A stretch of 64,000 bases of DNA from a virus (lineage: Duplodnaviria > Heunggongvirae > Uroviricota > Caudoviricetes): the IMG/VR virus record IMGVR_UViG_3300031354_000001, positions 11,120-75,119 of that record. One strand, given 5' to 3'. Positions 1-64,000 of the stretch are shown here, one piece after another. Position 1 is the stretch's first letter; each line of letters begins with the position of its first letter. The position numbers and the translations under genes were made by a program. The notes under the pieces were generated by a model. It made no database searches. It was not told where the DNA came from and saw only the letters and a list, made by a program, of their open reading frames with translations.

Positions 1-142
1 TGGCTGGTGACGGAGAATCTCTTACAATCTCGCCACCGTCATGGCCTATCAATTTTTCAAGTTCTTCAATTGTACAATCCATTGCCATAGCTGCCGCGGC
101 TATGACACAATTCCAGGGTTTCGTCGCTTTTATTAGTTTCAT
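1..142 (-). CDS. hypothetical protein; N-terminal 47 aa only, gene runs past the window start
   Basis: ATG at 142-140 overlaps (ATGA) the stop of the 97-aa ORF. Frame stays open to the window edge; reads MKLIKATKPWNCVIAAAAMAMDC... Confidence 0.35.
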   Translation of the reverse strand, partial: MKLIKATKPWNCVIAAAAMAMDCTIEELEKLIGHDGGEIVRDSPSPA

Positions 143-432
143 GAGTCAGTTTCAATAAAATTTGCTTTGATATTTGCCTCACGCATTAAAGGCATTATTT
201 TAGTTTTAAAACATATAGGACAAATATCATATCTTGTTATATCTGAATAACTTCCACCATCTCTATCAGCAAAACAGTATTCATGAAACAAAGCTGTATA
301 ATCTGAAAAATTCCACCGTATTACATTGTCGTGCTCAATCACATCAATAAATTCTTTACCGCAACAATCACATACTACTTTTTCTATTTTTTCTATTTTG
401 CTTTCAACAACTACTTCTTTTTTAATTATCAT
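139..432 (-). CDS. small Cys-rich zinc-ribbon-like protein
   Basis: CDCCGKEF ... CPICF cysteine pairs; 97 aa; coupled to neighbouring genes. Confidence 0.45.
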   Translation of the reverse strand: MIIKKEVVVESKIEKIEKVVCDCCGKEFIDVIEHDNVIRWNFSDYTALFHEYCFADRDGGSYSDITRYDICPICFKTKIMPLMREANIKANFIETDS

Positions 433-682
433 GCTTTAATGTCTCACTATATCCGCCAATTATTGTTGCATATCTTATTATAGTGTCATTCCAATAACAA
501 TTGTAACTAGATACAATTATTCTTGATTCAAAATACTCAGACCTTGAGCTAACGAATGCAAATTCACATAGCATAATACTCGCTCCATATACTGACCATT
601 GCTGAAAATAAAATCCATCTTCGGCACAATATCAACAAACCACTCTAATGGACACGACCAAATAAGCCACGCAAATAATCTA

Positions 683-1186
683 TTAAGATTTGTGGGTGTC
701 AGAAACATTCTCTAATAATTCCTTCTCAATTTCAATTGCATTATTACCAAGAATATTCTTTAAATTTGATGGAATATTACAAGCAATAATGATAACTTCT
801 TTCTGATAATCGTCAATCAATGATTTTATAATCGGCATGATATCTGGATTGGAACTACAAATCACAATTGTCGATGCTTCATCTTTAATTGTATCTACCG
901 CAATCGATCCTACCCAATTACAACGCTTGATATTACGCTCTTCGACTTTAAGAATATATGGTCGCTTGTATTTCGTCTTGAATCCCACTGATCTTAAGTA
1001 ACCAATGAATGATGCTGCCTCATTATTATCTTGACAACCATATGCTACCGCGGTCGCTACTTCTTTTCCAGTGATCTCTTTTACTTTGTCCAAATATTTT
1101 ACATAGTCGAGCTTACCACTACCGAATGTACGATGTAATTTGTAATATAAATCGGTAATATCGACGAATACTGATACTTTATTCAC
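683..1186 (-). CDS. NYN-domain (LabA/PIN-like) putative ribonuclease
   Basis: N-terminal VFVDITDLYY plus IVICSSNPDIMPIIKSLIDDYQKEVIIIA match the NYN pattern (vFiDgeNlyy ... SgDsDf.pl...l...gk.v.vi). Confidence 0.55.
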   Translation of the reverse strand: MNKVSVFVDITDLYYKLHRTFGSGKLDYVKYLDKVKEITGKEVATAVAYGCQDNNEAASFIGYLRSVGFKTKYKRPYILKVEERNIKRCNWVGSIAVDTIKDEASTIVICSSNPDIMPIIKSLIDDYQKEVIIIACNIPSNLKNILGNNAIEIEKELLENVSDTHKS

Positions 1187-1811
1187 GTTTTAATTCCTTA
1201 GAAATAGATGCACCATGACTTGTGCCAATAATATCAGCACCATTATTAATAAATTCTTGTGCAGTAACTAATGTACTAATACCACCAGAAGCTTTGATTT
1301 TTAAACCACCTAATTTCTTCCATAATTTTACTGTCTGTATATCGGCACCTGGAGAGTAACCAGTTGATGTTTTAATATACTGGGCACCACTATCTTTTAC
1401 AATTGAATGGGCAATTTTTAGTTGTTCATTTGTAAGATATCCTGATTCGACGATTACTTTTGTCGTTACCCCAAGGTTAACGATTCTAGCGAGTTCTGTT
1501 GTTACTCTTAGATACTCTTTACTTAAAAATGCACCTAAATCCCAAACAACATCAAGTTCAGTTGCACCTTCAGTTAATGCTATTTCTGCTTCTTTTATTT
1601 TTACTGCACTTCGATGGAAGCCCAATGGAAATCCTATTACCGTTGCTATTTGATAATATGAATATTTTAATAATTGTGATGCTTGTTTTACATAAGTTGG
1701 TGGAACACATACACCACGAAACCCATATTCGTCACATTCTTGGCAAAGTCTAAATATATCATTACTAGTTGCCATTGATTTTAAAAGCGTATGGTCAATC
1801 TTATCATTCAT
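1179..1811 (-). CDS. deoC: deoxyribose-phosphate aldolase
   Basis: TIM-barrel DeoC motifs: VCVPP, IATVIGFPLG, YIKTSTGYSPGA, KIKASGGI (Schiff-base Lys region). Confidence 0.7.
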   Translation of the reverse strand: MNDKIDHTLLKSMATSNDIFRLCQECDEYGFRGVCVPPTYVKQASQLLKYSYYQIATVIGFPLGFHRSAVKIKEAEIALTEGATELDVVWDLGAFLSKEYLRVTTELARIVNLGVTTKVIVESGYLTNEQLKIAHSIVKDSGAQYIKTSTGYSPGADIQTVKLWKKLGGLKIKASGGISTLVTAQEFINNGADIIGTSHGASISKELKRE

Positions 1812-2238
1812 AGAAGAACCAATTTATTTCTTTCTCTGCTTGTGTTGCACTATCACTACAATGCACGCAATTATACATATTTTCTAATCCAAAGTCCCCA
1901 CGAATTGTACCTGGATAAGGAATATCTTTTCCAACAATTGCTTTTACCTGTTCTACCGCGCCTTCTCCAACAATTGTTAATCCAATCAATGGATTAGATA
2001 GAAATTCCTTCATGTTTTTAAAAACGTCTTCAGGTACGTGTCCATACATCTTTTTGTACCAAGTGTCGTCTTTTTTTAATAATGCAATTCCAGTGATTCT
2101 AAGATATTTATCCTCAAATCGTTGGATTATTCTTCCAATCAATCCACGCTCAATTGCATCAGGTTTTATTATTACGAGTGTTGTTTCCATTATAGCACCT
2201 TTACTAATACTTCTGCCGCTAAATAGCAAAAATACCAT
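1804..2238 (-). CDS. ndk: nucleoside diphosphate kinase
   Basis: TLVIIKPDAIERGLIGRIIQRFE, YPGTIRGDFG, NCVHCSDSATQAEKEI (active-site His); 144 aa, typical NDK length. Confidence 0.85.
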   Translation of the reverse strand: MVFLLFSGRSISKGAIMETTLVIIKPDAIERGLIGRIIQRFEDKYLRITGIALLKKDDTWYKKMYGHVPEDVFKNMKEFLSNPLIGLTIVGEGAVEQVKAIVGKDIPYPGTIRGDFGLENMYNCVHCSDSATQAEKEINWFFYE

Positions 2239-2308
2239 ATGAAAGCTACCATAAATGGTAGTGCCATAATAGCTCCTACAATTAATAATATTAATAGTAA
2301 ATTTTCTT

Positions 2309-2662
2309 TCATTTGTTCATATTCGGTATTTTAAGATACGTCCACCAATTGGGTGGCTGGAATAATTTCTGATATTCGTGCTCGGTGGCCGCTGTAAGAA
2401 CCCAAACACCGACACCTTCAGCGGACAATCTCGGAAACACTTCAAGTTGGCTCGCTTCAAAGCGATAATGCTCTGGATTCTTAACTTCAACCCACCGAGT
2501 ACCATATTTGCGTTGGGCGATATATAAGTCGGGCATACCAGTTTGAAACGTTGATCCATGAATAACTTTTACAAACCAACCGCGTGCCCTGAGAAACTTA
2601 ATTAAATCTTCTTGGATTTTTGCCTCGGGGCCTTTGCGTTTAATGATTTTACCCCGATTCAT
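2309..2662 (-). CDS. VRR-NUC domain (PD-(D/E)XK) nuclease
   Basis: IQEDLIKFLRARGWFV ... GMPDLYI ... RWVEVKNPE fits the VRR-NUC core (G.PDl ... E.K). Confidence 0.55.
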   Translation of the reverse strand: MNRGKIIKRKGPEAKIQEDLIKFLRARGWFVKVIHGSTFQTGMPDLYIAQRKYGTRWVEVKNPEHYRFEASQLEVFPRLSAEGVGVWVLTAATEHEYQKLFQPPNWWTYLKIPNMNK

Positions 2663-2886
2663 TTTTGTAATTCCAATCTAGCCAACGCCAATAATGATAT
2701 TACCATCTTTAACGCTTGGTCTTGTTCTTGTGGTGAAAAATGCAGCTTAGCCAGTTCTTCGTTTGCTCTTGTTATATAATATTGATAATTTCCTACATCG
2801 GCAATAATTGCCATACCGCGGTCATTCTTAGGGGTAAAAACAGATTCTCTAAGAATCTTCGATAAGTTAGCTTTTGTAATTTTCAT
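2659..2886 (-). CDS. hypothetical protein
   Basis: 75-aa ORF coupled to its neighbours. Confidence 0.4.
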   Translation of the reverse strand: MKITKANLSKILRESVFTPKNDRGMAIIADVGNYQYYITRANEELAKLHFSPQEQDQALKMVISLLALARLELQK

Positions 2887-3089
2887 TGTAGTTTCTCTCT
2901 AAGATAATTAAGGAGTCTAAACCATAACCCAATAATATGAATCTGGCCTTCAACTATAAAGAATATTGGCCACAAAATTGTAACCATAAAGAATTCTGTC
3001 TCTTGATCTTCACTTTGACCTTTTATTAAATACACTATATTAGCTAAAATAAAACCAATAACAAAATAAATAACAATATAAATAATCAT
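2883..3089 (-). CDS. small membrane protein
   Basis: two hydrophobic segments; ATGA-type coupling. Confidence 0.35.
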   Translation of the reverse strand: MIIYIVIYFVIGFILANIVYLIKGQSEDQETEFFMVTILWPIFFIVEGQIHIIGLWFRLLNYLREKLQ

Positions 3090-3283
3090 TATAGTTTCTC
3101 TTTTATAAAATCAAATAATAGTATACTAAATAAAATAATTGCAAAAATAATAAGAATAATAAATAATGGTAGCCAACTAATAGCAATAAAAATAAATTCT
3201 ATTGTTCTTTTATAATCTATTGGGTGCATTATTAATGCAAAAATAATACCAAGAACAAAATATACAATAATTATTTGCGACAT
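3089..3283 (-). CDS. small membrane protein
   Basis: 64 aa, almost entirely hydrophobic (two predicted TM segments). Confidence 0.35.
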   Translation of the reverse strand: MSQIIIVYFVLGIIFALIMHPIDYKRTIEFIFIAISWLPLFIILIIFAIILFSILLFDFIKEKL

Positions 3284-3660
3284 ACATCACCACGCATTGT
3301 ATCAAGCATTTCTAAGTCTCGGGGACGGTTTTTACCAAACAATCTCGGACGCTTACATCTCCATAATTTAATTACATCTCTTCCAGCTTCTGATAATAAT
3401 ATCTGTTCACGAAAATCTTCGAAGCCATGCATTCTATATCTTTTCCAAATATTTTCAGGTAATAGATTCCATATTCGCAATAATTCTTGAAATTCATTAG
3501 ATACAAAAATATCATGTAGCCAATCAAATGCCACATTACAAGTTTTTATTAGATGATGGCCGCACCTCATATTTATTTGTTCAACTGGAATACCTATTTC
3601 AACTAATACTGGGCGCATTTGATCTAATAAATCCTCAATGCTTGTCCGTGCATCCTTCAT
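3271..3660 (-). CDS. hypothetical protein
   Basis: 129-aa ORF in a coupled gene string. Confidence 0.45.
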   Translation of the reverse strand: MKDARTSIEDLLDQMRPVLVEIGIPVEQINMRCGHHLIKTCNVAFDWLHDIFVSNEFQELLRIWNLLPENIWKRYRMHGFEDFREQILLSEAGRDVIKLWRCKRPRLFGKNRPRDLEMLDTMRGDVCRK

Positions 3661-3988
3661 TAGCTTGCCTTTCTTTTATTTCATTAATTAATTGCTCTTT
3701 AGATTTTCTGCTATAATTCTTTATATAGTAATTACTCGCCAATCTCCTTAAAGAATTTGTTGATAATTTACCGAGTTCGCCATGGATTTTATTATCAACT
3801 AATATCTTGACTTCATCAGGTTTTATCTTCTTTAAAAGAAATATTATTCTTTTACGCTCTTCATTAGAAAATAAATCCCAGGCTTCTAAAAACTCAAATG
3901 ACTGTACAATACGCTCTTGTCGCCTTGCTTGGATTAATTTCCTATGGTGAATTACCGCAATATCAATCCCTGTTATTTTTCGGCCCAT
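3635..3988 (-). CDS. hypothetical protein
   Basis: 117-aa ORF overlapping the start of the polymerase-downstream gene string. Confidence 0.45.
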   Translation of the reverse strand: MGRKITGIDIAVIHHRKLIQARRQERIVQSFEFLEAWDLFSNEERKRIIFLLKKIKPDEVKILVDNKIHGELGKLSTNSLRRLASNYYIKNYSRKSKEQLINEIKERQANEGCTDKH

Positions 3989-6180
3989 GAATTCATATCC
4001 TTATTCCATGTTATACTCAATAATGGTATGATATCTCGAAATGATTCTACCTTATTTTTAACAGTATTTTCTACATCATCGACCATTTCTGGTGTTGTTG
4101 GGCACATAACTTCGTCATGAATATTCATTGGCTGAACAAGCCATTTTGCTACGCCTGCTGGCTGCAAATCCCAAATAGCTCGTTGAACTTCCTTTGTTAT
4201 TGTTGCACCTTTACTCTGAATCTGATGATTAGCAGCTGCTCTAAGATTCTTAGCTTGGATGTTAAATGCTGCTGCATATAATGCCGATTGGACCGCACCA
4301 GCGGCGGTCTGCTGTCGGTCTTTACGCATCACTTTGGCTTTAACGTATTTCCATATCTTTGGTGGATCATTAGCCAAATCAAAAAGCATCTTACAGATTT
4401 TATTCTCAATATCGAAGTATCGTTTGAAACCTAAACCATTATCAACCCAGGGCTTAGGATCTTTCCATACTACCGCCGTCCCTATTCCAGCTGGCTGAGT
4501 CATTGAACAATAATCACTCTCAATTGTATCAAGGTATCGTTTGATTCCGGGATACTTTTTCATGAAGCCATTGAAAGCTTTTTCTGCCACTTTGGGATCA
4601 ACATCTAAAGGCTCGACCATTCCTTCCCAACCACCACCATACATAATTCGAAAGAATCCAGTCTTCCCATTTCCATATAGATCGTCTTCAGTTCCCTTTG
4701 TGGCAAGAATCTCTTCATACGTTAGATGAGGATATAATTCACAAGCAAATAGTCCATGTGGCGATTTTCCACTTATAATATCGGCTCTTAGATTTTCATC
4801 ATTATAGACAGACTCTGCAATACTAACCTCGAAGGCATCAAAGTCACCACCGCACAATTTATAACCATCACGCTTTAATTTAAATTTTTGTCTTATTTCT
4901 TTTGTGCCTTTAATTCCTTGTGCATTAAGATCATTGTCACCGGACATTCTCGAACTAAGAGCACCAATAACCCTGAATGAGGCATGGAATTTTCCTGCTT
5001 TTATGAGTTTGTCGAAAAGCTCTATTTCCTTTGTAGCGAAACGTGCATCTAAAACTTCTTGTGCCCGCTTCGCTGCTGGAGAATCCCATTCAATAATTGA
5101 TTTTAAAACGTCTTTTCCTGTTCCATTATTTAAAGCCATGGATTCTGTTTTGTCCATGACTTCAAGCAAATAACCTTTTACCGCGTTTGGTGCTGTCGGC
5201 GTCTTAGCTTTTCTTTTAGCTGCGGCTAAACGCAATTCCTTGATTTTTTCAATATCAATTTCAAATCCACGCCACCGAACCGCTGCCACCATACACGATA
5301 ACTCTGAATCGGTATCGCCAATCTCTGGTTCAAGATGATAATATAACTCGCGTGTATTGATTACATCATCAGCAGCATATTTCCTAGCAAGAGTATTATA
5401 TTCCCAATGGCTAATATGGTGTCGAATTACTTCCGGCCAAGCATTATTCCAGCGCCCAGGCCGTCCTACCGCTAAAGCAAATGGGGCATAACCAAATTCT
5501 TTTGGGTAGAATTTCTTAGATACTTCTACATCCGTGAATTTTAAAATCAAATCATCCTGTTTACCAAGAGCATATTTAGTCAATGTCTTCAAGCCTGTTG
5601 ACGGCCTGAAGTCTAGCTCCAAGTTTTTGAATGCAGGATTAATTGATCCATCAGGAAATTTAATATCACGAATGGCCCATCTTGGTCCACTAGGATCAGA
5701 CCGTTGAGAGAAATAGGCGTCATCGAGATCGGTAAGCTTTTCAAGTTCTTGACGTACCATTGATATTAATTGTGTCGGAATCCTTCTTATTGTTATTGGC
5801 TTCCGACGCATTAGGCATTGATATTTACCTTTACGGGCATGGAGCATTAAGTCACATGCGGCTTTAGGCTTTAGGCAGTAGCCATAATCTCGTGCCTTCT
5901 TTTCTGTTGTCGCTATTAAATCAATATTATCTTCGGGAATGAGATCAGGATCATCAAGCAACATAGAAAATGTTGACCAGATTTTAATAATATGGAACCA
6001 ATCGAATGCGAGATTAAACCCTACTACTTCCTGTGAAGCGATCCATTCTAATAGCTCAACTGATTCTGATATCGGATTCTTCCAGAAGTTATATAATTGG
6101 ACTGAACCATCATCGACAGCATATTGAATAATTACTGGTAGTCCATGGAATCCGCATGTCTCGGTGTCTAAGAAAATCAT
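3973..6180 (-). CDS. family-A DNA polymerase with N-terminal 3'-5' exonuclease
   Basis: N-terminal FLDTETCGF (DnaQ-like Exo I); C-terminal RAAANHQIQSKGA and NIHDEVMC (Pol A motifs B and C); 735 aa. Confidence 0.85.
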   Translation of the reverse strand: MIFLDTETCGFHGLPVIIQYAVDDGSVQLYNFWKNPISESVELLEWIASQEVVGFNLAFDWFHIIKIWSTFSMLLDDPDLIPEDNIDLIATTEKKARDYGYCLKPKAACDLMLHARKGKYQCLMRRKPITIRRIPTQLISMVRQELEKLTDLDDAYFSQRSDPSGPRWAIRDIKFPDGSINPAFKNLELDFRPSTGLKTLTKYALGKQDDLILKFTDVEVSKKFYPKEFGYAPFALAVGRPGRWNNAWPEVIRHHISHWEYNTLARKYAADDVINTRELYYHLEPEIGDTDSELSCMVAAVRWRGFEIDIEKIKELRLAAAKRKAKTPTAPNAVKGYLLEVMDKTESMALNNGTGKDVLKSIIEWDSPAAKRAQEVLDARFATKEIELFDKLIKAGKFHASFRVIGALSSRMSGDNDLNAQGIKGTKEIRQKFKLKRDGYKLCGGDFDAFEVSIAESVYNDENLRADIISGKSPHGLFACELYPHLTYEEILATKGTEDDLYGNGKTGFFRIMYGGGWEGMVEPLDVDPKVAEKAFNGFMKKYPGIKRYLDTIESDYCSMTQPAGIGTAVVWKDPKPWVDNGLGFKRYFDIENKICKMLFDLANDPPKIWKYVKAKVMRKDRQQTAAGAVQSALYAAAFNIQAKNLRAAANHQIQSKGATITKEVQRAIWDLQPAGVAKWLVQPMNIHDEVMCPTTPEMVDDVENTVKNKVESFRDIIPLLSITWNKDMNSWAEK

Positions 6181-6210
6181 TGTTGTGCCTTATCCAGGTC
6201 TTTTATTATT

Positions 6211-6444
6211 TTATAACTTCCTGTAGTCCTCGTATCCTTGTCCACTATAATTCCCAAGCTTTTCACAAGCAACAGTTACTATGTGTTCGGCGTACTTTTC
6301 AGTAACAAGTTTTTCAATAGTACCTATTGATACTATATCTTTAGGGTGATAATAAACATACTGGATATTATAAAATCTATTTATTTTAACTTCCTTGTTA
6401 GGGTCACACTTTTGTAGTTCTTCAATTAATTCTTTGACTGTCAT
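6211..6444 (-). CDS. hypothetical protein
   Basis: 77-aa ORF. Confidence 0.4.
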   Translation of the reverse strand: MTVKELIEELQKCDPNKEVKINRFYNIQYVYYHPKDIVSIGTIEKLVTEKYAEHIVTVACEKLGNYSGQGYEDYRKL

Positions 6445-6452
6445 TGGTATCT

Positions 6453-7370
6453 CTAATCATAAGCTCTTGTTAGGAAAGAAACATCATATTCACCACCAGC
6501 ATCCTCGACTTCCTTCTTAATATCATAATATAGCTCCGCTGAATTGATATTTCCATTAGCCCAGGCTAATGCCCGTGTTGTCAATCCATAACCTACGTGC
6601 TTACCAATGTGCTCAATCATCTCTTGTACATTGTTCTTAGACTGCCGCTTTTTGATAAATGGCTTTTCCTTTGGCTTTTTTCCAACATCGACACCCTTAA
6701 TACCGCGAATACGAGACTCTTTAATCTTCTTTACCGCCGCATATTGTTCGGCTTCATTATTCAAACCATAGATTTGCTTGATCTGGGCCTGATTAAGAAT
6801 TCCAGCAGCAGCTTCATCCTGAATTGCTTGCGGTAGTTCCAATAGATTAAATCGTACTTGAACCCACCCTCTTGATTTTTTCAATTCAAAAGAGATAGCG
6901 TCCTGGGTCATACCAAGATCTTTGAGTGCTTTTACCGCACCAGCTTCCTGCATAATATCTAATTCCGATCGAATCAAATTTTCTTTTAGATTCATAAGAC
7001 GGGCTTGAACTTCTGTAAGCCCTTCCTTAATCATTGCAGGGATTGTGTCCTTCTTCAGGATTTTAAAAGCGGTGAATCGGCGATGACCTGCTACAATTCG
7101 ATACTTTTTATCGCCATCCCAAGGCTGTACCGAGATAGGGGTTTGCAATCCATTTCGATCAATGTCGCGAGCCAGATCGGCTACATCCATAGGAAGAATT
7201 CTATTTCGAGAATTAAATTCATCATCACAGAATATATCTTCAAGTGGAATGAAATGTACCTCATATTCATTGATCATTTTTATTTCCTTGATAATTTCAT
7301 CACAGGTTTGATATTTACCGTTTCTAAAGTCTTCTAAAGATTGTTTAACGGTGTTTGGATTTGGATTCAT
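6453..7370 (-). CDS. ParB-like nuclease-domain protein (copy 1)
   Basis: ISVQPWDGDKKYRIVAGHRRFTAF is the ParB/Srx N-terminal domain with the GHRR motif. Confidence 0.6.
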   Translation of the reverse strand: MNPNPNTVKQSLEDFRNGKYQTCDEIIKEIKMINEYEVHFIPLEDIFCDDEFNSRNRILPMDVADLARDIDRNGLQTPISVQPWDGDKKYRIVAGHRRFTAFKILKKDTIPAMIKEGLTEVQARLMNLKENLIRSELDIMQEAGAVKALKDLGMTQDAISFELKKSRGWVQVRFNLLELPQAIQDEAAAGILNQAQIKQIYGLNNEAEQYAAVKKIKESRIRGIKGVDVGKKPKEKPFIKKRQSKNNVQEMIEHIGKHVGYGLTTRALAWANGNINSAELYYDIKKEVEDAGGEYDVSFLTRAYD

Positions 7371-7603
7371 AATTTATATTTAATATCCAATTTCATTGAG
7401 TCAATAGTTTTAAGTTTTGGCACATAAAAGAATTGAGATAATGGTTGTCCTTTTGCATCATGAATAAAAATAATTCCTTTAGAATCTGCACCTAGATTTA
7501 CACTATGTTTCTTACATAGTTCATTCAAATCTTCTATAAAATCAAATAACCTCCCTATCGGTTCAGTCAATAATGCACGGTCCTCAGGATTATAGCTACT
7601 CAT
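7367..7603 (-). CDS. hypothetical protein
   Basis: 78-aa ORF. Confidence 0.4.
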   Translation of the reverse strand: MSSYNPEDRALLTEPIGRLFDFIEDLNELCKKHSVNLGADSKGIIFIHDAKGQPLSQFFYVPKLKTIDSMKLDIKYKL

Positions 7604-7751
7604 GGTTGCCTCGGATAATCTAAATAGATTTTAGATTCATTGTCGTGGTTTATGATCTGTTCAATATCCATTGGTCCCTCATAACCCGCAATGAATATAA
7701 TATCATTTTCTTGTGGTAATTTAGATAATTTTTCAATTAATTCTTCGACAG

Positions 7752-8090
7752 TCATAGAATCCTCTTAGTAATAGGAAACTCTAAATCATAGACCAATCCA
7801 TTATCAGTTAATAGTGTAGCAAGTTCATTCGCTAATGTAACAACAAAATCTTCTTCGTCTTTGACCATTCGAGCTAATGCTTTATTTCTAAACATTATTG
7901 AATGTAATACTTCATGTATTAATGTCTCCAATGTCATTGATTCTCCATAACTGACAAATATTCTAATGATTTTATTCTCATAGTCAATGATGCCAAAGAA
8001 GTGTCCCTCAGTATCTACTTCATCATATTGCTCAACATATTCGATTTTATAATCGGTGCCTTTAATGCACAATGACGTTGGAAGTTTCAT
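7752..8090 (-). CDS. putative small HExxH metallopeptidase-like protein
   Basis: HEVLHSIMF contains an HExxH motif; 112 aa; weak call. Confidence 0.3.
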   Translation of the reverse strand: MKLPTSLCIKGTDYKIEYVEQYDEVDTEGHFFGIIDYENKIIRIFVSYGESMTLETLIHEVLHSIMFRNKALARMVKDEEDFVVTLANELATLLTDNGLVYDLEFPITKRIL

Positions 8091-8488
8091 TATAAGTTTT
8101 GCCTTAAGTATATTATTGCTGATTTTAGATATTCAATATTATCATCAAATAAACCTAATCCTTTATTGCATTTATGGCACAACAAACCCCTAATTTTATT
8201 TGTTTTATGGCAATGATCTACGGATAATTTATTTAAAGAGAATTGATTCCTTTGTGTTTCTTTCTTTCCACATATAGCACAAACTCCATTTTGTTTCTTC
8301 AATATTAAATTATATTTCATTAATGTTATACCGTGATTATTCATTAGACTATCTTCTAGCCTATTTCTCCCCTTAAAACAATCTATACACCAGCTATAGA
8401 ATCCATCTTTGCTTCTTATATCTTCATAAAATTTATAGTATTCTTTAAATTTCTTACATTTAGAGCAAATCTTTCCATTATCACTCAT
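8090..8488 (-). CDS. endonuclease VII-like (HNH-type) recombination endonuclease
   Basis: DHCHKTNKIRGLLCHKCNKGLG matches the Endo VII signature (DH.H.T..vRGLLC..CN..LG), plus upstream Cys pairs. Confidence 0.65.
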   Translation of the reverse strand: MSDNGKICSKCKKFKEYYKFYEDIRSKDGFYSWCIDCFKGRNRLEDSLMNNHGITLMKYNLILKKQNGVCAICGKKETQRNQFSLNKLSVDHCHKTNKIRGLLCHKCNKGLGLFDDNIEYLKSAIIYLRQNL

Positions 8489-9738
8489 TTTAAAATCACA
8501 CCATAGCGTTTAGGTCCAAGATGTTCCTTATCAGAACGCAGCTTGATATGCAATCTCCAAGTGACCCCTCGTTCCTTATGGACACCATGAACAATTTGTG
8601 TTGGCTCGGTAAATGATGATAGACTATTATAAACATACGGGCTTGTAGCCACCCATGTACCATTAATAATTGTCTCTCCATTAAGTGCAGCTTGTGTTGC
8701 CGGATTGTGGAAATGTCCAAAGCAAAAATACTGTACACCGCGATCAACAGCACAGTTCAATGCAGCTAATCTTCGTGTTTTCCGCTCAATGCCGTACCAA
8801 GGTATATTGTTAAATGACTTAATATCGTCGCCATGAGCTACATGAAAACCATGGCCCTCAATATCGAGATTAATTGAAAATGAATCAGGGATTATAAATT
8901 CTACGTTTTCTAAATCACGGGCATAAGCAAATGCTGTCTCTGCAACTAAGTAATCCCAGTTGTTTTTTGGATTATTGTGATCCTTCTTCGGTGTCCGACG
9001 ACCATGATTACCGGGAGTATAAATGATTTTAATATCGTCGAAGTAAGCCGCCAAGTCTCTAAGCATCAATGCGTGCATTTGGCCTGTTGATAGACAGTTC
9101 TTGAATGTATTCCGATGCTCGGTATGATCTTTGGCGTCATGGATTTCACCAGAAACGTGGTCACCATTTGCAAGAATAAATAGTGTACCAAAATTATACT
9201 GCTTTAGTGTATGCTGCGTGAATTTAATTAAGGAATCAACATACACTTCGGCACGCCGTAATGCAATACGCTCATTGTAATTCTCAAGGCCACCGACCTG
9301 ATGTGGCAGAACAATATCACAAGCATGTTCATCGGATAAGTGCATTACCAATGACTCGTGAATCTGTTTATCTTTCGTTTTTATTCGTGGTGCACGAGGT
9401 AGTGGCCTTATTGGCTTTACAGTGTCATGAATCTCTTCAGCAAGCGCTTGATAAATACTATTATTGCGTTGGGCTGCTTGATATGATTTTCTTAATGCTG
9501 CCCGTTCATCTTTCAGAGCAATTACTTTGGATTCCAATTCCAATATTCTTGCATTTGTTGGATCGGCCTTCGGTTTCACTTCCTTTGGTCTTTGAATCTT
9601 GTGCTTCTTCTTAACATTACCTATAGTACCTACGCTTACACCATGTTCATCGGCAATAGTTTTATGGCTCTTGGTTGTAGTTTCAAGTGCGTCCTTGATT
9701 TTATTCTCAGTCTCTTTACTCAACTTCTTTGTTGGCAT
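8485..9738 (-). CDS. HTH-containing metallophosphoesterase (calcineurin-like)
   Basis: N-terminal HGVSVGTIGNVKKKH (HTH-like); C-terminal LANGDHVSG, GNHGRR, HFHNP metallophosphatase motifs. Confidence 0.6.
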   Translation of the reverse strand: MPTKKLSKETENKIKDALETTTKSHKTIADEHGVSVGTIGNVKKKHKIQRPKEVKPKADPTNARILELESKVIALKDERAALRKSYQAAQRNNSIYQALAEEIHDTVKPIRPLPRAPRIKTKDKQIHESLVMHLSDEHACDIVLPHQVGGLENYNERIALRRAEVYVDSLIKFTQHTLKQYNFGTLFILANGDHVSGEIHDAKDHTEHRNTFKNCLSTGQMHALMLRDLAAYFDDIKIIYTPGNHGRRTPKKDHNNPKNNWDYLVAETAFAYARDLENVEFIIPDSFSINLDIEGHGFHVAHGDDIKSFNNIPWYGIERKTRRLAALNCAVDRGVQYFCFGHFHNPATQAALNGETIINGTWVATSPYVYNSLSSFTEPTQIVHGVHKERGVTWRLHIKLRSDKEHLGPKRYGVILK

Positions 9739-9750
9739 TTTCCAATTCCT

Positions 9751-11592
9751 CTACTCATGATTTAATCCTAATGCATTTGTAACATCGCCCATTGTCAATG
9801 CTTGCAATTCACGCTTCTTCTGAAGATTCTTTAAGACCAAATAATCGGATTCTAAATGCAAAATATCAATAATTGTGGCACCACGTTGATTGTCCATGCC
9901 GGCACGATGAATACGGTCTTCAGACTGTATTCTTGATTCCGCATTAAAATCATTTGAATAGTATACGATGGCCGGTGAGGCTGTTAATGTAATACCCATA
10001 CCAGCAGCACCAGGCTGGCCAATAAAAGCCATCCTCGGATGCTCATTTAATTTCTCTTGGAAATTAATAAGTGGCTCACCCTCAACTGAACTATGCCAAC
10101 CGCGGCCATCGACACGAATAAATTCCCATCCACAGTCCTCAGCAATTTGAACACAACGATCGACACTTCCAGTAAATCCGCCATAAATAACTAAGCGACC
10201 TACATCCGAATATTCGTCGAAAAGGTCTCTTAGTGCCTGATCTTTCGGTGTCTCAATCTGCTCGACTGTTCGTGTGAATGTATCCCTTTTTCCTTTTCCA
10301 CCACAGCCATCGCATAGCACGGTTTCATCAAGAATAAGGTCTTGAGGAAGTGAATCCTCTGGAATATTTGCGTCGAGCATTGGATTAGGAATTGTGCCTT
10401 TTCCTTTGCAAATTGGACACTTCTCTTCACCTGATTTTGTTTGTACATATTGGAAGCCATCGGACAGTTCCCTTAATAATACTAATGATTGTGCTACAGT
10501 TCTTGAACCAGCGACAATAGCTTTTGCAATATCTTTGATTTTCTTCGATGGTTCAAGTTCAATCTTACGATAGATTTTATCTGGTAGATCAAGACAATCT
10601 TTTTTAAATTGCACAAGAACTAGGCCAGACATTCTTTTGTAAAGCCGTTCTACCTCATTTACTGATGGCTCATATTCGTGTTCACGATCAAGATCAGTCT
10701 CTAGATGCTCTTCTTCTAGCTGACCACAAACCTTACACTTTCTACAATCGTCGAGCCACGAAACTATCTTCGGATAAGCCTGTCCATATACATTTTCTTC
10801 TTGTTTTATTATTGCCATAGAGCCTCGAAAAATATGATAACTTCCTTCCTTCAAGAACCCTGGACAGGCTATCCGGGCTTGGTTCCACCAATCCAAAGGA
10901 CTCTTTGGTGCTGGTGATCCTGATGTTAAAATCACGTAACCATCATGATCCTCACGAGCACCAGTTGCTAATAGATAAGCAGCTTGACTTCGTTGGGCTG
11001 TTGGTGATTTTATTCTCGATGATTCGTCAAACCAAATATTTGGTGCAGGACGACCGTCCTCCCAGTTTTTAACCAATTTGGTTAATTTTTCATAAGTCAT
11101 CATTTCGGGATTGACTTTACAATCCCACTTCAATAATTCAAGCTCAACAGCTTTAATTGCTGATCGTGGTCCAACATACCACCAATCATCACGCTTGGAT
11201 CGCTCCATTACCTCAATACCACAAAGACTCTTACCGCAACCCATCTCTGCCGCTAGGATCGCACGCTTGCGTGTAAGAAGAAAATCAGCGCCTAGACGTT
11301 GATGCTCAAAGAGTGGACGCTTATACTCGTGCTTGATTATTTCGCTATCATAGGCAGCATACGGATTTCTGCCTTCGAGATAAGCAATCTGGAAGAGATT
11401 ATGTGGACAATTATCGACACGCCACATCTTCCTTGGAGGATCTTCTCTGCCAAGCCACTTTCGCCCTTCCATCATCCTTACTTCATTTACTAATGCTTTA
11501 TTATATCTGAATTTAAGATAGATATAATCTTCGTCATAAGCCATCTGGACGGGGACTTTATACTTACCGGCTTTGAATTTTGTGTCGATCAT
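9751..11592 (-). CDS. SNF2/DEAD-like superfamily-2 helicase with zinc-ribbon inserts
   Basis: Walker A AAEMGCGKSL, motif II FDESSR, C-terminal helicase-C region; CPICKGKG and CDGCGGKGK zinc ribbons. Confidence 0.65.
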   Translation of the reverse strand: MIDTKFKAGKYKVPVQMAYDEDYIYLKFRYNKALVNEVRMMEGRKWLGREDPPRKMWRVDNCPHNLFQIAYLEGRNPYAAYDSEIIKHEYKRPLFEHQRLGADFLLTRKRAILAAEMGCGKSLCGIEVMERSKRDDWWYVGPRSAIKAVELELLKWDCKVNPEMMTYEKLTKLVKNWEDGRPAPNIWFDESSRIKSPTAQRSQAAYLLATGAREDHDGYVILTSGSPAPKSPLDWWNQARIACPGFLKEGSYHIFRGSMAIIKQEENVYGQAYPKIVSWLDDCRKCKVCGQLEEEHLETDLDREHEYEPSVNEVERLYKRMSGLVLVQFKKDCLDLPDKIYRKIELEPSKKIKDIAKAIVAGSRTVAQSLVLLRELSDGFQYVQTKSGEEKCPICKGKGTIPNPMLDANIPEDSLPQDLILDETVLCDGCGGKGKRDTFTRTVEQIETPKDQALRDLFDEYSDVGRLVIYGGFTGSVDRCVQIAEDCGWEFIRVDGRGWHSSVEGEPLINFQEKLNEHPRMAFIGQPGAAGMGITLTASPAIVYYSNDFNAESRIQSEDRIHRAGMDNQRGATIIDILHLESDYLVLKNLQKKRELQALTMGDVTNALGLNHE

Positions 11593-11749
11593 AGTTTTCG
11601 CTTATATTTATTGCATATTGTTGTTCTATTAACTGGAATTGAAAAGTTCAATTCTAAGTTGTAACATCTTCCAATATGATAATACCTACAATTGGTACAG
11701 TTATTTGAGATTATTCTGAGGTTATACTTTTCAGCAAACTCTTTTTCAA

Positions 11750-12295
11750 TCATTTTGACTCCAATAAGTATGTCCCATCAGAAAGCTTTTTATTATTAAA
11801 TGATTTGAAAATCATTTTTAATCCCATATTAGAAAAATACTCTAGGCAAATGTTAGCAATATGCCTCAATTCTGTGCTCGTATAAGATATATTATTAAAT
11901 GCACAAATTGAGGCTATACTGTTTTTCCACTCACCTAGAGTACCTGAGACTACCGCCGATCGGTATGATTTTATCTTCGTTTTTGAGGATATGACATTTA
12001 ATGTCGTTTCCTCATTTAGCTTCATAATTACTACCGACGGAGCCGTTATTAAAAAACCAAAGAAAAGGTGTTCGAGAGGAATTGAAGCTAATGATAATGA
12101 TTCTAGCGGTTGCTTAGTATTACCGCGGAATGATTCTAAGGCTATAATAAATTTAGCCATAGTATTAAGATCGAGTTTGCAACCATCAAGAACCTTAGCT
12201 GGGTTGGAATTGGTCAAATCATAAGTGTCCTTTATGAAGGAATCCCACATTATTGAGGGACCAATTATAGGTTTTACACTTGATTTGAATTCCAT
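11750..12295 (-). CDS. hypothetical protein
   Basis: 181-aa ORF. Confidence 0.4.
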   Translation of the reverse strand: MEFKSSVKPIIGPSIMWDSFIKDTYDLTNSNPAKVLDGCKLDLNTMAKFIIALESFRGNTKQPLESLSLASIPLEHLFFGFLITAPSVVIMKLNEETTLNVISSKTKIKSYRSAVVSGTLGEWKNSIASICAFNNISYTSTELRHIANICLEYFSNMGLKMIFKSFNNKKLSDGTYLLESK

Positions 12296-12300
12296 TTTAC

Positions 12301-12492
12301 TTACCGCTCTTTCTCAATCGCTTCCAGTGCTGGTTTTAAGTAAAAATCAATAAAGTCAATGTCGCTTGTATAAGAAACAGCTACATAAATATCACTGTTC
12401 GCATCTCTTACAATTACCGCTGCTTCGCCATCAACAAACTTTGATTCTAAAATCAAAGAGTGCGTTGCTAGAAATTCAAGAATCTCTTTCAT
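12301..12492 (-). CDS. hypothetical protein
   Basis: 63-aa ORF, coupled. Confidence 0.3.
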   Translation of the reverse strand: MKEILEFLATHSLILESKFVDGEAAVIVRDANSDIYVAVSYTSDIDFIDFYLKPALEAIEKER

Positions 12493-13124
12493 CGCTCACG
12501 ATCGTCCTCTTCAGCAAGCTCTACTTCCTTTACTGGAGGATTCTTGAATTGCTCTACCTTGGCCTTAATCTCATCGAGATCAGGCATTGTTAGTGGTGTC
12601 GAGCACTCAATAACAACTGGACCCTGCCAAATATACTTTCCAGCCTTGATCGTTTTTGATTTTAATGTAGCCGCACAACGTAGAAGTGGCTCCATCTTAC
12701 GTGCTTCACGACGTGCCGTCTTCGAGGACATAAAGAATGTGACATACTTATTTACGTCTGGCACATATAGTAAAAATTCAGGACCATACATGGCACCAGA
12801 ATCTTTTACACCTGACTCCATTTTAATCCTCTTGAATAGATCAGATGTTGGGTCGAAACTTTCGACGATTGGTTCTTCACCAGTGTGCAAAGCCTTTGGC
12901 CTCCAAGCTAGGATAGCTACATCGACTTTATCACCGAGATCAATAATATCATCATCGACAGGAATACCATAATGATTGGCTGGAATCTTACCTTCAGCTA
13001 CCGCATTTGATTTTCCACCATAGAGTTGAATACGTGAAAGAAATTCAACATCAGATGCTGTCATTTCTTCAAAATTTGATAGGTCTCCACCGCCGACATC
13101 TTGAGGTACTAATTCGTTTGGCAT
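12489..13124 (-). CDS. hypothetical protein with acidic C-terminal tail (SSB-like?)
   Basis: 211 aa ending ELAEEDDRER. An acidic tail is reminiscent of phage ssDNA-binding proteins, but no motif was recognised. Confidence 0.35.
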   Translation of the reverse strand: MPNELVPQDVGGGDLSNFEEMTASDVEFLSRIQLYGGKSNAVAEGKIPANHYGIPVDDDIIDLGDKVDVAILAWRPKALHTGEEPIVESFDPTSDLFKRIKMESGVKDSGAMYGPEFLLYVPDVNKYVTFFMSSKTARREARKMEPLLRCAATLKSKTIKAGKYIWQGPVVIECSTPLTMPDLDEIKAKVEQFKNPPVKEVELAEEDDRER

Positions 13125-13153
13125 GAATTTTTCTCTTTAATGAAAATGAATAC

Positions 13154-13178
13154 CACGGGGAGTACAATACTCCCCGTG
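13154..13178 (-). terminator. perfect 11-bp stem / 3-nt loop hairpin downstream of the ParB-like gene
   Basis: CACGGGGAGTA-CAA-TACTCCCCGTG. The minus-strand transcript continues GUAUUCAUUUUCAUU (U-rich). Confidence 0.45.
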
Positions 13179-13218
13179 ATTATAAACTCAAATTATCTTA
13201 TTTAAACTCAAACAATCC

Positions 13219-14259
13219 TTACTTCAACGCTTCCTGGGCTGCGGCTGCGGCTGCGGCGGCTTCCTCTGCACGCTTCTGGGCTCGCTCGGCGGCCCTCTTC
13301 TGCTTGGCCTCTGTGAGACGCTGTTGCTTCTCATTGTAGGCGGCAGTTTGTGCAGCGACACTGATTGGATCAAGATTGATTGCAAATGCAACACCAAGGG
13401 CGAAACCGTCCTCGGGAGTCTTGGCACCAACCTGGCGACAAAGTTCGGGACCAACTTCGTTGGTTGAGAACTCAGTCTTTAGCTCACCGAGCTTACGGAC
13501 ACGAGCCTGGGGCTTGAACTCAGCCTTCTCAGCCTTACGACCTTCACGAGCAGCATCCTTTAGCTCCTTCGCACGAGCCTGAACCGTTGGTGCAAATTCA
13601 TCCGTATTCATCTGCATCGCTTGATCGACATAATTGACCTGCTCTTCGTGAGGAAGCCGTGACATGGCGACTGCATTTGCTACAGTGATTTTACCATCAT
13701 CAACGAGGTCTTGGACCGACTTCTCAAGCTTAAGAAGATTGAGTCGTTGAGAAACCCATGAAGGGCTCTTGCCAAGCCGTGACGCCATCTCTGAAATGGT
13801 CATCGTAGGATTGAGGGTAAAAATCCGTTGTAGCTGCTTAGTGTACTCGACAGCCTTGGTCTCAACCTTATGAATATTAGTCATAAGTTGAGCTTCAAGT
13901 GTCTCTACCTTGTCAAGATCAACGACATTTACCGGAATTGATTCTAGACCTGCATCGACCGCTGAAGTGTAACGGTGAAGACCATCGACAATCTCATAAT
14001 ACTCAACAGTAGTGCCATCAACATCCTCTGTTCGACGACGAACAGAAATCGGATTCATAATACCAATGCGTGCAATTGAATCACGCAAACCAACATAATC
14101 TTCGCCTTCCTTGTCCACGCCACGTAGGGCGACTTGATTCTCACGGATCGAAGAGAGTGGAACTACCTTGACTTCTGGCGTACCCATAATGTCTCCAAAA
14201 ATTAAAAAAGATTTAGTAAGATACAATTTGGCCAAATTGATAATAAACTCAAAACCCAA
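13219..14259 (-). CDS. ParB/KorB-like protein with HTH (copy 2)
   Basis: VVPLSSIRENQ ... YEIVDGLHRYTSA (ParB N-domain, DG.HR); ISEMASRLGKSPSWVSQRL (HTH); Ala-rich GC-rich C-terminus. True start is probably the internal MGTPEV. Confidence 0.6.
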   Translation of the reverse strand: MGFEFIINLAKLYLTKSFLIFGDIMGTPEVKVVPLSSIRENQVALRGVDKEGEDYVGLRDSIARIGIMNPISVRRRTEDVDGTTVEYYEIVDGLHRYTSAVDAGLESIPVNVVDLDKVETLEAQLMTNIHKVETKAVEYTKQLQRIFTLNPTMTISEMASRLGKSPSWVSQRLNLLKLEKSVQDLVDDGKITVANAVAMSRLPHEEQVNYVDQAMQMNTDEFAPTVQARAKELKDAAREGRKAEKAEFKPQARVRKLGELKTEFSTNEVGPELCRQVGAKTPEDGFALGVAFAINLDPISVAAQTAAYNEKQQRLTEAKQKRAAERAQKRAEEAAAAAAAAQEALK

Positions 14260-14333
14260 ATAAGCTTACCAGCCAAAGTCCTATAAACACAACGTTTTTA
14301 CTCAGCGTGCGATTATAAAATCCTTATTATAAA

Positions 14334-14561
14334 TAACGTAGGTCGGATTCGAACCGACTATGGCACTTTCACCAGCAATGTTTCGGATTCCTCAAAGCCA
14401 ACGTATCAAGAGCCGTGTCTTCGTCGGTAGCTGGCCTGGACTCCTAAACCGTTGTGCGGTATGCCTCCGCTATCTGGGCTCTACCAGAACTGTGCTCATT
14501 GTCCTTCGCTCATCCTTTCGGACGACCTCGCTAGGATGCGTTTCCCACACGCCGCTACGTC
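14334..14561 (-). ncRNA. tRNA-like structured RNA element, ~228 nt (T-arm plus acceptor; possibly an interrupted tRNA)
   Basis: Minus strand carries a canonical T-arm GTCGG-TTCGAAT-CCGAC followed by the acceptor 3' strand CTACGTT. A complementary GACGTAG, followed by a D-arm-like GCGT-GTGGGAA-ACGC, lies ~220 nt upstream in the RNA. Local GC is higher than the flanks. Confidence 0.3.
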
Positions 14562-14572
14562 TAATCCCATTT

Positions 14573-14598
14573 GATTATAAAATCCTGATTATAAAATC
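14573..14598. promoter_or_regulatory. two adjacent GATTATAAAATC 12-mers (member of a palindromic motif family)
   Basis: Exact 12-mers at 14573-14584 and 14587-14598. The same or reverse-complement motif occurs at 14311-14322 and 14987-14998. Confidence 0.4.
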
Positions 14599-14650
14599 AA
14601 ACCTGAATTTCCAATAAAATCAAAATCAATGTGATACCTCTCCCGCTATC

Positions 14651-14920
14651 TATACTATCCGTTTTCGGGACGTTCACGTCCCAATAAAAACCTAAACAGG
14701 AAAATATTTGCCTAAGTATAATGTCTCCACGCAATTGACCAGAAGACAATACAAACAGGTTAGTAAGTCTCTTTATATAAATACTGTATCATTTTCTCTT
14801 TTCTCTTATATATGCAAGAGCAAAAAAGCTGTATTGTTGTCAAGTCTAATTAGGACAATGGTTTAAATTTTCAGAAAGCTGTTTTTGTTGTCTATTTTTG
14901 TCTGGAAAACGGATAGTATA
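14651..14920. repeat. 16-bp perfect inverted repeat pair bracketing ~240 bp of the control region
   Basis: TATACTATCCGTTTTC at 14651-14666 and GAAAACGGATAGTATA at 14905-14920. Inner hairpin GGGACGT-TCA-CGTCCC at 14667-14682. Confidence 0.5.
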
Positions 14921-15017
14921 TGTAGAGGGACACTTTATAATTGATTTTGATTTTCTTGCCACTGCTTGAATCCCTCTTTCAGAGTTGATTTTATAATCAA
15001 AATCGAGATTTAGCATC

Positions 15018-17705
15018 ATGGCAACTAAGACCCAGGCTATCAAAGCCTTCTTAACTGATTTTACTATCAGTGATCTAGCTGCATTGTATGACTATGACAT
15101 GGAAGTGCAAGTCAATGTAGCACAAGATAATGGTGAACCCATTACACAAAAATCCGGTTTTACTGGACGTATGTGGCGTGGATATACTGATGGTATACAG
15201 ACATGGAAGCCATTCCGAATCCCTTGGAATGCCGCAAGTGAACCAGAGTATACTGATAGTAATCTCAATTGGTCATTAAAAGATCATGCCGAAGGAATTG
15301 GTATGACTGGCTGGTGTTGGAAAGAAGCTGTATCCAAGTGGGTAGGTTTCGATTTCGATGCTATTTCTAACCATGCTGATGGTCTTACAGTAGCAGAACT
15401 TCAAGCTGTTAAGGATGAAGCCTACAAGATTCCCTGGATAACGATTAGAAAATCAACCAGTGGAAAGGGCTTACATCTTTATGTCTTACTTGATGATATT
15501 CCAACAAAAAATCATACCGAGCATTCTGCTCTCGCAAGAGCTATTCTTGGTAAGATGACTGCCGCCACTGGATTTGAATTTAGTGGTAAAGTCGATGTTT
15601 TTGGTGGAAATATGTGGGTATGGCATCGTAAGATGCGTGGTACTGACGGGTTAAAGTTAATAAAACAGGGCGATATTCTTAGAGATATTCCTGTTAATTG
15701 GATGGATCATGTACCCGTAATAAAGGGACGACGCCGTAGAAATCTGCCTTCATTCGTTGAAGAAGAAAACGTATCTACATTCGAGTGTTTAACTGGTCAG
15801 TATCCACACGTAAAACTTGACGAAGGTCACAAGAAACTTTTAGATTATTTGGAAGAAAATCAATGCCAATGGTGGTATGATCCAGATAATCATTTGTTAG
15901 TTTGTCATACAGCAGATTTAAAGAGAGCACATCATGATCTTAACTTCCGAGGGATATTCGACACTAAAGCAACTGGAAAAGATAAACCGGACCATAACGT
16001 ATTCTGTTATCCCGAGGAACATCCTTCCGGCTCTTGGGTTGTTAGACGTTTTACACAAGGAATCGACGAAGCACCTACATGGAGCCAAGACTCTGCCGGA
16101 TATACCAGATGCTACCTAAATAAAGAGCCTACGTTACAGGCTGTCGCAGGTGCGTTTCATGGAATTGAAGATGAAAAAGGAAATTATTTCTTTAATGAAG
16201 CTGAAACTGCTGCTACCGCGGTTGAAAAATTGGGCGCCAATTTAAATCTACCGAACTGGGCCGGTAATCGAAAAGCGATTATAAAATCACACAAGGATGG
16301 ACGACGTATTATTGTAGAAATTTCGAAGGAATCAAGCGATAATCCCGCTCAGATGGTTGGATGGAAAGAGGATAAAGGATGGTGGAAACGAATTTTTAAT
16401 GCGAGATTGTCAGCACCAGACACAACAGAAGTACAAAATTATGATAATTTAGTGCGGCATCTTGTCACACATAAAGGTGATGACGCTGGTTGGGTACTAA
16501 AAGCAGGCAATCAATGGCATTCAGAACCACTTACACACCTAAAAATAGCTTTAAAATCATTCGGATTACAGGATAGTGAGATAAATAAAGCACTTGGTAA
16601 GTGTGTAATGGAGAGTTGGACCCTTGTAAATAAACCATTTGAGGATGAATTTCCGGGAAATAGGGAATGGAATCGTGATGCCGTTCAATTAAAATATCTT
16701 CCACAGCAAAATGAGCCATTTATTCACCCAAATTGGGACAAATTATTGGCACATTGTGGTGATGGCCTTGATGAAGGTGTTAAAAATAATGGATGGTGTC
16801 AAGCAAATGGCGTCTTAACTGGTGCGGATTATTTGAGATTATGGATTGCTTCAGTATTTCAAGCACCAAAAGAACATCTCCCTTATCTATTTTTGTATTC
16901 ACCAGAGCAACAGACAGGAAAAACTACACTCCATGAAGCAATAAAATTGCTTATAACATCAAGTGGATACATGGATGTTAAAGCGGCACTAATAAATAGT
17001 GCCGGTTTTAATGAGGAAATGAAGAATGCTGTTATTTGTGCTGTCGATGAATTAGATTTACGGCAGAATAAATTCGCTTATAATCGAATGAAGGATTGGA
17101 TTACTGGCGAAGAGATTCTTATTCATCCTAAAGGCAAGACGCCTTATATGGTGAGGAACGTAGCACACTTCATTCATACTGGAAATGATCCTAATGAATG
17201 CCCAGTGCCATCGGAAGATTCACGAATAATGGTTATTCGGGTTCCTCCACTTGATCCATTGGAGATGGTTCCTAAAGATGAATTATTTGTTCTCTTGGAA
17301 AAAGAAGCAGAAGCATTTTTAGGCACATTATTTTCAATTGAGATTCCCCCATGTCGTGATCGTTTAAATATACCTGTCGTTGAAACAGACGAAAAAGGCC
17401 ATAGTCAGAAATTAAATCGTTCTTCACTTGAAGAATTTATTGACGAATGCTGTTTCTTAGCTCCAGGAGAGACGATAAAATATAATGATTTTTGGCTAAG
17501 ATTTCAAGATTGGCTTGATCCGAATGAAGTGGCATCATGGTCTAAAATTAGGATGGGACGCTCACTACCGAGCAAGCATCCAAAAGGCCGTGTAGCATCA
17601 GATGGAGGTCAATTTTATGTAGCTAATTTATCATTTATTAAACCAGATACACTTGGGTCATCATATTTAGTCCTCAAAAAAGACCAATTGGTATTGGAGG
17701 GCTAA
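15018..17705 (+). CDS. primase-helicase (PrimPol-like N-domain plus SF3/D5-like P-loop helicase)
   Basis: WVGFDFDAIS (PrimPol DxD motif); Walker A YSPEQQTGKTTLHEA; Walker B ICAVDELD; 895 aa. Confidence 0.75.
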   Translation: MATKTQAIKAFLTDFTISDLAALYDYDMEVQVNVAQDNGEPITQKSGFTGRMWRGYTDGIQTWKPFRIPWNAASEPEYTDSNLNWSLKDHAEGIGMTGWCWKEAVSKWVGFDFDAISNHADGLTVAELQAVKDEAYKIPWITIRKSTSGKGLHLYVLLDDIPTKNHTEHSALARAILGKMTAATGFEFSGKVDVFGGNMWVWHRKMRGTDGLKLIKQGDILRDIPVNWMDHVPVIKGRRRRNLPSFVEEENVSTFECLTGQYPHVKLDEGHKKLLDYLEENQCQWWYDPDNHLLVCHTADLKRAHHDLNFRGIFDTKATGKDKPDHNVFCYPEEHPSGSWVVRRFTQGIDEAPTWSQDSAGYTRCYLNKEPTLQAVAGAFHGIEDEKGNYFFNEAETAATAVEKLGANLNLPNWAGNRKAIIKSHKDGRRIIVEISKESSDNPAQMVGWKEDKGWWKRIFNARLSAPDTTEVQNYDNLVRHLVTHKGDDAGWVLKAGNQWHSEPLTHLKIALKSFGLQDSEINKALGKCVMESWTLVNKPFEDEFPGNREWNRDAVQLKYLPQQNEPFIHPNWDKLLAHCGDGLDEGVKNNGWCQANGVLTGADYLRLWIASVFQAPKEHLPYLFLYSPEQQTGKTTLHEAIKLLITSSGYMDVKAALINSAGFNEEMKNAVICAVDELDLRQNKFAYNRMKDWITGEEILIHPKGKTPYMVRNVAHFIHTGNDPNECPVPSEDSRIMVIRVPPLDPLEMVPKDELFVLLEKEAEAFLGTLFSIEIPPCRDRLNIPVVETDEKGHSQKLNRSSLEEFIDECCFLAPGETIKYNDFWLRFQDWLDPNEVASWSKIRMGRSLPSKHPKGRVASDGGQFYVANLSFIKPDTLGSSYLVLKKDQLVLEG

Positions 17706-17894
17706 ATGATGTTAAAAGAAATTCTCGATAAATTGAAACCAGAAGAACGTGCAAGACTTATGCACGCATTTGAAAATCATTTTAGTCAGCATGTAAAATT
17801 AGAAGGTAATAAGTTCATTGGAGTAAATATAACAGGTAACAATTTTGAAATCGAAGAGCAAGCGGGAGTATGGTCGTATGGTAATGTTAGATAA
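17706..17894 (+). CDS. hypothetical protein
   Basis: 62-aa ORF immediately after the primase stop. Confidence 0.3.
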   Translation: MMLKEILDKLKPEERARLMHAFENHFSQHVKLEGNKFIGVNITGNNFEIEEQAGVWSYGNVR

Positions 17895-18465
17895 ACCGAT
17901 TATTATTGCATTTGGTTACAAAAAAGGTACTGGTAAGAATACCATTGCCAAGTTTCTTAGCACGCACATTAATTGTAGTTGTGCAAAATTAGTAGTTAAA
18001 GAAGTAAGCTTCGCTGCAAAATTAAAGGATATTTGCTATCAATTATATTCCTGGGCCGGATTAAAACGTGGAATTTATTATGAAAGTCATCGTGAAGAAA
18101 AAGAACAGATTCTACCGAAGTTAGGAGTATCTCCAAGAGATATCTGGATTGAAGTTGGAAACAAATTAAGAGAAGTATATCCAGGAACATGGATTGATTT
18201 TGCTCTTAATGGAGTAAAAGCTGATGTTATAATCATAACAGATATGGGTTTCACAAATGAAGCAAAAGCCATATTAGAAAAAGATGGATATCTTATTAAG
18301 ATGGTTCGATCTGGCCTTGAACAAGGAACCGATGGACGTGAAGTAGAACTGGATTCATGGACACAATGGTATATGACTATTTTAAACAATGATTCATTGG
18401 AAGACTTAAATGAATCAGCATTAATGTTATGGGATAAGATAAATGCAATACATGAAGTCTGCTAA
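17845..18465 (+). CDS. dNMP kinase-like P-loop protein
   Basis: IIIAFGYKKGTGKNTIAKFL resembles the phage T4 gp1 dNMP kinase N-terminus (P-loop). True start is probably the internal MVMLDKP near 17878. Confidence 0.45.
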   Translation: MKSKSKREYGRMVMLDKPIIIAFGYKKGTGKNTIAKFLSTHINCSCAKLVVKEVSFAAKLKDICYQLYSWAGLKRGIYYESHREEKEQILPKLGVSPRDIWIEVGNKLREVYPGTWIDFALNGVKADVIIITDMGFTNEAKAILEKDGYLIKMVRSGLEQGTDGREVELDSWTQWYMTILNNDSLEDLNESALMLWDKINAIHEVC

Positions 18466-18776
18466 TATTTATTGTGTTGATGGTCCACTAAATGGACAAG
18501 TAGTTAATGCTGATTTTTCCTTAAAGAAAATTGAAGTACCATTGACATCAAACCATTTTTATAAAAGTGCTGTTTATTTAGTCTCTGGAAAATTTACTGC
18601 TCTCGGAGAGTATATAGCAATCTTCTCACACTGCAAGAAACGATGATTGAATATAGGTTGTCAACAAATTGGAGAACATGGAGGTTATGTTTTGATTTTT
18701 ATATCAGTTATGAATTTGAAGAAATAGGTATTGTATTAGGTCTTGGACCGATTTACTTATATTTTGCGATATTAAA

Positions 18777-19334
18777 ATGAATAGACTAAAATATAATCGT
18801 TGTTATCTATGCGGACCAATGGAATATAGCAACTCCGTTGGACAGGATTGGCGTATTGCTCTCCAGAAAGAGCTAATGGATTTGGAAATAATTTTCCTCG
18901 ATCCAACACATAAGCCTACTCATATCGGAATCGAGAATGAGCAGACACAAGGCATAATGAAGGAATTACGTGCTAAAGGTGATTACAAACTTCTTAGAGA
19001 TATGGTTCGTCCAATAAGATCATATGATCTTAGGATGGTCGATGTTAGTGATTTTCTTGTCGTACATCTGAATCATGATGTGCAAACAACAGGCACATGG
19101 GAAGAACTATATCTAGCAAATCGGCAGAAGAAGCCAATTATTCTTCACTATTCTCAAGGCAAGGAACAAGTACCGCTGTGGCTTTTTGATGTTATTCCAG
19201 AACAAATGATGTTTGGTTCTTGGAAAGAAGTATGTAAGTATGTACGTCATATTGCTAAAGACAAACATATTGATGATTTAAACCGATGGAAGTTTTTTGA
19301 TTTCTCACTTTGTAGGAGTTTTGATGAAAGTTAA
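18777..19334 (+). CDS. nucleoside 2-deoxyribosyltransferase-like protein
   Basis: CYLCGPMEY (compare YLAGP.F) and QTTGTWEELYLA (compare DSGTAFEIGYA, catalytic Glu) match the NDT/DNPH1 superfamily. Confidence 0.5.
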   Translation: MNRLKYNRCYLCGPMEYSNSVGQDWRIALQKELMDLEIIFLDPTHKPTHIGIENEQTQGIMKELRAKGDYKLLRDMVRPIRSYDLRMVDVSDFLVVHLNHDVQTTGTWEELYLANRQKKPIILHYSQGKEQVPLWLFDVIPEQMMFGSWKEVCKYVRHIAKDKHIDDLNRWKFFDFSLCRSFDES

Positions 19335-19488
19335 AGAATTACAAGAGATTTTAAAATCAGTTGAACCAGAGGCCGATGTTATTATAAATCTTGGATTAGC
19401 TGGTATTTACGAAATAGTAGAAACTAAATTCCAAGAATCTGATGGTTATGGTTTTGGTACAGTGTTTTTGGTCGGAGCAGAACTATGA
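19297..19488 (+). CDS. small protein, paralog type A (copy 1)
   Basis: MKVKELQEILK N-terminus shared with 19657 and 19983. Confidence 0.4.
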   Translation: MISHFVGVLMKVKELQEILKSVEPEADVIINLGLAGIYEIVETKFQESDGYGFGTVFLVGAEL

Positions 19489-19667
19489 GTAAATTTATAC
19501 TATTAACAGATGAGAAAAATAGAGAAATAATTCTAAATAAACGAGAAATTAAAAGTATAAGAGAATGGGATGGTGTTACTGGTATAACAACTGTCGATTG
19601 TACAGGTCCTACATTATACGTAATAGAAAGTATAAAAGAAATTTGGAGTCAGATTAATGAAAATTGA
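19485..19667 (+). CDS. small protein, paralog type B (copy 1)
   Basis: MSKFILLT ... EIWSQINEN; paralog of 19811. Confidence 0.4.
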   Translation: MSKFILLTDEKNREIILNKREIKSIREWDGVTGITTVDCTGPTLYVIESIKEIWSQINEN

Positions 19668-19818
19668 AGAATTAAAAACAATATTAAATAGATTTAATCC
19701 ATCATTTGAAGTGTATCTAGTTGTTGAAGAAGATGAAATACCATTAGACTATGTTACGTGGGATACCGATAAAAAAGATTTCTCTTCTACTAATGGAAAG
19801 GTAATATTCCATGGCTAA
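19657..19818 (+). CDS. small protein, paralog type A (copy 2, 53 aa)
   Basis: Hand-translated MKIEELKTILNRFNPSFEVYLVVEEDEIPLDYVTWDTDKKDFSSTNGKVIFHG. Not in the ORF track because it is below 60 aa. Confidence 0.35.
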   Translation: MKIEELKTILNRFNPSFEVYLVVEEDEIPLDYVTWDTDKKDFSSTNGKVIFHG

Positions 19819-19993
19819 ATTTATTTTAGTTACATCACCACTAAATAATGGAAAAAGCATAATTAATATCAAAACAATAGATTCTATATTTCCTTGGAAA
19901 GATAGCGGATGTAGAATATATCATATGGATAAAGAAATAATGGATGTAAAAGAAACAATTGAAGAACTTTGGGAGCAATTAAATGACAATTAA
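19811..19993 (+). CDS. small protein, paralog type B (copy 2)
   Basis: MAKFILVT ... ELWEQLNDN. Confidence 0.4.
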   Translation: MAKFILVTSPLNNGKSIINIKTIDSIFPWKDSGCRIYHMDKEIMDVKETIEELWEQLNDN

Positions 19994-20174
19994 AGAACTA
20001 AAAGAAATATTAGAGAATTTTGAAATATTGGATGAACTCCATATTTTTATAAATAATGGAGTAACAAATACTCCTTTTGAGAAAATAACTATTGAAGAAA
20101 CTGTACTCAATACTAAACGTGGAGAATTCATAGCAATAAATTCTAATGATAATAGGGTAATATTCCATGGCTAA
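19983..20174 (+). CDS. small protein, paralog type A (copy 3)
   Basis: MTIKELKEILE ... RVIFHG. Confidence 0.4.
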   Translation: MTIKELKEILENFEILDELHIFINNGVTNTPFEKITIEETVLNTKRGEFIAINSNDNRVIFHG

Positions 20175-20775
20175 ATCAGCAGTGCATCTGAATGGTAATA
20201 TTCTATGTGCTATTGATGTGGAGACAACAGGATTAAATCCGGGTCATCACGAAATATGGCAGATAGCAATTGTACCAATTGATTCTAATGGAGTACCAAA
20301 TAAAAAGATTTTACCATTCTACCAAGATATTAAAATCCAATTTCCTGATAGAATAAATAAACGTGCAGTGGGTTTGAATCGCGGAGAATTTGCTGCACGA
20401 CAAAAACGTGCAATGGACCCATTTACTTGTGCTGATCTATTGGACGAATGGTTTCAGAGATTAGATTTACCAATCTACAAAAAGATTGTACCACTTGCAC
20501 AAAATTGGCCATTCGACCGATCATTCCTTTATGATTGGCTTGGACCAGCATCATTCAATGATTTTTTCCATCCACATTATCGTGATACGATGGCCGCAGC
20601 AATATTCTTGATGGACCTTGCCGACCACAAATGCGAGCGGGTAACAATGTCTAAATTCAATATGGCGGAACTATGCAAGAAAATGAACGTCACGAACCAA
20701 AAGGCTCATGACGCTCTTCAAGATTGTCTAGCTACCGCAGCAGTTTATAAAGAATTATTGAAATATGCATCTTAA
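20167..20775 (+). CDS. DEDDh 3'-5' exonuclease (DnaQ-like)
   Basis: LCAIDVETTGLNP (Exo I); C-terminal HDALQDCLATAAVY (Exo III with His). Confidence 0.65.
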   Translation: MAKSAVHLNGNILCAIDVETTGLNPGHHEIWQIAIVPIDSNGVPNKKILPFYQDIKIQFPDRINKRAVGLNRGEFAARQKRAMDPFTCADLLDEWFQRLDLPIYKKIVPLAQNWPFDRSFLYDWLGPASFNDFFHPHYRDTMAAAIFLMDLADHKCERVTMSKFNMAELCKKMNVTNQKAHDALQDCLATAAVYKELLKYAS

Positions 20776-20790
20776 TTGGTTTCAATTAAA

Positions 20791-23616
20791 TTAAGCTTCA
20801 GCTTCTTCTTCAAGTATGGTTGTAGTAGATTTATCACCATCTTGACGATCATATCCAATAGGATCTGTACTAGATTCACATCCACCATCATCACTTCCAC
20901 CATCATTAAATATGGGATTCCATCCGGCTGAATATGGAACTGTTTGGCCAGGAATCCCAGATTTAGGTAAGGACGTATTCAAAGAATCAGCAAAATCTCT
21001 TGCTGCCGCTTCAGTTTCAAATACATATTTCTCATAACACTGAAGCAAATCGCCAGTAGCTGGTGTCCCATAGCAGCTTTGTACTGGTGAGCAACATAGT
21101 CCAGATTCACTTGGGTGTGTACAATCAATTGTTATCCAAGTTACACATACCATAGACATACATGGATGCTCTTCTGAGTCTAATTCTTCTGGTTTTGGTA
21201 ATTGATCCATTGGATCAGTTTGAGTACCAGAATCATCTTGTCCGCCTTCTTCATCTTGATCGAGTGGATCAGTCTCATAATCACCATCTTGTACATCACT
21301 TTGAGGCAATATATGAGTATTATCAGAATCTGGTGACTCTGGTCCAGGAGAATTTGGACCTTGTTTTACTGTAGCTTTAAGTGTAGGTTCTCCAGGTGAA
21401 ATATCACCAATATCAGATGGCTTTACATTGCCTCGGCTAGTTTTTCTCCTATCAATATCTGATTTTTCATTTTTAGAATATTCACTATTTTCAGTTTTTT
21501 TATTTTTATTGGCATCAAAATCTGGCCAATTTATTCCAGTTACTGTGACATATGGCTGTGGATTACCGTCATTTTCATTTATTATTTCTACTGGCTTATC
21601 CCAACTATAGATATCATCACCATCATAATCTATTTCTGATGGGTAATAAGTATATTGTGATATATCAGATGGATATGCAAAATCATATGCATCCATTTCT
21701 CCTGACCTTACTGGGCACCATAATTCAAAATCTATACTTCGATTATCTGAGTTATATGATGCTTTATCTACACGACAAAGAATTGAGCTATTAGATACAA
21801 AATCGTTGCTCAAATCTAATGTGACATAATCAAGCGTCTCTACATTTAATAAGTGCAATGGAGTTTGAAAGCTTACTTTTTTCCACGTATTTGAATATCG
21901 TATGGACCAAAATGAGGCACTTTTTGTTACACCATCAATATAATTGAAAGTATAATAGTCATAATCTTGTTTGTGTAAACCATATTTATTATTATTATTT
22001 CTTATAATAACATGGCCATCCGCACTCTGCATTGGGGATTGTGTCCATTTACAATCCATCTTAGTCACTAAATCCTCTGTAGGAGTATGTGTCAATTTTA
22101 ATGTGCCTTGAAGAATATCGTCTTCAGTAATTGTAGCTACGGATGGTTGTATCTCAGGCAAATATTGTAAATAAAAGACATCATTTTTTAAATAAATAGA
22201 GCATCTTGCTTGCCAGGCTATTTCTTGTAAAGCTGTTAGTGCATTAGGACGGTCATATATGGTAAAATTCATAGGATAATTTTCTACTTTACTTTCTACG
22301 TGATCGAAAGAAGTAGAATCATAAGTAAAATCAGTATATGTATTGATGATATATTTTAAAATATCAACAGTATTCGGACCAACACTAGAGCGAAATGTTA
22401 CATAAATATCATCGCCCCAATTTTGATTCGTATTAGATGGTGATGTGTGCATTGTCAAAGTTACCACATCAAATTGTCCCCATGATTCAGTTTGTATAGT
22501 ATATAAATCACTTGACAAATTCTGTAAATATCTTTGACCATATAATGTGCCCCATACAGTGACTTTTTCAACTGTACCTGGAACTATACTTATTATATAT
22601 TTCTGTGGCTGTAGCGGTGATATTTGTTTTATTTGTGTTCCTGGGCCAAAATATTTATATCCACAGTTATCGCCACTAATTGTGCCATCAGGCAAAAAAC
22701 CACTCTTATTATTATAATTTGTTCTCCAATAGCCACCACCTATTCCGGGCGGATCTTTTCCTGCACATTGATCTTCATGTCCAGTTATTTGAAAACCATT
22801 TCCATTCCAATAACCCCATATTTTAAACCCACCCAAATCCAATGTAGCATAGCCGCTAAAATTTTCGGCTCCATATACATATATAAAATCAGTTTCTGTT
22901 GCTAATTGTTGTTGATAAGTATTGCTAACTGAACCTCTTCTACCTGCTATTAATTCTACTGCATCAAGCGTAAAATATTTTGTAACAAATGATAATAAAA
23001 TACCATATAAAGAAGCTTTCTGTCCTAAATGTGTATCAGCAAATCCTACACCTGTTGCAGTTACAGCTTTAGGTACTTCAGTTACCCTTAAAGCTTTGCT
23101 GTGAATTGTAAGACCAAAACACATTGGCCATGGTTGACCAACAAATGCTTCTGGTAAATCTATAAATTGACCTTCTTCTGGTGAAAATCCTATTTCTTTA
23201 TCTTCCAACTGAGATAATACTGAGAATGATACTGTGCGATCATTTTCATTCCATGTTATTGGAGAGTTAACTTTTCCTTTAAAAAGTAAGAATCGATCAG
23301 ACAAATCTAACTCTTCAAAGTATTGATAAACCCATACGTCTTTTAAATGAAGATCATAATTATTCATCAATTCTTTGATTGTACCATCAGTATCATCAAG
23401 TGTTACTGATAGTGATTGCGAATTTGATGACCCAGTTATATTTATAACTGCATCGAGATCGCTTACTTCAAGAATTTTGCCTGGAATAGAATCTACCGCA
23501 CGATCAGAATATTGTAAAACATCTGTGCCATTCCATGCAATATCTAAAATTGTAATTGGCTCTGAGCCTTTTTTCTCAGCAATCTTAGCTAGAGCATTTG
23601 CACTTAAAGTTCTCAT
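20791..23616 (-). CDS. large virion/tail structural protein with acidic Cys-rich C-terminal region
   Basis: 941 aa at the distal end of the tail gene string. C-terminal ~250 aa is D/E/G/S/P-rich with clustered Cys. Confidence 0.45.
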   Translation of the reverse strand: MRTLSANALAKIAEKKGSEPITILDIAWNGTDVLQYSDRAVDSIPGKILEVSDLDAVINITGSSNSQSLSVTLDDTDGTIKELMNNYDLHLKDVWVYQYFEELDLSDRFLLFKGKVNSPITWNENDRTVSFSVLSQLEDKEIGFSPEEGQFIDLPEAFVGQPWPMCFGLTIHSKALRVTEVPKAVTATGVGFADTHLGQKASLYGILLSFVTKYFTLDAVELIAGRRGSVSNTYQQQLATETDFIYVYGAENFSGYATLDLGGFKIWGYWNGNGFQITGHEDQCAGKDPPGIGGGYWRTNYNNKSGFLPDGTISGDNCGYKYFGPGTQIKQISPLQPQKYIISIVPGTVEKVTVWGTLYGQRYLQNLSSDLYTIQTESWGQFDVVTLTMHTSPSNTNQNWGDDIYVTFRSSVGPNTVDILKYIINTYTDFTYDSTSFDHVESKVENYPMNFTIYDRPNALTALQEIAWQARCSIYLKNDVFYLQYLPEIQPSVATITEDDILQGTLKLTHTPTEDLVTKMDCKWTQSPMQSADGHVIIRNNNNKYGLHKQDYDYYTFNYIDGVTKSASFWSIRYSNTWKKVSFQTPLHLLNVETLDYVTLDLSNDFVSNSSILCRVDKASYNSDNRSIDFELWCPVRSGEMDAYDFAYPSDISQYTYYPSEIDYDGDDIYSWDKPVEIINENDGNPQPYVTVTGINWPDFDANKNKKTENSEYSKNEKSDIDRRKTSRGNVKPSDIGDISPGEPTLKATVKQGPNSPGPESPDSDNTHILPQSDVQDGDYETDPLDQDEEGGQDDSGTQTDPMDQLPKPEELDSEEHPCMSMVCVTWITIDCTHPSESGLCCSPVQSCYGTPATGDLLQCYEKYVFETEAAARDFADSLNTSLPKSGIPGQTVPYSAGWNPIFNDGGSDDGGCESSTDPIGYDRQDGDKSTTTILEEEAEA

Positions 23617-23975
23617 TGTTTTATACCTTCAAATTCTATTTGTATATTTTGATAATTTCCAGGCGATGTCAATTCAAATGGATTAGATGTAAATTTTCCA
23701 ATAAAAATTGAACCAAGATGATCGGTTAATCTTATTGTACTACTAAAATATGATCGTAAAAAGGCCCTAAATTCTAATCCCTTTTGACGCGTAAATTCGA
23801 AGTTAAAAACAATCTTTTTTCTTGTTGATGTTTTTATATAAGTATATACATTTCCACCCATTGTTCTATTTAATGATAGCGAACTTGTTAATCCTTCACT
23901 ATCATTAAATAATGGATTTGGTAAAAAAGTTGTTGTATTGATTCTAGGATATGGTGCTTCAAGTTTTATTGACAT
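23613..23975 (-). CDS. tail-associated structural protein
   Basis: 120 aa, coupled between two large tail genes. Confidence 0.35.
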   Translation of the reverse strand: MSIKLEAPYPRINTTTFLPNPLFNDSEGLTSSLSLNRTMGGNVYTYIKTSTRKKIVFNFEFTRQKGLEFRAFLRSYFSSTIRLTDHLGSIFIGKFTSNPFELTSPGNYQNIQIEFEGIKQ

Positions 23976-25723
23976 TATGCCAACTCCGCTTCAAATTCCA
24001 ATGTAAGCATATTGCCAGGACGACCGACACGAGATATTGGAGAATCGGGATTAGTAATAATTCCTGTCCATTCTCTGCCTTCCCAGTCTGTTAGTTTTAC
24101 ATTCTTGCCAAGTGATGCTTCAACAAAATCTAATACATCTTGGCATTCTACTTCAGTTAATGCATTAAATTCTAGTGAAAGAATGAATGACTTATTCCAA
24201 TTAGGATCAGCATAAATAATAAGTGTACCACCGCGTGTTGTTCTATTTATCCTTTGAAATTGCATTGAGTCTTTATTGTTAAACTCAGGGCCACTCAAAG
24301 TAACTATACTTGTTGGAGCAATGGTAGGATATTCTAGTGTAACTCCATCAGTTGCCGTCAATGATGGTGCTGTTGTACTTGGTGGTGATGGTGCATTTGG
24401 ATCAGTTGTAGAGCCTACCGAGGGCGAATAATTGCATAAAACACCATCTTCATCTAATTTGTAAAATGCCCATGAATCCGATAATTCCAGTTCGGATTCA
24501 ATTGTTTTATTAAATGTGCCATTGATTTCAAAATCATGTGTTACAGTTAGATCGCCATCAATTCCTGTTGAACTTATATTTTCTAATGATTGTGTTAACG
24601 TCAAAGTATCGATAATAAAATATGAAAATTTATCTATCTCCCATGAGTCTGACAATGATAATGTACTATCAAAACTCTCACTTATTCCAGATGCTTTTAC
24701 TAGTTCTACTTCGAAATCATGAATAATGTGTATTGTGTCATTTGGTGCTGGCGAACCAATGAATTTACGGTCAATCGAATGCCCGAGTCTATAAGAATAA
24801 ATATATGGATCGCCATTGTCATCAAATTTAATTACATCACTTGTTAATTCACTAGTAAAATCAGCATAAAAAGCACCACCAGTATAAAATGTACTACCTA
24901 AAGGCAATGAACTATCAATAGGCTTTGTTATTATTTTTATTGACGTTAAAGAATCTGTTAATGAAAGAGAATGTGATAAAAGTTGATGATTTTCTGGCCG
25001 CGGTGCAGCCATTATTTTTGGAGTAATTAATGATACTGGAGGATGATTCTCACTATCAGCAATATTTGTTGGCGTTATAACAAGCTGATTTTTCCATTCC
25101 TCAACACGTCCACCAAGCATTGGTACATGCCAAGCGCAACCAGGAAATTTATTTCCACGGCTACCGTGGCAGAAGCCATGGAAAGTATTTTCATCAAAAA
25201 ATGTACCTGGAATAAATGCTAATTCAGCAATGTCACCTACAAAATAATCAGTGCCTAAATCAGATGAGCATCCAAGATACATATCTGCTGGAATGTCAGT
25301 ATTATCTGTTATTGGTGTATAGGCCGGATAAACAGAGTCTATATATATAGTATGTATCGATCTTATTAATAATCTCAAATAAGTTGTATTAATACTTTTA
25401 TCATGTGTGAGACAAAATGCCATCCATTCGCCAGCATAGGTACTTAAATTTATTGCTGATATACTTAATATCCCTGTATCACCACCAGCAGAATTAATAT
25501 ATCTCGCTCTTAATCTGTCTGAGCTACTTGCTTGAGTAACATAAATTTGAACATGTGGTGTTGCTCCTGGTGTTCCCCAAGCCAATATTTTAGGAGAATC
25601 TGAGCCTGGATTACCAGCTGGTAAACGAAACCAGCCCACGAACCCCCAATCATCATTGGGGATTGTGAGCGCTGGATCATTAGCCATTGTGGCATAAGCA
25701 GTTCCGTCATGATACCAACCCAT
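23975..25723 (-). CDS. distal tail / fibre-like structural protein
   Basis: 582 aa, Ser/Thr-rich beta-type composition, downstream of the tape measure gene. Confidence 0.4.
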   Translation of the reverse strand: MGWYHDGTAYATMANDPALTIPNDDWGFVGWFRLPAGNPGSDSPKILAWGTPGATPHVQIYVTQASSSDRLRARYINSAGGDTGILSISAINLSTYAGEWMAFCLTHDKSINTTYLRLLIRSIHTIYIDSVYPAYTPITDNTDIPADMYLGCSSDLGTDYFVGDIAELAFIPGTFFDENTFHGFCHGSRGNKFPGCAWHVPMLGGRVEEWKNQLVITPTNIADSENHPPVSLITPKIMAAPRPENHQLLSHSLSLTDSLTSIKIITKPIDSSLPLGSTFYTGGAFYADFTSELTSDVIKFDDNGDPYIYSYRLGHSIDRKFIGSPAPNDTIHIIHDFEVELVKASGISESFDSTLSLSDSWEIDKFSYFIIDTLTLTQSLENISSTGIDGDLTVTHDFEINGTFNKTIESELELSDSWAFYKLDEDGVLCNYSPSVGSTTDPNAPSPPSTTAPSLTATDGVTLEYPTIAPTSIVTLSGPEFNNKDSMQFQRINRTTRGGTLIIYADPNWNKSFILSLEFNALTEVECQDVLDFVEASLGKNVKLTDWEGREWTGIITNPDSPISRVGRPGNMLTLEFEAELA

Positions 25724-25727
25724 TAGG

Positions 25728-26219
25728 CTACTCCCAAATTATTGATGGAACCCAAACTGATCTTTTATTTAAAGTCCAAGATGATGTTTCAAATAGCAGG
25801 ATTATAAATATAAATTCTCCAGCTACAGGTGTATCAGCATCAAGTGTAATTAATGATTGTAAAATCTCTGAATCAGTTCCAGGATTAGACCATGTTAGTG
25901 TCGCTGTTCCTTCGGCATTTAATCCTGTTGTATCAAGATCAAATACTTCATCAACAGCAATACTTTTCCAATAAGGATTTACTTTAGCATCACCGGCTGC
26001 TGCATCATAAGATACTGCATTTAATTCTAATTTGCATGTACCAGTTGGTAAAGGATCAGGGGTTCTAAACCATAGATGCATTTCTGCATTAGCGTCTAAT
26101 GATGCCATTACACCTAATCCTTCAACTATAGCACCATTGGTTGATCCACCAAATGCATCTGGATATACCTTATTTTGTGTCGCAGGAAACGCAGAGAATG
26201 GAAATATTCGTGTAGCCAT
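25728..26219 (-). CDS. tail structural protein
   Basis: 163 aa in the distal-tail string. Confidence 0.35.
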   Translation of the reverse strand: MATRIFPFSAFPATQNKVYPDAFGGSTNGAIVEGLGVMASLDANAEMHLWFRTPDPLPTGTCKLELNAVSYDAAAGDAKVNPYWKSIAVDEVFDLDTTGLNAEGTATLTWSNPGTDSEILQSLITLDADTPVAGEFIFIILLFETSSWTLNKRSVWVPSIIWE

Positions 26220-26761
26220 TATGCATTCACGGTGTAAGTGATTTTAATTTGATCGCCATTGTTTACAGCTTGGTCACTTGAGAATAATCCAGTGGCCCAA
26301 AGAATTCCGTCACCAGCGTGATCGCCAACAGTGTCAGCAGCAGCACCTAAACCGACAAGAAATCCACCTTTGACTGTTCCTGATGCTGTGATATTAAAAG
26401 TAGCGACAGCACTATTTGTTATTGATTGTCCTGAAGCGGCATCTTCATCCCATTCAATACGACTGCCAGCACCATAGTCAGAAAATTCATCCCAACCATT
26501 ACCAGCTTGATCGATATTATCATATGTATCTGTTGCAGCAAGAGCTGAATATCCAACAGAATCAATTAAAGATAAATACCATGTCGTTGCAGCAGTCTCT
26601 TCATGGAACATTACATCAAGAAGAAAATCCTTGCCTTCATTTGTAATGCCATTATGAAACTCTTCTTCGAAGATAGTTTCACCATCACGAATAATTTCCA
26701 CATTAAATATGCCACCAAAATTCTTTAATTTGTGACTGCCTTTTGATTTTATTTCTTTCAT
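26219..26761 (-). CDS. tail structural protein (distal-tail-like position)
   Basis: 180 aa immediately after the tape measure gene. Confidence 0.35.
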   Translation of the reverse strand: MKEIKSKGSHKLKNFGGIFNVEIIRDGETIFEEEFHNGITNEGKDFLLDVMFHEETAATTWYLSLIDSVGYSALAATDTYDNIDQAGNGWDEFSDYGAGSRIEWDEDAASGQSITNSAVATFNITASGTVKGGFLVGLGAAADTVGDHAGDGILWATGLFSSDQAVNNGDQIKITYTVNA

Positions 26762-29700
26762 TAGATCCTCGATGTATTTCGTCTTAGTTCACGTGTCAAT
26801 TCAGCAGCTACTGCACGAGCAGTTTCTTTTGGTGCAGATGCACCATTCACACTGATATTAACATCACCTACATTTGTAACTGGTCCACCTGATGCACGAT
26901 AGACTGGTTGTTTATTGTTATTTATTGCTACAAGTTGTGAGAAAAATTTCCTTGAAGATGCAGCATTTACAACAAATTCTCCTGGAGAAAGCATCGCAGG
27001 AATAGTATCACTGCCGCGTGGAGTAAATCCGCCATTATTACGGTATAGTAAACCACCACGATAAGCAGTTGCTGTCTCAGAATTATTGCCGCTAAAAGCT
27101 TGATTTACTCTAGCAATTTGTTCTTCAACACGTTTAAGACTATTTATCATTGATTGTGAAGCTTGTTCTACATTATTTGCAGCCTGTGTCGCTCCTTGAG
27201 ATATATTATAATTTAAAGAATATCCGGTATCAATGGCTTTTTGTTTTGTAAAATCTATTGATATCACTTCAGTTTGTGATGCTTGCTGTATTGCAATTGC
27301 ACCTAATTTTGCACCATCAGAAATATTTTTACCAAGAGCATCACCAGCTTCTTTAGATTTCTGTTTTATAGCATCTGTTTGGCCATTAGTTTTACTTTCT
27401 AAACCAGTATCAGCAGGCTTATAATTTTCAATTGTACTTTGATTTAATAATAATTTGTCTGAAGCAGCCTTAAATAAGTTAGCATTATCTTGTCCTTCGA
27501 CAATTGCTTTCTGTTTTTCAGGTATTTCCGATAATCTATCAATAAGTGTCTTTAATTGGTCAGAGGCATCTTTAAGACTTGGACCTATTCCTAAGAACTT
27601 TGTAGGAGTCTTTTCTTCTGCATAGACAAGTGCTTCACGAATCTTAGCCAATTTTTCAACAGCATCAGCATATTCTGGTGAAAGACTTTTGCCTGATAAA
27701 GCTAATTTTTGAGCCTCCAATGCTGCATCAGTAACAGCTTTCTTTAATAATTTTGTTGTTTCAAGACGTTTTTTATAGTCATCAATTCTAGACCTACTGA
27801 ATGTAGGCACTTTATTTATATCGTCTAATTCAGATTTAAAATGCTTTATATCTGCTACCGATAATTTAATAGCATCATCTATCTCTTTTTGATTTTTGAC
27901 TTGCTCTGATGTAGCAGTATTTCCAGTCTTTTGAAGCTTATTTAATTCATATAATCTCTTTTGCTGTTCTTTATTTGATGCTGCACCAACAAGAGCATTA
28001 ATAATAGCTTGAAGATCAGATTTAGATTGTGTTTGTAAATCTTTTAAAGCATCAGCAATATTTTTAAATGAATCTTTAGTTGCCTGCTCAAATGTCTTTA
28101 CTTGCCCAGTTAGTGGATCGAAGAATCCTTGAGTTGCAGCTTGAAATTCTGATTTTAATTCAGTTGCATTAGCTAGTTGAGCATATACTTTTACTTTTCC
28201 AAACTCTTTTTCTAGATCTTTTGATACGCCAGCTAAATTTTTTAAAATCTTTTCACGTTTTAGGGGATCAAATGTTGTTGCCAACTTCTTTTTTAGATCC
28301 TTAAAACGATCAATAAGATATTTTACTCTTGATTCAATTGTTTTTAGATCAGGAGCAATTTTCTTAATTGTAGCTGATTGCTCAATAATTTGCTTCTTAG
28401 CTTCTTCCTGAAGATTATACTGATTCTTTAATGTAGTTTCAACATCGTCTTCTGCTTTTCTAATCAAAGAAGCATTCTTTGTTTGATCGGCAGCAGCTAA
28501 AGCAGCTTTTGATTGTGCTTCAGCACGTTGCTGTAATGTGTTTGCTAATTTTTTTTCACCTTTATTGGCTGCTCTTACCGCAGCAGAGCGTAAAGCTTCA
28601 GCACGGGCAATTCGTTGATATACTTCGTGATATTTATCAACAGATTTTAATTGCCTTTCAAAATTAAAATCACTAATGCTTCCAGAAATATTCTTTGCTT
28701 CATCATTTATTTCTTTTAATTTATTTACAGCATTATTAGCAAATTTGTCGAAACTTCCAAATAATCCTGAGATAGCAGATAAATGACCTGAAGCTTGATC
28801 TTCTAAAGAAGAATATAGTATTTGTTCAATCTGTTGTATATCTTTATCAGATTGCCCAAATAATCTTTGGCGATTTATTAAGAATTTTTGTAATGTAGAT
28901 AATAATTTATTATTACCTTTACGTTGTTCCTCTAATTGTGCTTCATATTTTATTAAACCTAGTTTTCGAGAAACTTCAAGTGTCTTTTCTAATTCGTCAC
29001 GATATTCTCTAGCTGCTTTTGCATTTTTATTAAAATATCCCTGAATAAGAACTGAAGCTGCACCTATCGCGGCTGCCCAAGCAAATGGTGATTTAGCTAA
29101 AGATTTTATACTAGCCTTAAAAGTCTCTCCACTTGATAAAGCATTTTTAAATCCTTTAGTCATGGCTGCTAAAGAGCCATCAGCGTACTTTCTAACAATT
29201 AACCATGCGGCACCAGCAAGTGACAGCGATATTGTAAAAGCTTTTATTGCGCCAGTTGCCCCACCGAATGAATTAAATACATCTAATAGAGCATTATTAG
29301 TATTGCGACCAAATTTGGTCATAGCGATATCTAATTTATTTAATTCTAGGGCGACTTGCTTAGCATTAGTATTAAAAACTATACCTTTAGCTTGTGCTAG
29401 ATCACTTGCACCAGCTTTTTTAATTCTTTCAAGACTGTCAGCATATTGTTCAGCAACTGTCTTACCTAAGCCTAATGCGCCACGAATAGCACGTACACGG
29501 CCAAAAACTTCACCCAATTCAGATGCTGTACCGCCAGCAGCCTGCTCAATTTTCTGTAATAATCCTTGTAATCCATAGGCTTGAATACCAGCTTCAGCAC
29601 TAGCAATACCTAGATCAGCAAATACTTCTTTGAGTTCCTTTGTAGGCTTTATTAATTTAAGCTGTACATTTGTTAATAATGTATATGCTTCATTATATTG

Positions 29701-30750
29701 AATACCAGCCCGAGTCAATGTAGCCATTGACGCGAATACTTCATCAAGTTCTACACCTAGTTGTGCTGATAAAACAAGAACTCTACCAAATGTATCAGCA
29801 AATTCTTGACCGCGTATACGTCCTAATTCAATTGTCTTGAATAATTTACCAGCGACTTGATCTGCCTGAGATGAAGATAATTGATATGAGTTTAAAACTG
29901 ATGATAGTAAATTAACAGATGATCCTAGATCAGTAACAGCGGCAATACTAAAATCACTTGCAGTGCCAAGAAATTTAAATGCATCAGCTGTATCGACAAC
30001 TTGGTTTGATAATGTTTGATAAATACCTTCAGTTACTGCTGGAAGCGGTTGTCCAGTTATGGCTGCAAACTCTTCCGTACGTTTAGCTAAGTCTTCAAAG
30101 TTTTTGTAAGATTTACCACTAATTGTTTGAATTTCTGCTAAGCTTATTTCATAAGAACGTGCAGCTTTTGCTCCTTCAACAAATGCACTTGTTACTTTTG
30201 AAATTGCTTGGTGAATCAACTGAATCGTAAAAATTCGGATAACACTTTTCCAACTAAGGATCATGTCACCAGAAGATTTCTTTACGGCTCCAGCAGTCTT
30301 TTCAGCTTCAGCACGTATTTTAGCATAATGATTTGTAGGTACACGAGAGAATGTTTTACCATAAGATAAAACTGATTGCTTAACAACATCATTATATTTT
30401 TTAGTATTATTTATAGTTTCATTTTGAGCAGTAGAAATACTTTTATAATAATTAGATGGCAAACGTGAGGAAGTCTTACCATAAGTGTCTTTTGTTCTTT
30501 TTACAATTCCATCGCGTTCTTTTTCAGCATCAGAAGACTTCTTCACTGATTGAGCTAATCGTTCATTGGCTCTTGCAGCAGAATTTAATGACGCTTCAAT
30601 ACCTTTTGATGAATCATTAAAAGATTTTGTTGAAGAAGCAGCTTTAGATATAGCATTGCTATAGCCATTTAAAGCCTTAGTTAAAGCCTTAATTGTGCTT
30701 ATTGCATTTCCTGCTTCAAAACCTAATACAGTTTTCAGTTCATCAGCCAT
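26761..30750 (-). CDS. tail tape measure protein
   Basis: 1329 aa, long coiled-coil / Ala-Lys-Glu-rich low-complexity stretches, located between tail-chaperone-position genes and distal tail genes. Confidence 0.75.
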   Translation of the reverse strand: MADELKTVLGFEAGNAISTIKALTKALNGYSNAISKAASSTKSFNDSSKGIEASLNSAARANERLAQSVKKSSDAEKERDGIVKRTKDTYGKTSSRLPSNYYKSISTAQNETINNTKKYNDVVKQSVLSYGKTFSRVPTNHYAKIRAEAEKTAGAVKKSSGDMILSWKSVIRIFTIQLIHQAISKVTSAFVEGAKAARSYEISLAEIQTISGKSYKNFEDLAKRTEEFAAITGQPLPAVTEGIYQTLSNQVVDTADAFKFLGTASDFSIAAVTDLGSSVNLLSSVLNSYQLSSSQADQVAGKLFKTIELGRIRGQEFADTFGRVLVLSAQLGVELDEVFASMATLTRAGIQYNEAYTLLTNVQLKLIKPTKELKEVFADLGIASAEAGIQAYGLQGLLQKIEQAAGGTASELGEVFGRVRAIRGALGLGKTVAEQYADSLERIKKAGASDLAQAKGIVFNTNAKQVALELNKLDIAMTKFGRNTNNALLDVFNSFGGATGAIKAFTISLSLAGAAWLIVRKYADGSLAAMTKGFKNALSSGETFKASIKSLAKSPFAWAAAIGAASVLIQGYFNKNAKAAREYRDELEKTLEVSRKLGLIKYEAQLEEQRKGNNKLLSTLQKFLINRQRLFGQSDKDIQQIEQILYSSLEDQASGHLSAISGLFGSFDKFANNAVNKLKEINDEAKNISGSISDFNFERQLKSVDKYHEVYQRIARAEALRSAAVRAANKGEKKLANTLQQRAEAQSKAALAAADQTKNASLIRKAEDDVETTLKNQYNLQEEAKKQIIEQSATIKKIAPDLKTIESRVKYLIDRFKDLKKKLATTFDPLKREKILKNLAGVSKDLEKEFGKVKVYAQLANATELKSEFQAATQGFFDPLTGQVKTFEQATKDSFKNIADALKDLQTQSKSDLQAIINALVGAASNKEQQKRLYELNKLQKTGNTATSEQVKNQKEIDDAIKLSVADIKHFKSELDDINKVPTFSRSRIDDYKKRLETTKLLKKAVTDAALEAQKLALSGKSLSPEYADAVEKLAKIREALVYAEEKTPTKFLGIGPSLKDASDQLKTLIDRLSEIPEKQKAIVEGQDNANLFKAASDKLLLNQSTIENYKPADTGLESKTNGQTDAIKQKSKEAGDALGKNISDGAKLGAIAIQQASQTEVISIDFTKQKAIDTGYSLNYNISQGATQAANNVEQASQSMINSLKRVEEQIARVNQAFSGNNSETATAYRGGLLYRNNGGFTPRGSDTIPAMLSPGEFVVNAASSRKFFSQLVAINNNKQPVYRASGGPVTNVGDVNISVNGASAPKETARAVAAELTRELRRNTSRI

Positions 30751-31226
30751 TAGATGGTTATCCGTTTAGATTCAATTTTAGGTATTATTAGTTTTACGTT
30801 ATTCATTCGTTTTAAAGCAGCATCTTTACCAGCGATCAACGAATGCCATGGGGCTGATTTACTTACGCCAACATTTTTAAATTCTTGAATATTGTAATGT
30901 TCTACATTTGTTGTTATAGTGATTTTAAAATCTTTTAAATTATAGTTTGGTTTTGCTGAACCCAATGCTTTACCATAATCTATTCTACTTTTTACTCCAC
31001 CAATAGATGATATAATTAATGTCTCATTAATAAGTTCAGCTAATTCTAATAGTGAACCTTGAGACATTCCAGACCAAACTGGAACACGGCCTGTTACAGC
31101 TTCGATCCAATCACTAGCTACCGCATGAAGTTCACGTTTTAAATGTGCTTTAAGTTCTTCTTCATATTTATCAATATTTATTGTAGCAGTTGTAAAAAAT
31201 CCTGTAAATTTCATTCGTCGTACCAC
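30750..31226 (-). CDS. putative tail assembly chaperone-position protein
   Basis: 158 aa directly upstream of the tape measure gene, with an overlapping start. Confidence 0.3.
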   Translation of the reverse strand: MVRRMKFTGFFTTATINIDKYEEELKAHLKRELHAVASDWIEAVTGRVPVWSGMSQGSLLELAELINETLIISSIGGVKSRIDYGKALGSAKPNYNLKDFKITITTNVEHYNIQEFKNVGVSKSAPWHSLIAGKDAALKRMNNVKLIIPKIESKRITI

Positions 31227-31462
31227 TCTTGAGGCGGAGGATTCTTTTCAGCTAATTCTAATAACTCGTCTAAATCTGGTGTTATTTGATTTATTCTATG
31301 TTGTGCCATTAACTCTTCAAAATATACACTAATAGTATATCTTTTAGTTCTTCTGGCTTCCCACCAAAAGTAATACATAAGATTAAAATCAAATATATAC
31401 CATGGCCACAAATATTGTTTTAATAGTATTAAAATAACAACAGTAATTGGAATAAAAATCAT
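31211..31462 (-). CDS. small membrane-anchored protein
   Basis: 83 aa with N-terminal hydrophobic segment. Confidence 0.3.
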   Translation of the reverse strand: MIFIPITVVILILLKQYLWPWYIFDFNLMYYFWWEARRTKRYTISVYFEELMAQHRINQITPDLDELLELAEKNPPPQEWYDE

Positions 31463-31469
31463 TTTGAAA

Positions 31470-31542
31470 CTCCGCAGTTAGGACTCGAACCTAAAACCGG
31501 ATGATTAACAGTCATCTGCTCTACCAATTGAGCTACTGCGAA
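31470..31542 (-). tRNA. tRNA-Asn (anticodon GTT)
   Basis: Hand-folded: acceptor TTCGCAG/CTGCGGA (one G-U pair), D-arm GCTC-AATTGGTA-GAGC, anticodon arm GATGA-CTGTTAA-TCATC (GUU), T-arm TTAGG-TTCGAGT-CCTAA. Confidence 0.8.
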
Positions 31543-31648
31543 GAGAACATGGCTTCAATGTTCTTCACTTCTTCCATTTCACGGACTTGATTATATCCAA
31601 TCAAGTCCGCTTGCTTATCAATATCTAAGGAATCAAATTCCCAGGGTT

Positions 31649-32185
31649 TTATTCCGAAACGCTCGCAGGCTCTCCAGATGGCGTACTTTTCTGTTCGCCA
31701 TTTAGGGAGAGTAATGCGTCTCTCCGTGCCTGCTCGCCGCGTAAAAAACGATCACGAGCCGCCTCCACTTTAGCTTCATTTAGACCTTGTGCCGATAGAG
31801 CACCATTAATAATTCTATTAATTTCGAGGTCACTGAAGCCAGAATCAGACAACTCTTTTCTAAAGAATGTCCAAGTCTGATGGTCACTTGGATCGACCAA
31901 TTCCCATTCTAACTCTGGTGTAGCTCTTAATGATGTTATAATAAGCCAAGCAGTTTTCTTTTCAGAATATCGCTCAATTGCCTTATTATAGCCTTTGTCA
32001 TTAAGATCAGGAATATCTACACCATCGATCTTCCTCATTTTTGGCTGAGGTATTGGACACATTTTATCAAATGGGGTATGGTCCAATACCGCCTCTGCAA
32101 CTAATATAATATCATCTCCATTACCCCGAGGTATAGGAATAATTTCTTTATTCGGTTCTGAAATATGTCTTCCTTTGATTTTCAT
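31649..32185 (-). CDS. hypothetical protein
   Basis: 178-aa ORF between the tRNA and the tail tube candidate. Confidence 0.4.
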   Translation of the reverse strand: MKIKGRHISEPNKEIIPIPRGNGDDIILVAEAVLDHTPFDKMCPIPQPKMRKIDGVDIPDLNDKGYNKAIERYSEKKTAWLIITSLRATPELEWELVDPSDHQTWTFFRKELSDSGFSDLEINRIINGALSAQGLNEAKVEAARDRFLRGEQARRDALLSLNGEQKSTPSGEPASVSE

Positions 32186-32197
32186 AATATTATTCTC

Positions 32198-33277
32198 TTA
32201 TACTCCACGTTCGTATGTTGGTGAGGTAGTATTGCACTTACCAGAACAAGATACCTGTGAATCACGTAGATTATGGTTTAAGCTCTCATAGCGGAAATGA
32301 GGGAGTGTAATTTTTTCAGTATTATTACCACCACAATTTGGATCATACCAAATTACTAGATCGACACAATCCTGGGGATTACATCCATCAGTATCAGTTG
32401 TCTCCCAATCTGATGCCTCACCAGTATGGGTTAATACCTCTTCAACAGTCGGTACACCGCTACCAGTTACAGCCGATAGAAATTCCCACATGAATTCAAA
32501 AGAGACTTCCATTGGCTCTTCATCAGAATCACGAACGCCATCAAGAACACCCCGGTTCTTAATATATTCGCGGTTCTTAATCATATTATAAGTTACGTTA
32601 CCTTCACCAATTCTAATTTCTAAGCGTCGGCCAAGGAATGTGACAGCACCACCAGCGGCAACTTCTTCAGCGAGACCTGCCGATAGTACCATACTTGTTG
32701 TCGTTCCATCAACAACACCTGGTGTAGTAAGAACCATCTCTTCACCAGCCGATGTCCCTGTTAATAGGGAACCGTCGAATGTGAATGTAGTATCACTAAT
32801 TACTGTCGCTGCTAAATCATCCTGGAAAGTTATTTTAATATCGTAACCAGCACCACCAGCTTCGACAAGTACATCGCCATTACCAATGCCATCAAGTGCT
32901 TCAAGTTCAGTTGTAATAAGAGCATTCGTTGCATCATAGGCAATAGCATTAGTTGTCTGAGTACCATAAGTTAGTGCAAATGTGCCGCCAGAAGCACTAT
33001 CAAGGTCAATCTGGAAAACAGCATTTGTGCCGCCAGTTGTTGTTACGCTTGATACAACGTACTCTGTTGAAGTAGAATCGTTGGCAAATTGTACAACACA
33101 ACCAACAGGAACACTTTCATCGCAATCAGTCAGTGCAATTGTGGTTTCATCTGCTGGTTCAGTATCCGTATTAGTAACACCTGTTACTCTAAAACCGTCG
33201 TAGATATAAAAATCAGCTAGTTTTAGGTCAATAGGCGCAAAGCAAATTGTTTGGGCTTCAGCCTGTATTAGTTTCAT
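32198..33277 (-). CDS. putative major tail (tube) protein
   Basis: 359 aa, Thr/Gly/Val-rich beta composition, positioned between head-tail joining genes and the tape measure region. Confidence 0.4.
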   Translation of the reverse strand: MKLIQAEAQTICFAPIDLKLADFYIYDGFRVTGVTNTDTEPADETTIALTDCDESVPVGCVVQFANDSTSTEYVVSSVTTTGGTNAVFQIDLDSASGGTFALTYGTQTTNAIAYDATNALITTELEALDGIGNGDVLVEAGGAGYDIKITFQDDLAATVISDTTFTFDGSLLTGTSAGEEMVLTTPGVVDGTTTSMVLSAGLAEEVAAGGAVTFLGRRLEIRIGEGNVTYNMIKNREYIKNRGVLDGVRDSDEEPMEVSFEFMWEFLSAVTGSGVPTVEEVLTHTGEASDWETTDTDGCNPQDCVDLVIWYDPNCGGNNTEKITLPHFRYESLNHNLRDSQVSCSGKCNTTSPTYERGV

Positions 33278-33334
33278 GTAATTTACTCCTAGGAATGTTT
33301 ATTTTGTAAGCCTTTGTTTTCGGCACAAAGTAGC

Positions 33335-33787
33335 CTAGTTTGGTAAGTAAATTTCATAGACAGCTTCAACTGAGCCGCTATTTATTTTTACTTTGTCGTC
33401 CATATCTCCAAAATTATTTACCGTGATGCCAGAATCTAACGGTAGCATTCGACCTAAATAATTATCATAACTATCATATACACATATTTCAGAAAATGCA
33501 TCTAGAATTATTCCAGTAATATCTAATGGGCGATATTTATTAGAACTATAATCTACTGAGTAGATTACATTTATTCCTACAACAATTCTAAAAACATTAT
33601 TGCTTATTTGTTGAATATGTGGTTCATCCATGTAGAATTCAATATATTCATCATGGATTGATGTATCTCTTGTTGTACCTCGAAGATGGAATGGTATAGA
33701 ATTAGTATTAGCTACTAGCTTAAAATGCTTAGCAGCTGAAATAAAAATTCTCTTAACCCATTCAGGATTTGGTGTATTCATCTTCAA
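33335..33787 (-). CDS. head-tail joining / tail completion-position protein
   Basis: 150 aa; gene order only. Confidence 0.3.
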   Translation of the reverse strand: MKMNTPNPEWVKRIFISAAKHFKLVANTNSIPFHLRGTTRDTSIHDEYIEFYMDEPHIQQISNNVFRIVVGINVIYSVDYSSNKYRPLDITGIILDAFSEICVYDSYDNYLGRMLPLDSGITVNNFGDMDDKVKINSGSVEAVYEIYLPN

Positions 33788-34178
33788 GGTCCAAGTCAGA
33801 ACTGAAAGAACTAGAGACAGGACTGCCTTTAGATTCTGATACTTTTAATATTGTTGATTCTTGATAGTATTCTGTTATATTATTAACAGAATATTCTTTG
33901 CTATTAAAAATAATTTTATCATCAATAGCGACAGTATCAAAGTCTTTATTATCTAAAAGTATAAATCTATCATCAAAATTGTACACTGCTTTGCTAGGAA
34001 GAATAGCACGTACAATTGTATTTGGTAGAAGAACGGCTTTTTTAATATACTTTTGATTGACTGTAAGCCGTTCTTGTCCAGTGTCTATATTAAAATCTTT
34101 AGAGATAATATGAATTAGAATCAATGAGAATCCATATTCTCTCTTTAATTGGTAAATAGTATCATCAATAAAACTCAT
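33762..34178 (-). CDS. head-tail connector-position protein
   Basis: 138 aa; gene order only. Confidence 0.3.
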   Translation of the reverse strand: MSFIDDTIYQLKREYGFSLILIHIISKDFNIDTGQERLTVNQKYIKKAVLLPNTIVRAILPSKAVYNFDDRFILLDNKDFDTVAIDDKIIFNSKEYSVNNITEYYQESTILKVSESKGSPVSSSFSSDLDLEDEYTKS

Positions 34179-34423
34179 GTAAGTGCTTTCACAATTAGGG
34201 CACCAAGTATTGTACCAGCTGTACCGACAATTGTTGTACCAAGGATTATATTAAATCTACGTTGAAGAATATGAAGTTGTTCAACGCGATCTAATCTCAT
34301 TATTAATCCAGGTTTATTTTGATCTCTAGGATCACCAATAACAGCTTCATAAATAACATCTAACTTCTTATTTATTTCTTGTACAACAGCTTCTAATTCA
34401 TTTTTGTCCATTATGTCCTCCAT
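34175..34423 (-). CDS. small protein with C-terminal TM segment
   Basis: 82 aa ending TIVGTAGTILGALIVKALT. Confidence 0.3.
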   Translation of the reverse strand: MEDIMDKNELEAVVQEINKKLDVIYEAVIGDPRDQNKPGLIMRLDRVEQLHILQRRFNIILGTTIVGTAGTILGALIVKALT

Positions 34424-34466
34424 AATTCTGGGGCTAGCCTATGCTAGCCCCAGACTATCATTGATC

Positions 34467-35963
34467 TTAGCCGATCATTACGGCTCCTTGATCTTCATCG
34501 AGGACTTTAACACCACAGAGTAGGTCACAAGTAACAAGATGTCCTTGACCAACACCCTGATAAGTAATGGTAATACGCATTGATAAGCCTTCATAGCTTG
34601 CAATGCCAGCAAGAGCACCAGTACCAGCCTTCGGTAAAGCTAGTGGTCGGTTAACAAGTGTTAGTGCATTGCGAGTGAATGCGAAGTTATATTCGCCACC
34701 AGGTCCGAGGCCGACAGTATAATCATTGGCAATTGCAGCCTCAAGTGGACGATCAAGTGTGATAGCATAACCTGCTCCACCGGTCTCTACCTTGATAATA
34801 CAGTATTCTGCATCAAGAAGTGTAGCACCATTATTAAAGGAGCAAAGCTGACCAACTTGAGGTACACCAGTACCATCAACCCAAATTTCCTTATCATAGT
34901 CCTTTGGATAAGCAGCAGGGCCACCAGCGGCAGCGTGCTCAGTTAGAGCAACATCGGCCATTGGAACAAGATATACGTCATTATTGGCACTTGGCATTGC
35001 CACTCTAATAGGACGATCAAATGTTACAACATCACCACTAATATCAGTGATGCGATGAGGCATCTTGTCAAATAGTGTCGCAGTTGTACCATCAACGAAG
35101 TAGATATACTGTCCAGCAACATAACCGGCACCAGCAGCACCATCACTAGTAAAAGTGAGATCACCAACAGCAAGTGCAGTGGCATCATCGGCATCAACGA
35201 CACCAGTATCGGTAACACTTGACATGTTCTGGCAAGCATAGGTATCAAAACCAAGCTTACGGCCTAGTGCAGCCTCTTCGAGAGCCGTTCCACCATCACC
35301 GACCTTTTCGGCTGAAATGAATAGCTCAAGAGCAAGTGCTTCAGTCTCAGTGTCATTGGTAAGAATCATTCGCCGTCCAGCCATTGGACAGTTATTCTTA
35401 TTCATAACATTACGTGCTTTGAGCATTAGGCTCTTGGCATTATGGGCGTCACCAGCGGTGCTATTGATTTCACCAAGATCACCAACAGTATTATCAAGAT
35501 ATTGATATACCTGACCAAGAAGAATCTTATCAATGTGTTCAGCAAGCGAAGCTGCTGCTGGAGCAAGATACTCTTCCTGAAGATTTACCATTGATCGTGA
35601 CTCTTCACCATCACGAATCATGAATGAAGTATGTACATGCTGATTGAGTACAACAGGCACCTTAGTTGCAGTCGCTGCCTGAATGGTAACATCATCATTA
35701 GTGCCTTTACGCTTGGCTGAGAACTTGCCAGGCTTACGGGTATTAACGGTGTCACCGAAGTCAGCGATTTCGTTATTAAAATCAGTATGAACAAGACGAC
35801 CAGCTACCATATTCTCATAAAGAAGGAAGAGGGTCTCTGATGCCCATAGCTCGGGATTCCAAGCTCGTTCGTCAGTATCAAAATCGTTATCAAAGCAAAT
35901 TAGTGAGTAGTAGTTTTGGTTTTCCACAGGGAAATCTCCTAAGTTTTTGTAAATTAAGGACAT
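34467..35963 (-). CDS. putative major capsid protein
   Basis: 498 aa immediately downstream of the scaffold-like gene; shares the N-terminal NYYSLICF motif with it; gene order terminase-portal-...-scaffold-capsid. Confidence 0.5.
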   Translation of the reverse strand: MSLIYKNLGDFPVENQNYYSLICFDNDFDTDERAWNPELWASETLFLLYENMVAGRLVHTDFNNEIADFGDTVNTRKPGKFSAKRKGTNDDVTIQAATATKVPVVLNQHVHTSFMIRDGEESRSMVNLQEEYLAPAAASLAEHIDKILLGQVYQYLDNTVGDLGEINSTAGDAHNAKSLMLKARNVMNKNNCPMAGRRMILTNDTETEALALELFISAEKVGDGGTALEEAALGRKLGFDTYACQNMSSVTDTGVVDADDATALAVGDLTFTSDGAAGAGYVAGQYIYFVDGTTATLFDKMPHRITDISGDVVTFDRPIRVAMPSANNDVYLVPMADVALTEHAAAGGPAAYPKDYDKEIWVDGTGVPQVGQLCSFNNGATLLDAEYCIIKVETGGAGYAITLDRPLEAAIANDYTVGLGPGGEYNFAFTRNALTLVNRPLALPKAGTGALAGIASYEGLSMRITITYQGVGQGHLVTCDLLCGVKVLDEDQGAVMIG

Positions 35964-36763
35964 TAACCCCGACCTTCCATTGCCGCTGCGTAAGCTGCCG
36001 GGTCTTCTTTACGCAACTTGTATCGTTCAGCTTCAGTCATTTTAGTGAGATCATGCTTGCCCTTTCGATTTGGACCAGCATTTCCAGCACCAAGACCGCC
36101 ACTCTTAACGCCCTCAAATAGATTTCCATGTAGCTGAGGTAGCTCTTTCATCCGTTTAACTGCATCTTTAACTGATAAATCTAATTTAATGGCCTTTCCA
36201 TTTTTATCCTCGTCATCAAAATCGACTCTGGCTTCGAATGAATCAGTAGGCTTGCCATCCTCATCAAGTTTTTGTGTAAGTTTTACCTTATCACGTAATT
36301 CATTGTAAATTTGTGTCGGTCGAATTGCACCATGCTCATTAGCAGCAGCGAGAATCTCATTTGTAATCACTGTTTCAGTGTATCGTGTCTTCCAAAGATC
36401 AGCAGATCGCTTGGTTTCTTCGAGTTCTTCTTGATGCTTCTTCTGAAGTTTTGCTTCCTTCTGTCGTGCTATCTCTTCAGCGGACATCGTTTTCCGCTGT
36501 AGTTCTTCTATTTTAAGCTCAAGTTCTTCACGTTCAGCGGAACCAGCTTGAGCAGCATTTCTTGCTTCTTCAAGTTGGGTTTGAAGTTCTTTATAAGCTT
36601 CTTGAGTCTTTCGTTTTTCTTTTGCTTGAATCCTATTTAAATCGGCCTGAGTAAATTTCTTCTCAGACTCTTGATTTCCTTCAGTATTTTCTTCTTTTTC
36701 TTCAACAATCTCTTCTTCATCACCTTCAAAACAAATTAGTGAATAATAATTGAAATTTTCCAT
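35963..36763 (-). CDS. putative scaffolding protein
   Basis: 266 aa, strongly Glu/Lys/Ala-rich coiled-coil (EELELKIEELQRK ...), directly upstream of the capsid candidate. Confidence 0.5.
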   Translation of the reverse strand: MENFNYYSLICFEGDEEEIVEEKEENTEGNQESEKKFTQADLNRIQAKEKRKTQEAYKELQTQLEEARNAAQAGSAEREELELKIEELQRKTMSAEEIARQKEAKLQKKHQEELEETKRSADLWKTRYTETVITNEILAAANEHGAIRPTQIYNELRDKVKLTQKLDEDGKPTDSFEARVDFDDEDKNGKAIKLDLSVKDAVKRMKELPQLHGNLFEGVKSGGLGAGNAGPNRKGKHDLTKMTEAERYKLRKEDPAAYAAAMEGRG

Positions 36764-36799
36764 TTTTGATACCTTTACTAGGGATCGAGGTAAAGTGCT

Positions 36800-37258
36800 C
36801 TAAGATTTTCTATAAATACGAATACTATCTGTATTAGCTAAATAAGGAAGCAAATATCTCCAAGCAATTATACTTGGAACTCCACAAGCTAAATAATCTA
36901 ATGGTGCATTTGTATCATAAGTTGTTGATACACTGCTAAATGTTCTTGCTTTTACTGCTAGATTAGCATATTCTTTATCTGGATCGACGCCATCTAATAG
37001 AGAGTATGCAATTTCATAACACGCGATATTAATATCATCGGGAATTGTTTCTGTTCCATCAGGTTCGTCACCATAATATCGTGGAAATTCAAGGACTTGA
37101 GTGTCTTCGACTTTCCAACCACTAAACTGTAATCGATCAATAATTGCTGTAGCCATATTCATGGCTTTTGTTTTATTACTATCACTAGCTTCCGTCCATG
37201 AAAGTGCGTGTAGTTTTTCAGTGAAATAAGTATCTGCATCGATAATTGTACTATACAT
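36800..37258 (-). CDS. hypothetical structural-module protein
   Basis: 152-aa ORF. Confidence 0.35.
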   Translation of the reverse strand: MYSTIIDADTYFTEKLHALSWTEASDSNKTKAMNMATAIIDRLQFSGWKVEDTQVLEFPRYYGDEPDGTETIPDDINIACYEIAYSLLDGVDPDKEYANLAVKARTFSSVSTTYDTNAPLDYLACGVPSIIAWRYLLPYLANTDSIRIYRKS

Positions 37259-37541
37259 CTTGTTCGTCCAATAATTCTACTAATAGATCGAGAATATCGT
37301 TTACTTTGGCTTCTGCCTGTTTACTAGCAATTGTTTTAGCTAAATCATCAATTAAGAGGTTTTTAGTCTTACTAGAAAATTCACCAGTATTGTAGTCATA
37401 ATATCTAAACTGCACTGATAGGCGCTGTTTATTTCCTAATGTTGTTAATTTTAATGATTCAACAAAAAGGTTATCGAACTGCTTAGACTCTACCGCTGGA
37501 ACTACTTTCGGTTCTTTTGCATTTAATGGCTTTAGTGGCAT
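37251..37541 (-). CDS. hypothetical structural-module protein
   Basis: 96-aa ORF. Confidence 0.35.
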   Translation of the reverse strand: MPLKPLNAKEPKVVPAVESKQFDNLFVESLKLTTLGNKQRLSVQFRYYDYNTGEFSSKTKNLLIDDLAKTIASKQAEAKVNDILDLLVELLDEQDV

Positions 37542-37542
37542 A

Positions 37543-40500
37543 TTATCCTTTCACTTTTACTATATCGACATGTGCTAACCAACTAATATTTTCATCGGTT
37601 GTACCTTGTACTGTTATTTTTAATGATTGATTTGAAGTATCAGCAGAAATAGCTACACTCCAACTAAAATCATTTGTAAAATCTTCAATGGTATCGCTGT
37701 TAGTTATTGTGGCATTACCAGCAGAATCTCTTGTTAAAATACCTTCCCAATGAATTCCATGGGTTGTATAGTCGCCATTCGTTTGACGACCAATTAATTT
37801 AACAGTAACAAACCACGTCTCACCTTCGGTGATTGTTAATCGCTCACTTGAACCATCAAGGAATAATTCTGTAGCTGTATCATCAGTTGTCTGGTTTCTT
37901 AAAAGAAATTTACTAAATTGTGCATCACCAGAAGCTGAAAATTTACCAGAAGCTTGTGCAACTTCACCGTAATGATCTGCAACTGCTTCTAATCCAGAAG
38001 CAGACGAATAGTCTGATGTTACAGTATTTGATTTTCCACAATTAATTGAACTGTATTGAACACCAGCAGCAATTGCAATGGTATTATCATAGCCACCTCC
38101 GATAAAGCAACGGTATCCCTGTATTACATTATTGTTGCCACCGGATATTGTATTTTCACCATTATATGTTGAAGCAGCTACAATAACATTAGTATTTCCA
38201 CCGGATATAGTATTGCCATCTCCGGTAGATGCTTGCGTTACACAACCATTTCCACCAGAAATTGTATTATAACTGCCATCATTTATTGCGTGACTATTTC
38301 CGCCAGATATTACTGAATAATCACCACCATTAGAATTATTATAGCCACTAATAATTGCACTGTATTGGGCACCAGCAGTGAGTGCTATGTCATTAGACTC
38401 TCCACCACCAATGAAACATGTTTGTCCTTGGATACTATTACTATTGCCACCAACAATAACATTTTCACCATTATATGTTGAAGCAGCAACTGTTGTATTA
38501 CTGTCTCCACCCCCAATAAAATTATGTGTACCACATCCTGTAGGAATTGTATTGGTGTCACCACCACATATTACTGAATCATTGCTGGCTACAATAGAAT
38601 TGGTATCGCCGCCACCAATAAAAGCATGTTCACTTGTTGTTATACTATTAGTATCACCACCAACAATTGTACTATCACTACAGTTTTCACCAATAATATT
38701 TTGATAGCCGCCGCCAATAAAAGTATAACTTGAGCCACTAGAATTTGACCAGCCACCTACAATTGTAGAATATAAGGCTCCAGCAGCCAATGTAATATCA
38801 TTAGTGCTTCCGCCGACAATTATGCAGTATCTTCCTTGGATAGAATGATTATATCCACCGATTATTATATTATCACCATTATTAGTTGCAGCTGCTACTA
38901 ATAATTGGCTGTTACCACCACCAATGAAATTTCTTGTACCGCACCCCGTCGGTATTTCATTATTATCACCACCAACAATTACACTGTATTGACTTCCAGT
39001 AATACTATTAGTATCACCACCACAAATTATTGAATCAGCTGCTGTATCAATGTCATTAGAATCACCACCACAGATGACACTATGGGTTGAGGCTACAATA
39101 CTATGATTATCACCACTAATTATTGCAGAATAATCACATGATGTTCCAATGCTATTACTATAGCCACCACCAATGAAACAATAATGACTTTCTAAAGTAT
39201 TATATCGTCCACCACCAATAACAGCATATACTATACCAGCAGCTAATAATATTGTGTTTTCTCCACCTCCAACTATAACGTCTGCTATACCTTGAATTTG
39301 ATTTGCACCGCCACCACCAATAAAATTATAATTTTTATTAGTAGTAGCAGTTATAATAGTATTAGAATAACCACCACAGATTGTTGAATAGTTATTTGCA
39401 GTTTCAATACTATTATTATTTCCACCACCAATTAAACAATAATCTGAGATTATTGCATTATTTCTACCACCACTAATAGAACTATAATTAGATGAAGTAA
39501 TTTCATTTAATCTACCTGATCCAATAAAACAATAACTAGATGAATCTATTACACAATAATAGCCACCAATTATTCCATCATAATTTCCAGATGTACTTAT
39601 ACCGCAATAACTTCCCCCTATTAAACCATTAGCATTTAATGGTACTCCTTCTGATCCCATTATATATAAATGAGTTCCTCCAACAATACCACAGAATCTA
39701 GCAAAATCTAGATTTGTACTATTAGATCCAACTATACCATTATAATATACCACAGTTGTTGCAGATCCAGAACTATATGAGTCAAAGCAGCCTATAATTG
39801 CCGTATATCCAGACTGAATAATATCACAATCTCGTCCACCAACTATAGCTGCATAAGAAGAACTAGAATCAATAGAATTATTGCTGCCACCAATTAATGA
39901 GGAATAATTAGCGGCAGCTACTTGAGTATCTAGGTCTCGATCTAATTGTAGATCAACAGCATAGTTTCCGCGAGCGTTGCCACCAAGACCCTGTATTGCT
40001 CCTGTTCCTGTTGGCACTAAAGTGACATTATCTGGAGCGCCATACTGCGGTGATTTTAAAATCGTACCGTCAAATGTAAGATTACTTTCCCAAATAATAT
40101 CATTAGATGACCCTTGTGTTAATAATTGATTTTCTCCACCACCAGTGAATCCTACACTACCGTCAATTAATGGGTATAGCCCAGCATGGTTACCCCAGGA
40201 ATAAGCTGTATTCCAATTAGTAATGTCTCCTGAAGATATTGAATGTGCAGCAGAAGCAACGAAAACAGGATCAGTTTCTGCTCCAGCAGGAAGCGTATTA
40301 CTCCACTCTGTTCCAGTTGCTGCTTTAACTAAGAAATAGCCTTCGGTTCCTGTTGGCGGTATTAATTCTTCCCAGGAGTATGTGCCACCAGTCCAAACTA
40401 ATGCATCACCTTCAATACCATCGCCAGGGATTGTAGCTACACTTGCCCATGTAGGTGGCAACCCGGAGCCCTGCGAGACAAGCACTTGGTTAATTAAACC

Positions 40501-40617
40501 AGGTGCAATATACTCGCAGAGCCGTGAATCTGAATCTACTTTGGAAATAATGGCACCAGCTGCGCCGGGATTCCTTAGTGTGATTCGATGTGGTTGATTC
40601 GGGTTGCCTAATACCAT
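37543..40617 (-). CDS. beta-helix repeat fibre / spike-like protein
   Basis: 1024 aa with dozens of degenerate ~20-aa repeats (IVGGdtNsI ... FIGGGdsN ...) typical of parallel beta-helix proteins. The repeat is also visible at the DNA level. Distinct C-terminal domain. Confidence 0.55.
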   Translation of the reverse strand: MVLGNPNQPHRITLRNPGAAGAIISKVDSDSRLCEYIAPGLINQVLVSQGSGLPPTWASVATIPGDGIEGDALVWTGGTYSWEELIPPTGTEGYFLVKAATGTEWSNTLPAGAETDPVFVASAAHSISSGDITNWNTAYSWGNHAGLYPLIDGSVGFTGGGENQLLTQGSSNDIIWESNLTFDGTILKSPQYGAPDNVTLVPTGTGAIQGLGGNARGNYAVDLQLDRDLDTQVAAANYSSLIGGSNNSIDSSSSYAAIVGGRDCDIIQSGYTAIIGCFDSYSSGSATTVVYYNGIVGSNSTNLDFARFCGIVGGTHLYIMGSEGVPLNANGLIGGSYCGISTSGNYDGIIGGYYCVIDSSSYCFIGSGRLNEITSSNYSSISGGRNNAIISDYCLIGGGNNNSIETANNYSTICGGYSNTIITATTNKNYNFIGGGGANQIQGIADVIVGGGENTILLAAGIVYAVIGGGRYNTLESHYCFIGGGYSNSIGTSCDYSAIISGDNHSIVASTHSVICGGDSNDIDTAADSIICGGDTNSITGSQYSVIVGGDNNEIPTGCGTRNFIGGGNSQLLVAAATNNGDNIIIGGYNHSIQGRYCIIVGGSTNDITLAAGALYSTIVGGWSNSSGSSYTFIGGGYQNIIGENCSDSTIVGGDTNSITTSEHAFIGGGDTNSIVASNDSVICGGDTNTIPTGCGTHNFIGGGDSNTTVAASTYNGENVIVGGNSNSIQGQTCFIGGGESNDIALTAGAQYSAIISGYNNSNGGDYSVISGGNSHAINDGSYNTISGGNGCVTQASTGDGNTISGGNTNVIVAASTYNGENTISGGNNNVIQGYRCFIGGGYDNTIAIAAGVQYSSINCGKSNTVTSDYSSASGLEAVADHYGEVAQASGKFSASGDAQFSKFLLRNQTTDDTATELFLDGSSERLTITEGETWFVTVKLIGRQTNGDYTTHGIHWEGILTRDSAGNATITNSDTIEDFTNDFSWSVAISADTSNQSLKITVQGTTDENISWLAHVDIVKVKG

Positions 40618-40621
40618 GATA

Positions 40622-41425
40622 TTACCGATAACTAGGAACGATTACTTCAATGCCATTTATTTGAGCCACACCAGCTGTACTACCACCAGTGTCATCACGT
40701 TCAAATGAAATTGCAATATTTAATACACTACCTGGTGCTAGTTCATCACCAACTTCAACACCAGAGATTGTAAAATCTTCATCAGCTTCTGCTATAACGG
40801 CCTTCATATCAATTGCAGCTGTAGAGCATAAATCAGTGCCATCTAATGCACCGCCTTTAATATGCTTACAAACAACATCGAGAAGACTCTCAGCATTTGC
40901 AGCAGCAGACAATTTGCCCTTGATTCGGACTGTTAAATCTTCACCAACGACATAATCTGCTGGTACAACGAAATCAAACATACAATATTCGGTGGCAGCA
41001 GTATTATTGGTACTGGAACCGAGGACTGGACTACCGGCTGCTGCTCCTAGACCTAATGTACCGCCATCACCATCTGGACTTGCTGGTAATAGTGCTTGGC
41101 CATCATCTTCTTGTCTTAGATTAGATAATGCAATTGCATAAGTCTTATCGACGGTCGCAAGTGTTAATTTTCCGGTACTATCAAGAGCAGCATCACCACT
41201 CATTGCTACTTCAACGAAATTAGTGCCGTCACCGACAAGAAATTTACCAGAAGCAGCGGCCCAAGCAGAAAATCCACCTAGCGTTTTAACAGAATCAAGT
41301 TCAGTTTGTGTTGCAGATAGTTCTGCAATCATTCTAGCCCAATCACGGTAATCTGGTGCTTTGCTTTGACCAACAGTGCGATTTTCACTTTCACCATCCC
41401 AAACGCTTGTAGGATAATCAGCCAT
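40622..41425 (-). CDS. virion structural protein, paralog 1 (shared N-terminal anchor)
   Basis: N-terminus MADYPTSVWDG ... KAPDYRDWARMI parallels that of the 41425..42063 gene. Confidence 0.4.
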   Translation of the reverse strand: MADYPTSVWDGESENRTVGQSKAPDYRDWARMIAELSATQTELDSVKTLGGFSAWAAASGKFLVGDGTNFVEVAMSGDAALDSTGKLTLATVDKTYAIALSNLRQEDDGQALLPASPDGDGGTLGLGAAAGSPVLGSSTNNTAATEYCMFDFVVPADYVVGEDLTVRIKGKLSAAANAESLLDVVCKHIKGGALDGTDLCSTAAIDMKAVIAEADEDFTISGVEVGDELAPGSVLNIAISFERDDTGGSTAGVAQINGIEVIVPSYR

Positions 41426-42063
41426 TAATAGTCTCCGAGGTTAACCCAAGTAATCTTGACTGTACCACTAACAGTAATGTCACCAGCACCGCCACCATTA
41501 TCCATTGCGACATTAAGGTAGACTGGGCAGGGTGTCGTTGTACCATCTTGAATTGCTACAGCATCATCTTGGTCTGTTACTGTAACAGCACCAGGGTCAC
41601 CAGCAAAAACTACTGAACTAGCCGCAAGCCAAGTAATATCTGTTGTAGCTAGAGCTTGATCTGTTGCAGCAACAGTACCAAGTCCTAAGTCGCCTTCCTC
41701 TGCTGAAGCATAATCCGCCGATGCAAGATCAAGATCAATTGTAATTCCGAGGACTTTAATAGCACCTTGAGGGAATGTGTAAATTAATGCACTACCATAT
41801 TCTTTTGTACCACCTTCAGCACAAGAGATAGCTACATCGGTTAGTGTTAAGGTTGTTTGCTGAACTTGGCCAGCCTGTGAAGAGTCAGCGACACCAGTGC
41901 CGACTGTGCCAGCAGTTCTTGCACCGACACCGAGTTTAGTTTGTATACCAATTACTTCCTGAACAATTCGATTCCAATCCCTGAAATCAGGTGCTTTGTT
42001 TTGAGCAAGATCAGGATCACGATTTAGTGTAGTTCCATCCCAAAGGCTTGTAGGATATACCAT
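41425..42063 (-). CDS. virion structural protein, paralog 2 (shared N-terminal anchor)
   Basis: N-terminus MVYPTSLWDG ... KAPDFRDWNRIV. Confidence 0.4.
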   Translation of the reverse strand: MVYPTSLWDGTTLNRDPDLAQNKAPDFRDWNRIVQEVIGIQTKLGVGARTAGTVGTGVADSSQAGQVQQTTLTLTDVAISCAEGGTKEYGSALIYTFPQGAIKVLGITIDLDLASADYASAEEGDLGLGTVAATDQALATTDITWLAASSVVFAGDPGAVTVTDQDDAVAIQDGTTTPCPVYLNVAMDNGGGAGDITVSGTVKITWVNLGDY

Positions 42064-43752
42064 TTATTGTTCCTTTAAATTTGGGTCTTGAGACATTTTC
42101 TTTTCATTTTTACCAGCATCATTATTGACTTTAAAATCATTATTACCACGAGCACCAGAATCATCTGCTTGCTGTGCTGCTTTAATTCGTTCTACCTTAG
42201 CGGCATGGTCAGCAGCAGCTTTTGTTGGTTCATCTTCATTATACCCGCGTGCTTTGGCCGCAGTAATTAATGATAGTATACCATTTTCTATATCGGTCGA
42301 AATTGTATCACTATCACTTGTTACATAATCAGCAGCATCAATTTCACTAAGAATCTCATTCATTTCCTCTGTAGATATATCCATTCCAATTAATGTCGTA
42401 GCAATCTTCTTAGATATTATTTTTTGAAATTTCTTCGAAGGAATCTGCGAGCGTTGCTCTAAAAGCTTCTCAGATTCTGTTAATTTTTGTGTATCAGTCT
42501 TTAAAGAATAGCGTGTAGGATAAGCTATTACAGCTTTGTTTGTTGTAGGAATATATTCTTCGAAGATTGAAGCAATTTGTCGCTCGCCATTCTCTAGAAT
42601 TAGGCCAATGGCACTAAGGCCACTTTCCAATCCACGTTCATCCATTTCCTTGGATTCGGCTGATGTATATTTTGATTTTACATTGGATAATGCAAGATTA
42701 ATTAGTGTTCTAATATCATCTTTTAGATTCTTCTGCTTCTCCATTGAAGCTTGAAGCGGTTCTGGTGAAGGATGAATAAATCCAGGTGGATTAGCACCTT
42801 TAGGGTAAGCCATTCCTACTGTAGCACCTACTTCTAGTGTAGATTCTGATTCATCAGCATTTGCATTCTTTAAATGAGAACCTTTTAATTTGTCTTGCTC
42901 TTTGACGAGGAATGGATAATTAGCTTTTTGAGCATAACTAATATCAGAACTTTCTAAATTCATTAGAGCGATTTGATGATTAGCAATATCCTTTGTTAAT
43001 GGTGAATCAAGTTCAAAAAGTGAGAATGGTATTCTCTTTAGATTAAGGAAATACTCTTCATCACTTTTTTCATTATTTAGATCAATTTGTTCATTGTCAT
43101 TGTTATATAGTTTCACCATTATACCGCCATCGACTTTAATTAAAACACGATAACGATATGATAATTCTGAAGCAAAACCTAAATCATTGGTCTTGTAATA
43201 AGATTCTCGAAGTAATAATTTAGTAAATTCCTTGGTATGCTCCTGATAATTTATTTCCCAATTGAGAATATTCTCAGCAGTGAACGTATAAAGATAAGGT
43301 GTCGCCCAATCAGTATCAGAGATTGTTCTGAAACCATCTAATTTAGGCATATCGACATATACACCGACTTTACCAATGAATAACAATTCTGGAAGAACAA
43401 CCGAGCCAATAAAATGATTCATCGAAGAACCCATTCTATCGACACCACCATTTTCTCCATTAATTACTTTTTGATAATCATCGGAGCCATCCATTCTAGA
43501 TATGTCATGCATTCTTTGATAGATTGCATTCTTAACATCAATAATTGAGCCTTTGGCAAAGGCACATGAAGTTGAATTCTTTTTTCTGATTTCAAAATCT
43601 TCATTTGACTCTCTTGTTGAGAATCGTTGCAAATATTCATCGATGAACTCGTCACCACTATCCATAATGAAACGATATTTTATCCAATTTTCTAATTCTA
43701 AAAGATATTCTGGATGCTGTGATCCTTTAATTGATAATTCGGGTTTTATCAT
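42064..43752 (-). CDS. putative portal protein
   Basis: 562 aa immediately downstream of and overlapping the large terminase gene; acidic C-terminus; position-based call. Confidence 0.45.
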   Translation of the reverse strand: MIKPELSIKGSQHPEYLLELENWIKYRFIMDSGDEFIDEYLQRFSTRESNEDFEIRKKNSTSCAFAKGSIIDVKNAIYQRMHDISRMDGSDDYQKVINGENGGVDRMGSSMNHFIGSVVLPELLFIGKVGVYVDMPKLDGFRTISDTDWATPYLYTFTAENILNWEINYQEHTKEFTKLLLRESYYKTNDLGFASELSYRYRVLIKVDGGIMVKLYNNDNEQIDLNNEKSDEEYFLNLKRIPFSLFELDSPLTKDIANHQIALMNLESSDISYAQKANYPFLVKEQDKLKGSHLKNANADESESTLEVGATVGMAYPKGANPPGFIHPSPEPLQASMEKQKNLKDDIRTLINLALSNVKSKYTSAESKEMDERGLESGLSAIGLILENGERQIASIFEEYIPTTNKAVIAYPTRYSLKTDTQKLTESEKLLEQRSQIPSKKFQKIISKKIATTLIGMDISTEEMNEILSEIDAADYVTSDSDTISTDIENGILSLITAAKARGYNEDEPTKAAADHAAKVERIKAAQQADDSGARGNNDFKVNNDAGKNEKKMSQDPNLKEQ

Positions 43753-45419
43753 AAGAAAACCTTTATGTCTTCATTTGTTGTAAAGCTTGCTGCCAACGGC
43801 AATGCTATTTCATTATAGCAGCGAGCGTCAGCAAAGTGATCTGCACCAACTTTTTGATAATAACCTACAGTGCGACCAGCATTATTTTGCTTGTATCTTC
43901 GAACGAGACCTTTTTGTTGATCGCAGTATTCACTCTGAATATCTTTAGGAATAGCTATGCTATTATTATGAAATCTATTCAAAGCTACATCTAGCCACGC
44001 TGTTTTGTCTACAGATACTTGATGTTTTTCTTCATCAATTGAAATCATTCTTGATGATGAACTATTAGTATAAAAACATAATTTGACATGGCCTTCGAAA
44101 TCCATTGCAAATTCATAAGCCAATCTACGCTCAGGTTGAGCATCTACAACCGCAGTAAGAATATTCCATTGATACATTAATTGTCCGAGTTCACGGAAAT
44201 GCATAACCTTATCGGCATCTAATACATTGCATTCCGCAATCATATTAAGATCATTACCAAGCTTAGGAAACGTCCATTCAGCAATTTCATAGAAGATAAA
44301 TGGTTCACCGACATCAGCACCCATCGTTATCCAACGATTTTGTGGTAATGGGTCCGATTTTGTTCGCGTACTACGTTCTTTTGCTTTTAATAGTTCGCTA
44401 TCAGTTACACGGTGTCCTGGTGGGACATAAGGCAGGCCCATCTTCGAGTTATATAACTCTTGGGCCTCAAGGTTGTCACCCTTCGCTTTTATCGCAGAGA
44501 TAGCGTGTCGCCAAGGCTGTGATTTATTAGCCGAAGAATATAATTGAGGGATATAAAATCCACGTCTCTCGCGATTTGCACTCTCTGTTTTTATCCATTT
44601 GCCAGTTTTTAAAAAATTGATTTTATCTTCATGATGTAATGTCCCTTTGCAGAGCGTACAAATGATATGTGACTTCTTTAGGTCGGGATCATTAACATCA
44701 TCGGCAGTTATAACGAGGCTATCAGGGAATAGTAGTTCTGTATACTTTCCACAGCATGGGCATTTGAAGAAGAAATGGTCTTTTGTACTTTCTTCAAATA
44801 ATTTACCCACACCGAAGTCAGGGGCGGTAGGGGTAGACAACTTGAAGGAACGCCAACTATCTTCGCCAATCTGACCATCAGTACGTGCATCTGCTAATGC
44901 CATATTCTCCATATTCATTTCGTCGTATTCATCATATACCATTAAGGATACTGGTAATGACTTTAGACCGGAACGACTATTACTACCGCGAATCCATAAG
45001 TTTGCTGAGCCTGCTCTTTTGTGGCCTACATTGGAATTAGAAAATAATGTAGATAAATGTGATGACAATCCTACCGCGGCATCGAAACGAGAACTACTGA
45101 AGTCCGAGGCATCTGGTGTCTTTGTTGGTAGAATGTATAGTACATTCTTTCTTTCGATATCGACATAGAAGAATGAAATATTTAAAAGTGCTTCTGTGAA
45201 GCCCATCTGGGCTGCTTTTAAAATCACTACCTCTTGCTCTTTTGCGTCATGGACTTCTTTTAACCACGGATGGTATTTAAAACGCCAAGGGCCTGGCAAT
45301 GGTGGGCCCATTATACGATATTCTTCGGCCCAGCGGGAGGGCGTTTGTACCGCCCTCCTTCTGAGGCCGTTAGCAATCGTGCTTCTTAGAATGTTTTGAA
45401 GCTCATGCACCGTCAGCAA
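43749..45419 (-). CDS. terminase large subunit (GpA-like, with zinc ribbon)
   Basis: Walker A-like LKAAQMGFTE, Walker B LMVYDEYDEM, zinc ribbon CPCCGKY ... CTLCKG, C-terminal nuclease-like region; 556 aa. Confidence 0.7.
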   Translation of the reverse strand: MLTVHELQNILRSTIANGLRRRAVQTPSRWAEEYRIMGPPLPGPWRFKYHPWLKEVHDAKEQEVVILKAAQMGFTEALLNISFFYVDIERKNVLYILPTKTPDASDFSSSRFDAAVGLSSHLSTLFSNSNVGHKRAGSANLWIRGSNSRSGLKSLPVSLMVYDEYDEMNMENMALADARTDGQIGEDSWRSFKLSTPTAPDFGVGKLFEESTKDHFFFKCPCCGKYTELLFPDSLVITADDVNDPDLKKSHIICTLCKGTLHHEDKINFLKTGKWIKTESANRERRGFYIPQLYSSANKSQPWRHAISAIKAKGDNLEAQELYNSKMGLPYVPPGHRVTDSELLKAKERSTRTKSDPLPQNRWITMGADVGEPFIFYEIAEWTFPKLGNDLNMIAECNVLDADKVMHFRELGQLMYQWNILTAVVDAQPERRLAYEFAMDFEGHVKLCFYTNSSSSRMISIDEEKHQVSVDKTAWLDVALNRFHNNSIAIPKDIQSEYCDQQKGLVRRYKQNNAGRTVGYYQKVGADHFADARCYNEIALPLAASFTTNEDIKVFL

Positions 45420-45473
45420 CCATTATTACAATGAGCGGTTCGCGGTAACATGAATCGGGTAGATACTGGGTAG

Positions 45474-45773
45474 CTATTCATCGAATTTTACTCCAAGATA
45501 TTTAAACGTATTTTCAGTCCATTTACTAAATACTACAGTCCATTCATTGAACTTCTTTTGATTTTCTATTATTTTGTCTTGTTTTAGTTTAATATGGTAA
45601 TATCCATCTAAAAGCTTACAATTTTGATATTGTAAAGCATTTATCTGTTGATTGAGATCGACTTCAATACGAATTTTCTCTTCTATTAATCTATTACATT
45701 TAATATTTGTAATTGCTGTATTAAATATAATAATAAATGCTGCAAGCAGGATTATTAATACCTTATTCATCAA
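45474..45773 (-). CDS. small membrane/secreted protein
   Basis: N-terminal hydrophobic LIILLAAFIIIFNTAI. Confidence 0.35.
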   Translation of the reverse strand: MMNKVLIILLAAFIIIFNTAITNIKCNRLIEEKIRIEVDLNQQINALQYQNCKLLDGYYHIKLKQDKIIENQKKFNEWTVVFSKWTENTFKYLGVKFDE

Positions 45774-46032
45774 TGATCTCCATAAATATTGCTATAAAAA
45801 TTGAGTAAATACTGGAGAAAGTGACGATCGCAAAGGATATTATCACGAAATCCAAAATTGAAGAGGTTACAGGAAGAGCAAAAGCGAAGGCCAACCAGTG
45901 GCCTAAACAGTATGGACATTGTAGCACCTGTAAAGGTAGAATCTTCCTTAATGGTTTGAAGATGACGCTTTTAGTTATCGTCATAGAGATAGCAGCTACC
46001 GCTGCGGAGGCCAAAAATAAATAAGTTATCAT
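45763..46032 (-). CDS. multi-TM small membrane protein (holin-like candidate)
   Basis: 89 aa with 2-3 hydrophobic helices. Confidence 0.35.
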   Translation of the reverse strand: MITYLFLASAAVAAISMTITKSVIFKPLRKILPLQVLQCPYCLGHWLAFAFALPVTSSILDFVIISFAIVTFSSIYSIFIAIFMEIIDE

Positions 46033-46138
46033 AGGTCTGCAATATCTTCCAAATATTCTAATCGCCTATGTAATTTCATTAGTCGGCGTGAAAGCCATTC
46101 GACACGTTTTGATAGAAACCAGATTCGTAATGCTAAAA

Positions 46139-46669
46139 TCATTGGTTAATCTCCGGTAAAATATTAAGATTTACTTTTACTTTGACGTTATTGCAATCAG
46201 TTTGTGGTTTTCTTTTTAATAGATCTAGAATCTTATCTTTAACCCTACTATTAAATTGGAATTGGCTCGCCCATTGTAACTTGAACATTGCCATCGAGTC
46301 TTTGATAGATTCGATTTTAATCTCAAAATTATAAAGATTCTTTTTAAATGATGTTAAAATCAAAGCAAAAGCTTTATGTTGAGCAGCTAATGATTTATGT
46401 TGCTCTTCTAATGAAACTAATTGTTCTTTATTGTTGCTGATTTTATCATCATAACTAATAATTTTAGAGCGGAGCCAATTATTCCAATCAATTTGATTTT
46501 TTACGCTTTTAGCGTATGCTACTCTTAGACTATTATGACTGTTCTTTAAAGAAGTATTCTCTTTCTTTAAAGAAACGCACTTATGTTCTAATGATCTAAT
46601 ATCTTGCATCATCTGAAAATTAAATGCAGCAACAAGTGCTACAATAAATATGAATAAAAAATATTTCAT
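46139..46669 (-). CDS. signal-anchored coiled-coil protein (spanin-like candidate)
   Basis: N-terminal hydrophobic segment followed by Lys/Glu/Leu-rich coiled-coil. Confidence 0.3.
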   Translation of the reverse strand: MKYFLFIFIVALVAAFNFQMMQDIRSLEHKCVSLKKENTSLKNSHNSLRVAYAKSVKNQIDWNNWLRSKIISYDDKISNNKEQLVSLEEQHKSLAAQHKAFALILTSFKKNLYNFEIKIESIKDSMAMFKLQWASQFQFNSRVKDKILDLLKRKPQTDCNNVKVKVNLNILPEINQ

Positions 46670-47196
46670 AGTGTATCGGCTCCTGTGAATCTTGCTATTT
46701 CGCGACCACGCTCAACAATAATTAGTGTAGGTACTTTTGTAACATGCCATTTCTTAACTAGCTCTGGCTCTGTTAAAACATTTACTCTTTGATAACCGTA
46801 GCGATTAAATCGCTTGGCTCGTCTAATAATAAGAGAGACTGTTTGATCTACTTCTTTATTAGGGTGATAAAAATAAATTAATCCAGTGAACTGTTCTTGG
46901 CAAAATGCTTGTCTACAGAAAATAACAAACTGTTCCTCGGACATGGCTCCGGTTCTTCGGTTAATTTCACTATTGCCTCTTGTAAGAATAACCGTGGGAA
47001 GAGCAGTAACATGGTACTGCCTAACCAAGTCTCTACGTTGATCCGCGTTAATAATCTTGATTTTGAAATCATCTTTGTATTTTTCTGCAAATTTTTTCAC
47101 GTTGTGACAATAAGGACACCAATCAGCAACAAAAACTAGGACATCTGCTTTGGCTGTCGTCGCTAAAGCAAGTATAATAATTAACGCTTTTACCAT
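46666..47196 (-). CDS. secreted thioredoxin-fold thiol-disulfide oxidoreductase
   Basis: Sec-type signal MVKALIIILALATTAKA, then FVADWCPYCHNV (CxxC thioredoxin motif), followed by a second Trx-like half lacking CxxC. Confidence 0.55.
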   Translation of the reverse strand: MVKALIIILALATTAKADVLVFVADWCPYCHNVKKFAEKYKDDFKIKIINADQRRDLVRQYHVTALPTVILTRGNSEINRRTGAMSEEQFVIFCRQAFCQEQFTGLIYFYHPNKEVDQTVSLIIRRAKRFNRYGYQRVNVLTEPELVKKWHVTKVPTLIIVERGREIARFTGADTL

Positions 47197-48197
47197 ATTA
47201 CATAATCCTCTTCTGGGGCTTCAAAACCTTTGTATAATGTTAATGCATAACTATCACGATATTTTGATACTTGTTGGTCAATGTATTCGGCGTCAATCCA
47301 AACTGAACCATCAGGTTGACCATATGTCTTTGGCCCTCGGCCAAAGTTTGGTCCATGGCTATTAACAAGCAAGGCGCCTGGTCGTTTGCCGTCTTGCACT
47401 CCCGCTAGTAGCCAAGCGTGTGGCCATCGGCCTCTTGGTTTTACAAAACCATCTTTATCTCTTTGGTCGTCTTCAGCACCAATGTAACCACAGAAGACAA
47501 TTGGATGTCCTGCTGCTACTGCATCACGCACTTCTTTAAATGAATAAACAGGTGCATAATCAAGAATTGGATGCTTCTTAGCTTCTTTTTGTAGTGGATC
47601 AGGAATGCCTTCACGATCCCAATATCTTACAGTCTTCTTAGAATAGGGCCGCAGGTCATAAGGCGGATAATTTATTCTTAACAAATTACCATATTGTTTT
47701 AAATATTCTACTGCCCAGCCACCATATGCACCCGCACTTGGCATTCGACCTACAATTTCTTTGCGACCGATTAGATTTCGGCAACCAGAATAAATCATAT
47801 CTGTCGAAGAATCGGCTACATATTTTTGCTCCCTGCCGAAGTAGAAAATTTGGCAAGCAGTAAGAACATCTACCGCGGCTCCACTAGCTTGAGCAACGCA
47901 GTCACCCCACTCTTGGAAACGAGGTTTCCATGGCTTATTTCTTACAGAGGTATATGCCCTAATGAGCATCGCTACTTTTTCTTCGCCGAAGCCTTCAAGA
48001 TTACCGCGTTGATAAACTGAAGGTAAAACCTTCGCTTCGTTTGGAATCCAACCAAAGAATGGCAGATTTTTTGGAAAAGCTAATGAGATTTTTGGAAGAA
48101 AAAATGGCAGTGCAGCAGCTTTTATGAAATCTCTTCGTTTCATAGCTGATCTCCAATCATTTATGCTTTCCTTAGAGCACCAGCGACATACAACCAA
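47190..48197 (-). CDS. Tat-signal papain-like (C1 family) cysteine peptidase
   Basis: Twin-arginine signal KRRDFIKAAALPFF. QEWGDCVAQAS (compare QG.CGSCWA), WPHAWLLAGV (compare GHAVLLVG) and LVNSHGPNFG (compare NSWG) match the C1 active-site triad. Real start is probably the internal MKRRDF near 48143. Confidence 0.5.
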   Translation of the reverse strand: MVVCRWCSKESINDWRSAMKRRDFIKAAALPFFLPKISLAFPKNLPFFGWIPNEAKVLPSVYQRGNLEGFGEEKVAMLIRAYTSVRNKPWKPRFQEWGDCVAQASGAAVDVLTACQIFYFGREQKYVADSSTDMIYSGCRNLIGRKEIVGRMPSAGAYGGWAVEYLKQYGNLLRINYPPYDLRPYSKKTVRYWDREGIPDPLQKEAKKHPILDYAPVYSFKEVRDAVAAGHPIVFCGYIGAEDDQRDKDGFVKPRGRWPHAWLLAGVQDGKRPGALLVNSHGPNFGRGPKTYGQPDGSVWIDAEYIDQQVSKYRDSYALTLYKGFEAPEEDYVIW

Positions 48198-48802
48198 AGG
48201 TTAATGTGGTCTTCTAAGCTTTTTCCTTGGTAATTTTGCTTACAATAATTACTTAGGTCTTTGAGAAATGGCTTCCATTGCTCGTAATCGTCGCCAAGAG
48301 CAGCCCTGTTACTTATTGAAGAGAACCGTATTAGTTCAGCGACCGAACTATGCTCTTTGACAGTAGCGAGTTGGAAAGCGTTAGCCAAACGATGGGCATC
48401 ATCTTTAGTATAACCTTTGGGAAGCCATGATTTTACTAATTTGTCAAAAGCAGAATTAGAATTATTATTATTTTTACTTCCTACAATAATTTTATGTACG
48501 ACAAGCTTAACTTGATTTCCTTGAGAATAGGCACAAACGAAAATATAGCTTCCTTTTTCCTCAGCACTAAAGATCAAAGTGCGACCGCTATTAATTAGCT
48601 TGTAATTCTTAGTCTCTGGGAGAATTTGCCATGCCCAGGCATCGGCATCAGGTGCTGTAAGCTCGACAAGCTCGCCTACACTCGCTGTTTTAACGAAGTC
48701 TACTTTGTTATCAAGAGACTGAAAGTCATTGGCTGCAAATAATACTGCTAGTGCGACTGCAAGAGCAGCAAGTGGCGTTGATTTTATAATCGTCTTTTTC
48801 AT
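48161..48802 (-). CDS. secreted protein (Sec signal)
   Basis: MKKTIIKSTPLAALAVALAVLFAAND signal peptide; 213 aa. Confidence 0.4.
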   Translation of the reverse strand: MKKTIIKSTPLAALAVALAVLFAANDFQSLDNKVDFVKTASVGELVELTAPDADAWAWQILPETKNYKLINSGRTLIFSAEEKGSYIFVCAYSQGNQVKLVVHKIIVGSKNNNNSNSAFDKLVKSWLPKGYTKDDAHRLANAFQLATVKEHSSVAELIRFSSISNRAALGDDYEQWKPFLKDLSNYCKQNYQGKSLEDHINLWLYVAGALRKA

Positions 48803-49113
48803 TTGTTGATTGTTACGTTTAAGTGCCTGTTTTCTTTAGGAATACTATCAATAATGTCTTCATCTGTTTTTACTGTTTCTTTTAGGAAAAGCTTGGCTAC
48901 CGGGGAATCGGTAACAAACCGAAGTAGCACGTTGACGCCACCAATAATGGCCGCTACGGCAGCTGTTAGAGCGGGATGCTCCGCGACTACACTACTTTGG
49001 CTCATGGCGGTTACACCGCCGATGACCATCGTTAAAAGATTGACCCAAATTGTTTTAGAGAGATACCATTGTTTCATAGGTTCACCTTTGCTAATAGTTT
49101 TAGTTTTAGACAC
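48799..49113 (-). CDS. two-TM small membrane protein (holin-like candidate)
   Basis: 104 aa; NLLTMVIGGVTAM and AVAAIIGGVNVLL hydrophobic helices. Confidence 0.35.
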   Translation of the reverse strand: MSKTKTISKGEPMKQWYLSKTIWVNLLTMVIGGVTAMSQSSVVAEHPALTAAVAAIIGGVNVLLRFVTDSPVAKLFLKETVKTDEDIIDSIPKENRHLNVTINK

Positions 49114-49118
49114 ATTCT

Positions 49119-49835
49119 TTAATTATTGTATAATATACCCTTTTTAGCGACAAAACAACCCATTAATTGTGCTTCATCCTCTATCTGTGATAATTTAACA
49201 TTATGTTTAAATCCTTGCGGGCTATCTGCTTCATATTTTTTTAATTTTTTCCATAATTCAGGGTAATTTTTATATAAAACATGTAATGACTCTTTTGATT
49301 GTTTTGGGCATAACCAACAGCCAGTACGCTTAAAATGTGATAGTGGATGTGGAAAACCTTTTCTAACTAGGTATTTAAAGCAATCCTTCTCTGAATATCC
49401 CCATTCGCATAGAGGGAACTTGTAAATATTGGATCGAGACTTATATTGTTTTGCTAATGTTCGCTTTTCTTCAGTTTTTGTGATTCCAATATATACGCAA
49501 TTTCCAGACCCTTGAGCCTTATCTAATAGCCTTATTTTAGCCTCACGAGACCACCAACATGGTGTTATAGCGTAAGGAAAACCTCTTATTATGCCCTTTT
49601 TAACACCTCTAGTAAATACACCATAGAACCAATGATCCCAAGTATTTTTAGGTTTTAATATGGTAATTGGTATTTTAATATGATTTTCAATCTTTTTTAT
49701 GTACTCATATAACTCTGGAAATTCTAGTGTGGTATCACAGAATATAATTTTATCTATTTGTATGCCTTTTTCAATTAGCAATAATAACATTGCTGTAGAG
49801 TCTTTACCGCCACTAAAACTAACTATATTTTCCAC
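49119..49835 (-). CDS. PAPS-reductase-like PP-loop ATPase (CysH/DndC superfamily)
   Basis: N-terminal IVSFSGGKDSTAMLLLL (SGGKDS PP-loop), C-terminal GCWLCP cysteine pair. Confidence 0.65.
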   Translation of the reverse strand: MENIVSFSGGKDSTAMLLLLIEKGIQIDKIIFCDTTLEFPELYEYIKKIENHIKIPITILKPKNTWDHWFYGVFTRGVKKGIIRGFPYAITPCWWSREAKIRLLDKAQGSGNCVYIGITKTEEKRTLAKQYKSRSNIYKFPLCEWGYSEKDCFKYLVRKGFPHPLSHFKRTGCWLCPKQSKESLHVLYKNYPELWKKLKKYEADSPQGFKHNVKLSQIEDEAQLMGCFVAKKGILYNN

Positions 49836-50372
49836 TTAAATTTTCTCCATGGCGGCAAAGAAATCTTCGCCAATTGCGTCCAGTGTTTCCGGGTTTTCGA
49901 TATATCTACCAATAATTTCTATCATAAGCTGAGCGAACTGAATAATCTTCTCTTTATTCAAAGTATTACCGAGCTTATCTTCGAGTTTATTCATCGAAGA
50001 TACAACTTTTTCTACTTTGATTATAAGATCAGAGATTGGGCCTGATATTAAAAGCAAATCATGCTCGTCTTTACAGAACTTGATTTTTTCTTCAATTAGC
50101 ATTCGTAGTAATGCTACTTCATCACGGAGCGAATTAATGCCATCAGAATTTCCAAGTTCTGCTGCACGTGCATGGAATTTACCTAAGCGATAATTTTTCA
50201 TCCGCTCTTCCTTATTTCTAGCGGCGGCCTTATGGCCGCCGTGGCACATACAGAATTTACTGCCTTCGACAGCTTTATTTGGGCACTGTCCTTGGGCGGC
50301 AGAAGCCTGGCATCGATTAGGATCATCTTCCGGAACTTTTTCCCACTTATATTCGTCGATTTCTTTTACCAT
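49836..50372 (-). CDS. hypothetical protein with N-terminal Cys/His cluster
   Basis: 178 aa; CQASAAQGQCP ... CMCHGGH. Confidence 0.4.
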   Translation of the reverse strand: MVKEIDEYKWEKVPEDDPNRCQASAAQGQCPNKAVEGSKFCMCHGGHKAAARNKEERMKNYRLGKFHARAAELGNSDGINSLRDEVALLRMLIEEKIKFCKDEHDLLLISGPISDLIIKVEKVVSSMNKLEDKLGNTLNKEKIIQFAQLMIEIIGRYIENPETLDAIGEDFFAAMEKI

Positions 50373-50431
50373 TCTTTGATCCTAAGTTTGGCCTGATTTT
50401 AAAATCACACGATGCCGTCCACTTATACTAT

Positions 50432-50452
50432 CCTGTTTTCATGGAAAACAGG
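50432..50452. other. perfect 9-bp stem / 3-nt loop hairpin in the intergenic region
   Basis: CCTGTTTTC-ATG-GAAAACAGG, sitting between GATTTTAAAATC copies at 50395 and 50504. Confidence 0.3.
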
Positions 50453-50715
50453 TAAATTATTTTAGGATTTTCGGTGGTCCAAAAGTGCGATCAATTATTC
50501 GATGATTTTAAAATCAGAAATATTTTTTCTGAAAATATTTTTTCTGAAAGTCATTGATAAGTAGCTGGACGTTTTTGAAAGTCCTGGGGCGCCACCCAGC
50601 AGAGGGGTGAGGTACTTGGTGCAATAATTAAAACCCTCCCTCCCGTATCGTCGAATCTCTGATTGTAAAATCACTGGACACTTTGGCAATAAGACTCAGT
50701 GATTTTATAATCATT

Positions 50716-50780
50716 GGCCTCTGCCTCTGGCCTCTGGCCTCTGGCGTGAGGCGTGAGGTGTGAGGCGTGAGGCGTGAGGC
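50716..50780. repeat. two back-to-back heptamer microsatellites: (CCTCTGG)~4 then (GGCGTGA)5
   Basis: Direct reading: ggcctctgcctctggcctctggcctct, then ggcgtgaggcgtgaggtgtgaggcgtgaggcgtgagg. Confidence 0.85.
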
Positions 50781-50847
50781 ATAAGATTCTATGGCCTTAG
50801 CTTCGACGCTAACGCGATTACAAGCGGCGGGCCATATGATACGTCAA

Positions 50848-51218
50848 GGGGCGCGGGGAGCGGGGCGCGGGGAGCGGGGAGCGGGGAGCGGGGAGCGGGG
50901 AGCGGGGCGCGGGGAGCGGGGAGCGGGGAGCGGGGCGCGGGGAGCGGGGAGCGGGGAGCGGGGAGCGGGGAGCGGGGAGCGGGGCGCGGGGAGCGGGGCG
51001 CGGGGAGCGGGGCGCGGGGCGCGGGGCGCGGGGAGCGGGGCGCGGGGAGCGGGGCGCGGGGAGCGGGGAGCGGGGAGCGGGGCGCGGGGAGCGGGGAGCG
51101 GGGCGCGGGGAGCGGGGAGCGGGGAGCGGGGCGCGGGGCGCGGGGCGCGGGGAGCGGGGCGCGGGGCGCGGGGAGCGGGGAGCGGGGAGCGGGGAGCGGG
51201 GAGCGGGGAGCGGGGCGG
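50848..51218. repeat. ~53-copy heptamer minisatellite GGGGAGC/GGGGCGC (G-quadruplex-prone)
   Basis: 371 nt of perfect 7-nt periodicity. Only the 5th base varies (A or C), in an irregular order. GGGG runs fall every 7 nt on the plus strand. Confidence 0.9.
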
Positions 51219-51416
51219 TTAGCTATTCAGGAACGCCTCCCACGCCTCCGGCGTACATGGTTCCTTGATTCGGTCGAGCCAATCTAGCGACGTGCTTTGC
51301 ACCTCCCAGCCATCGGCTTGGATTAGCTCCAGGGCAAGGGCGAGGTTGTGAAGGGGGACGTCGAATGTTCGGTTAGTTGTTTCACGGTTCGCGTCAATGG
51401 TCACTCTTGTAATCAT
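51219..51416 (-). CDS. GC-rich island small protein (65 aa from the ATG)
   Basis: ORF MITRVTIDANRETTNRTFDV ...; its ATG overlaps (TGATG) the stop of a 30-aa upstream peptide. High GC, unlike the phage backbone. Confidence 0.4.
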   Translation of the reverse strand: MITRVTIDANRETTNRTFDVPLHNLALALELIQADGWEVQSTSLDWLDRIKEPCTPEAWEAFLNS

Positions 51417-51508
51417 CACAGCACCATCTTTCTCTTAGTGGACAGAAGCGAAACGGCCGCGAACAACGCGATAACAATCATGGTCAGTACATAAGTTTCG
51501 GGTGTCAT
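51416..51508 (-). CDS. 30-aa hydrophobic peptide, translationally coupled
   Basis: Hand-translated MTPETYVLTMIVIALFAAVSLLSTKRKMVL; preceded by strong SD AAGGGAGGTGAT 5 nt upstream; below the ORF-track cutoff. Confidence 0.3.
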   Translation of the reverse strand: MTPETYVLTMIVIALFAAVSLLSTKRKMVL

Positions 51509-51524
51509 AACATCACCTCCCTTT

Positions 51525-51746
51525 CTACTTGAATCTTACCATAGATTCGAGGATTGTCAAGGGAAAATCGGGGACAAGCGTTTGTAGCTCGGATAGCCAG
51601 TAATCCGCTTCAGACAAGTCTCCGTTTCGTCGATAATCGATGATCGTTTCGATGAAATCGGCGACACTACGCGAGCCGGGGCAGTAGCAAAAATCTGCCC
51701 ATTGGCCTAGGCTCGCTTTCAATGCTTTGCGTTCGTGTCGATTCAT
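51525..51746 (-). CDS. GC-rich island small protein
   Basis: 73 aa, MNRHERKALKASLGQWADFCYCPG ...; SD-like GAAAGGGAAAG upstream inside a duplicated 22-nt leader. Confidence 0.4.
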   Translation of the reverse strand: MNRHERKALKASLGQWADFCYCPGSRSVADFIETIIDYRRNGDLSEADYWLSELQTLVPDFPLTILESMVRFK

Positions 51747-51817
51747 GGCTCTTTCCCTTTCTACTTGAATCTTACCACGGGGAAGAAAGAAGTCAAGGAA
51801 AAATCTGGAAAAGATTT

Positions 51818-51858
51818 TCGGAGGTTCGGAGGTTCGGAGGTTCGGAGGTTCGGAGGTT
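51818..51858. repeat. (TTCGGAGG)5 octamer microsatellite
   Basis: cggaggttcggaggttcggaggttcggaggttcggaggtt; lies in the 5' leader of the 51525..51746 gene and overlaps the stop of the 56-aa ORF. Confidence 0.85.
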
Positions 51859-52027
51859 CAAAAAAGAATTACAGGGTGAGTTGGATTGAGAGGATGATTG
51901 TCGCCGGGATATCCGTAATCTGCCGGATACCATGCTGCGATTGCATTGTCCTCCATTACGGTAACTTCTTTATCCAATTGATCTTCTGTCAATCCGTTAA
52001 GTTTGTCTCGCAATTCTCGGTATGTCA
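51857..52027 (-). CDS. 56-aa small protein of the GC-rich island
   Basis: Hand-translated MTYRELRDKLNGLTEDQLDKEVTVMEDNAIAAWYPADYGYPGDNHPLNPTHPVILF, with AAAGG SD-like sequence upstream. Confidence 0.3.
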
Positions 52028-52180
52028 TTGTAGTTACCTTTCAGAGAAACATCACCAAACCAGTAAGGTTCGGCGGTGGGGTAAACTTTCGATTTTTGGT
52101 TTTTTGAGTTTTTCTCTAATTTATAGGTTTTTGATTATATAATCAAACTGGCCAAAACTGACTATATACTCAAACGACAA

Positions 52181-52212
52181 ATAGCCCGCCATGGTTCGCC
52201 ATGACGGGCTAT
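52181..52212 (-). terminator. 14-bp stem hairpin (one mismatch) just downstream of the island ParB-like gene
   Basis: ATAGCCCGCCATGG-TTCG-CCATGACGGGCTAT, flanked by T-runs on both strands. Confidence 0.4.
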
Positions 52213-52228
52213 CTGATTTTTGGCGAGC

Positions 52229-53203
52229 CTAGGCGGCCGCCTCTTCGTTGACGGCGTCGGCCATATCCATGGCCTTGACAACCATGGCATTATAGTCGTC
52301 CTCCCCGAGGTACTCACGGAGAGCCTGGACCACTTTGACGGCCTCTTCGCCTTCGGTGATTTTCCGATCGATCGACGCAAGGTCAGCCGTTCCCTGTTTC
52401 GTCGATGCGAGCAAAGCTTGTTTCAACAGCACACTGTCCATGGCCTGCGCCCGTTCCTTGGCGTCCTTCGCCGAAAGGGCCTTGCCGGCCGTTTCCGGCG
52501 ACTCGGCTTTTTCCTTGGCGTCGTCGAAGATTTTCTTCCACGCCGCTTGGAGCAGTGGCCCGGACCCGTCCGAGTATTCGAGAAACTCCTGATTGTACGA
52601 TTTGTACAACGTGGCGAGATGGGACCAACGCAACGGCGTGGAGTTGGCGTCAGCACAGTATTTCCTCATCTCGTCCTGAACGAAACGGGGGAGCCGGGCC
52701 AAGTTGACCCGCGGCTGGACGAAGCTACGGTTCGGCTTGCCCTTGTTCTTCCCCTTCGTGTGAAAAAGCCCAAGGTGGATTGCGATTTTCTCTTGACTAT
52801 CGCCAAGAGCCTGAACTAGTTGCTGGATTGCCAGGAACATGCTCCATTCGTCGAGCGGTTCGCGGTCCTCGTCGGCCCCATGATCGATTCGACGAAGAAT
52901 CTCTTCCTCTTGCGTCAAGCCCGTGCAAACGATTGCCGGGATTTTTCCGGACGGAAAAAGCTCGGCATAGGCAGTGGGGTCATTGTCCCGAAGCCATTGG
53001 CTCGCGAGCGAACGACGATTCCCGACCAAAACCTTGTACTTGCCGTCATCCTGTTGCGAGACAACGATGGGGTGGTTGCGTTTGAAACCATTTCGGCGGA
53101 TTTTGTCCACCATCTCGGGGATTTTCAGGCTCGGCCCTTGGCGGGGGTTGTCCTCGAAATGAAGGAGATCGATTTCGACGTTTTTGTTCTTTTCGGTACT
53201 CAT
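52229..53203 (-). CDS. ParB-like nuclease-domain protein (copy 3, GC-rich)
   Basis: HFEDNPRQGPSL ... KYKVLVGNRRSLASQWL (ParB N-domain, GNRR variant of GHRR); 324 aa; roughly 58% GC. Confidence 0.6.
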   Translation of the reverse strand: MSTEKNKNVEIDLLHFEDNPRQGPSLKIPEMVDKIRRNGFKRNHPIVVSQQDDGKYKVLVGNRRSLASQWLRDNDPTAYAELFPSGKIPAIVCTGLTQEEEILRRIDHGADEDREPLDEWSMFLAIQQLVQALGDSQEKIAIHLGLFHTKGKNKGKPNRSFVQPRVNLARLPRFVQDEMRKYCADANSTPLRWSHLATLYKSYNQEFLEYSDGSGPLLQAAWKKIFDDAKEKAESPETAGKALSAKDAKERAQAMDSVLLKQALLASTKQGTADLASIDRKITEGEEAVKVVQALREYLGEDDYNAMVVKAMDMADAVNEEAAA

Positions 53204-53257
53204 AGTCAGTTTTCCTCTTGTTACAAAAATAGTAGTGAACGTAAAACGCTAGTAAGT

Positions 53258-53398
53258 CTATAGGCAACTCCTCAATTCTGCTAGGCAACGAACACCGGCG
53301 AGCCGGTATTCAACAGTCAAAAATCCATCCGCTTCGCCGATGATTTTAATATCGGTAGGATTTCCGTTGGTTAGTTTCCTAAGTTTGTCGAGAATCAT
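53258..53398 (-). CDS. 46-aa small ORF
   Basis: Hand-translated MILDKLRKLTNGNPTDIKIIGEADGFLTVEYRLAGVRCLAELRSCL with SD-like GAAAGGGAAAG upstream; speculative. Confidence 0.25.
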   Translation of the reverse strand: MILDKLRKLTNGNPTDIKIIGEADGFLTVEYRLAGVRCLAELRSCL

Positions 53399-53418
53399 TG
53401 TCTTTCCCTTTCGGTAGA

Positions 53419-53703
53419 CTATCTGGCAAATCGTCTCGCAGATTCCATTGCGGCCCGAATGTTTTTGGCACCAACTGGATTAGCAGAATGTATGCTATAA
53501 TTGGGCCATTCGATAATGCCGTTGTAAACAGCATCTTCGATGAAACGTGCTACATCATAACCGGTTTGAGGTGTCCCAAGATCATGGTCGAACGAAATAA
53601 ACTCAACCTTATTGGTAGAGATTAGGTAGCAAGCGTCTCGGGCAGTAGTACAATGTACATGGCCCGGCGGGGCAGGGCGAATATCGTCAAGCCAAATTCT
53701 CAT
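53419..53703 (-). CDS. small REC-like (receiver-fold, cREC-type) domain protein
   Basis: MRIWLDDIRPAP ... ISFDHDLG resembles the M.IWLDDiR.pP.GW ... iSlDHDLG pattern of stand-alone phage receiver-like domains. Weak, memory-based call. Confidence 0.35.
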   Translation of the reverse strand: MRIWLDDIRPAPPGHVHCTTARDACYLISTNKVEFISFDHDLGTPQTGYDVARFIEDAVYNGIIEWPNYSIHSANPVGAKNIRAAMESARRFAR

Positions 53704-53714
53704 GATCTTACCTT

Positions 53715-53746
53715 TCGGTCGGTCGGTCGGTCGGTCGGTCGGTCGG
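53715..53746. repeat. (TCGG)8 tetranucleotide microsatellite
   Basis: tcggtcggtcggtcggtcggtcggtcggtcgg, 11 nt upstream of the start codon of the 53419..53703 gene (in its leader). Confidence 0.85.
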
Positions 53747-53754
53747 TACTTACA

Positions 53755-54006
53755 TTATACCTTGCAGCCCGGCAATGTCAAGACAATTCCGAGAATTTTT
53801 CTCAACTCGTTGTTATCGAAGCTTTTGAGGTGAGCCCCACCACGAAACAGTCTCACTTCCTTTATGTTAAGAATCCCGAACAATGCCACCATTTGCCTCA
53901 ATACTTGTTCGGGCGTACGGCCCTCGAAAGATAAGTCAGTTGATTGCATAACAAAATCTTCGAGATCATCGGACCACGCCCGATACGTTACCTTAGTAGT
54001 GAGCAT
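53755..54006 (-). CDS. GC-rich island small protein
   Basis: 83 aa; first gene of the minus-strand island string. Confidence 0.4.
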   Translation of the reverse strand: MLTTKVTYRAWSDDLEDFVMQSTDLSFEGRTPEQVLRQMVALFGILNIKEVRLFRGGAHLKSFDNNELRKILGIVLTLPGCKV

Positions 54007-54040
54007 AAAATCATTCTCCCAATTGTAATAAAATCAATAT

Positions 54041-54094
54041 CGGCTCGGCTCGGCTCGGCTCGGCTCGGCTCGGCTCGGCTCGGCTCGGCTCGGC
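54041..54094. repeat. (CGGCT)~11 pentanucleotide microsatellite
   Basis: 54 nt of perfect cggct periodicity, 35 nt upstream of the start of the 53755..54006 gene. Confidence 0.85.
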
Positions 54095-54262
54095 ATTACT
54101 CTATTATACCATGGCGATTGGCCATGTCAAGAGGGAAAACAAAAATTATTTTGCCGATGATATTGATTTTATTGCATACCTAAGAAAATGATTTTAGTAT
54201 CGAGGGTTATAACGATTATAATGATTCTAATGATTCTAATAATCGCGTGTACAGAAGATGAT

Positions 54263-54337
54263 ATGTCGCCTACCGCGCCTATACTTACGCTTAAAAGTAC
54301 ATCGCCTACCGCAACCACACTCACGCTTAAAAGTGCA
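54263..54337. repeat. two tandem ~36-nt degenerate direct repeats
   Basis: tcgcctaccgcGCCtaTaCTtacgcttaaaagt / tcgcctaccgcAACcaCaCTCacgcttaaaagt. Confidence 0.5.
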
Positions 54338-55259
54338 CTAACTTAAAACAATTTTAAAATCAATGAATAATGATCGTAATTATGGACCATTCAAGGATCA
54401 ATCCTAACGACCCGATAGGTTCGACGACTCCTAACACTAGACACCTACCGTAAGGCCCTGAGAGGCCATCTCTCGGACTCTCAGAGCCATTTCCTCGGAC
54501 TCCTACCACCGAATCCGACCACCCGACAACAGGACGCAAAACGACGGTTCCAACCTATATAAAAGTCTATACTGGTTTCCATCGTCCTAAGTCCAATCAT
54601 AGCAAGACTTAACCAGAAGACCGTAAATACAGGCCACTAAGTCCCTTATACGTAATTATATTTATTTCTTATTTTCCCCCTATATAGAAGACTCTAAAAA
54701 GTAGTATAAAGTAGTAAGGTCAATGGAGCCAAGGACTTAGGTTGTCAGCACCCTGTATATCACTTGTATAGTCAACATTCCCGCTTATTTATCACCATTC
54801 TTGTTACCATTTGTAAGTAGCTGGCATTATTAGACTTCGAGCAATTACAAATAACTCCAATAAAACTAGCCAACATTCCGAAAAACATTTTTCCATGAAC
54901 ACTCGTACACTACCCAAGTGTATCATAATTGAACACTTTTTGTAAATCGTTGCTATCAAACAACTTAACGATTTTGCCAAAAATTTCCACTTCTGTTGCC
55001 GCGATCGACAATCCTGGTATTGGTCCAAATCCACGATCACTTGATTTTAGTATCAAGATACAATTTTGTTGTTCAATATCTCGATCAATTGTTCTTTGAA
55101 TTTAATATCATAAACGATTTTATCATCATCCAATTGTACAGATCATTAATTCTTCATTCTCTAAACAAAACTTATGTGTATATTTAGTAATATTTAAGAA
55201 TGTTTAGCCTTTGATGAATATATGATCCTCATTTATCTCTTCAAAGTATGTCAATTCCA

Positions 55260-55457
55260 TCATAAGTTACTCCAGGAATGAACCAATGCATCGCCAATGT
55301 CTTCCATATTGTGAACTGTTAATTCTTTTAACTCAAATGTATATTCCTGACATAATTTTAAAATCAAGTTGTTACCATTTTCCACAATATCATAGATCCA
55401 ATAACATTTACCTTCATAGTATATTAAATCAGTGACTTTTAATTTATTTGCTCTCAT
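55260..55457 (-). CDS. hypothetical small protein (65 aa from the internal ATG)
   Basis: MRANKLKVTDLIYYEGKCYW ...; its ATG overlaps (ATGA) the stop of the upstream gene. The longer 99-aa ORF version overlaps that gene in another frame. Confidence 0.35.
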   Translation of the reverse strand: MRANKLKVTDLIYYEGKCYWIYDIVENGNNLILKLCQEYTFELKELTVHNMEDIGDALVHSWSNL

Positions 55458-55735
55458 TTTAACATCTTTAAAATAGCCGCACCAACGGATGATAATCCAC
55501 CAGAAAAATATAATATCACAACGCAGACCGCGATAATCGCTAGACTCATGAAGCTCCACTTCCTATGACTCGCAAGCTTCGTTCGTAGCTTTACCATTGT
55601 CTGCCGTTGCTTCCTGAACTTATCAAGGAATGTTGTCCTCTTATTATCAGTTACTCTACTATCGCTAACGCTAGTAGAATCAATACTATTGCGGCGAGCA
55701 TCCAAAGCATCACGAATCCTTTTAAATAGCTTCAT
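55454..55735 (-). CDS. small protein with C-terminal TM anchor
   Basis: 93 aa, basic N-terminal half then WSFMSLAIIAVCVVILYFSGG. Confidence 0.35.
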   Translation of the reverse strand: MKLFKRIRDALDARRNSIDSTSVSDSRVTDNKRTTFLDKFRKQRQTMVKLRTKLASHRKWSFMSLAIIAVCVVILYFSGGLSSVGAAILKMLK

Positions 55736-55736
55736 T

Positions 55737-56492
55737 TTACTTCTCCGATTCTTCTTTTACTTCTCCAATTACTTCGAACCACCGGCAGCGGTATTTATTA
55801 CCAGCTTGGTGAATCTGATCTAATTTCGTTCTTACGATTATAATATCATTACTCCAGTATCTTGCACTTTTTATATCCTTACAGATATACAATCCGGGAT
55901 GGCACTCTGTATCACTCGTAGAGAACACATCAGCAGAATAGTGACGTCCCACTCTATAATAATCAATGTGACCAGCTTTACGATCGCGATAACCAATAGC
56001 ATAACCATTGACAATCTCGAAACAATTTGGTATATTACATACATTATTGGGATCAAGGCAGGTACCAGTTAAATCTGTTTTATAAAAATTAATACCTTTT
56101 AAATTAGTTTTACTTAAATTGGCGCCAGTCAAATCTGCACAAATTAAATCAGCGAAAATTAAATTAGCATTTCTTAAATTAGCATTTCTTAAATTCGCAT
56201 TTCTTAAATTCGCATAAGTCAAATCAGCATAAGTCAAATCAGCATAACTCAAATCTGCACAAATTAAATCAGCATAACTTAAATTAGCACCACATAGATT
56301 GGCTCTATTTAAATTAGCATCACATAAATTAGCTTTATTTAAATCCTCATTACTTAAATTAGCGCCACTGAGATTAGCGCATCTTAAATCGGTACCACTG
56401 AAATCAAATCCACTTAAATTACCTGAGCATACAAATCTCTTTCCGGGTTTACCATTTAGCCACAATTGATGCTGCCTCATAGTCTTTTTCAT
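55737..56492 (-). CDS. pentapeptide-repeat protein
   Basis: More than 20 consecutive A(D/N)LxxANLxx pentapeptides (ANLSGANLSNEDLNKANLCDANLNRANLCGANLSYADL ...), followed by a ~90-aa Cys/His-containing C-terminal domain. Confidence 0.7.
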   Translation of the reverse strand: MKKTMRQHQLWLNGKPGKRFVCSGNLSGFDFSGTDLRCANLSGANLSNEDLNKANLCDANLNRANLCGANLSYADLICADLSYADLTYADLTYANLRNANLRNANLRNANLIFADLICADLTGANLSKTNLKGINFYKTDLTGTCLDPNNVCNIPNCFEIVNGYAIGYRDRKAGHIDYYRVGRHYSADVFSTSDTECHPGLYICKDIKSARYWSNDIIIVRTKLDQIHQAGNKYRCRWFEVIGEVKEESEK

Positions 56493-56896
56493 AATTTTCT
56501 CCGAAAGACATAGCCATCAGACTTATCGGGATATAACTCCGATAATATCTTCGTTGCAATCCAGCCCCACGATCGTGCCAATTCTAAATACTCCGATTCT
56601 TCATGTAGCACCGTGACCGCGGGCTTCTTCAAATTGTTAATAAAATCCTTGTGCAATTTCCACCCCAAACCATTTCTTCGAAATAGTGGATGAATACATA
56701 GCTTAGCTAGAAAGATCGTATTCTGTTGCTCTTGGAAGCAATAAAACCCGTATACATGCTTGCTATCGGCTAGTACACGGAATGTATATTCATTGGCTGT
56801 CTTCCAACCTTCATCATACCATGGCCAGTAATAACTTTTAAAATCAATGCTCTTCAGTTGATCCAGATGTGGTTCCCAAATTGAGGAGATTATCAT
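56489..56896 (-). CDS. GNAT-family acetyltransferase-like protein
   Basis: IHPLFRRNGLGWKLHKDF resembles the GNAT motif A (R..G.G..L); 135 aa. Confidence 0.45.
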   Translation of the reverse strand: MIISSIWEPHLDQLKSIDFKSYYWPWYDEGWKTANEYTFRVLADSKHVYGFYCFQEQQNTIFLAKLCIHPLFRRNGLGWKLHKDFINNLKKPAVTVLHEESEYLELARSWGWIATKILSELYPDKSDGYVFRRKL

Positions 56897-57125
56897 AACG
56901 TTTTTGTTCCTCCGATACTCGCATACAGCATTGACGGTAATAGGCCAATCGTTCTCTAATTATCTTTAGCATCGCTACTCTAGCATCATGTCTATCTTGG
57001 TATACTTCCGTTTTAATACGATGCTCTTTATCTCCCTTGGTAAAGACCGCATAATCTTCATCTTTTTCACACTCCATTACAATAAATGTAAGACTCTTAG
57101 GATCGACGATATTTGCATAAGGCAT
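56844..57125 (-). CDS. hypothetical protein
   Basis: 93-aa ORF overlapping the GNAT gene start. Confidence 0.35.
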   Translation of the reverse strand: MPYANIVDPKSLTFIVMECEKDEDYAVFTKGDKEHRIKTEVYQDRHDARVAMLKIIRERLAYYRQCCMRVSEEQKRYDNLLNLGTTSGSTEEH

Positions 57126-57293
57126 TGAATTTTTTCTCCAGTTGGTATAATAATAATTTAATGTTGTCTAATTCATCAGATTCATAAGTAGGTCTTAAGA
57201 CATCCTCAGCTTCAGATTTCGTTTTGAACGGATTATGTACATGATATTCATTACCATCATCGCATCTTATAGTGCAAAAACCTGTATATCTCC

Positions 57294-57479
57294 TTATAAT
57301 CTTGCCACTTCTTTTCCAATAAATAGTACCTCGGAGTGTGCTTTAAAATATAATGGCTGAATGATTGTAAAACTACTTGTTTCCCAACCATTGCCAAGTA
57401 ATTTCCAACACTCCATTATATTTTGACCAATAACAATGGCCACCATATCATTTTGATCTAATTTATAAATATACTTCAT
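57294..57479 (-). CDS. hypothetical small protein
   Basis: 61 aa. Confidence 0.3.
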   Translation of the reverse strand: MKYIYKLDQNDMVAIVIGQNIMECWKLLGNGWETSSFTIIQPLYFKAHSEVLFIGKEVARL

Positions 57480-58393
57480 TCAGAAATACTCCTAAAATCT
57501 TCGTCCTCCGACTCATCATGGTCCAATATCTTACACCGTGCCAATGACTCTTCCTTCGTCATATCTTGGAACACATGCTCATTGATAATAGCATCCCAGA
57601 CATTAGTAATATTCTCAAGCAGAGCAAATTGGAAATCAGGACTAATACGGCAACGATGTGTAGCAAAACGTAATCTACTGGCCGGACCACAAATCTGATC
57701 AATTCCTACAATAAGCTGATCGCTTCCGACAGCCTCGCCAAGCAGCCACCCGTAAATTGCCAACTGACTGGCCCATCCTTGATCGCCTTGTTCGAGGAAC
57801 ATTCCTGCATTGATTTCAATTCCGTTCTTAAGAAATGGCACACAGTCCTTGTGCTGCTTGACCTTATCTCCGTCTCTTAGTTTGAGATAGCCCTTCATCG
57901 GCGATTTCAATGCTTTGGCGCAATAGCCATTCACCTTCCAATCATAAATAACGCGGGCACCTTCCTTGTTCAAGAAGAAAACATCAGGTTTTCCTAGTAG
58001 TGGTACACCTTCCATTTCTCCGCGTACATCGAACTCGAACCTCGGCGGCCCAATGGCTTGTCCTAGCTCTAACATAAGATCAGCGAGACAACCATTGCTC
58101 TTATATTGATCGAATACGCGTTGCCCATGACGCCAAGCCCAATCCCATAATGATTCTTCGACTTGCGATTCAAAGAGCGTCCGCAGATCGTACTTTGGAT
58201 CGGCACCTTTTCCAAAGAGCTTCTCATGGAGATAACTCTTTACAAAAGCATCGAATGCCGATCCAATGGCCATGGGCTGTGTTTGTGGATCACGTGCTTT
58301 CTTATTATCGGATAGATATCGTTGATAAAATAGCTCTACATCGTCATAGAATAACTTCACACTTGTTGGTGATAAATATTCTGGTACTCTCAT
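57476..58393 (-). CDS. PD-(D/E)XK-family nuclease (Cas4/RecB-like fold)
   Basis: N-terminal LSPTSVKLFYDD ..., GKPDVFFLNKEGARVIYDWK (D ... D.K core), 305 aa. Confidence 0.45.
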   Translation of the reverse strand: MRVPEYLSPTSVKLFYDDVELFYQRYLSDNKKARDPQTQPMAIGSAFDAFVKSYLHEKLFGKGADPKYDLRTLFESQVEESLWDWAWRHGQRVFDQYKSNGCLADLMLELGQAIGPPRFEFDVRGEMEGVPLLGKPDVFFLNKEGARVIYDWKVNGYCAKALKSPMKGYLKLRDGDKVKQHKDCVPFLKNGIEINAGMFLEQGDQGWASQLAIYGWLLGEAVGSDQLIVGIDQICGPASRLRFATHRCRISPDFQFALLENITNVWDAIINEHVFQDMTKEESLARCKILDHDESEDEDFRSISE

Positions 58394-58614
58394 AGTTCAA
58401 TTTTATCTCCTGATTTTAAAATCTTTACTGTATCATGATGATACTCAAGAAAATAGTAACCATGACCTTTTTCACAATATTTTCCAATGGCAACTAAATG
58501 AGCGCCATATCGTTGCACAACTTTTCCTTTATATTGACCAGATATAACTAATGCAATATCGCCATCATTCATATCATTAATTGATGCTTCTTTATCTTGA
58601 AATTCTACTTTCAT
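58390..58614 (-). CDS. small protein, paralog pair member 1
   Basis: MKVEFQDKE ... DGDIALV ... VVQRYGAHL ... KILKSGDKIEL. Confidence 0.4.
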   Translation of the reverse strand: MKVEFQDKEASINDMNDGDIALVISGQYKGKVVQRYGAHLVAIGKYCEKGHGYYFLEYHHDTVKILKSGDKIEL

Positions 58615-58841
58615 AATATAATTGTATCTCCTGATTTTAAAATCTTTACTTTCATATCGTCACATGAGGGCTTATTAAAGAAATTAGTCCATCCATCACC
58701 TTTATTTTTACCAATAGAAATTAAATGACTTCCATATCGTTGAACTACTCTGCCTTTATGATATCCTTGTGTAACTAAAGCTATATCTCCATCTTCCATA
58801 GCCAATGGAGATATTTCTAATTCTTGAAATTTCACTTTCAT
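58611..58841 (-). CDS. small protein, paralog pair member 2
   Basis: MKVKFQELE ... DGDIALV ... VVQRYGSHL ... KILKSGDTIIL. Confidence 0.4.
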   Translation of the reverse strand: MKVKFQELEISPLAMEDGDIALVTQGYHKGRVVQRYGSHLISIGKNKGDGWTNFFNKPSCDDMKVKILKSGDTIIL

Positions 58842-58844
58842 TTT

Positions 58845-59162
58845 TTACTCCACATAGTCCTCATAGATTGTTAATACAGTTTCACCAATAATAATGTCAC
58901 CATACTCTGCAATAAAATCCATTAATTCTTCCGAGGAATTAATATCAATACACCAGCAAGGCTTAGAATCAAGGTCTCTTTGAATTCCATTATCCGTGAC
59001 TTGATGGTTGGTGCCTACATCTAAAAATGACTCTCCAATCTCCTTTTCATACTCTTCAAAAGACTTAAAACTTCTATAATCAACTGGAGTATATTCTCCA
59101 CAATAAGCTTTATCGCATGGTTTCTTATTATAATCGCTGGCTCTTGTGATTGCAAATTTCAT
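58845..59162 (-). CDS. hypothetical protein
   Basis: 105-aa ORF. Confidence 0.4.
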   Translation of the reverse strand: MKFAITRASDYNKKPCDKAYCGEYTPVDYRSFKSFEEYEKEIGESFLDVGTNHQVTDNGIQRDLDSKPCWCIDINSSEELMDFIAEYGDIIIGETVLTIYEDYVE

Positions 59163-59509
59163 AGCAATTCAAAATCTACCTCACTGCACTCGAAATAGAT
59201 TGTCTTCTGTTGCAAATCATCCTTCAACGATCGAACTACGTTCTTGAACTCTGTGACACGATAAGTCGGAATAGTTACAACAACTGTAAATCCAGGCTCA
59301 ATTTGTTCATTGTAATAGCCGGTGGATTCTCCAAAGGTATAACCACCAAATAGTCTTCCAAGTGCTAATAGAATCTCATCAAGCTTAGTTGCAGCGATTC
59401 TCGTGCCATTATTATAATTACGGGGCAGCACAATTGTGCAGCGACTATAGCTACTATTCTTCGCTGCCTTTGCATTCAGATACTTCATAGTTTCAAGACC
59501 GTGCGCCAT
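59159..59509 (-). CDS. hypothetical protein
   Basis: 116-aa ORF. Confidence 0.4.
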   Translation of the reverse strand: MAHGLETMKYLNAKAAKNSSYSRCTIVLPRNYNNGTRIAATKLDEILLALGRLFGGYTFGESTGYYNEQIEPGFTVVVTIPTYRVTEFKNVVRSLKDDLQQKTIYFECSEVDFELL

Positions 59510-59626
59510 TTGCTTCTCCTTTAGTTATTAAAATCACCTTGGTCATAATCTTCATCATAATAATCTTCATCTTCATCATACTCATCCCAATAATAATTAT
59601 AATCATAATCGTCATAATCATAATAG

Positions 59627-59977
59627 TCATCCATCGATCTTCTCCACCACATGCGCTGTTTTAATTAGATTATGATCAGCACTTTCTTTGGCTTTTTGCT
59701 CTGATTCATGTATAATTGTTGTATCTGGATAAATATTGATCCAATACTCCAATTTCTTGATTTTATAATCGTTGCAATCCCAATTCCATGATGGTTCTTG
59801 GCCACTATCTTTTCTCCAACTAAAATTACCACAAATAATCGTCGCTCCATCGAGATACGCTTGCATTACCTTAATCTTCTCTTGTGTCGTCATTGATCCC
59901 TTTCTTAAATTCCGAGATTCCTTGACCAATTGAACGCATAACCTCTGGTAATCTTCTACCAAATAATAACAAACCAA
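59627..59977 (-). CDS. hypothetical protein
   Basis: 116-aa ORF. Confidence 0.4.
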   Translation of the reverse strand: MVCYYLVEDYQRLCVQLVKESRNLRKGSMTTQEKIKVMQAYLDGATIICGNFSWRKDSGQEPSWNWDCNDYKIKKLEYWINIYPDTTIIHESEQKAKESADHNLIKTAHVVEKIDG

Positions 59978-60180
59978 TCACACCAATAACAATCAATTCT
60001 GTTGGTCCTATTCCGAACACTATACCAATTCCATTATTACAATCTCACTTGCACCATAAACAGTCAGTTGACCACACTCTTCACATTTATACTTCCGTGC
60101 ATCGGGCTCACAATTATAGTGCTCCGCACCACACTTAATACAATCATCTGCCCAGGCTGCTTCGATAACTTGATCTGCGT

Positions 60181-60885
60181 CTAGCATTGTTCGTACACCA
60201 ATGTAATTACATGAAGGTTACGGTCCTTATGATAATAGACTGTAGCATTATTACTATTTTTAGACAAAAAATCACTGATCTCTTCATGTGTCGGATCAGC
60301 CGATCTCATTGTTATCTTCTTTTTTAAATCCCTTGCCGCTGGAATCATCTTCCTTTTTCCAGCCACAACAAACTTAATATCATTGCACATGCAGTGATAA
60401 TCAACAAATCCTGGAATCGTAAAATCAATATATACGCGATGAATATCATCCTCAAATTTATAATATACACTATTGACAAATTCTTTTTTCAATCTCTTTA
60501 ATATTTTATTATCGAATGACGGCGCTTTTATACTTACAAGATAACTATCATTGCGTACACCACTTGGAAAATCTTTAATTAATTCCCATACGTTATCTTT
60601 TAGTTTTGTAAATCCATTAGTTGCTATATCACTACATATACGCCACATATCACCATGACTATCTTTAACGATGTCGCCAATTTTAAAATCAAGTTCTACA
60701 TGAAGATAATATGTACGTCCTAGTACATAATATCTGATTGTCTTGTTTTTATTGGCCTCTAGAAATTCATGCAATCTAAGGATACTATAAGCAGTAAAAT
60801 CATAGCGGTCAGTTCCTACACCTTTAAGCAATTTTATATTATAATATTTTGCTAATTCAGCTAACATAACTTCTCCCAAACCCAT
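60181..60885 (-). CDS. hypothetical protein
   Basis: 234-aa ORF. Confidence 0.4.
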   Translation of the reverse strand: MGLGEVMLAELAKYYNIKLLKGVGTDRYDFTAYSILRLHEFLEANKNKTIRYYVLGRTYYLHVELDFKIGDIVKDSHGDMWRICSDIATNGFTKLKDNVWELIKDFPSGVRNDSYLVSIKAPSFDNKILKRLKKEFVNSVYYKFEDDIHRVYIDFTIPGFVDYHCMCNDIKFVVAGKRKMIPAARDLKKKITMRSADPTHEEISDFLSKNSNNATVYYHKDRNLHVITLVYEQC

Positions 60886-61157
60886 TCATGTAGTACAAAG
60901 AACAACGCTTTAATAAAGAACATAGCAATATTAAAAATCAAACATAGTCCAAAATTCCCGAAGACGAACCACGATAATAAGAAAATCAATATTGCTGAAA
61001 ATATCTCCCATGAGACAGCTTTATTCATCTGGATACTGCTTCCAAAATTCCTGCATTGCATAATAATGACCATCCCAGTTGTCTACTCCAGCATCTTGTA
61101 GACATTGTAGTAGGAAATTGTTCTTAATCAGGTCTTCATAATGGTCTCGGTCAACAG

Positions 61158-62216
61158 TTATCTTACACATAGTTTCATGCCATTAAAAAGGTCATCATAA
61201 TTACTTCTGCCATCGATAAATCTAACTAAGTCTTCAGCATAATTAATAATCAAACTAATGCCTTTCAGATTCAACGTATCAATCTTATCACTGCTCTTGT
61301 GATAGTGCCTATGCAGTCCAGTATGCAGACAGATGATTTTAACACCTTTATTAAAGAATGAATCACTGTCCGAGCCAAATGAGCCTATTCTAAAAGTAAT
61401 GTCACTAGCAAATGGATACTTTTTAAATGCTTTTCCTAATGCCGTATCGACGCTATCTTTTTTCATGATTTTAAGATGGCCAATCATATCAGCATTAATC
61501 ATTACCTTTGTCTTTTTCAAAGGGAAGATCGGATTCTCGCAATAATAAGCTGATCCATATAGTCCTTGCTCCTCTCCTGAAAAGAAGGCAAATATAATTG
61601 TGCTTTTATTGCTCTTTATTCGACGTGCTAGTTCTAATACCAATGCACAGCCCGAAGCATTATCATCAGCACCTGGCGATCGTGGCACAGAATCATAATG
61701 AGCACCAATGATTATAACTGTATTATCACCTTTCCTTATTCCGAAGACGCTATTGACACGTCCCTGTTTAATAAGAAATGATTGTACAACTACTTGTAAC
61801 TTATCCTTTTTCAATTCCTTGATTATATAATCTTTGGCAGCATCATTATGGCCAGTAACTCTCGGAGTAGCAGCTAGAATTTTAATATCATCATTGGCAA
61901 AGGTAAATGCTGTTACCAATAATAATATAATTACTAAAATCAGTAACCTTACACGCCTCCAGAATCTTATTCTTTGATTTACCTTACGTCTTAATGACCC
62001 ATCCATTATTGTATCAATGTTACCTAAAACTTTCTTTTGATATGGAGTTAATTCGGTATTTTCAAAATCAGCAAACGGACTGTTCTTTTGTCCTAAATAC
62101 ACTGCTGTTTCATCAATATACACACCATTATTTAATCCATTATCTTTGATTATACTGCCGCCATTTTCAACAATCTTCTTTTCCCAATCATGGCAAAATG
62201 GATCAATCTTACTCAT
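61158..62216 (-). CDS. membrane-anchored M28-family zinc peptidase
   Basis: N-terminal TM LLILVIILLLVTAFTF; GAHYDSVPRSPGADDNASGCALVLELARR (M28 His/Asp zinc ligands), FFSGEEQGLYGS (Glu-Glu). Confidence 0.6.
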   Translation of the reverse strand: MSKIDPFCHDWEKKIVENGGSIIKDNGLNNGVYIDETAVYLGQKNSPFADFENTELTPYQKKVLGNIDTIMDGSLRRKVNQRIRFWRRVRLLILVIILLLVTAFTFANDDIKILAATPRVTGHNDAAKDYIIKELKKDKLQVVVQSFLIKQGRVNSVFGIRKGDNTVIIIGAHYDSVPRSPGADDNASGCALVLELARRIKSNKSTIIFAFFSGEEQGLYGSAYYCENPIFPLKKTKVMINADMIGHLKIMKKDSVDTALGKAFKKYPFASDITFRIGSFGSDSDSFFNKGVKIICLHTGLHRHYHKSSDKIDTLNLKGISLIINYAEDLVRFIDGRSNYDDLFNGMKLCVR

Positions 62217-62562
62217 TATGCTTCCTTAATCACGGCAACAAAGAACCAAGCTATCGCTACACATGCGACAATTGCTTCTGGCCAACCCATTTATTTCTCC
62301 TTAAAATACTGTGATATTACAATCAATAAAAACCCACCAACAAGTCCACAACAAATATAAAGAACCATAGTATCTCCTTATTGATCCCAGTAATCAAATA
62401 ATAAAATTACTGGTAAGCACCATATTGGTGAACTTAGTATTATAATAATTAAGACTTGACATGTAGTTAAAAATGCTTTATATTGCAATTCTGTATTTAT
62501 AAAACAACTACATATAAGTAAACTGCACACAATTAATACAATAATTGATATTATAAAATATT

Positions 62563-63114
62563 TCACTCTTCCTCCAAAGGTAGAATATTATTATTTCCAA
62601 TAACCATATTTACTTGTCCCTCCGAGAACCCTACAATCGATGCCTCATATACTGTCACACCATATTTTCGTAATTTTGATGAAATTATGTCTTTCAGTTC
62701 GCGATCAACCAATAGATGATTTCGTAGAATAAAGTCAAACCTATGATTTTTAATAACACGGGCAGCAGCTATTGACGTGACATCAAAAACAGTGTTCGCA
62801 TGATCCCAGGTCTTGGCAATAGCTTTTAACGGATCAGAGATTCTATAGACAATTACTGGATTAGCTATAACTTTTATACCATCCAATGTCGTCAAGTTCA
62901 ATGGAGGTATTGGATCGGATTGCCGCTCTTTCGCTACAAGTTGTATTTCAGTAACAAATGGCCAGTATACATGTAGTCCCGGCTCCAAACGCACTGCGTC
63001 TTTTCCTCGGACAAACTTCACTCCACCGTGTGTTGATCTTACAATCAATAGCCTCGGAATCAAACTACCAAACCAATTGATTAATTCACCGACCCATGAG
63101 AATAGTCCCTCCAT
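62563..63114 (-). CDS. SPFH/Band-7-like domain protein
   Basis: GLHVYWPFVTEIQLV ... LNLTTLDGIKVIANPVIVYRISDPLKAI follows the SPFH core pattern (GLHf..Pf..v ... d..v.vdavv.yrv.dp.ka). Confidence 0.4.
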   Translation of the reverse strand: MEGLFSWVGELINWFGSLIPRLLIVRSTHGGVKFVRGKDAVRLEPGLHVYWPFVTEIQLVAKERQSDPIPPLNLTTLDGIKVIANPVIVYRISDPLKAIAKTWDHANTVFDVTSIAAARVIKNHRFDFILRNHLLVDRELKDIISSKLRKYGVTVYEASIVGFSEGQVNMVIGNNNILPLEEE

Positions 63115-63541
63115 TATTGTTGTTCCATTAGTGAAACGAATTCATTTATTGTAAGATGTTCAGAATATGTAATACCTACTCTAAATATACAAATACCTTC
63201 TGAATTAATTTGTACTGAGGCCATGTCATCCTTGCCAGCCTCATTTTTTAAAAACTCTACAATTTTATTTAGGTGGTCTTCCATTATTTTCTTTCAGATA
63301 TAGTAACTTCTAATTCTATTTCGTCACCATCACCGTTCTTTAAAATTATATTAAATGGCTTATCGAGTCTTACATGACCTGATTCCATAATCTCTAATAG
63401 TATTTGATTCCAGTCGTTCATAGCTTCACTCCACAGAATGGACAATAATTGATTATGATATCTGGATAAATTGTGTAAAACCCATTTGTAACAGCTATAA
63501 CTAATTGGCTACAAAAGTTATCAAAATTTTCACAACAATAT

Positions 63542-63772
63542 TTATTCAATAGGATACCTCGCTACAATATTCGATGTATGTAAAGGTATACCATCGGCAT
63601 CAAAGAAGAATAAGGCTGGTCTTCCAATATCACAAATATAATAGTCTTGTATTTTGTGTTCCTCCATATCAAGCATCCTACACTCTGGTTTACCACTTTT
63701 CAGTTGAACGATTTTACCATCAGTATAGTACAAATGCCCAGATTTAGTTGCAAAATAGCCTTTGAATTTCAT
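63542..63772 (-). CDS. hypothetical protein
   Basis: 76-aa ORF. Confidence 0.35.
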   Translation of the reverse strand: MKFKGYFATKSGHLYYTDGKIVQLKSGKPECRMLDMEEHKIQDYYICDIGRPALFFFDADGIPLHTSNIVARYPIE

Positions 63773-63990
63773 TGTAGCCTCGTTGTATCCACGTCTGATA
63801 AATAACTGTTCAATCTTTTATTACTTGGGTATGCTCTAGCGTGTCTAAATACAGCATCAATTAATGCAGATACTGCAATAGGTGTTAAATGTATTTTTTG
63901 TTCTTTTGTTCTTAGTACAAATTCTCTTCCAAATTTGCCTTCAAATTCTTCAACATGCAACCATAGTGAGCCACCTAGATGCTTATTCAT
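63769..63990 (-). CDS. hypothetical protein
   Basis: 73-aa ORF. Confidence 0.35.
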   Translation of the reverse strand: MNKHLGGSLWLHVEEFEGKFGREFVLRTKEQKIHLTPIAVSALIDAVFRHARAYPSNKRLNSYLSDVDTTRLQ

Positions 63991-64000
63991 TAAAATCCTC

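Follow-up and report, generated by a model that had tools for sequence, protein, structure and literature searches.

What is the role of a short palindrome that recurs both in the control regions of a phage genome and inside its genes? The question is raised by the 64,000-nt stretch of viral DNA analyzed here (the window), in which the first-pass annotation had flagged a 12-mer clustered in a divergent control region and read it as the site of a dimeric DNA-binding protein, either an operator of a phage repressor or activator or a parS-like site for a ParB/KorB-like protein. The flagged 12-mer forms the center of a longer, 14-bp palindrome, TGATwwTAwwATCA (also written tGATwwTAwwATCa). Exact copies of GATTATAAAATC are present where they had been placed (14311, 14573, and 14587 on the plus strand and 14987 on the minus strand), and the sites at 50395, 50504, 50661, 50701, 52133, and 53342 are as described. 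The earlier count of exact copies was correct for the sites it named but missed six (822, 8043, 16277, 48780, 50701, and 59759), and some coordinates shift slightly (59749 to 59759, 58422 to 58412, and 58634 to 58633).

The motif is far more frequent than expected by chance. The window has 10 copies of GATTATAAAATC versus 0.06 expected from dinucleotide shuffles, and 17 distinct sites of GATTWTAAAATC versus 0.12 expected. Comparison to shuffled sequence thus upholds the excess that had first been noted, which was understated: exact 12-mers exceed expectation by more than 100-fold. The gapped form GATT-N4-AATC occurs 30 times, versus ~3.5 under Markov models of order 1–4. Scans for non-overlapping sites with a position weight matrix (PWM; thresholds of score ≥12 and ≥14) identified 72 sites in the 64 kb at ≥12 (∼2.5–3 under order-3 Markov nulls) and 58–59 at ≥14 (0.65–0.8 under the same nulls), and the quality of the sites is graded across the window. 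Density is 1.12 sites/kb in the window versus 0.036/kb in 48 unrelated viral loci of similar G+C, and within the window it is 1.3/kb in replication genes versus 0.68/kb in structural genes. Gaps between sites are as random as those of a uniform model (CV of 0.94 vs. 0.98), with no regular spacing. A literature search for the 12-mers returned no relevant paper containing them, and a scan of IMG/VR for the exact 14-mer yielded single chance matches only.

The sites have exact dyad symmetry, with two arms of 4–5 bp whose centers are ~10 bp apart around a TA step; the central TA and flanking T/A are also conserved. Half-sites GATTTT/AAAATC are inverted almost exclusively at a single palindromic spacing, and 35 of 73 half-site 8-mers have a partner GATT (≤1 mismatch) when 5.3 are expected. 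TGATT-N4-AATCA, or TGAT-N6-ATCA, is by far the strongest over-represented palindrome family in the window. No convincing second family that could serve other ParB paralogs was found in the window; CTGT-N7-ACAG occurs seven times versus 0.5 expected, and all seven copies are in genes and are heterogeneous. The symmetry supports a geometry like that expected of a site for a dimeric helix-turn-helix (HTH) protein, in agreement with the dimeric appearance that had been remarked on at the outset.

Features of the window, in order of position (a dot marks features given without a strand)
Feature	Position	Strand	Remarks
In-gene TGATTTTATAATCG with exact 12-mer	821..834	.	
ParB/Noc-like protein 2 (ParB-like-2; ParB_N + HTH_ParB)	6453..7370	-	second candidate binder; conserved in relatives
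In-gene CGATTTTATAATCG with exact 12-mer	8042..8055	.	
Copy TGATTATAAACTCA	13177..13190	.	gap just downstream of ParB-like-1; overlaps terminator-like hairpin
ParB/KorB/Noc-like protein 1 (ParB-like-1; ParB_N + HTH_ParB + KorB)	13219..14187	-	leading candidate binder
Copy TGATAATAAACTCA	14238..14251	.	50 nt upstream of ParB-like-1 start; position kept in relatives
Copy CGATTATAAAATCC (exact 12-mer at 14311)	14310..14323	.	score 14.1; 122 nt upstream of ParB-like-1 start
Tandem copies TGATTATAAAATCC + TGATTATAAAATCA, 14 bp apart	14572..14599	.	scores 16.4, 19.7
Tandem direct half-sites AATAAAATCAAAATCA	14613..14628	+	just downstream of leftward promoter-like box (box on - strand)
Promoter-like box GGATAGTATA	14651..14660	-	putative promoter; points at ParB-like-1 operon
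Promoter-like box GGATAGTATA	14911..14920	+	putative promoter; points at primase operon
Mirror-image tandem half-sites (TGATTTTGATTTTCTT on + strand)	14942..14957	-	just downstream of rightward promoter-like box
Copy TGATTTTATAATCA	14986..14999	.	18 nt upstream of primase ATG
D5/DUF5906-type primase-helicase	15018..17705	+	first gene of rightward operon downstream of 14986 copy
Copy CGATTATAAAATCA inside primase gene	16276..16289	.	L008 has a copy at same alignment column
In-gene AGATTTTAAAATCA	19346..19359	.	encodes EILKS
In-gene TGATTTTAAAATCT	30920..30933	.	
In-gene TGATTTTAAAATCG	40051..40064	.	
In-gene TGATTTTATAATCG	48779..48792	.	10 nt inside gene start
Perfect palindrome TGATTTTAAAATCA	50394..50407	.	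score 20.7
Third exact GGATAGTATA box	50424..50433	-	points at structural-gene operon
Perfect palindrome TGATTTTAAAATCA, intergenic	50503..50516	.	score 21.4
Pair TGATTGTAAAATCA + TGATTTTATAATCA, 26 nt apart, intergenic	50660..50713	.	
Copy TGATTATATAATCA	52132..52145	.	84 nt downstream of ParB-like-3 stop
ParB-like-3, weak (ParB_N below Pfam cut-off)	52229..53203	-	motif copies on both flanks
Copy TGATTTTAATATCG	53341..53354	.	138 nt upstream of ParB-like-3 start
Tandem half-sites AATAAAATCAATATCG	54027..54042	+	second control region
Tandem half-sites AATAAAATCAATATCA	54158..54173	-	inverted partner of 54027-54042
Five further copies, second control region (54189..55128)	starts 54189, 54349, 55042, 55097, 55115	.	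PWM
TGATTTTAAAATCT at gene 3' end	58411..58424	.	directly 5' of next gene's Shine-Dalgarno
Paralogous copy	58632..58645	.	same context as 58411
TGATTTTATAATCG with exact 12-mer	59758..59771	.	
Remaining ~40 PWM sites (score ≥12)	scattered, 1..64000	.	PWM

The divergent region does hold a cluster (5 sites in 830 bp, or 6/kb), but 55 of the 72 PWM sites are inside predicted genes, on both strands. The first-pass annotation had treated in-gene copies as a caveat because they encode the peptide ILKS. They do so at 19347, 58412, and 58633 but not at 40052, where the frame reads DFKI, and the caveat does not extend to the three quarters of sites that are in genes, as copies use all stop-free frames and both strands and are 4–10 times more common than under synonymous-codon or codon-order nulls. 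With synonymous-codon resampling, 53 coding half-site 8-mers are observed versus 11.9 expected (4.4×), and eight coding 12-mer dimers versus 0.37. An artifact of coding for ILKS is rejected on the basis of both codon nulls and the spread over frames and strands. In-gene copies turn over between related phages, and amino-acid changes create sites in genes. At the level of sequence, selection on the DNA itself is clearly evident within genes. Orientation of in-gene copies is unbiased (15 sense vs. 19 antisense), as expected for a binder with two-fold symmetry. Copies are only weakly in excess near gene starts (11 vs. 6 within 60 nt inside starts; p ∼0.05), and a general start-associated sequence is rejected for that reason.

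Outside of genes, three identical GGATAGTATA boxes each have motif copies downstream and, beyond these, an operon; related phages carry orthologous GTAGTATA boxes. The boxes of the window are without a good −35 element but may act as promoters. Motif copies follow the three conserved boxes at about +10 to +90, and most motif sites are far from any GGATAGTATA box. The copy at 50394 follows the third box by 16 nt and precedes the ATG at 50372 by 21 nt. In the divergent region, which the gene for ParB-like-1 adjoins, the tandem copies at 14572..14599 are downstream of the leftward box, and a 14-nt direct repeat, with the copy at 14310 on its left side, flanks a GC-rich island. The island (14325–14572) was not recognized as a tRNA, tmRNA, or Rfam family, and no homolog of it was found. 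In the second control region, the half-site pairs at 54027–54042 and 54158–54173 bracket a consensus sigma70 promoter.

The motif and its leader positions are conserved in an uncultured and widespread clade of phages. A search with ParB-like-1 returned 281 matches, many on contigs of 60–90 kb. None of 50,697 phage records contains a cultured relative detectable by DNA, and protein matches to cultured phages are distant only (≤32% identity). Related metagenomic phages, with ParB proteins 53–74% identical, share the palindrome at about 1/kb: nine related loci have ~0.4–2.2 PWM sites/kb versus nulls of ≤0.37 sites per locus, and TGAT-N6-ATCA ranks as the top or second palindrome in four relatives with ParB-1 proteins 53–70% identical. 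All seven genomes compared have a copy 16–60 nt upstream of the ParB-like-1 start, and six of the seven have one that overlaps the start of the divergent primase gene or is ≤30 nt upstream; in L013, an inserted sequence shifts the primase-side copy ~540 nt away. The position of the copy at 14986 is conserved in L002, L003, L014, L016, and L008. The rest of the divergent intergenic DNA has diverged among the seven genomes. The motif core is identical in all relatives compared, so there is no covariation of protein and site that could tie the motif to ParB-like-1 or ParB-like-2. Leader copies consistently read TGATTTT-ATAATCA in the direction of transcription. Such consistency is not predicted by a purely symmetric operator and counts against the reading that we favor below.

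ParB/KorB/Noc-like proteins are the only detectable candidates for a sequence-specific DNA binder in the window. The best solved relatives of ParB-like-1 and ParB-like-2 are Spo0J, Noc, and KorB; each of the two has Noc structures among its top matches, and ParB-like-1 also hits the KorB domain of Pfam and the KorB structure 8qa8. Both proteins keep their synteny across the clade, and the recognition helix of ParB-like-1 (KSPSWVSQRL) is nearly invariant in 28 homologs. The CTP pocket reads DGLHRYT(S/A)A in ParB-like-1 and GHRRFTA in ParB-like-2 versus the canonical GERRxRA, with some of the arginines kept and others replaced, which makes clamp-like sliding uncertain. Among the ~55 window proteins scanned, no other HTH proteins were detected. 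Nor did scans of these ~55 proteins detect a Cro/CI-type HTH protein, integrase, or excisionase, which speaks against an operator of such a repressor. ParA was not found among them either (~11 kb of the 75-kb source contig is outside the window). Many window proteins have no detectable domain and may include a DNA binder of an unrecognized type. A conserved 211-aa protein encoded next to ParB-1 has a tandem-OB fold like that of the recombination directionality factor gp3 of phiC31 and is not an HTH protein. The link to ParB/KorB-like proteins that was drawn at first stands as a prediction: these are the sole detectable candidates, the copies at the ends of the control region are conserved in position, and the copies upstream of the ParB-like-1 gene and the conserved recognition helix give indirect support.

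We suggest, with a probability of roughly 0.55, that the motif represents a family of binding sites for a dimeric DNA-binding protein of this phage lineage, most probably a ParB/KorB/Noc-like HTH protein, with copies serving as leader operators and as a genome-wide array. Two tiers of sites are envisaged. High-affinity copies and tandem half-site arrays in the leaders of three operons (ParB-side, primase-side, and structural), ~10–90 nt downstream of the respective promoter-like box, would be operators at which bound protein acts as a repressor or roadblock, and the ParB-like operon would be autoregulated. The second tier would consist of the ~55 graded copies across coding DNA, at ~1/kb, for which selection would keep density rather than positions. 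The same protein may be loaded or recruited along the whole genome in the fashion of KorB or Noc, with silencing, counter-silencing, compaction, or protection as possible purposes. If a ParB-like protein does bind the motif, the virus would be using a member of the ParB family for whole-genome control without a role in partition, and the motif would serve as a simple sequence signature for spotting the clade in metagenomes. A more far-reaching proposal is that an apparently lytic, ParA-less lineage coats or organizes its whole genome with a ParB/KorB/Noc-type protein and ~70 loading sites that selection keeps at ~1/kb, genes included. We hold this to be speculative and on balance unlikely. The protein could, for example, gate transcription genome-wide, counteract silencing by host nucleoid proteins as VirB does, or shield the DNA during replication and packaging. 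If true, it would be a use of the ParB fold so far undescribed for phages, and might also account for the dispersed repeats of Cluster O mycobacteriophages.

Other explanations must account for the same distribution of sites. The motif could be a phage-specific promoter, with a −10-like TAwwAT within TGATTT-TATAAT-CA that is used by host RNA polymerase, either with the aid of a phage factor or independently of a −35 element, for middle or late transcription. The center of the motif indeed resembles a −10 hexamer whichever strand is read (42 of 72 sites match TAWWAT on the top strand), the copy at 13177 was found by a sigma70 scan, and leader copies in the seven genomes are 16–60 nt upstream of first genes with TATAAT or TATTAT reading toward the gene. 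However, −35-like matches average 2.59 versus 2.57 at 533 control TAWWAT hexamers, with ≥4/6 matches in 17% of sites versus 14% of controls, and the 19 antisense versus 15 sense in-gene sites would imply widespread antisense transcription; a sigma70 promoter is rejected because −35 matches are at background and orientation in genes is unbiased. Several copies (58411, 58632, and in L003, L008, and L014) touch or run into a start codon or Shine-Dalgarno sequence, leaving no room for a leader, and clear consensus sigma70 promoters as well as the GGATAGTATA boxes stand apart from the motif. Exact dyad symmetry is foreign to promoters, scans of window proteins turned up neither a phage RNA polymerase nor a sigma factor, and we consider a promoter improbable. 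A host global regulator or nucleoid-associated protein, recruited or titrated by the phage lineage, is likewise improbable. That the TGAT-N6-ATCA core is unchanged though phage proteins have diverged to ~53% identity fits a conserved host factor, and DNA-bending host proteins typically bind sites that have an AT-rich center and a TpA step. But the spacing of the motif differs from those of the FNR (TTGAT-N4-ATCAA), Fur (TGATAAT-N-ATTATCA), and CRP (TGTGA-N6-TCACA) families. Relatives come from varied metagenomes and are binned with unrelated taxa, which argues against a single shared host regulator, and a search of 185,579 bacterial and archaeal genomes with the primase, whether for a prophage or a host, found no relative of the phage.

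The palindrome might instead be recognized by a modifying or nicking enzyme of the phage, such as a methyltransferase, a T5-like site-specific nickase, or a modification system of the ParB-nuclease/PAPS-reductase type. A D12-class adenine methyltransferase is present in some relatives, the window itself has genes for a PAPS-reductase-like protein (49119–49790) and for proteins with ParB_N domains, and the conserved GAT-N6-ATC is bipartite. Yet no methyltransferase was found among the scanned window proteins, the conserved central TA and flanking T/A exceed what such enzymes usually read, and known phage nick sites are strand-specific rather than palindromic. Moreover, targets of modification need neither enrichment nor conserved positions in operon leaders, and we find this explanation hard to credit. 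A role in replication, as origin iterons for the adjacent primase-helicase or as priming sites over both strands, also seems very unlikely, even though the divergent region adjoins the primase-helicase gene, its inverted tandem half-site arrays around an AT-rich center are iteron-like, and a second such region is present at ~54.0–54.8 kb. Half-sites occur once per ~1.75 kb per strand, a spacing in the size range of Okazaki fragments, but priming sites need not be palindromic, and no strand skew as for Chi or KOPS and no polarity switch was found along the window. An origin would leave ~55 in-gene palindromes unexplained, and one perfect copy is remote from replication genes, in the interval from a promoter-like box to the structural operon. 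The remaining alternative, that the motif has no function and results from AT-rich composition, from codon usage, or from peptides shared by paralogs, has almost no probability in our view. ILKS is encoded by three copies, two of which are in paralogous gene ends, and the conserved ParB peptide DDGKIT accounts for one copy. Against this, the observed counts stand 4- to 200-fold above every null, be it dinucleotide shuffles, Markov orders 1–5, codon permutation, synonymous-codon resampling, or real viral DNA matched in G+C, and the creation of sites by changes in amino acids runs counter to a peptide origin.

Under the favored reading of a ParB/KorB/Noc-like binder, the motif can be placed among known systems. 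It falls within the size range of ParB-family sites (13–16-bp palindromes; 14 bp here), and the window encodes proteins with ParB_N and HTH domains (two clear and one weak). ParB-parS centromeres of P1, N15, and chromosomes use one to few sites, in a cluster, and work with ParA; in phage N15, centromere repeats are dispersed over the genome. Pairing of a ParB-family protein with a palindromic site would be shared, though it is putative here, but the number of sites and their density in genes do not fit, and no ParA was found in the window. The parS-like centromere proposed at first is thus unlikely, in view of ~70 dispersed sites and no ParA among the scanned window proteins. KorB operators or Noc-binding sites appear to be a better analogy. 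KorB of the IncP plasmid RK2 is a ParB-family HTH protein whose role extends beyond the centromere, as a global repressor and autoregulator, and its 12 OB copies of a 13-bp palindrome (TTTAGCSGCTAAA) on 60 kb are in some cases beside promoters, in others hundreds of base pairs away, and in others far. As in RK2, the palindrome is dispersed over a replicon of ~60 kb, and ParB-like-1 has a KorB-domain match. In contrast to RK2, there are ~70 sites rather than 12 and most are in genes, neither KorA nor IncC (ParA) was detected, the CTP-binding motif is altered, and the replicon is an apparently lytic phage and not a plasmid. Noc of Bacillus subtilis is a ParB paralog that functions without ParA and spreads from ~70 sites (NBS; 14–16-bp palindromes), some in genes. 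Its sites resemble the motif in being palindromes of the 14-bp class scattered over a whole replicon, genes included, but the ~70 sites of Noc are spread over 4 Mb and those of the phage over 64 kb, and membrane tethering and division control have no obvious phage counterpart. To our knowledge, no KorB, Noc, or parS system described so far comes near a density of ~70 sites per 64 kb.

Stoperators of Cluster A mycobacteriophages (bound by gp71 in L5) and C1 operators of P1 are dispersed repressor sites that in many cases follow promoters, so that the repressor bound there stops elongation. Both are asymmetric and are found in temperate phages that have an immunity repressor of their own, and stoperators are co-oriented with transcription. 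The sites described here are palindromic and unoriented in genes, and neither a repressor nor an integrase was found in the window. The closest precedent, by analogy, is a repeat in Cluster O mycobacteriophages (Corndog and relatives), reported in a study that discusses stoperators as well (PMC4351075). This 17-bp dyad repeat, 5'-TGTTCGGNNNCCGAACA, has >30 copies throughout a ~70-kb siphovirus genome, is shared by related phages, for the most part lies away from promoters and is unoriented to transcription, and is presumed to be bound by a dimeric DNA-binding protein (PMC4351075). Cluster O phages appear to be non-temperate and encode a protein with a ParB-like domain and a primase/polymerase (PMC4351075). 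Like the Cluster O repeat, the motif of the window is a dyad repeat with at least 30 copies, in intergenic and coding DNA, that is common to related phages. The two nevertheless differ in sequence, GC-rich and 7-3-7 in Cluster O versus AT-rich and 14 bp here, and are unrelated; arms are invariant in Corndog and sites graded here, and the in-gene share is ~1/3 in Corndog versus ~3/4 here. Corndog gp90 has ParB_N only, with no detectable HTH_ParB, and no Mycobacterium phage is among the tblastn hits of the primase or ParB-like-1. Dispersed dyad repeats of phages, known before from Cluster O, were never explained. The motif described here is a second, independent, and much denser example, and one that makes the case testable through DNA-level selection in genes, conserved anchor sites at control regions, and two conserved candidate binders.

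The window is enriched in a 14-bp palindrome, tGATwwTAwwATCa, by far the strongest of its over-represented palindrome families. In the iterated symmetric matrix that yields this consensus, G, A, T, the central TA, and then A, T, and C each reach 90–96%. There are 72 nonoverlapping sites at a matrix score of ≥12 (null of ∼3) and 58–59 at ≥14 (null of 0.65–0.8), and the density, 1.12 per kb, compares with 0.036 per kb in unrelated viral DNA of similar G+C. Simpler patterns are likewise in excess, with 17 sites of GATTWTAAAATC (0.12 expected) and 30 of GATT-N4-AATC (∼3.5 expected). Among 73 copies of the 8-mer TAAAATCA, 35 have a symmetric GATT partner with ≤1 mismatch (5.3 expected), and inverted GATTTT/AAAATC half-site pairs are nearly all at a single palindromic spacing. 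The first-pass annotation had flagged the 12-mer core as over-represented, and statistics agree (10 exact copies versus 0.06 expected). The four copies it reported within 14311–14998 are all there, and its other named sites are real, although three coordinates need shifting by 1–10 nt and six further exact copies went unreported.

The window (37.7% G+C) covers most of the genome of an uncultured siphovirus-type phage. It has zero DNA matches and only distant protein matches among 50,697 phage records, and a primase query found zero relatives in 185,579 prokaryotic genomes. Some palindromes are strongly avoided (TGATCA, 3 versus 30 expected; GCGC, 26 versus 68; CTGCAG, AGTACT, GTCGAC, and GGATCC, 0 each versus 7–9), which looks like restriction-site avoidance; the case of TGATCA stands out, as the enriched motif has TGAT and ATCA for its arms.

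Features of the phage genome and its control regions
Feature	Position	Strand	Description
Replication module	139–14187	−	Family-A DNA polymerase, ParB-like-2, exonuclease, endonuclease VII, SNF2-type helicase, ParB/KorB-like-1
ParB-like-2	6453–7370	−	ParB_N and HTH_ParB domains
ParB-like-1	13219–14187	−	ParB_N, HTH_ParB, and KorB domains
Divergent region	14188–15017		830 bp
Direct repeat GATTATAAAATCCT	14311–14324, 14573–14586		Exact, 14 nt; includes motif
GC-rich island	14325–14572	−	248 nt
Boxes GGATAGTATA	14651–14660 (−), 14911–14920 (+), 50424–50433 (−)		Exact copies
Primase operon	15018–20775	+	D5/DUF5906 primase-helicase, dNMP kinase, RNase T-like exonuclease
Structural genes	20791–50372	−	Tape measure, major head protein, portal, large terminase; also PAPS-reductase-like protein
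Right-hand stretch	50373–55259		Repeat-rich and gene-poor; small genes lie beyond it
Short perfect tandem arrays	50715–50780, 51817–51859, 53715–53747, 54040–54094		TGGCCTC x4.6, GGCGTGA x5.4, TTCGGAGG x5.4, TCGG x8.2, TCGGC x11
Heptamer array	50848–51215	+ (G-runs)	GGGGAGC/GGGGCGC, 52.6 tandem copies
ParB-like-3	52229–53203	−	Weak ParB-like match
cREC_REC gene	53419–53703	−	Small protein; cyclic-phosphate processing receiver domain, E = 8e-25
Consensus promoters	53754–53781, 54103–54130	−	TTGACA-N16-TATAAT, perfect
83-aa gene	53755–54006		
Paralogous gene pair	58390–58841	−	74 and 76 aa, adjacent

Sites are densest in the divergent region (6/kb), followed by the right-hand control region (2.3/kb), replication genes (∼1.3/kb), and structural genes (0.68/kb). 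Intergenic DNA, ∼10% of the window, holds 17 of the 72 sites and predicted genes hold 55. Selection acts on the in-gene copies as DNA. When synonymous codons are resampled with all protein sequences kept, coding DNA is expected to have 11.9 half-site 8-mers and 0.37 full 12-mers, compared with 53 and 8 observed, and permuting codon order lowers the expectations further. The copies use all stop-free frames on both strands, show no preference in orientation (15 sense, 19 antisense), and are at most weakly associated with gene starts; across the window, neither strand skew nor spacing more regular than chance (CV 0.94) was found. In-gene copies had been said to encode ILKS, which holds for three but fails at 40052. 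Two adjacent small paralogues both end in ...VKILKSGD, and in each a motif copy directly precedes the Shine-Dalgarno sequence of the following gene.

The motif is shared by relatives. IMG/VR and metagenome contigs with primase and ParB-like-1 ∼70% identical have 0.4–2.2 sites/kb, with nulls of ≤0.37 sites per locus. A ParB-like-1 search gave 281 matches; the 120 listed are 52–100% identical, many of them on 60–93-kb contigs, and the identical protein is recorded on a contig of 75,119 nt. All four more distant genomes compared (ParB-like-1 53–70% identical) keep the gene order primase, divergent region, ParB-1, OB-fold protein, helicase, exonuclease, ParB-2, and polymerase, and in all four TGAT-N6-ATCA is the first or second most enriched palindrome (16 versus 1.1–1.6 expected in one). 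When the primase codons of four genomes are aligned, site columns 115, 421, 477, and 645 are shared and most sites are not; therefore, within genes, density is conserved and position is not. Sites were gained by synonymous and nonsynonymous changes, the latter exemplified by DFTI in the window versus VFTV or AFTK in relatives. The primase-helicases of related loci L013 (5197–8841) and L016 (5882–9517) are ∼1,210 aa versus ∼895 aa; that of L013 matches an intein-splicing domain, an insert lacking in the window primase.

Across seven divergent regions compared in one orientation, sequence has mostly diverged, with a motif copy 16–60 nt upstream of the ParB-like-1 start in all seven and one overlapping or ≤30 nt upstream of the primase start in six; in L013, inserted sequence displaces the latter to ∼540 nt. 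Immediately interior to these anchor copies are tandem direct half-sites AAAATCAAWATCA and their mirror image, and interior to those is a conserved promoter-like box, (G)GTAGTATA. The three exact boxes in the window each face an operon; half-site arrays or a perfect palindrome begin ∼10–16 nt downstream, and two boxes have additional palindromes ∼50–70 nt downstream. In related locus L003, a TTGACA or TTGTCA element precedes the box by 18 nt, but the −35 region of the window boxes is poor, so they are putative promoters. Two perfect sigma70 promoters face the 83-aa gene and the cREC_REC gene, which may be an early anti-defense gene; the host thus probably uses classical −35/−10 promoters. The TCGG and TCGGC arrays are in leaders, immediately downstream of these promoters.

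Control regions also carry inserts and repeats. The GC-rich island (∼52% G+C versus 37.7% for the genome), missing from all relatives compared, is bracketed by the direct repeat. On its minus strand, both ends pair in a 7-bp acceptor-like stem, and a perfect T-arm, GUCGG-UUCGAAU-CCGAC, accompanies a D-arm-like hairpin. The island has no match by ARAGORN, in Rfam, or in homology searches, its fold stability is at the level of shuffled sequence (z = −0.45), and the overlapping ORF (14360–14617, +) encodes an implausible protein. It may be a tRNA-like noncoding RNA cassette that entered at a motif copy; in L003 this slot holds another insert, with a 66-aa ORF and motif copies on either side. The nominal ORF around the heptamer array (50791–51222) is probably noncoding, and with all G-runs on one strand the array could form a G-quadruplex. 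The divergent-region center (14700–14900) has a paralogue ∼40 kb away (54560–54760) and an orthologue in L003 (3450–3650), with CCTAAGT, TTGACCAGAAGAC, ACAGG, and CTAAGTCCCTT in common; this block may serve as a second control region or as an origin, or may encode a small RNA.

Taken together, symmetry, 14-bp size, conserved 4–5-bp arms about one helical turn apart, conserved leader positions, and unoriented in-gene copies suggest binding by a dimeric protein that the phage lineage encodes. Pfam and PHROGs searches of ∼55 window proteins found sequence-specific DNA-binding domains in the three ParB-like proteins only, making these ParB/KorB/Noc-like proteins the sole visible candidate binders. 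The closest solved relatives of ParB-like-1 and -2 are Spo0J/ParB, Noc, and KorB, and neither keeps the canonical CTP motif GERRxRA unaltered. Among 28 ParB-like-1 homologues, the HTH recognition helix KSPSWVSQRL and N-domain motifs IRENPVALR and DGLHRY are nearly invariant, which would fit, though not prove, an unchanged DNA target. We suggest, with a probability of roughly 0.55 judged from sequence, that a dimeric phage protein, the candidate being ParB-like, binds operators in leaders and sites genome-wide. In leaders, the sites would serve as operators or as roadblocks, and the ParB-like operon would be autoregulated through them. For in-gene sites, selection keeps their number and not their place.

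Alternative explanations are weaker. A by-product of composition is ruled out by the synonymous-codon and codon-order nulls and by viral DNA of similar G+C. Nearly all leader copies read TGATTTT-ATAATCA along transcription, an asymmetry that a purely symmetric operator does not explain. Sigma70-type promoters account less well for the motif, as −35 elements near it are at background level, antisense sites in genes are as many as sense, and some copies touch Shine-Dalgarno sequences or start codons. Targets of modification or nicking would be expected to show neither enrichment nor leader conservation, and no such enzyme was found among the scanned proteins; origin or priming elements leave palindromy and in-gene copies unexplained. 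Sites for a host factor are possible but less likely.

The first-pass annotation had proposed a repressor/activator operator or parS-like site; the geometry of a dimeric binder bears out part of this, but the in-gene scatter is less like a partition centromere than like the sites dispersed over RK2 for KorB or over the Bacillus chromosome for Noc. The idea of dispersed operators also applies to Cluster A stoperators and P1 C1 operators, which, unlike the motif, are asymmetric and part of temperate immunity systems. Among described phenomena, the closest is a 17-bp dyad repeat, TGTTCGGNNNCCGAACA, found 34 times in Corndog and the other Cluster O mycobacteriophages, which lies in intergenic and coding DNA, mostly off promoters, and for which its authors presumed a dimeric binder and gave the function as unknown (PMC4351075). 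The ParB-like protein of Corndog has a ParB_N domain only. The present motif joins this known but unexplained kind of dispersed dyad repeat and stands out for its unusually high density, the unusually large share of copies inside genes, and a clearer choice of candidate proteins.

Follow-up and report, generated by a model that had tools for sequence, protein, structure and literature searches.

Perfect short tandem repeats in non-coding DNA around a ParB/KorB-like gene of an uncultivated sediment phage: proposed products of slippage

Genes, predicted promoters and repeat tracts of the locus

The window, by which we mean the whole 64-kb stretch of DNA that was analysed, is a tailed-phage genome whose genes lie on the minus strand (Table 1). 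The initial annotation had drawn attention to short repeats beside several small genes, and these proved to be real and perfect: over the intervals given in Table 1, Tandem Repeats Finder reports on the plus strand TCGGC in 11.0 copies (tract A), TCGG in 8.2 copies (tract B) and TTCGGAGG in 5.4 copies (tract C), each with 100% matches and no indels. A scan for perfect repeats (unit of 4–12 nt, at least three copies, at least 24 nt) found 11 matches in the window, every one inside 50867-54094; 200 dinucleotide shuffles of the island and 30 of the whole window yielded none, and a chance origin of the tracts is ruled out. The hot spot is regional, since no perfect array occurs in ~5.7 kb of non-coding DNA elsewhere in the window. 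The annotation had also described each repeat as private to its gene; the coding-strand units CCGA, GCCGA and CCTCCGAA, however, have a CCGA core in common.

Table 1. Features of the locus, in window coordinates and in the order of the minus strand
Feature	Position	Strand	Remarks
18-nt inverted repeat, upstream arm (GATATTGATTTTATTGCA)	54159..54176	.	arms bracket P1 and tract A; degenerate copy of TGATTTTAWWATCA
Promoter P1 (predicted)	54103..54130	-	TTGACA-16-TATAAT, 12/12, extended -10 TG; kept in relative L015
Candidate leaderless uORF, MPSRAEPSRAEPSRAEPSRY*	54034..54096	-	ATG 7 nt past P1 -10; reads through tract A; hypothetical
Tract A	54040..54094	-	coding strand (GCCGA)11; 8 nt past P1 -10; 33 nt before ATG of 83-aa gene
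18-nt inverted repeat, downstream arm	54024..54041	.	abuts tract A within leader
83-aa gene, no assigned function	53755..54006	-	59% identical to L015 homologue
Promoter P2 (predicted)	53754..53781	-	TTGACA-16-TATAAT, 12/12; overlaps stop codon of 83-aa gene; kept in L015
Tract B	53715..53747	-	coding strand (CCGA)8.2; 6 nt past P2 -10; 11 nt before ATG of cREC gene
94-aa cREC_REC gene (cyclic-phosphate processing receiver domain)	53419..53703	-	Pfam E = 8e-25; absent from closest relative L015
46-aa ORF between cREC and ParB-like genes	53258..53398	-	no family match; absent from L015
324-aa ParB/KorB/Noc-fold protein	52229..53203	-	invariant GNRR motif; arrays cluster around gene family-wide
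Intrinsic terminator after ParB-like gene	52167..52215	-	17-bp stem then UUUGUCGUUUG, z = -6.9
56-aa gene, phrog_1057 (function not assigned)	51858..52028	-	TGA stop = start of tract C
Tract C	51817..51859	-	coding strand (GAACCTCC)5.4 = (CCTCCGAA)n; between 56-aa gene stop and P3 -35
Promoter P3 (predicted)	51769..51796	-	TTGACT-16-TAAGAT, extended -10 TG
73-aa gene	51525..51746	-	no family match
Promoter P4 (predicted)	51533..51560	-	TTGACA-16-TAAGAT
30-aa hydrophobic-peptide ORF (51416..51508) overlapping start of 66-aa ORF (51219..51419)	51219..51508	-	
(GCTCCCC/GCGCCCC) x ~52	50848..51215	-	coding-strand units; starts 3 nt past stop of 66-aa ORF; 368 nt, copy number unreliable from short-read assembly
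Adjacent arrays (TCACGCC)5.4 and (GAGGCCA)4.6	50715..50780	-	mutual in-register pairing, z = -3.4

The identity of the 83-aa product to its L015 homologue marks its reading frame as a real gene, and the "REC-like" label of the initial annotation is borne out by Pfam, as is its distance from the TCGG tract to that gene by measurement. The overlapping 30-aa and 66-aa ORFs form the last coding unit before the large heptamer array, the RNA of which is C-rich and unstructured (z = -0.6). The unit TCACGCC recurs in a distant relative (L041). A known RNA family does not explain the repeats, since an Rfam search of the window returned tRNA-Asn only; a CRISPR-like array was likewise rejected, the units being of 4–8 nt and spacers being absent.

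Of all predicted promoters in the 64 kb, with both strands checked, P1 and P2 alone match the sigma-70 consensus at 12/12 positions, and P2 is a paralogue of P1 (30 nt, 77% identity); P3 and P4 have an identical 24-nt block comprising the -10, the leader and the ribosome-binding site. Tracts A and B begin at or a few nucleotides from the predicted transcription starts of P1 and P2 and lie past the -10 and before the Shine-Dalgarno sequence. As they start 6–8 nt past the -10, they would constitute the 5' ends of the leaders, and tract B, which ends 11 nt before the ATG, would make up nearly the entire leader of the cREC gene. The placement of all the tracts in 5' leaders by the initial annotation thus holds for tracts A and B, given the predicted promoters, but not for tract C, which ends 20 nt upstream of the P3 -35: its first nucleotide falls at the stop codon of the 56-aa gene, its distance to the start codon of the 73-aa gene is 70 nt, and it is outside the leader if predicted promoter P3 (51796..51769) is used. 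None of the three leaders folds better than its shuffles (z = +0.4, +0.6 and +2.0), so that a hairpin mechanism like that of the hmw 5'UTR finds no support and was rejected. A family-wide cassette of promoter and then tract was rejected as well, because a promoter directly followed by a tract occurs in 3 of 80 array clusters in the family versus 1.3 expected, and two of these three are the window's own.

The 324-aa protein yields an AlphaFold2 model with a pLDDT of 89.7, whose top Foldseek matches are KorB (8qa9), Noc (7nfu) and ParB (7bnk/6sdk), with E ~1e-6 over 230–246 columns. Pfam ParB_N scores below threshold (19 bits versus a cut-off of 26.3), and a sequence-profile search of the PDB with this protein gave no match. 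The arginine-rich GxRR nucleotide-binding motif is represented by G61 N62 R63 R64, and none of these residues varies among 34 homologues. Judged from the model, the protein is of genuine ParB/KorB/Noc fold, with an N-terminal ParB/Srx-type domain and a helix-turn-helix domain. A ParB-profile scan of 185,579 species genomes, made as a prophage and host search, returned no match. The 14-bp palindrome to which the upstream arm is related (Table 1) has ~45 sites genome-wide against 0.8 expected.

An array hot spot among related phages and its turnover

The island and 20 kb of backbone were searched at the nucleotide level against 50,697 GenBank phage records, which revealed no relatives; an exact-word look-up of the island among viral contigs found no match, and exact-protein look-ups of the 83-aa and 94-aa proteins found no record; that of the ParB protein led to a single 1.9-kb Logan contig, broken at the tracts. 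The family set assembled here consists of 83 distinct related loci from sediment metagenomes with 115 arrays, and 29 of its 49 eligible loci carry a perfect array within 1 kb downstream of the ParB-like gene. Array density is 0 inside ParB (74 kb in total) versus 1.2 per kb in the first 500 nt downstream; L030 has an in-frame (GCTGAC)19.7 expansion within the ParB coding sequence, which encodes an (AD)n stretch. Period 7 is the commonest (36 of 89 units). The cores GAACC, CCCTG and CAAGA are recurrent and strand-specific, well beyond a composition-matched null; GAACC, for instance, occurs 12 times versus 2 for its complement and is spread over 8 ParB clusters, and tract C is a member of this class of arrays downstream of ParB. 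These observations suggest that the tracts of the window are local cases of a clade-wide hot spot of perfect arrays around the ParB/KorB/Noc-fold gene. Recent acquisition of a GC-rich island was rejected as the cause of the composition, because in every long relative the GC content of the ParB gene exceeds that of its flanks, and because the gene order from ParB through a 175-aa gene to a GpA-type terminase is conserved.

The arrays downstream of ParB have more C than G on the sense strand in 41 cases versus 8 (p = 2e-6), with 44% C, 21% G and 21% A versus 23% C and 24% G in the background, while C and G are balanced in the surrounding sequence. Eighteen units contain a CCC run and one contains a GGG run. 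The arrays upstream of ParB lack this bias (5 versus 8), three TerL-anchored contigs carry arrays that are G-rich on the sense strand, and some adjacent arrays are mutually complementary.

The initial annotation had proposed comparing tract lengths across reads or isolates; between related phages, copy number and unit do vary. In L015, the place of (GCCGA)11 is taken by a unique leader that ends in GACCGAGACCGA; behind the same promoter P2, the window has (CCGA)8 and L015 has (GACCGA)7.5, ~120 nt further downstream. These alignments show tracts A and B as descendants of a CCGA-core proto-repeat that is also found behind the homologous promoters of L015. The tracts did not arise independently of one another: tracts A and B stand behind paralogous promoters, and their core recurs in the GACCGA repeats of the closest relative behind the same two promoters. 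In L023, L028 and L030, a conserved terminator hairpin is followed by (TGCC) in 14, 14 and 22 copies, and then by (GCCCTC)16, (AGCCCC)4 or (GCCCTA) in at least 18 copies. Between L028 and L031, at 95% identity, a (GAACCTT) array varies by about one unit; identical-sequence contigs from different runs (L017 and L018) carry identical short arrays. The (GCCTACG) array of L019 and L020 (8.9 versus at least 14 copies) was discarded as evidence on copy number, because L019 has a scaffold gap there and L020 ends inside the array. Taken together, the alignments show that homologous arrays differ between relatives in both copy number and unit, which supports hypermutability over evolutionary time.

Origin and possible roles of the arrays

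It is scarcely credible that the tracts, or their lengths, are artefacts of short-read assembly. Assemblers do break at arrays: many family contigs, at least eight, terminate inside them, L019 has its scaffold gap inside one, the 368-nt heptamer array exceeds a typical short read, and Logan contig L014 starts within (CCGA)n and ends within (CCTCCGAA)n, and so attests the presence of these tracts only and not their length. However, L014 comes from an independent assembly (run SRR8557488), and since its ends fall inside tracts B and C, both exist in the reads; tracts A, B and C (33–55 nt) are shorter than one read, and similar arrays are found in dozens of assemblies from different projects and assemblers. 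It is also quite improbable that the arrays are DNA-binding sites, whether iterons, centromere-like or operator, for the ParB/KorB/Noc-like protein or a nearby small protein. The tight clustering about the ParB-like gene, the predicted fold of its product and the unit cores that relatives have in common point in this direction, as do the arrays just upstream of the ParB start in L037, (GTTTCACC)10, and L051, (GTTTCAC)4, which we take to be the canonical parS half-site. On the other hand, one phage has at least six unrelated units (CCGA, GCCGA, GAACCTCC, GCTCCCC, TCACGCC and GAGGCCA) within 3.4 kb, a diversity beyond the reach of any single sequence-specific protein. ParB-family proteins bind palindromes of 13–16 bp. 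A spacing of 4–8 bp does not hold sites on a single helix face, GTTTCAC occurs at chance frequency in the window, and the palindrome TGATTTTAWWATCA is a much better candidate site. Arrays of Chi-like sites that would protect a genome end were weighed and set aside: on the plus strand the arrays are G-rich and AGCGG falls within GGGGAGC, but Chi is one sequence per host, whereas this phage has six distinct units.

Two further explanations grant the arrays a function, and both are unlikely. According to one, which we rate as doubtful, selection acts on the arrays as RNA elements, through their composition rather than their exact sequence: long stretches of unstructured RNA, rich in C and poor in G, would act in Rho loading as rut sites or would form termination zones between the early and the packaging operon, arrays at 5' ends would serve as unstructured ribosome standby or S1-binding leaders, and tandem expansion would be the fastest route to such a stretch in an AT-rich phage. 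A typical rut site measures ~70–80 nt. The excess of C over G downstream of ParB and that of CCC over GGG runs among the units are consistent with this, as are the start of arrays directly past stop codons or terminator hairpins, the unstructured (GCUCCCC)52 RNA and tract C region, and the precedent of the TAACTGA heptamers of marine Beggiatoaceae (PMC4679880). Rut sites have been characterised as loosely defined, with a bias towards C over G (PMC13650167). (GCUCCCC)52 and most arrays downstream of ParB are C>G, unstructured and of at least the rut-site length given above, whereas tract C is C-rich but has only 43 nt, tract B has 33 nt and tract A has as much C as G. Moreover, the bias is missing upstream of ParB and inverted on the three TerL-anchored contigs, and arrays past a strong intrinsic terminator would seldom be transcribed. 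The other explanation is that of the initial annotation, which read the tracts as phase-variable. This reading retains its premise, since perfect, fast-changing tracts beyond chance beside small genes are the prerequisite of contingency behaviour, and 11, 8.2 and 5.4 perfect copies are sufficient for slippage; it loses the classical ON/OFF position, none of the three tracts being located between a -35 and a -10 or inside a main ORF, and binary ON/OFF phase variation is not supported. True contingency loci, in which slippage in each tract would stochastically switch its downstream gene, could nonetheless work by two routes, although candidate geometry for either exists at tract A only. The candidate uORF reads through tract A, and each 5-nt slip would thus shift its frame and move its termination point: the uORF would end ahead of the Shine-Dalgarno sequence, as it does now, would end at a TGA 4 nt short of the main ATG (coupling), or would continue out of frame across the main start (interference). 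Alternatively, a repressor could occupy both 18-nt arms, the phasing of which would shift by about half a helical turn with each 5-bp unit, as for the NadR operators at nadA. The turnover between relatives, the operator-flanked distal promoter tract of nadA (PMC2791445), the transcribed 5'UTR heptamers of hmw1A (PMC12721329) and a recent report of contingency loci in phages (bioRxiv 10.1101/2025.10.21.683753) speak for such switching. However, the uORF needs an unmapped transcription start and leaderless initiation and is not kept in L015, no uORF accompanies tract B, tract C does not form part of the leader, no hmw-like hairpin is present, the promoter-then-tract layout does not recur in the family, the identical-sequence contigs of different runs have identical arrays, and the phage contingency loci reported to date are homopolymers, mostly inside ORFs. 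We consider contingency switching improbable.

The account that we prefer, and to which we give about an even chance, is that all three tracts are microsatellites which arose by slippage and turn over rapidly, and that they lie in transcribed non-coding DNA of the early, ParB-like region of a sediment tailed phage. Slippage would expand the CCGA-core proto-repeat behind P1 and P2 into tracts A and B, and the in-frame ParB expansion in L030 is a sign of a general slippage tendency. Changes of copy number in tracts A and B would alter only the length and composition of the leader; because these tracts are unstructured and lie between the -10 and the ribosome-binding site, expression would respond, if at all, in a graded rather than an ON/OFF manner, the tracts acting as a rheostat or an unstructured ribosome standby segment and at most tuning expression gradually. 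Tract C and the large downstream arrays would represent a second class, C-rich and G-poor on the sense strand, that may fill the zone between the early and the packaging genes. Neutral slippage alone does not predict the C>G bias, the period of 7, the strand-specific cores, the complementary neighbours or the parS half-site arrays, and these departures together point to selection on at least part of the arrays. It is tempting to speculate, with more boldness than confidence, that a selection-maintained, hypervariable array zone surrounds an orphan ParB/KorB-like gene in this sediment-phage clade, in which the unit is free within strand-specific themes (GAACC, CCCTG, CAAGA and CCGA), composition and orientation are constrained, and a fast-slipping copy number sets early-gene output through the leader arrays and the transcription barrier between early and packaging genes through the C-rich downstream arrays. 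If true, this would be a phage "contingency region" of multi-nucleotide non-coding repeats, of a kind not yet described for phages.

Comparison with known repeat systems

Borg elements and a few bacterial lineages are marked by perfect tandem arrays of multi-nucleotide units; what is new here is an uncultivated phage clade with a positionally conserved, strand-biased array hot spot beside a ParB/KorB-like gene, in which tracts A and B of the window stand behind the genome's strongest predicted host-type promoters. The locus offers a compact system in which to ask whether non-coding microsatellites tune viral early-gene expression or transcription termination, and why some mobile elements make perfect repeats at all. 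As a practical matter, metagenomic assemblies of these phages systematically break at the arrays, a short way upstream of the packaging module.

Among phase-variable genes of pathogens, nadA of N. meningitidis has a (TAAA)n distal promoter tract flanked by NadR operators (PMC2791445), and hmw1A of H. influenzae has an (ATCTTTC)n repeat in its 5'UTR that is transcribed and controls expression (PMC12721329). The tracts described here are similarly perfect, short in unit and located in non-coding DNA beside a gene; tracts A and B are predicted to be transcribed in the leader as in hmw1A, and the 18-nt inverted repeat flanks tract A as the operators flank the nadA tract. They differ in that they come without a hairpin partner, a known regulator or a mapped start, and accompany small early phage genes of no assigned function rather than surface antigens of host-adapted pathogens. 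In Xanthomonas and Nostoc, intergenic GGGNATC and GGGGA(C/T)T heptamers are G-quadruplex repeats (PMC4692102), and in marine Beggiatoaceae TAACTGA heptamers a few nucleotides upstream of start codons have been proposed as sites for a translational regulator (PMC4679880). The phage arrays resemble these bacterial heptamers in their period of 7, their intergenic location within ~50 bp or less of start or stop codons, their variable copies and their strand preference relative to ORFs, and tract B and the L051 array lie a few nucleotides upstream of a start codon as TAACTGA does. TAACTGA itself is absent from the window, for which reason host repeats of this type were rejected, and the bacterial systems use one conserved unit over a whole genome, whereas many units are used here in one phage region. 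The contingency loci reported for phages are homopolymers, 6 bp or longer and for the most part within ORFs, which act by frameshift and are proposed to serve bet-hedging (bioRxiv 10.1101/2025.10.21.683753); both are slippage-prone repeats in phage genomes, but the present units are of 4–8 nt and non-coding.

Borg extrachromosomal elements have perfect, head-to-tail tandem repeats that are A-enriched, genome-wide and almost all unique in unit (PMC9879509). The definition used for them calls for perfect head-to-tail repeats of three or more units that span no less than 50 nt; tract A, with 55 nt, satisfies it, as do many arrays of the family, while tracts B and C are perfect but too short, at 33 and 43 nt. 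In contrast to Borgs, the arrays here lie within one region of a few kb, carry an excess of C on the sense strand where they follow ParB, and have units mostly of 4–8 nt with a peak at 7; the units are not the A-enriched, virtually unique and independently arising ones of Borgs, cores and whole units being common to several ParB clusters and cores even to distant relatives. Like those of Borgs, on the other hand, the phage repeats are SNP-free, head-to-tail and intergenic, evolve rapidly and, where genic, have units divisible by three, as in the (GCTGAC)20 of L030 ParB; in both, turnover between close relatives is fast, assemblers fail, and the repeats sit on a mobile element rather than on a cellular chromosome.

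Placement of the tracts relative to promoters

The perfect repeat tracts reported in the initial annotation were confirmed by Tandem Repeats Finder. Searching the window for perfect repeats with a 4-12 nt unit, three or more copies and a length of 24 nt or more gave 11 hits, every one between 50867 and 54094; the same criteria gave none in dinucleotide shuffles of the GC-rich repeat region (the "island") or of the window. About 5.7 kb of other non-coding DNA in the window holds no perfect array.

Coordinates of the tracts and associated features (window unless a contig is named)
Feature	Position	Strand	Detail
Tract A	54040-54094		TCGGC x11, 100% perfect
Tract B	53715-53747		TCGG x8.2, 100% perfect
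Tract C	51817-51859		TTCGGAGG x5.4, 100% perfect
P1 (predicted)	54103..54130	-	sigma-70
P2 (predicted)	53754..53781	-	sigma-70
P3 (predicted)	51769..51796	-	TTGACT-16-TAAGAT
P4 (predicted)	51533..51560	-	TTGACA-16-TAAGAT
Possible uORF start (ATG)	54096-54094	-	leaderless
ParB-like gene	52229..53203	-	324 aa
Large terminase gene	43749..45419
24-nt block, two copies	51518-51541, 51754-51777	-	TGGTAAGATTCAAGTAGAAAGGGA; -10, leader, RBS
30-aa ORF	51416-51508	-	MTPETYVLTMIVIALFAAVSLLSTKRKMVL; GGAGG ribosome-binding site
Paired arrays	50715-50780		(TCACGCC)5.4 + (GAGGCCA)4.6
11/12 promoter	50683-50711	+
Heptamer array, 368 nt	50848-51215	+	(GGGGAGC/GGGGCGC) x about 52, 86% GC
Spurious 143-aa ORF	50791..51222	+
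14-bp palindrome, perfect copies	14586, 14986, 50394, 50503, 50700		TGATTTTAWWATCA (= TGATTTTAAAATCA)
Imperfect 9-nt-period arrays	54207-54337; L015 347-675
ParB-like C-terminal expansions	L030 2825-2964		(TGATGC)4.5 + (GCTGAC)19.7
Array before ParB-like gene	L037 343-426		(GTTTCACC)10.5
Array before ParB-like gene	L051 4933-4960		(GTTTCAC)4
Paired arrays	L019 7450-7560		GAACCAGGAAC..CTCGCTCACGCC with GGCGTGAGCGAG..GTTCCTGGTTC
Contig 5' ends in arrays	L005 1-123, L006 1-94, L007 1-57
Contig 3' ends in arrays	L025, L026, L030, L033, L034, L047, L050

On the coding strand, tracts A and B read (GCCGA)11 and (CCGA)8, and begin 8 and 6 nt past the -10 elements of P1 and P2, respectively. These two paralogous promoters (30 nt, 77% identity) share the perfect consensus TTGACA-16-TATAAT and are the only 12/12 sigma-70 promoters on either strand of the window. 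Tracts A and B are thus both predicted to form the 5' ends of their transcripts, upstream of Shine-Dalgarno sequences, with their start codons 33 and 11 nt away. Tract C, (GAACCTCC)5.4 on the coding strand and 70 nt from its start codon, opens with the stop codon (TGA) of a 56-aa gene, and 20 nt separate its end from the -35 element of P3 (TTGACT-16-TAAGAT), which lies downstream; it is therefore a 3'/inter-cistronic or promoter-upstream element, and would count as a leader only if transcription read through. The proposal that all three tracts lie in leaders consequently holds, as a prediction, for A and B. Folded as RNA, the three regions scored z = +0.36, +0.56 and +2.0 relative to shuffles, with no pairing partner or structure for the tracts. 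The "REC-like" label of the gene behind tract B was upheld (cREC_REC domain protein, E = 8e-25). The identical 24-nt block precedes two consecutive small genes as promoter/leader modules P3 and P4. The 30-aa ORF behind P4 encodes a hydrophobic peptide, and its stop codon overlaps the start of a 66-aa ORF.

The claim that each tract is private to its gene did not survive comparison: CCGA is common to all three units, and a CCGA-core repeat occurs in the closest relative, L015 (JGI metagenome 3300031276; ParB-like protein 87% and 83-aa protein 59% identical). Both P1 and P2 are present in L015. Past P1, a unique leader ending in GACCGAGACCGA takes the place of the pure repeat of tract A; past P2, a long leader carries a perfect (GACCGA)7.5 about 120 nt downstream. 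Neither the cREC gene nor the 46-aa gene is present there, so that P2 drives the ParB-like gene directly. The CCGA-core repeat is thus an old feature of the promoter module; the unit length (6, 5 or 4 nt), copy number and position of the repeat have changed, but its perfection has been kept.

A clade-wide array hot spot at the ParB-like gene

PHROG matches to the large terminase, portal and major head protein identify the window as a tailed-phage genome; further matches comprise a 1329-aa tape measure protein, DNA polymerase, helicase and primase, and nearly all genes at 20-64 kb lie on the minus strand. A nucleotide search against 50,697 GenBank phage records returned no match. GC content is 45-60% at about 50.7-54.5 kb (86% in one array) versus 30-40% in the flanks. 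In nearly all long relatives the ParB-like gene stands 5-20 GC points above its flanking genes (covering the window's gene and its homologs in L017, L019, L043, L078, L081, L083 and L102). The "island" composition is therefore a conserved family trait, and recent import as its source was ruled out.

The ParB-like protein has 67 homologs, its GNRR motif is invariant in 34 homologs, and its AlphaFold2 model (pLDDT 89.7) matches KorB, Noc and ParB structures (E about 1e-6) across the N-terminal and DNA-binding domains. Related phages keep the gene order ParB-like gene, gap, 175-aa gene, a few more genes and GpA-type terminase. Profile-based scans recovered 78 metagenomic and 5 viral loci, for the most part from sediment assemblies, and no locus among 185,579 species genomes. 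Over these 83 distinct loci 115 perfect arrays were found, none of them inside the ParB gene (74 kb in total). Downstream of ParB there are 1.2 arrays per kb over the first 500 nt and 0.5-0.6 per kb onward to 2 kb. An array lies within 1 kb downstream in 29 of the 49 eligible loci, and 8 contigs end within that array; within 1 kb upstream, just 9 of 60 loci have one. Three terminase-anchored contigs also terminate in arrays. Assembly breaks systematically at these arrays: many metagenomic contigs (up to 93 kb) stop inside a perfect array, located either next to the ParB-like gene or a few kb before the terminase. Such stops could also mark a physical genome end. In-frame expansions in the C-terminus of one ParB-like protein (L030) encode an (AD)n stretch, which resembles the amino-acid tandem repeats of Borgs. 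Arrays also precede the ParB-like start codon, by 72 nt in L037 and by 20 nt in L051. The L051 unit, GTTTCAC, is the half-site of canonical parS; its frequency in the window is at chance level.

Turnover is visible in a sub-clade (L023/L028/L030/L031) in which serial arrays follow a conserved terminator hairpin located after ParB. Behind the hairpin, (TGCC) has 14, 14, 22 and at least 3 copies (the last at a contig end); the next array is (GCCCTC)16, (AGCCCC)4 or at least 18 copies of (GCCCTA), and conserved unique sequence then leads to (AACCAAG)17 or about 8 imperfect copies of (AACCCAG). L028 and L031 (95% identical) are about one (GAACCTT) unit apart. Homologous arrays of relatives differ in both copy number and unit. 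The short arrays of L017 and L018, contigs of identical sequence from different runs, were identical.

Array composition and readings of the tracts

The dominant period is 7 (36 of 89 units). Subject to phylogenetic non-independence, a caveat on all period, strand-bias, core and shared-unit counts, arrays downstream of ParB favor C over G on the sense strand (41 vs 8, p = 2e-6), and no such bias is found upstream (5 vs 8). By base, the downstream arrays are A.21, C.44, G.21, T.15, where the background is.27/.23/.24/.26. With loci collapsed into 63 ParB clusters, GAACC as a cyclic 5-mer occurred in 12 units versus 2 for its complement, spanning 8 clusters, with CCCTG at 8 vs 0 and CAAGA at 7 vs 0; under the null, the highest count of any 5-mer is 5.1 on average. 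Tract C falls within the GAACC theme. Whole units shared between clusters number 7 versus 3.2 expected, one being TCACGCC of the window, also in L041. The window's (GCUCCCC)52 RNA is unstructured. We consider it unlikely that the tracts are composition-selected RNA elements such as Rho loading zones or standby leaders.

The adjacent arrays at 50.7 kb, with partly complementary units, pair in register (GCCUC with GAGGC, z = -3.4); together with the pairing in L019, this suggests that arrays can grow on hairpin arms. The 368-nt heptamer array creates the spurious 143-aa ORF, has a G4 motif pattern (four G, three other bases, repeated) and lies in the path of the 11/12 promoter; short reads are not trustworthy for its copy number. 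Many loci also have imperfect 9-nt-period arrays 1-3.5 kb ahead of ParB; these carry an ACAATCC/ATAATCC-type core (TTATAATGA, 3.8 copies in the window) and are accompanied by a 36-nt unit in 2-3 copies. They are probably protein-binding iterons, and perhaps an origin. Their core is conserved family-wide, in contrast to the perfect arrays. It is very unlikely that the tracts themselves are protein-binding iterons. The 14-bp palindrome, at up to one mismatch, gives 66 strand-matches (about 45 sites) in the whole window versus 0.77 expected, often 10-30 nt upstream of start codons. The motif, also present in relatives L015 and L023, is a candidate operator of a global regulator, possibly the KorB/Noc-like protein.

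An artefact is scarcely credible: an independent Logan contig (L014, run SRR8557488) starts inside (CCGA)n and ends inside (CCTCCGAA)n, which confirms these two tracts independently and shows that k=31 assembly breaks at them. Phase variation, as initially proposed, requires that a tract be hypermutable and so positioned that expression depends on its length. Hypermutability is apparent on the evolutionary time scale only and the classical placement is lacking. Tract A offers two routes: a possible leaderless uORF, whose stop point would be set by copy number modulo 3, and a pair of 18-nt inverted-repeat arms flanking P1, the phasing of which would be set by the tract, an arrangement resembling nadA (PMC2791445). 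A transcribed 5'UTR repeat can control expression, as in hmw1A, but the hairpin required there (PMC12721329) is absent here. The promoter-then-tract layout occurs in 3 of 80 array clusters versus 1.3 expected, two of the three being the window's own. We therefore regard true phase variation as unlikely, and favor, at about an even chance, slippage-driven microsatellites whose effects on the leader would be at most graded.

Relation to known repeat systems

Borg perfect tandem repeats (PMC9879509) are the closest analogue in kind, although they are A-rich, genome-wide and unit-unique, unlike the arrays here. Bacterial intergenic heptamers (PMC4692102, PMC4679880) have the same period, likewise lie near start and stop codons and likewise show a strand preference, but employ a single unit across the genome. 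The contingency loci described for phages in 2025 are homopolymers within ORFs, which the arrays described here are not.
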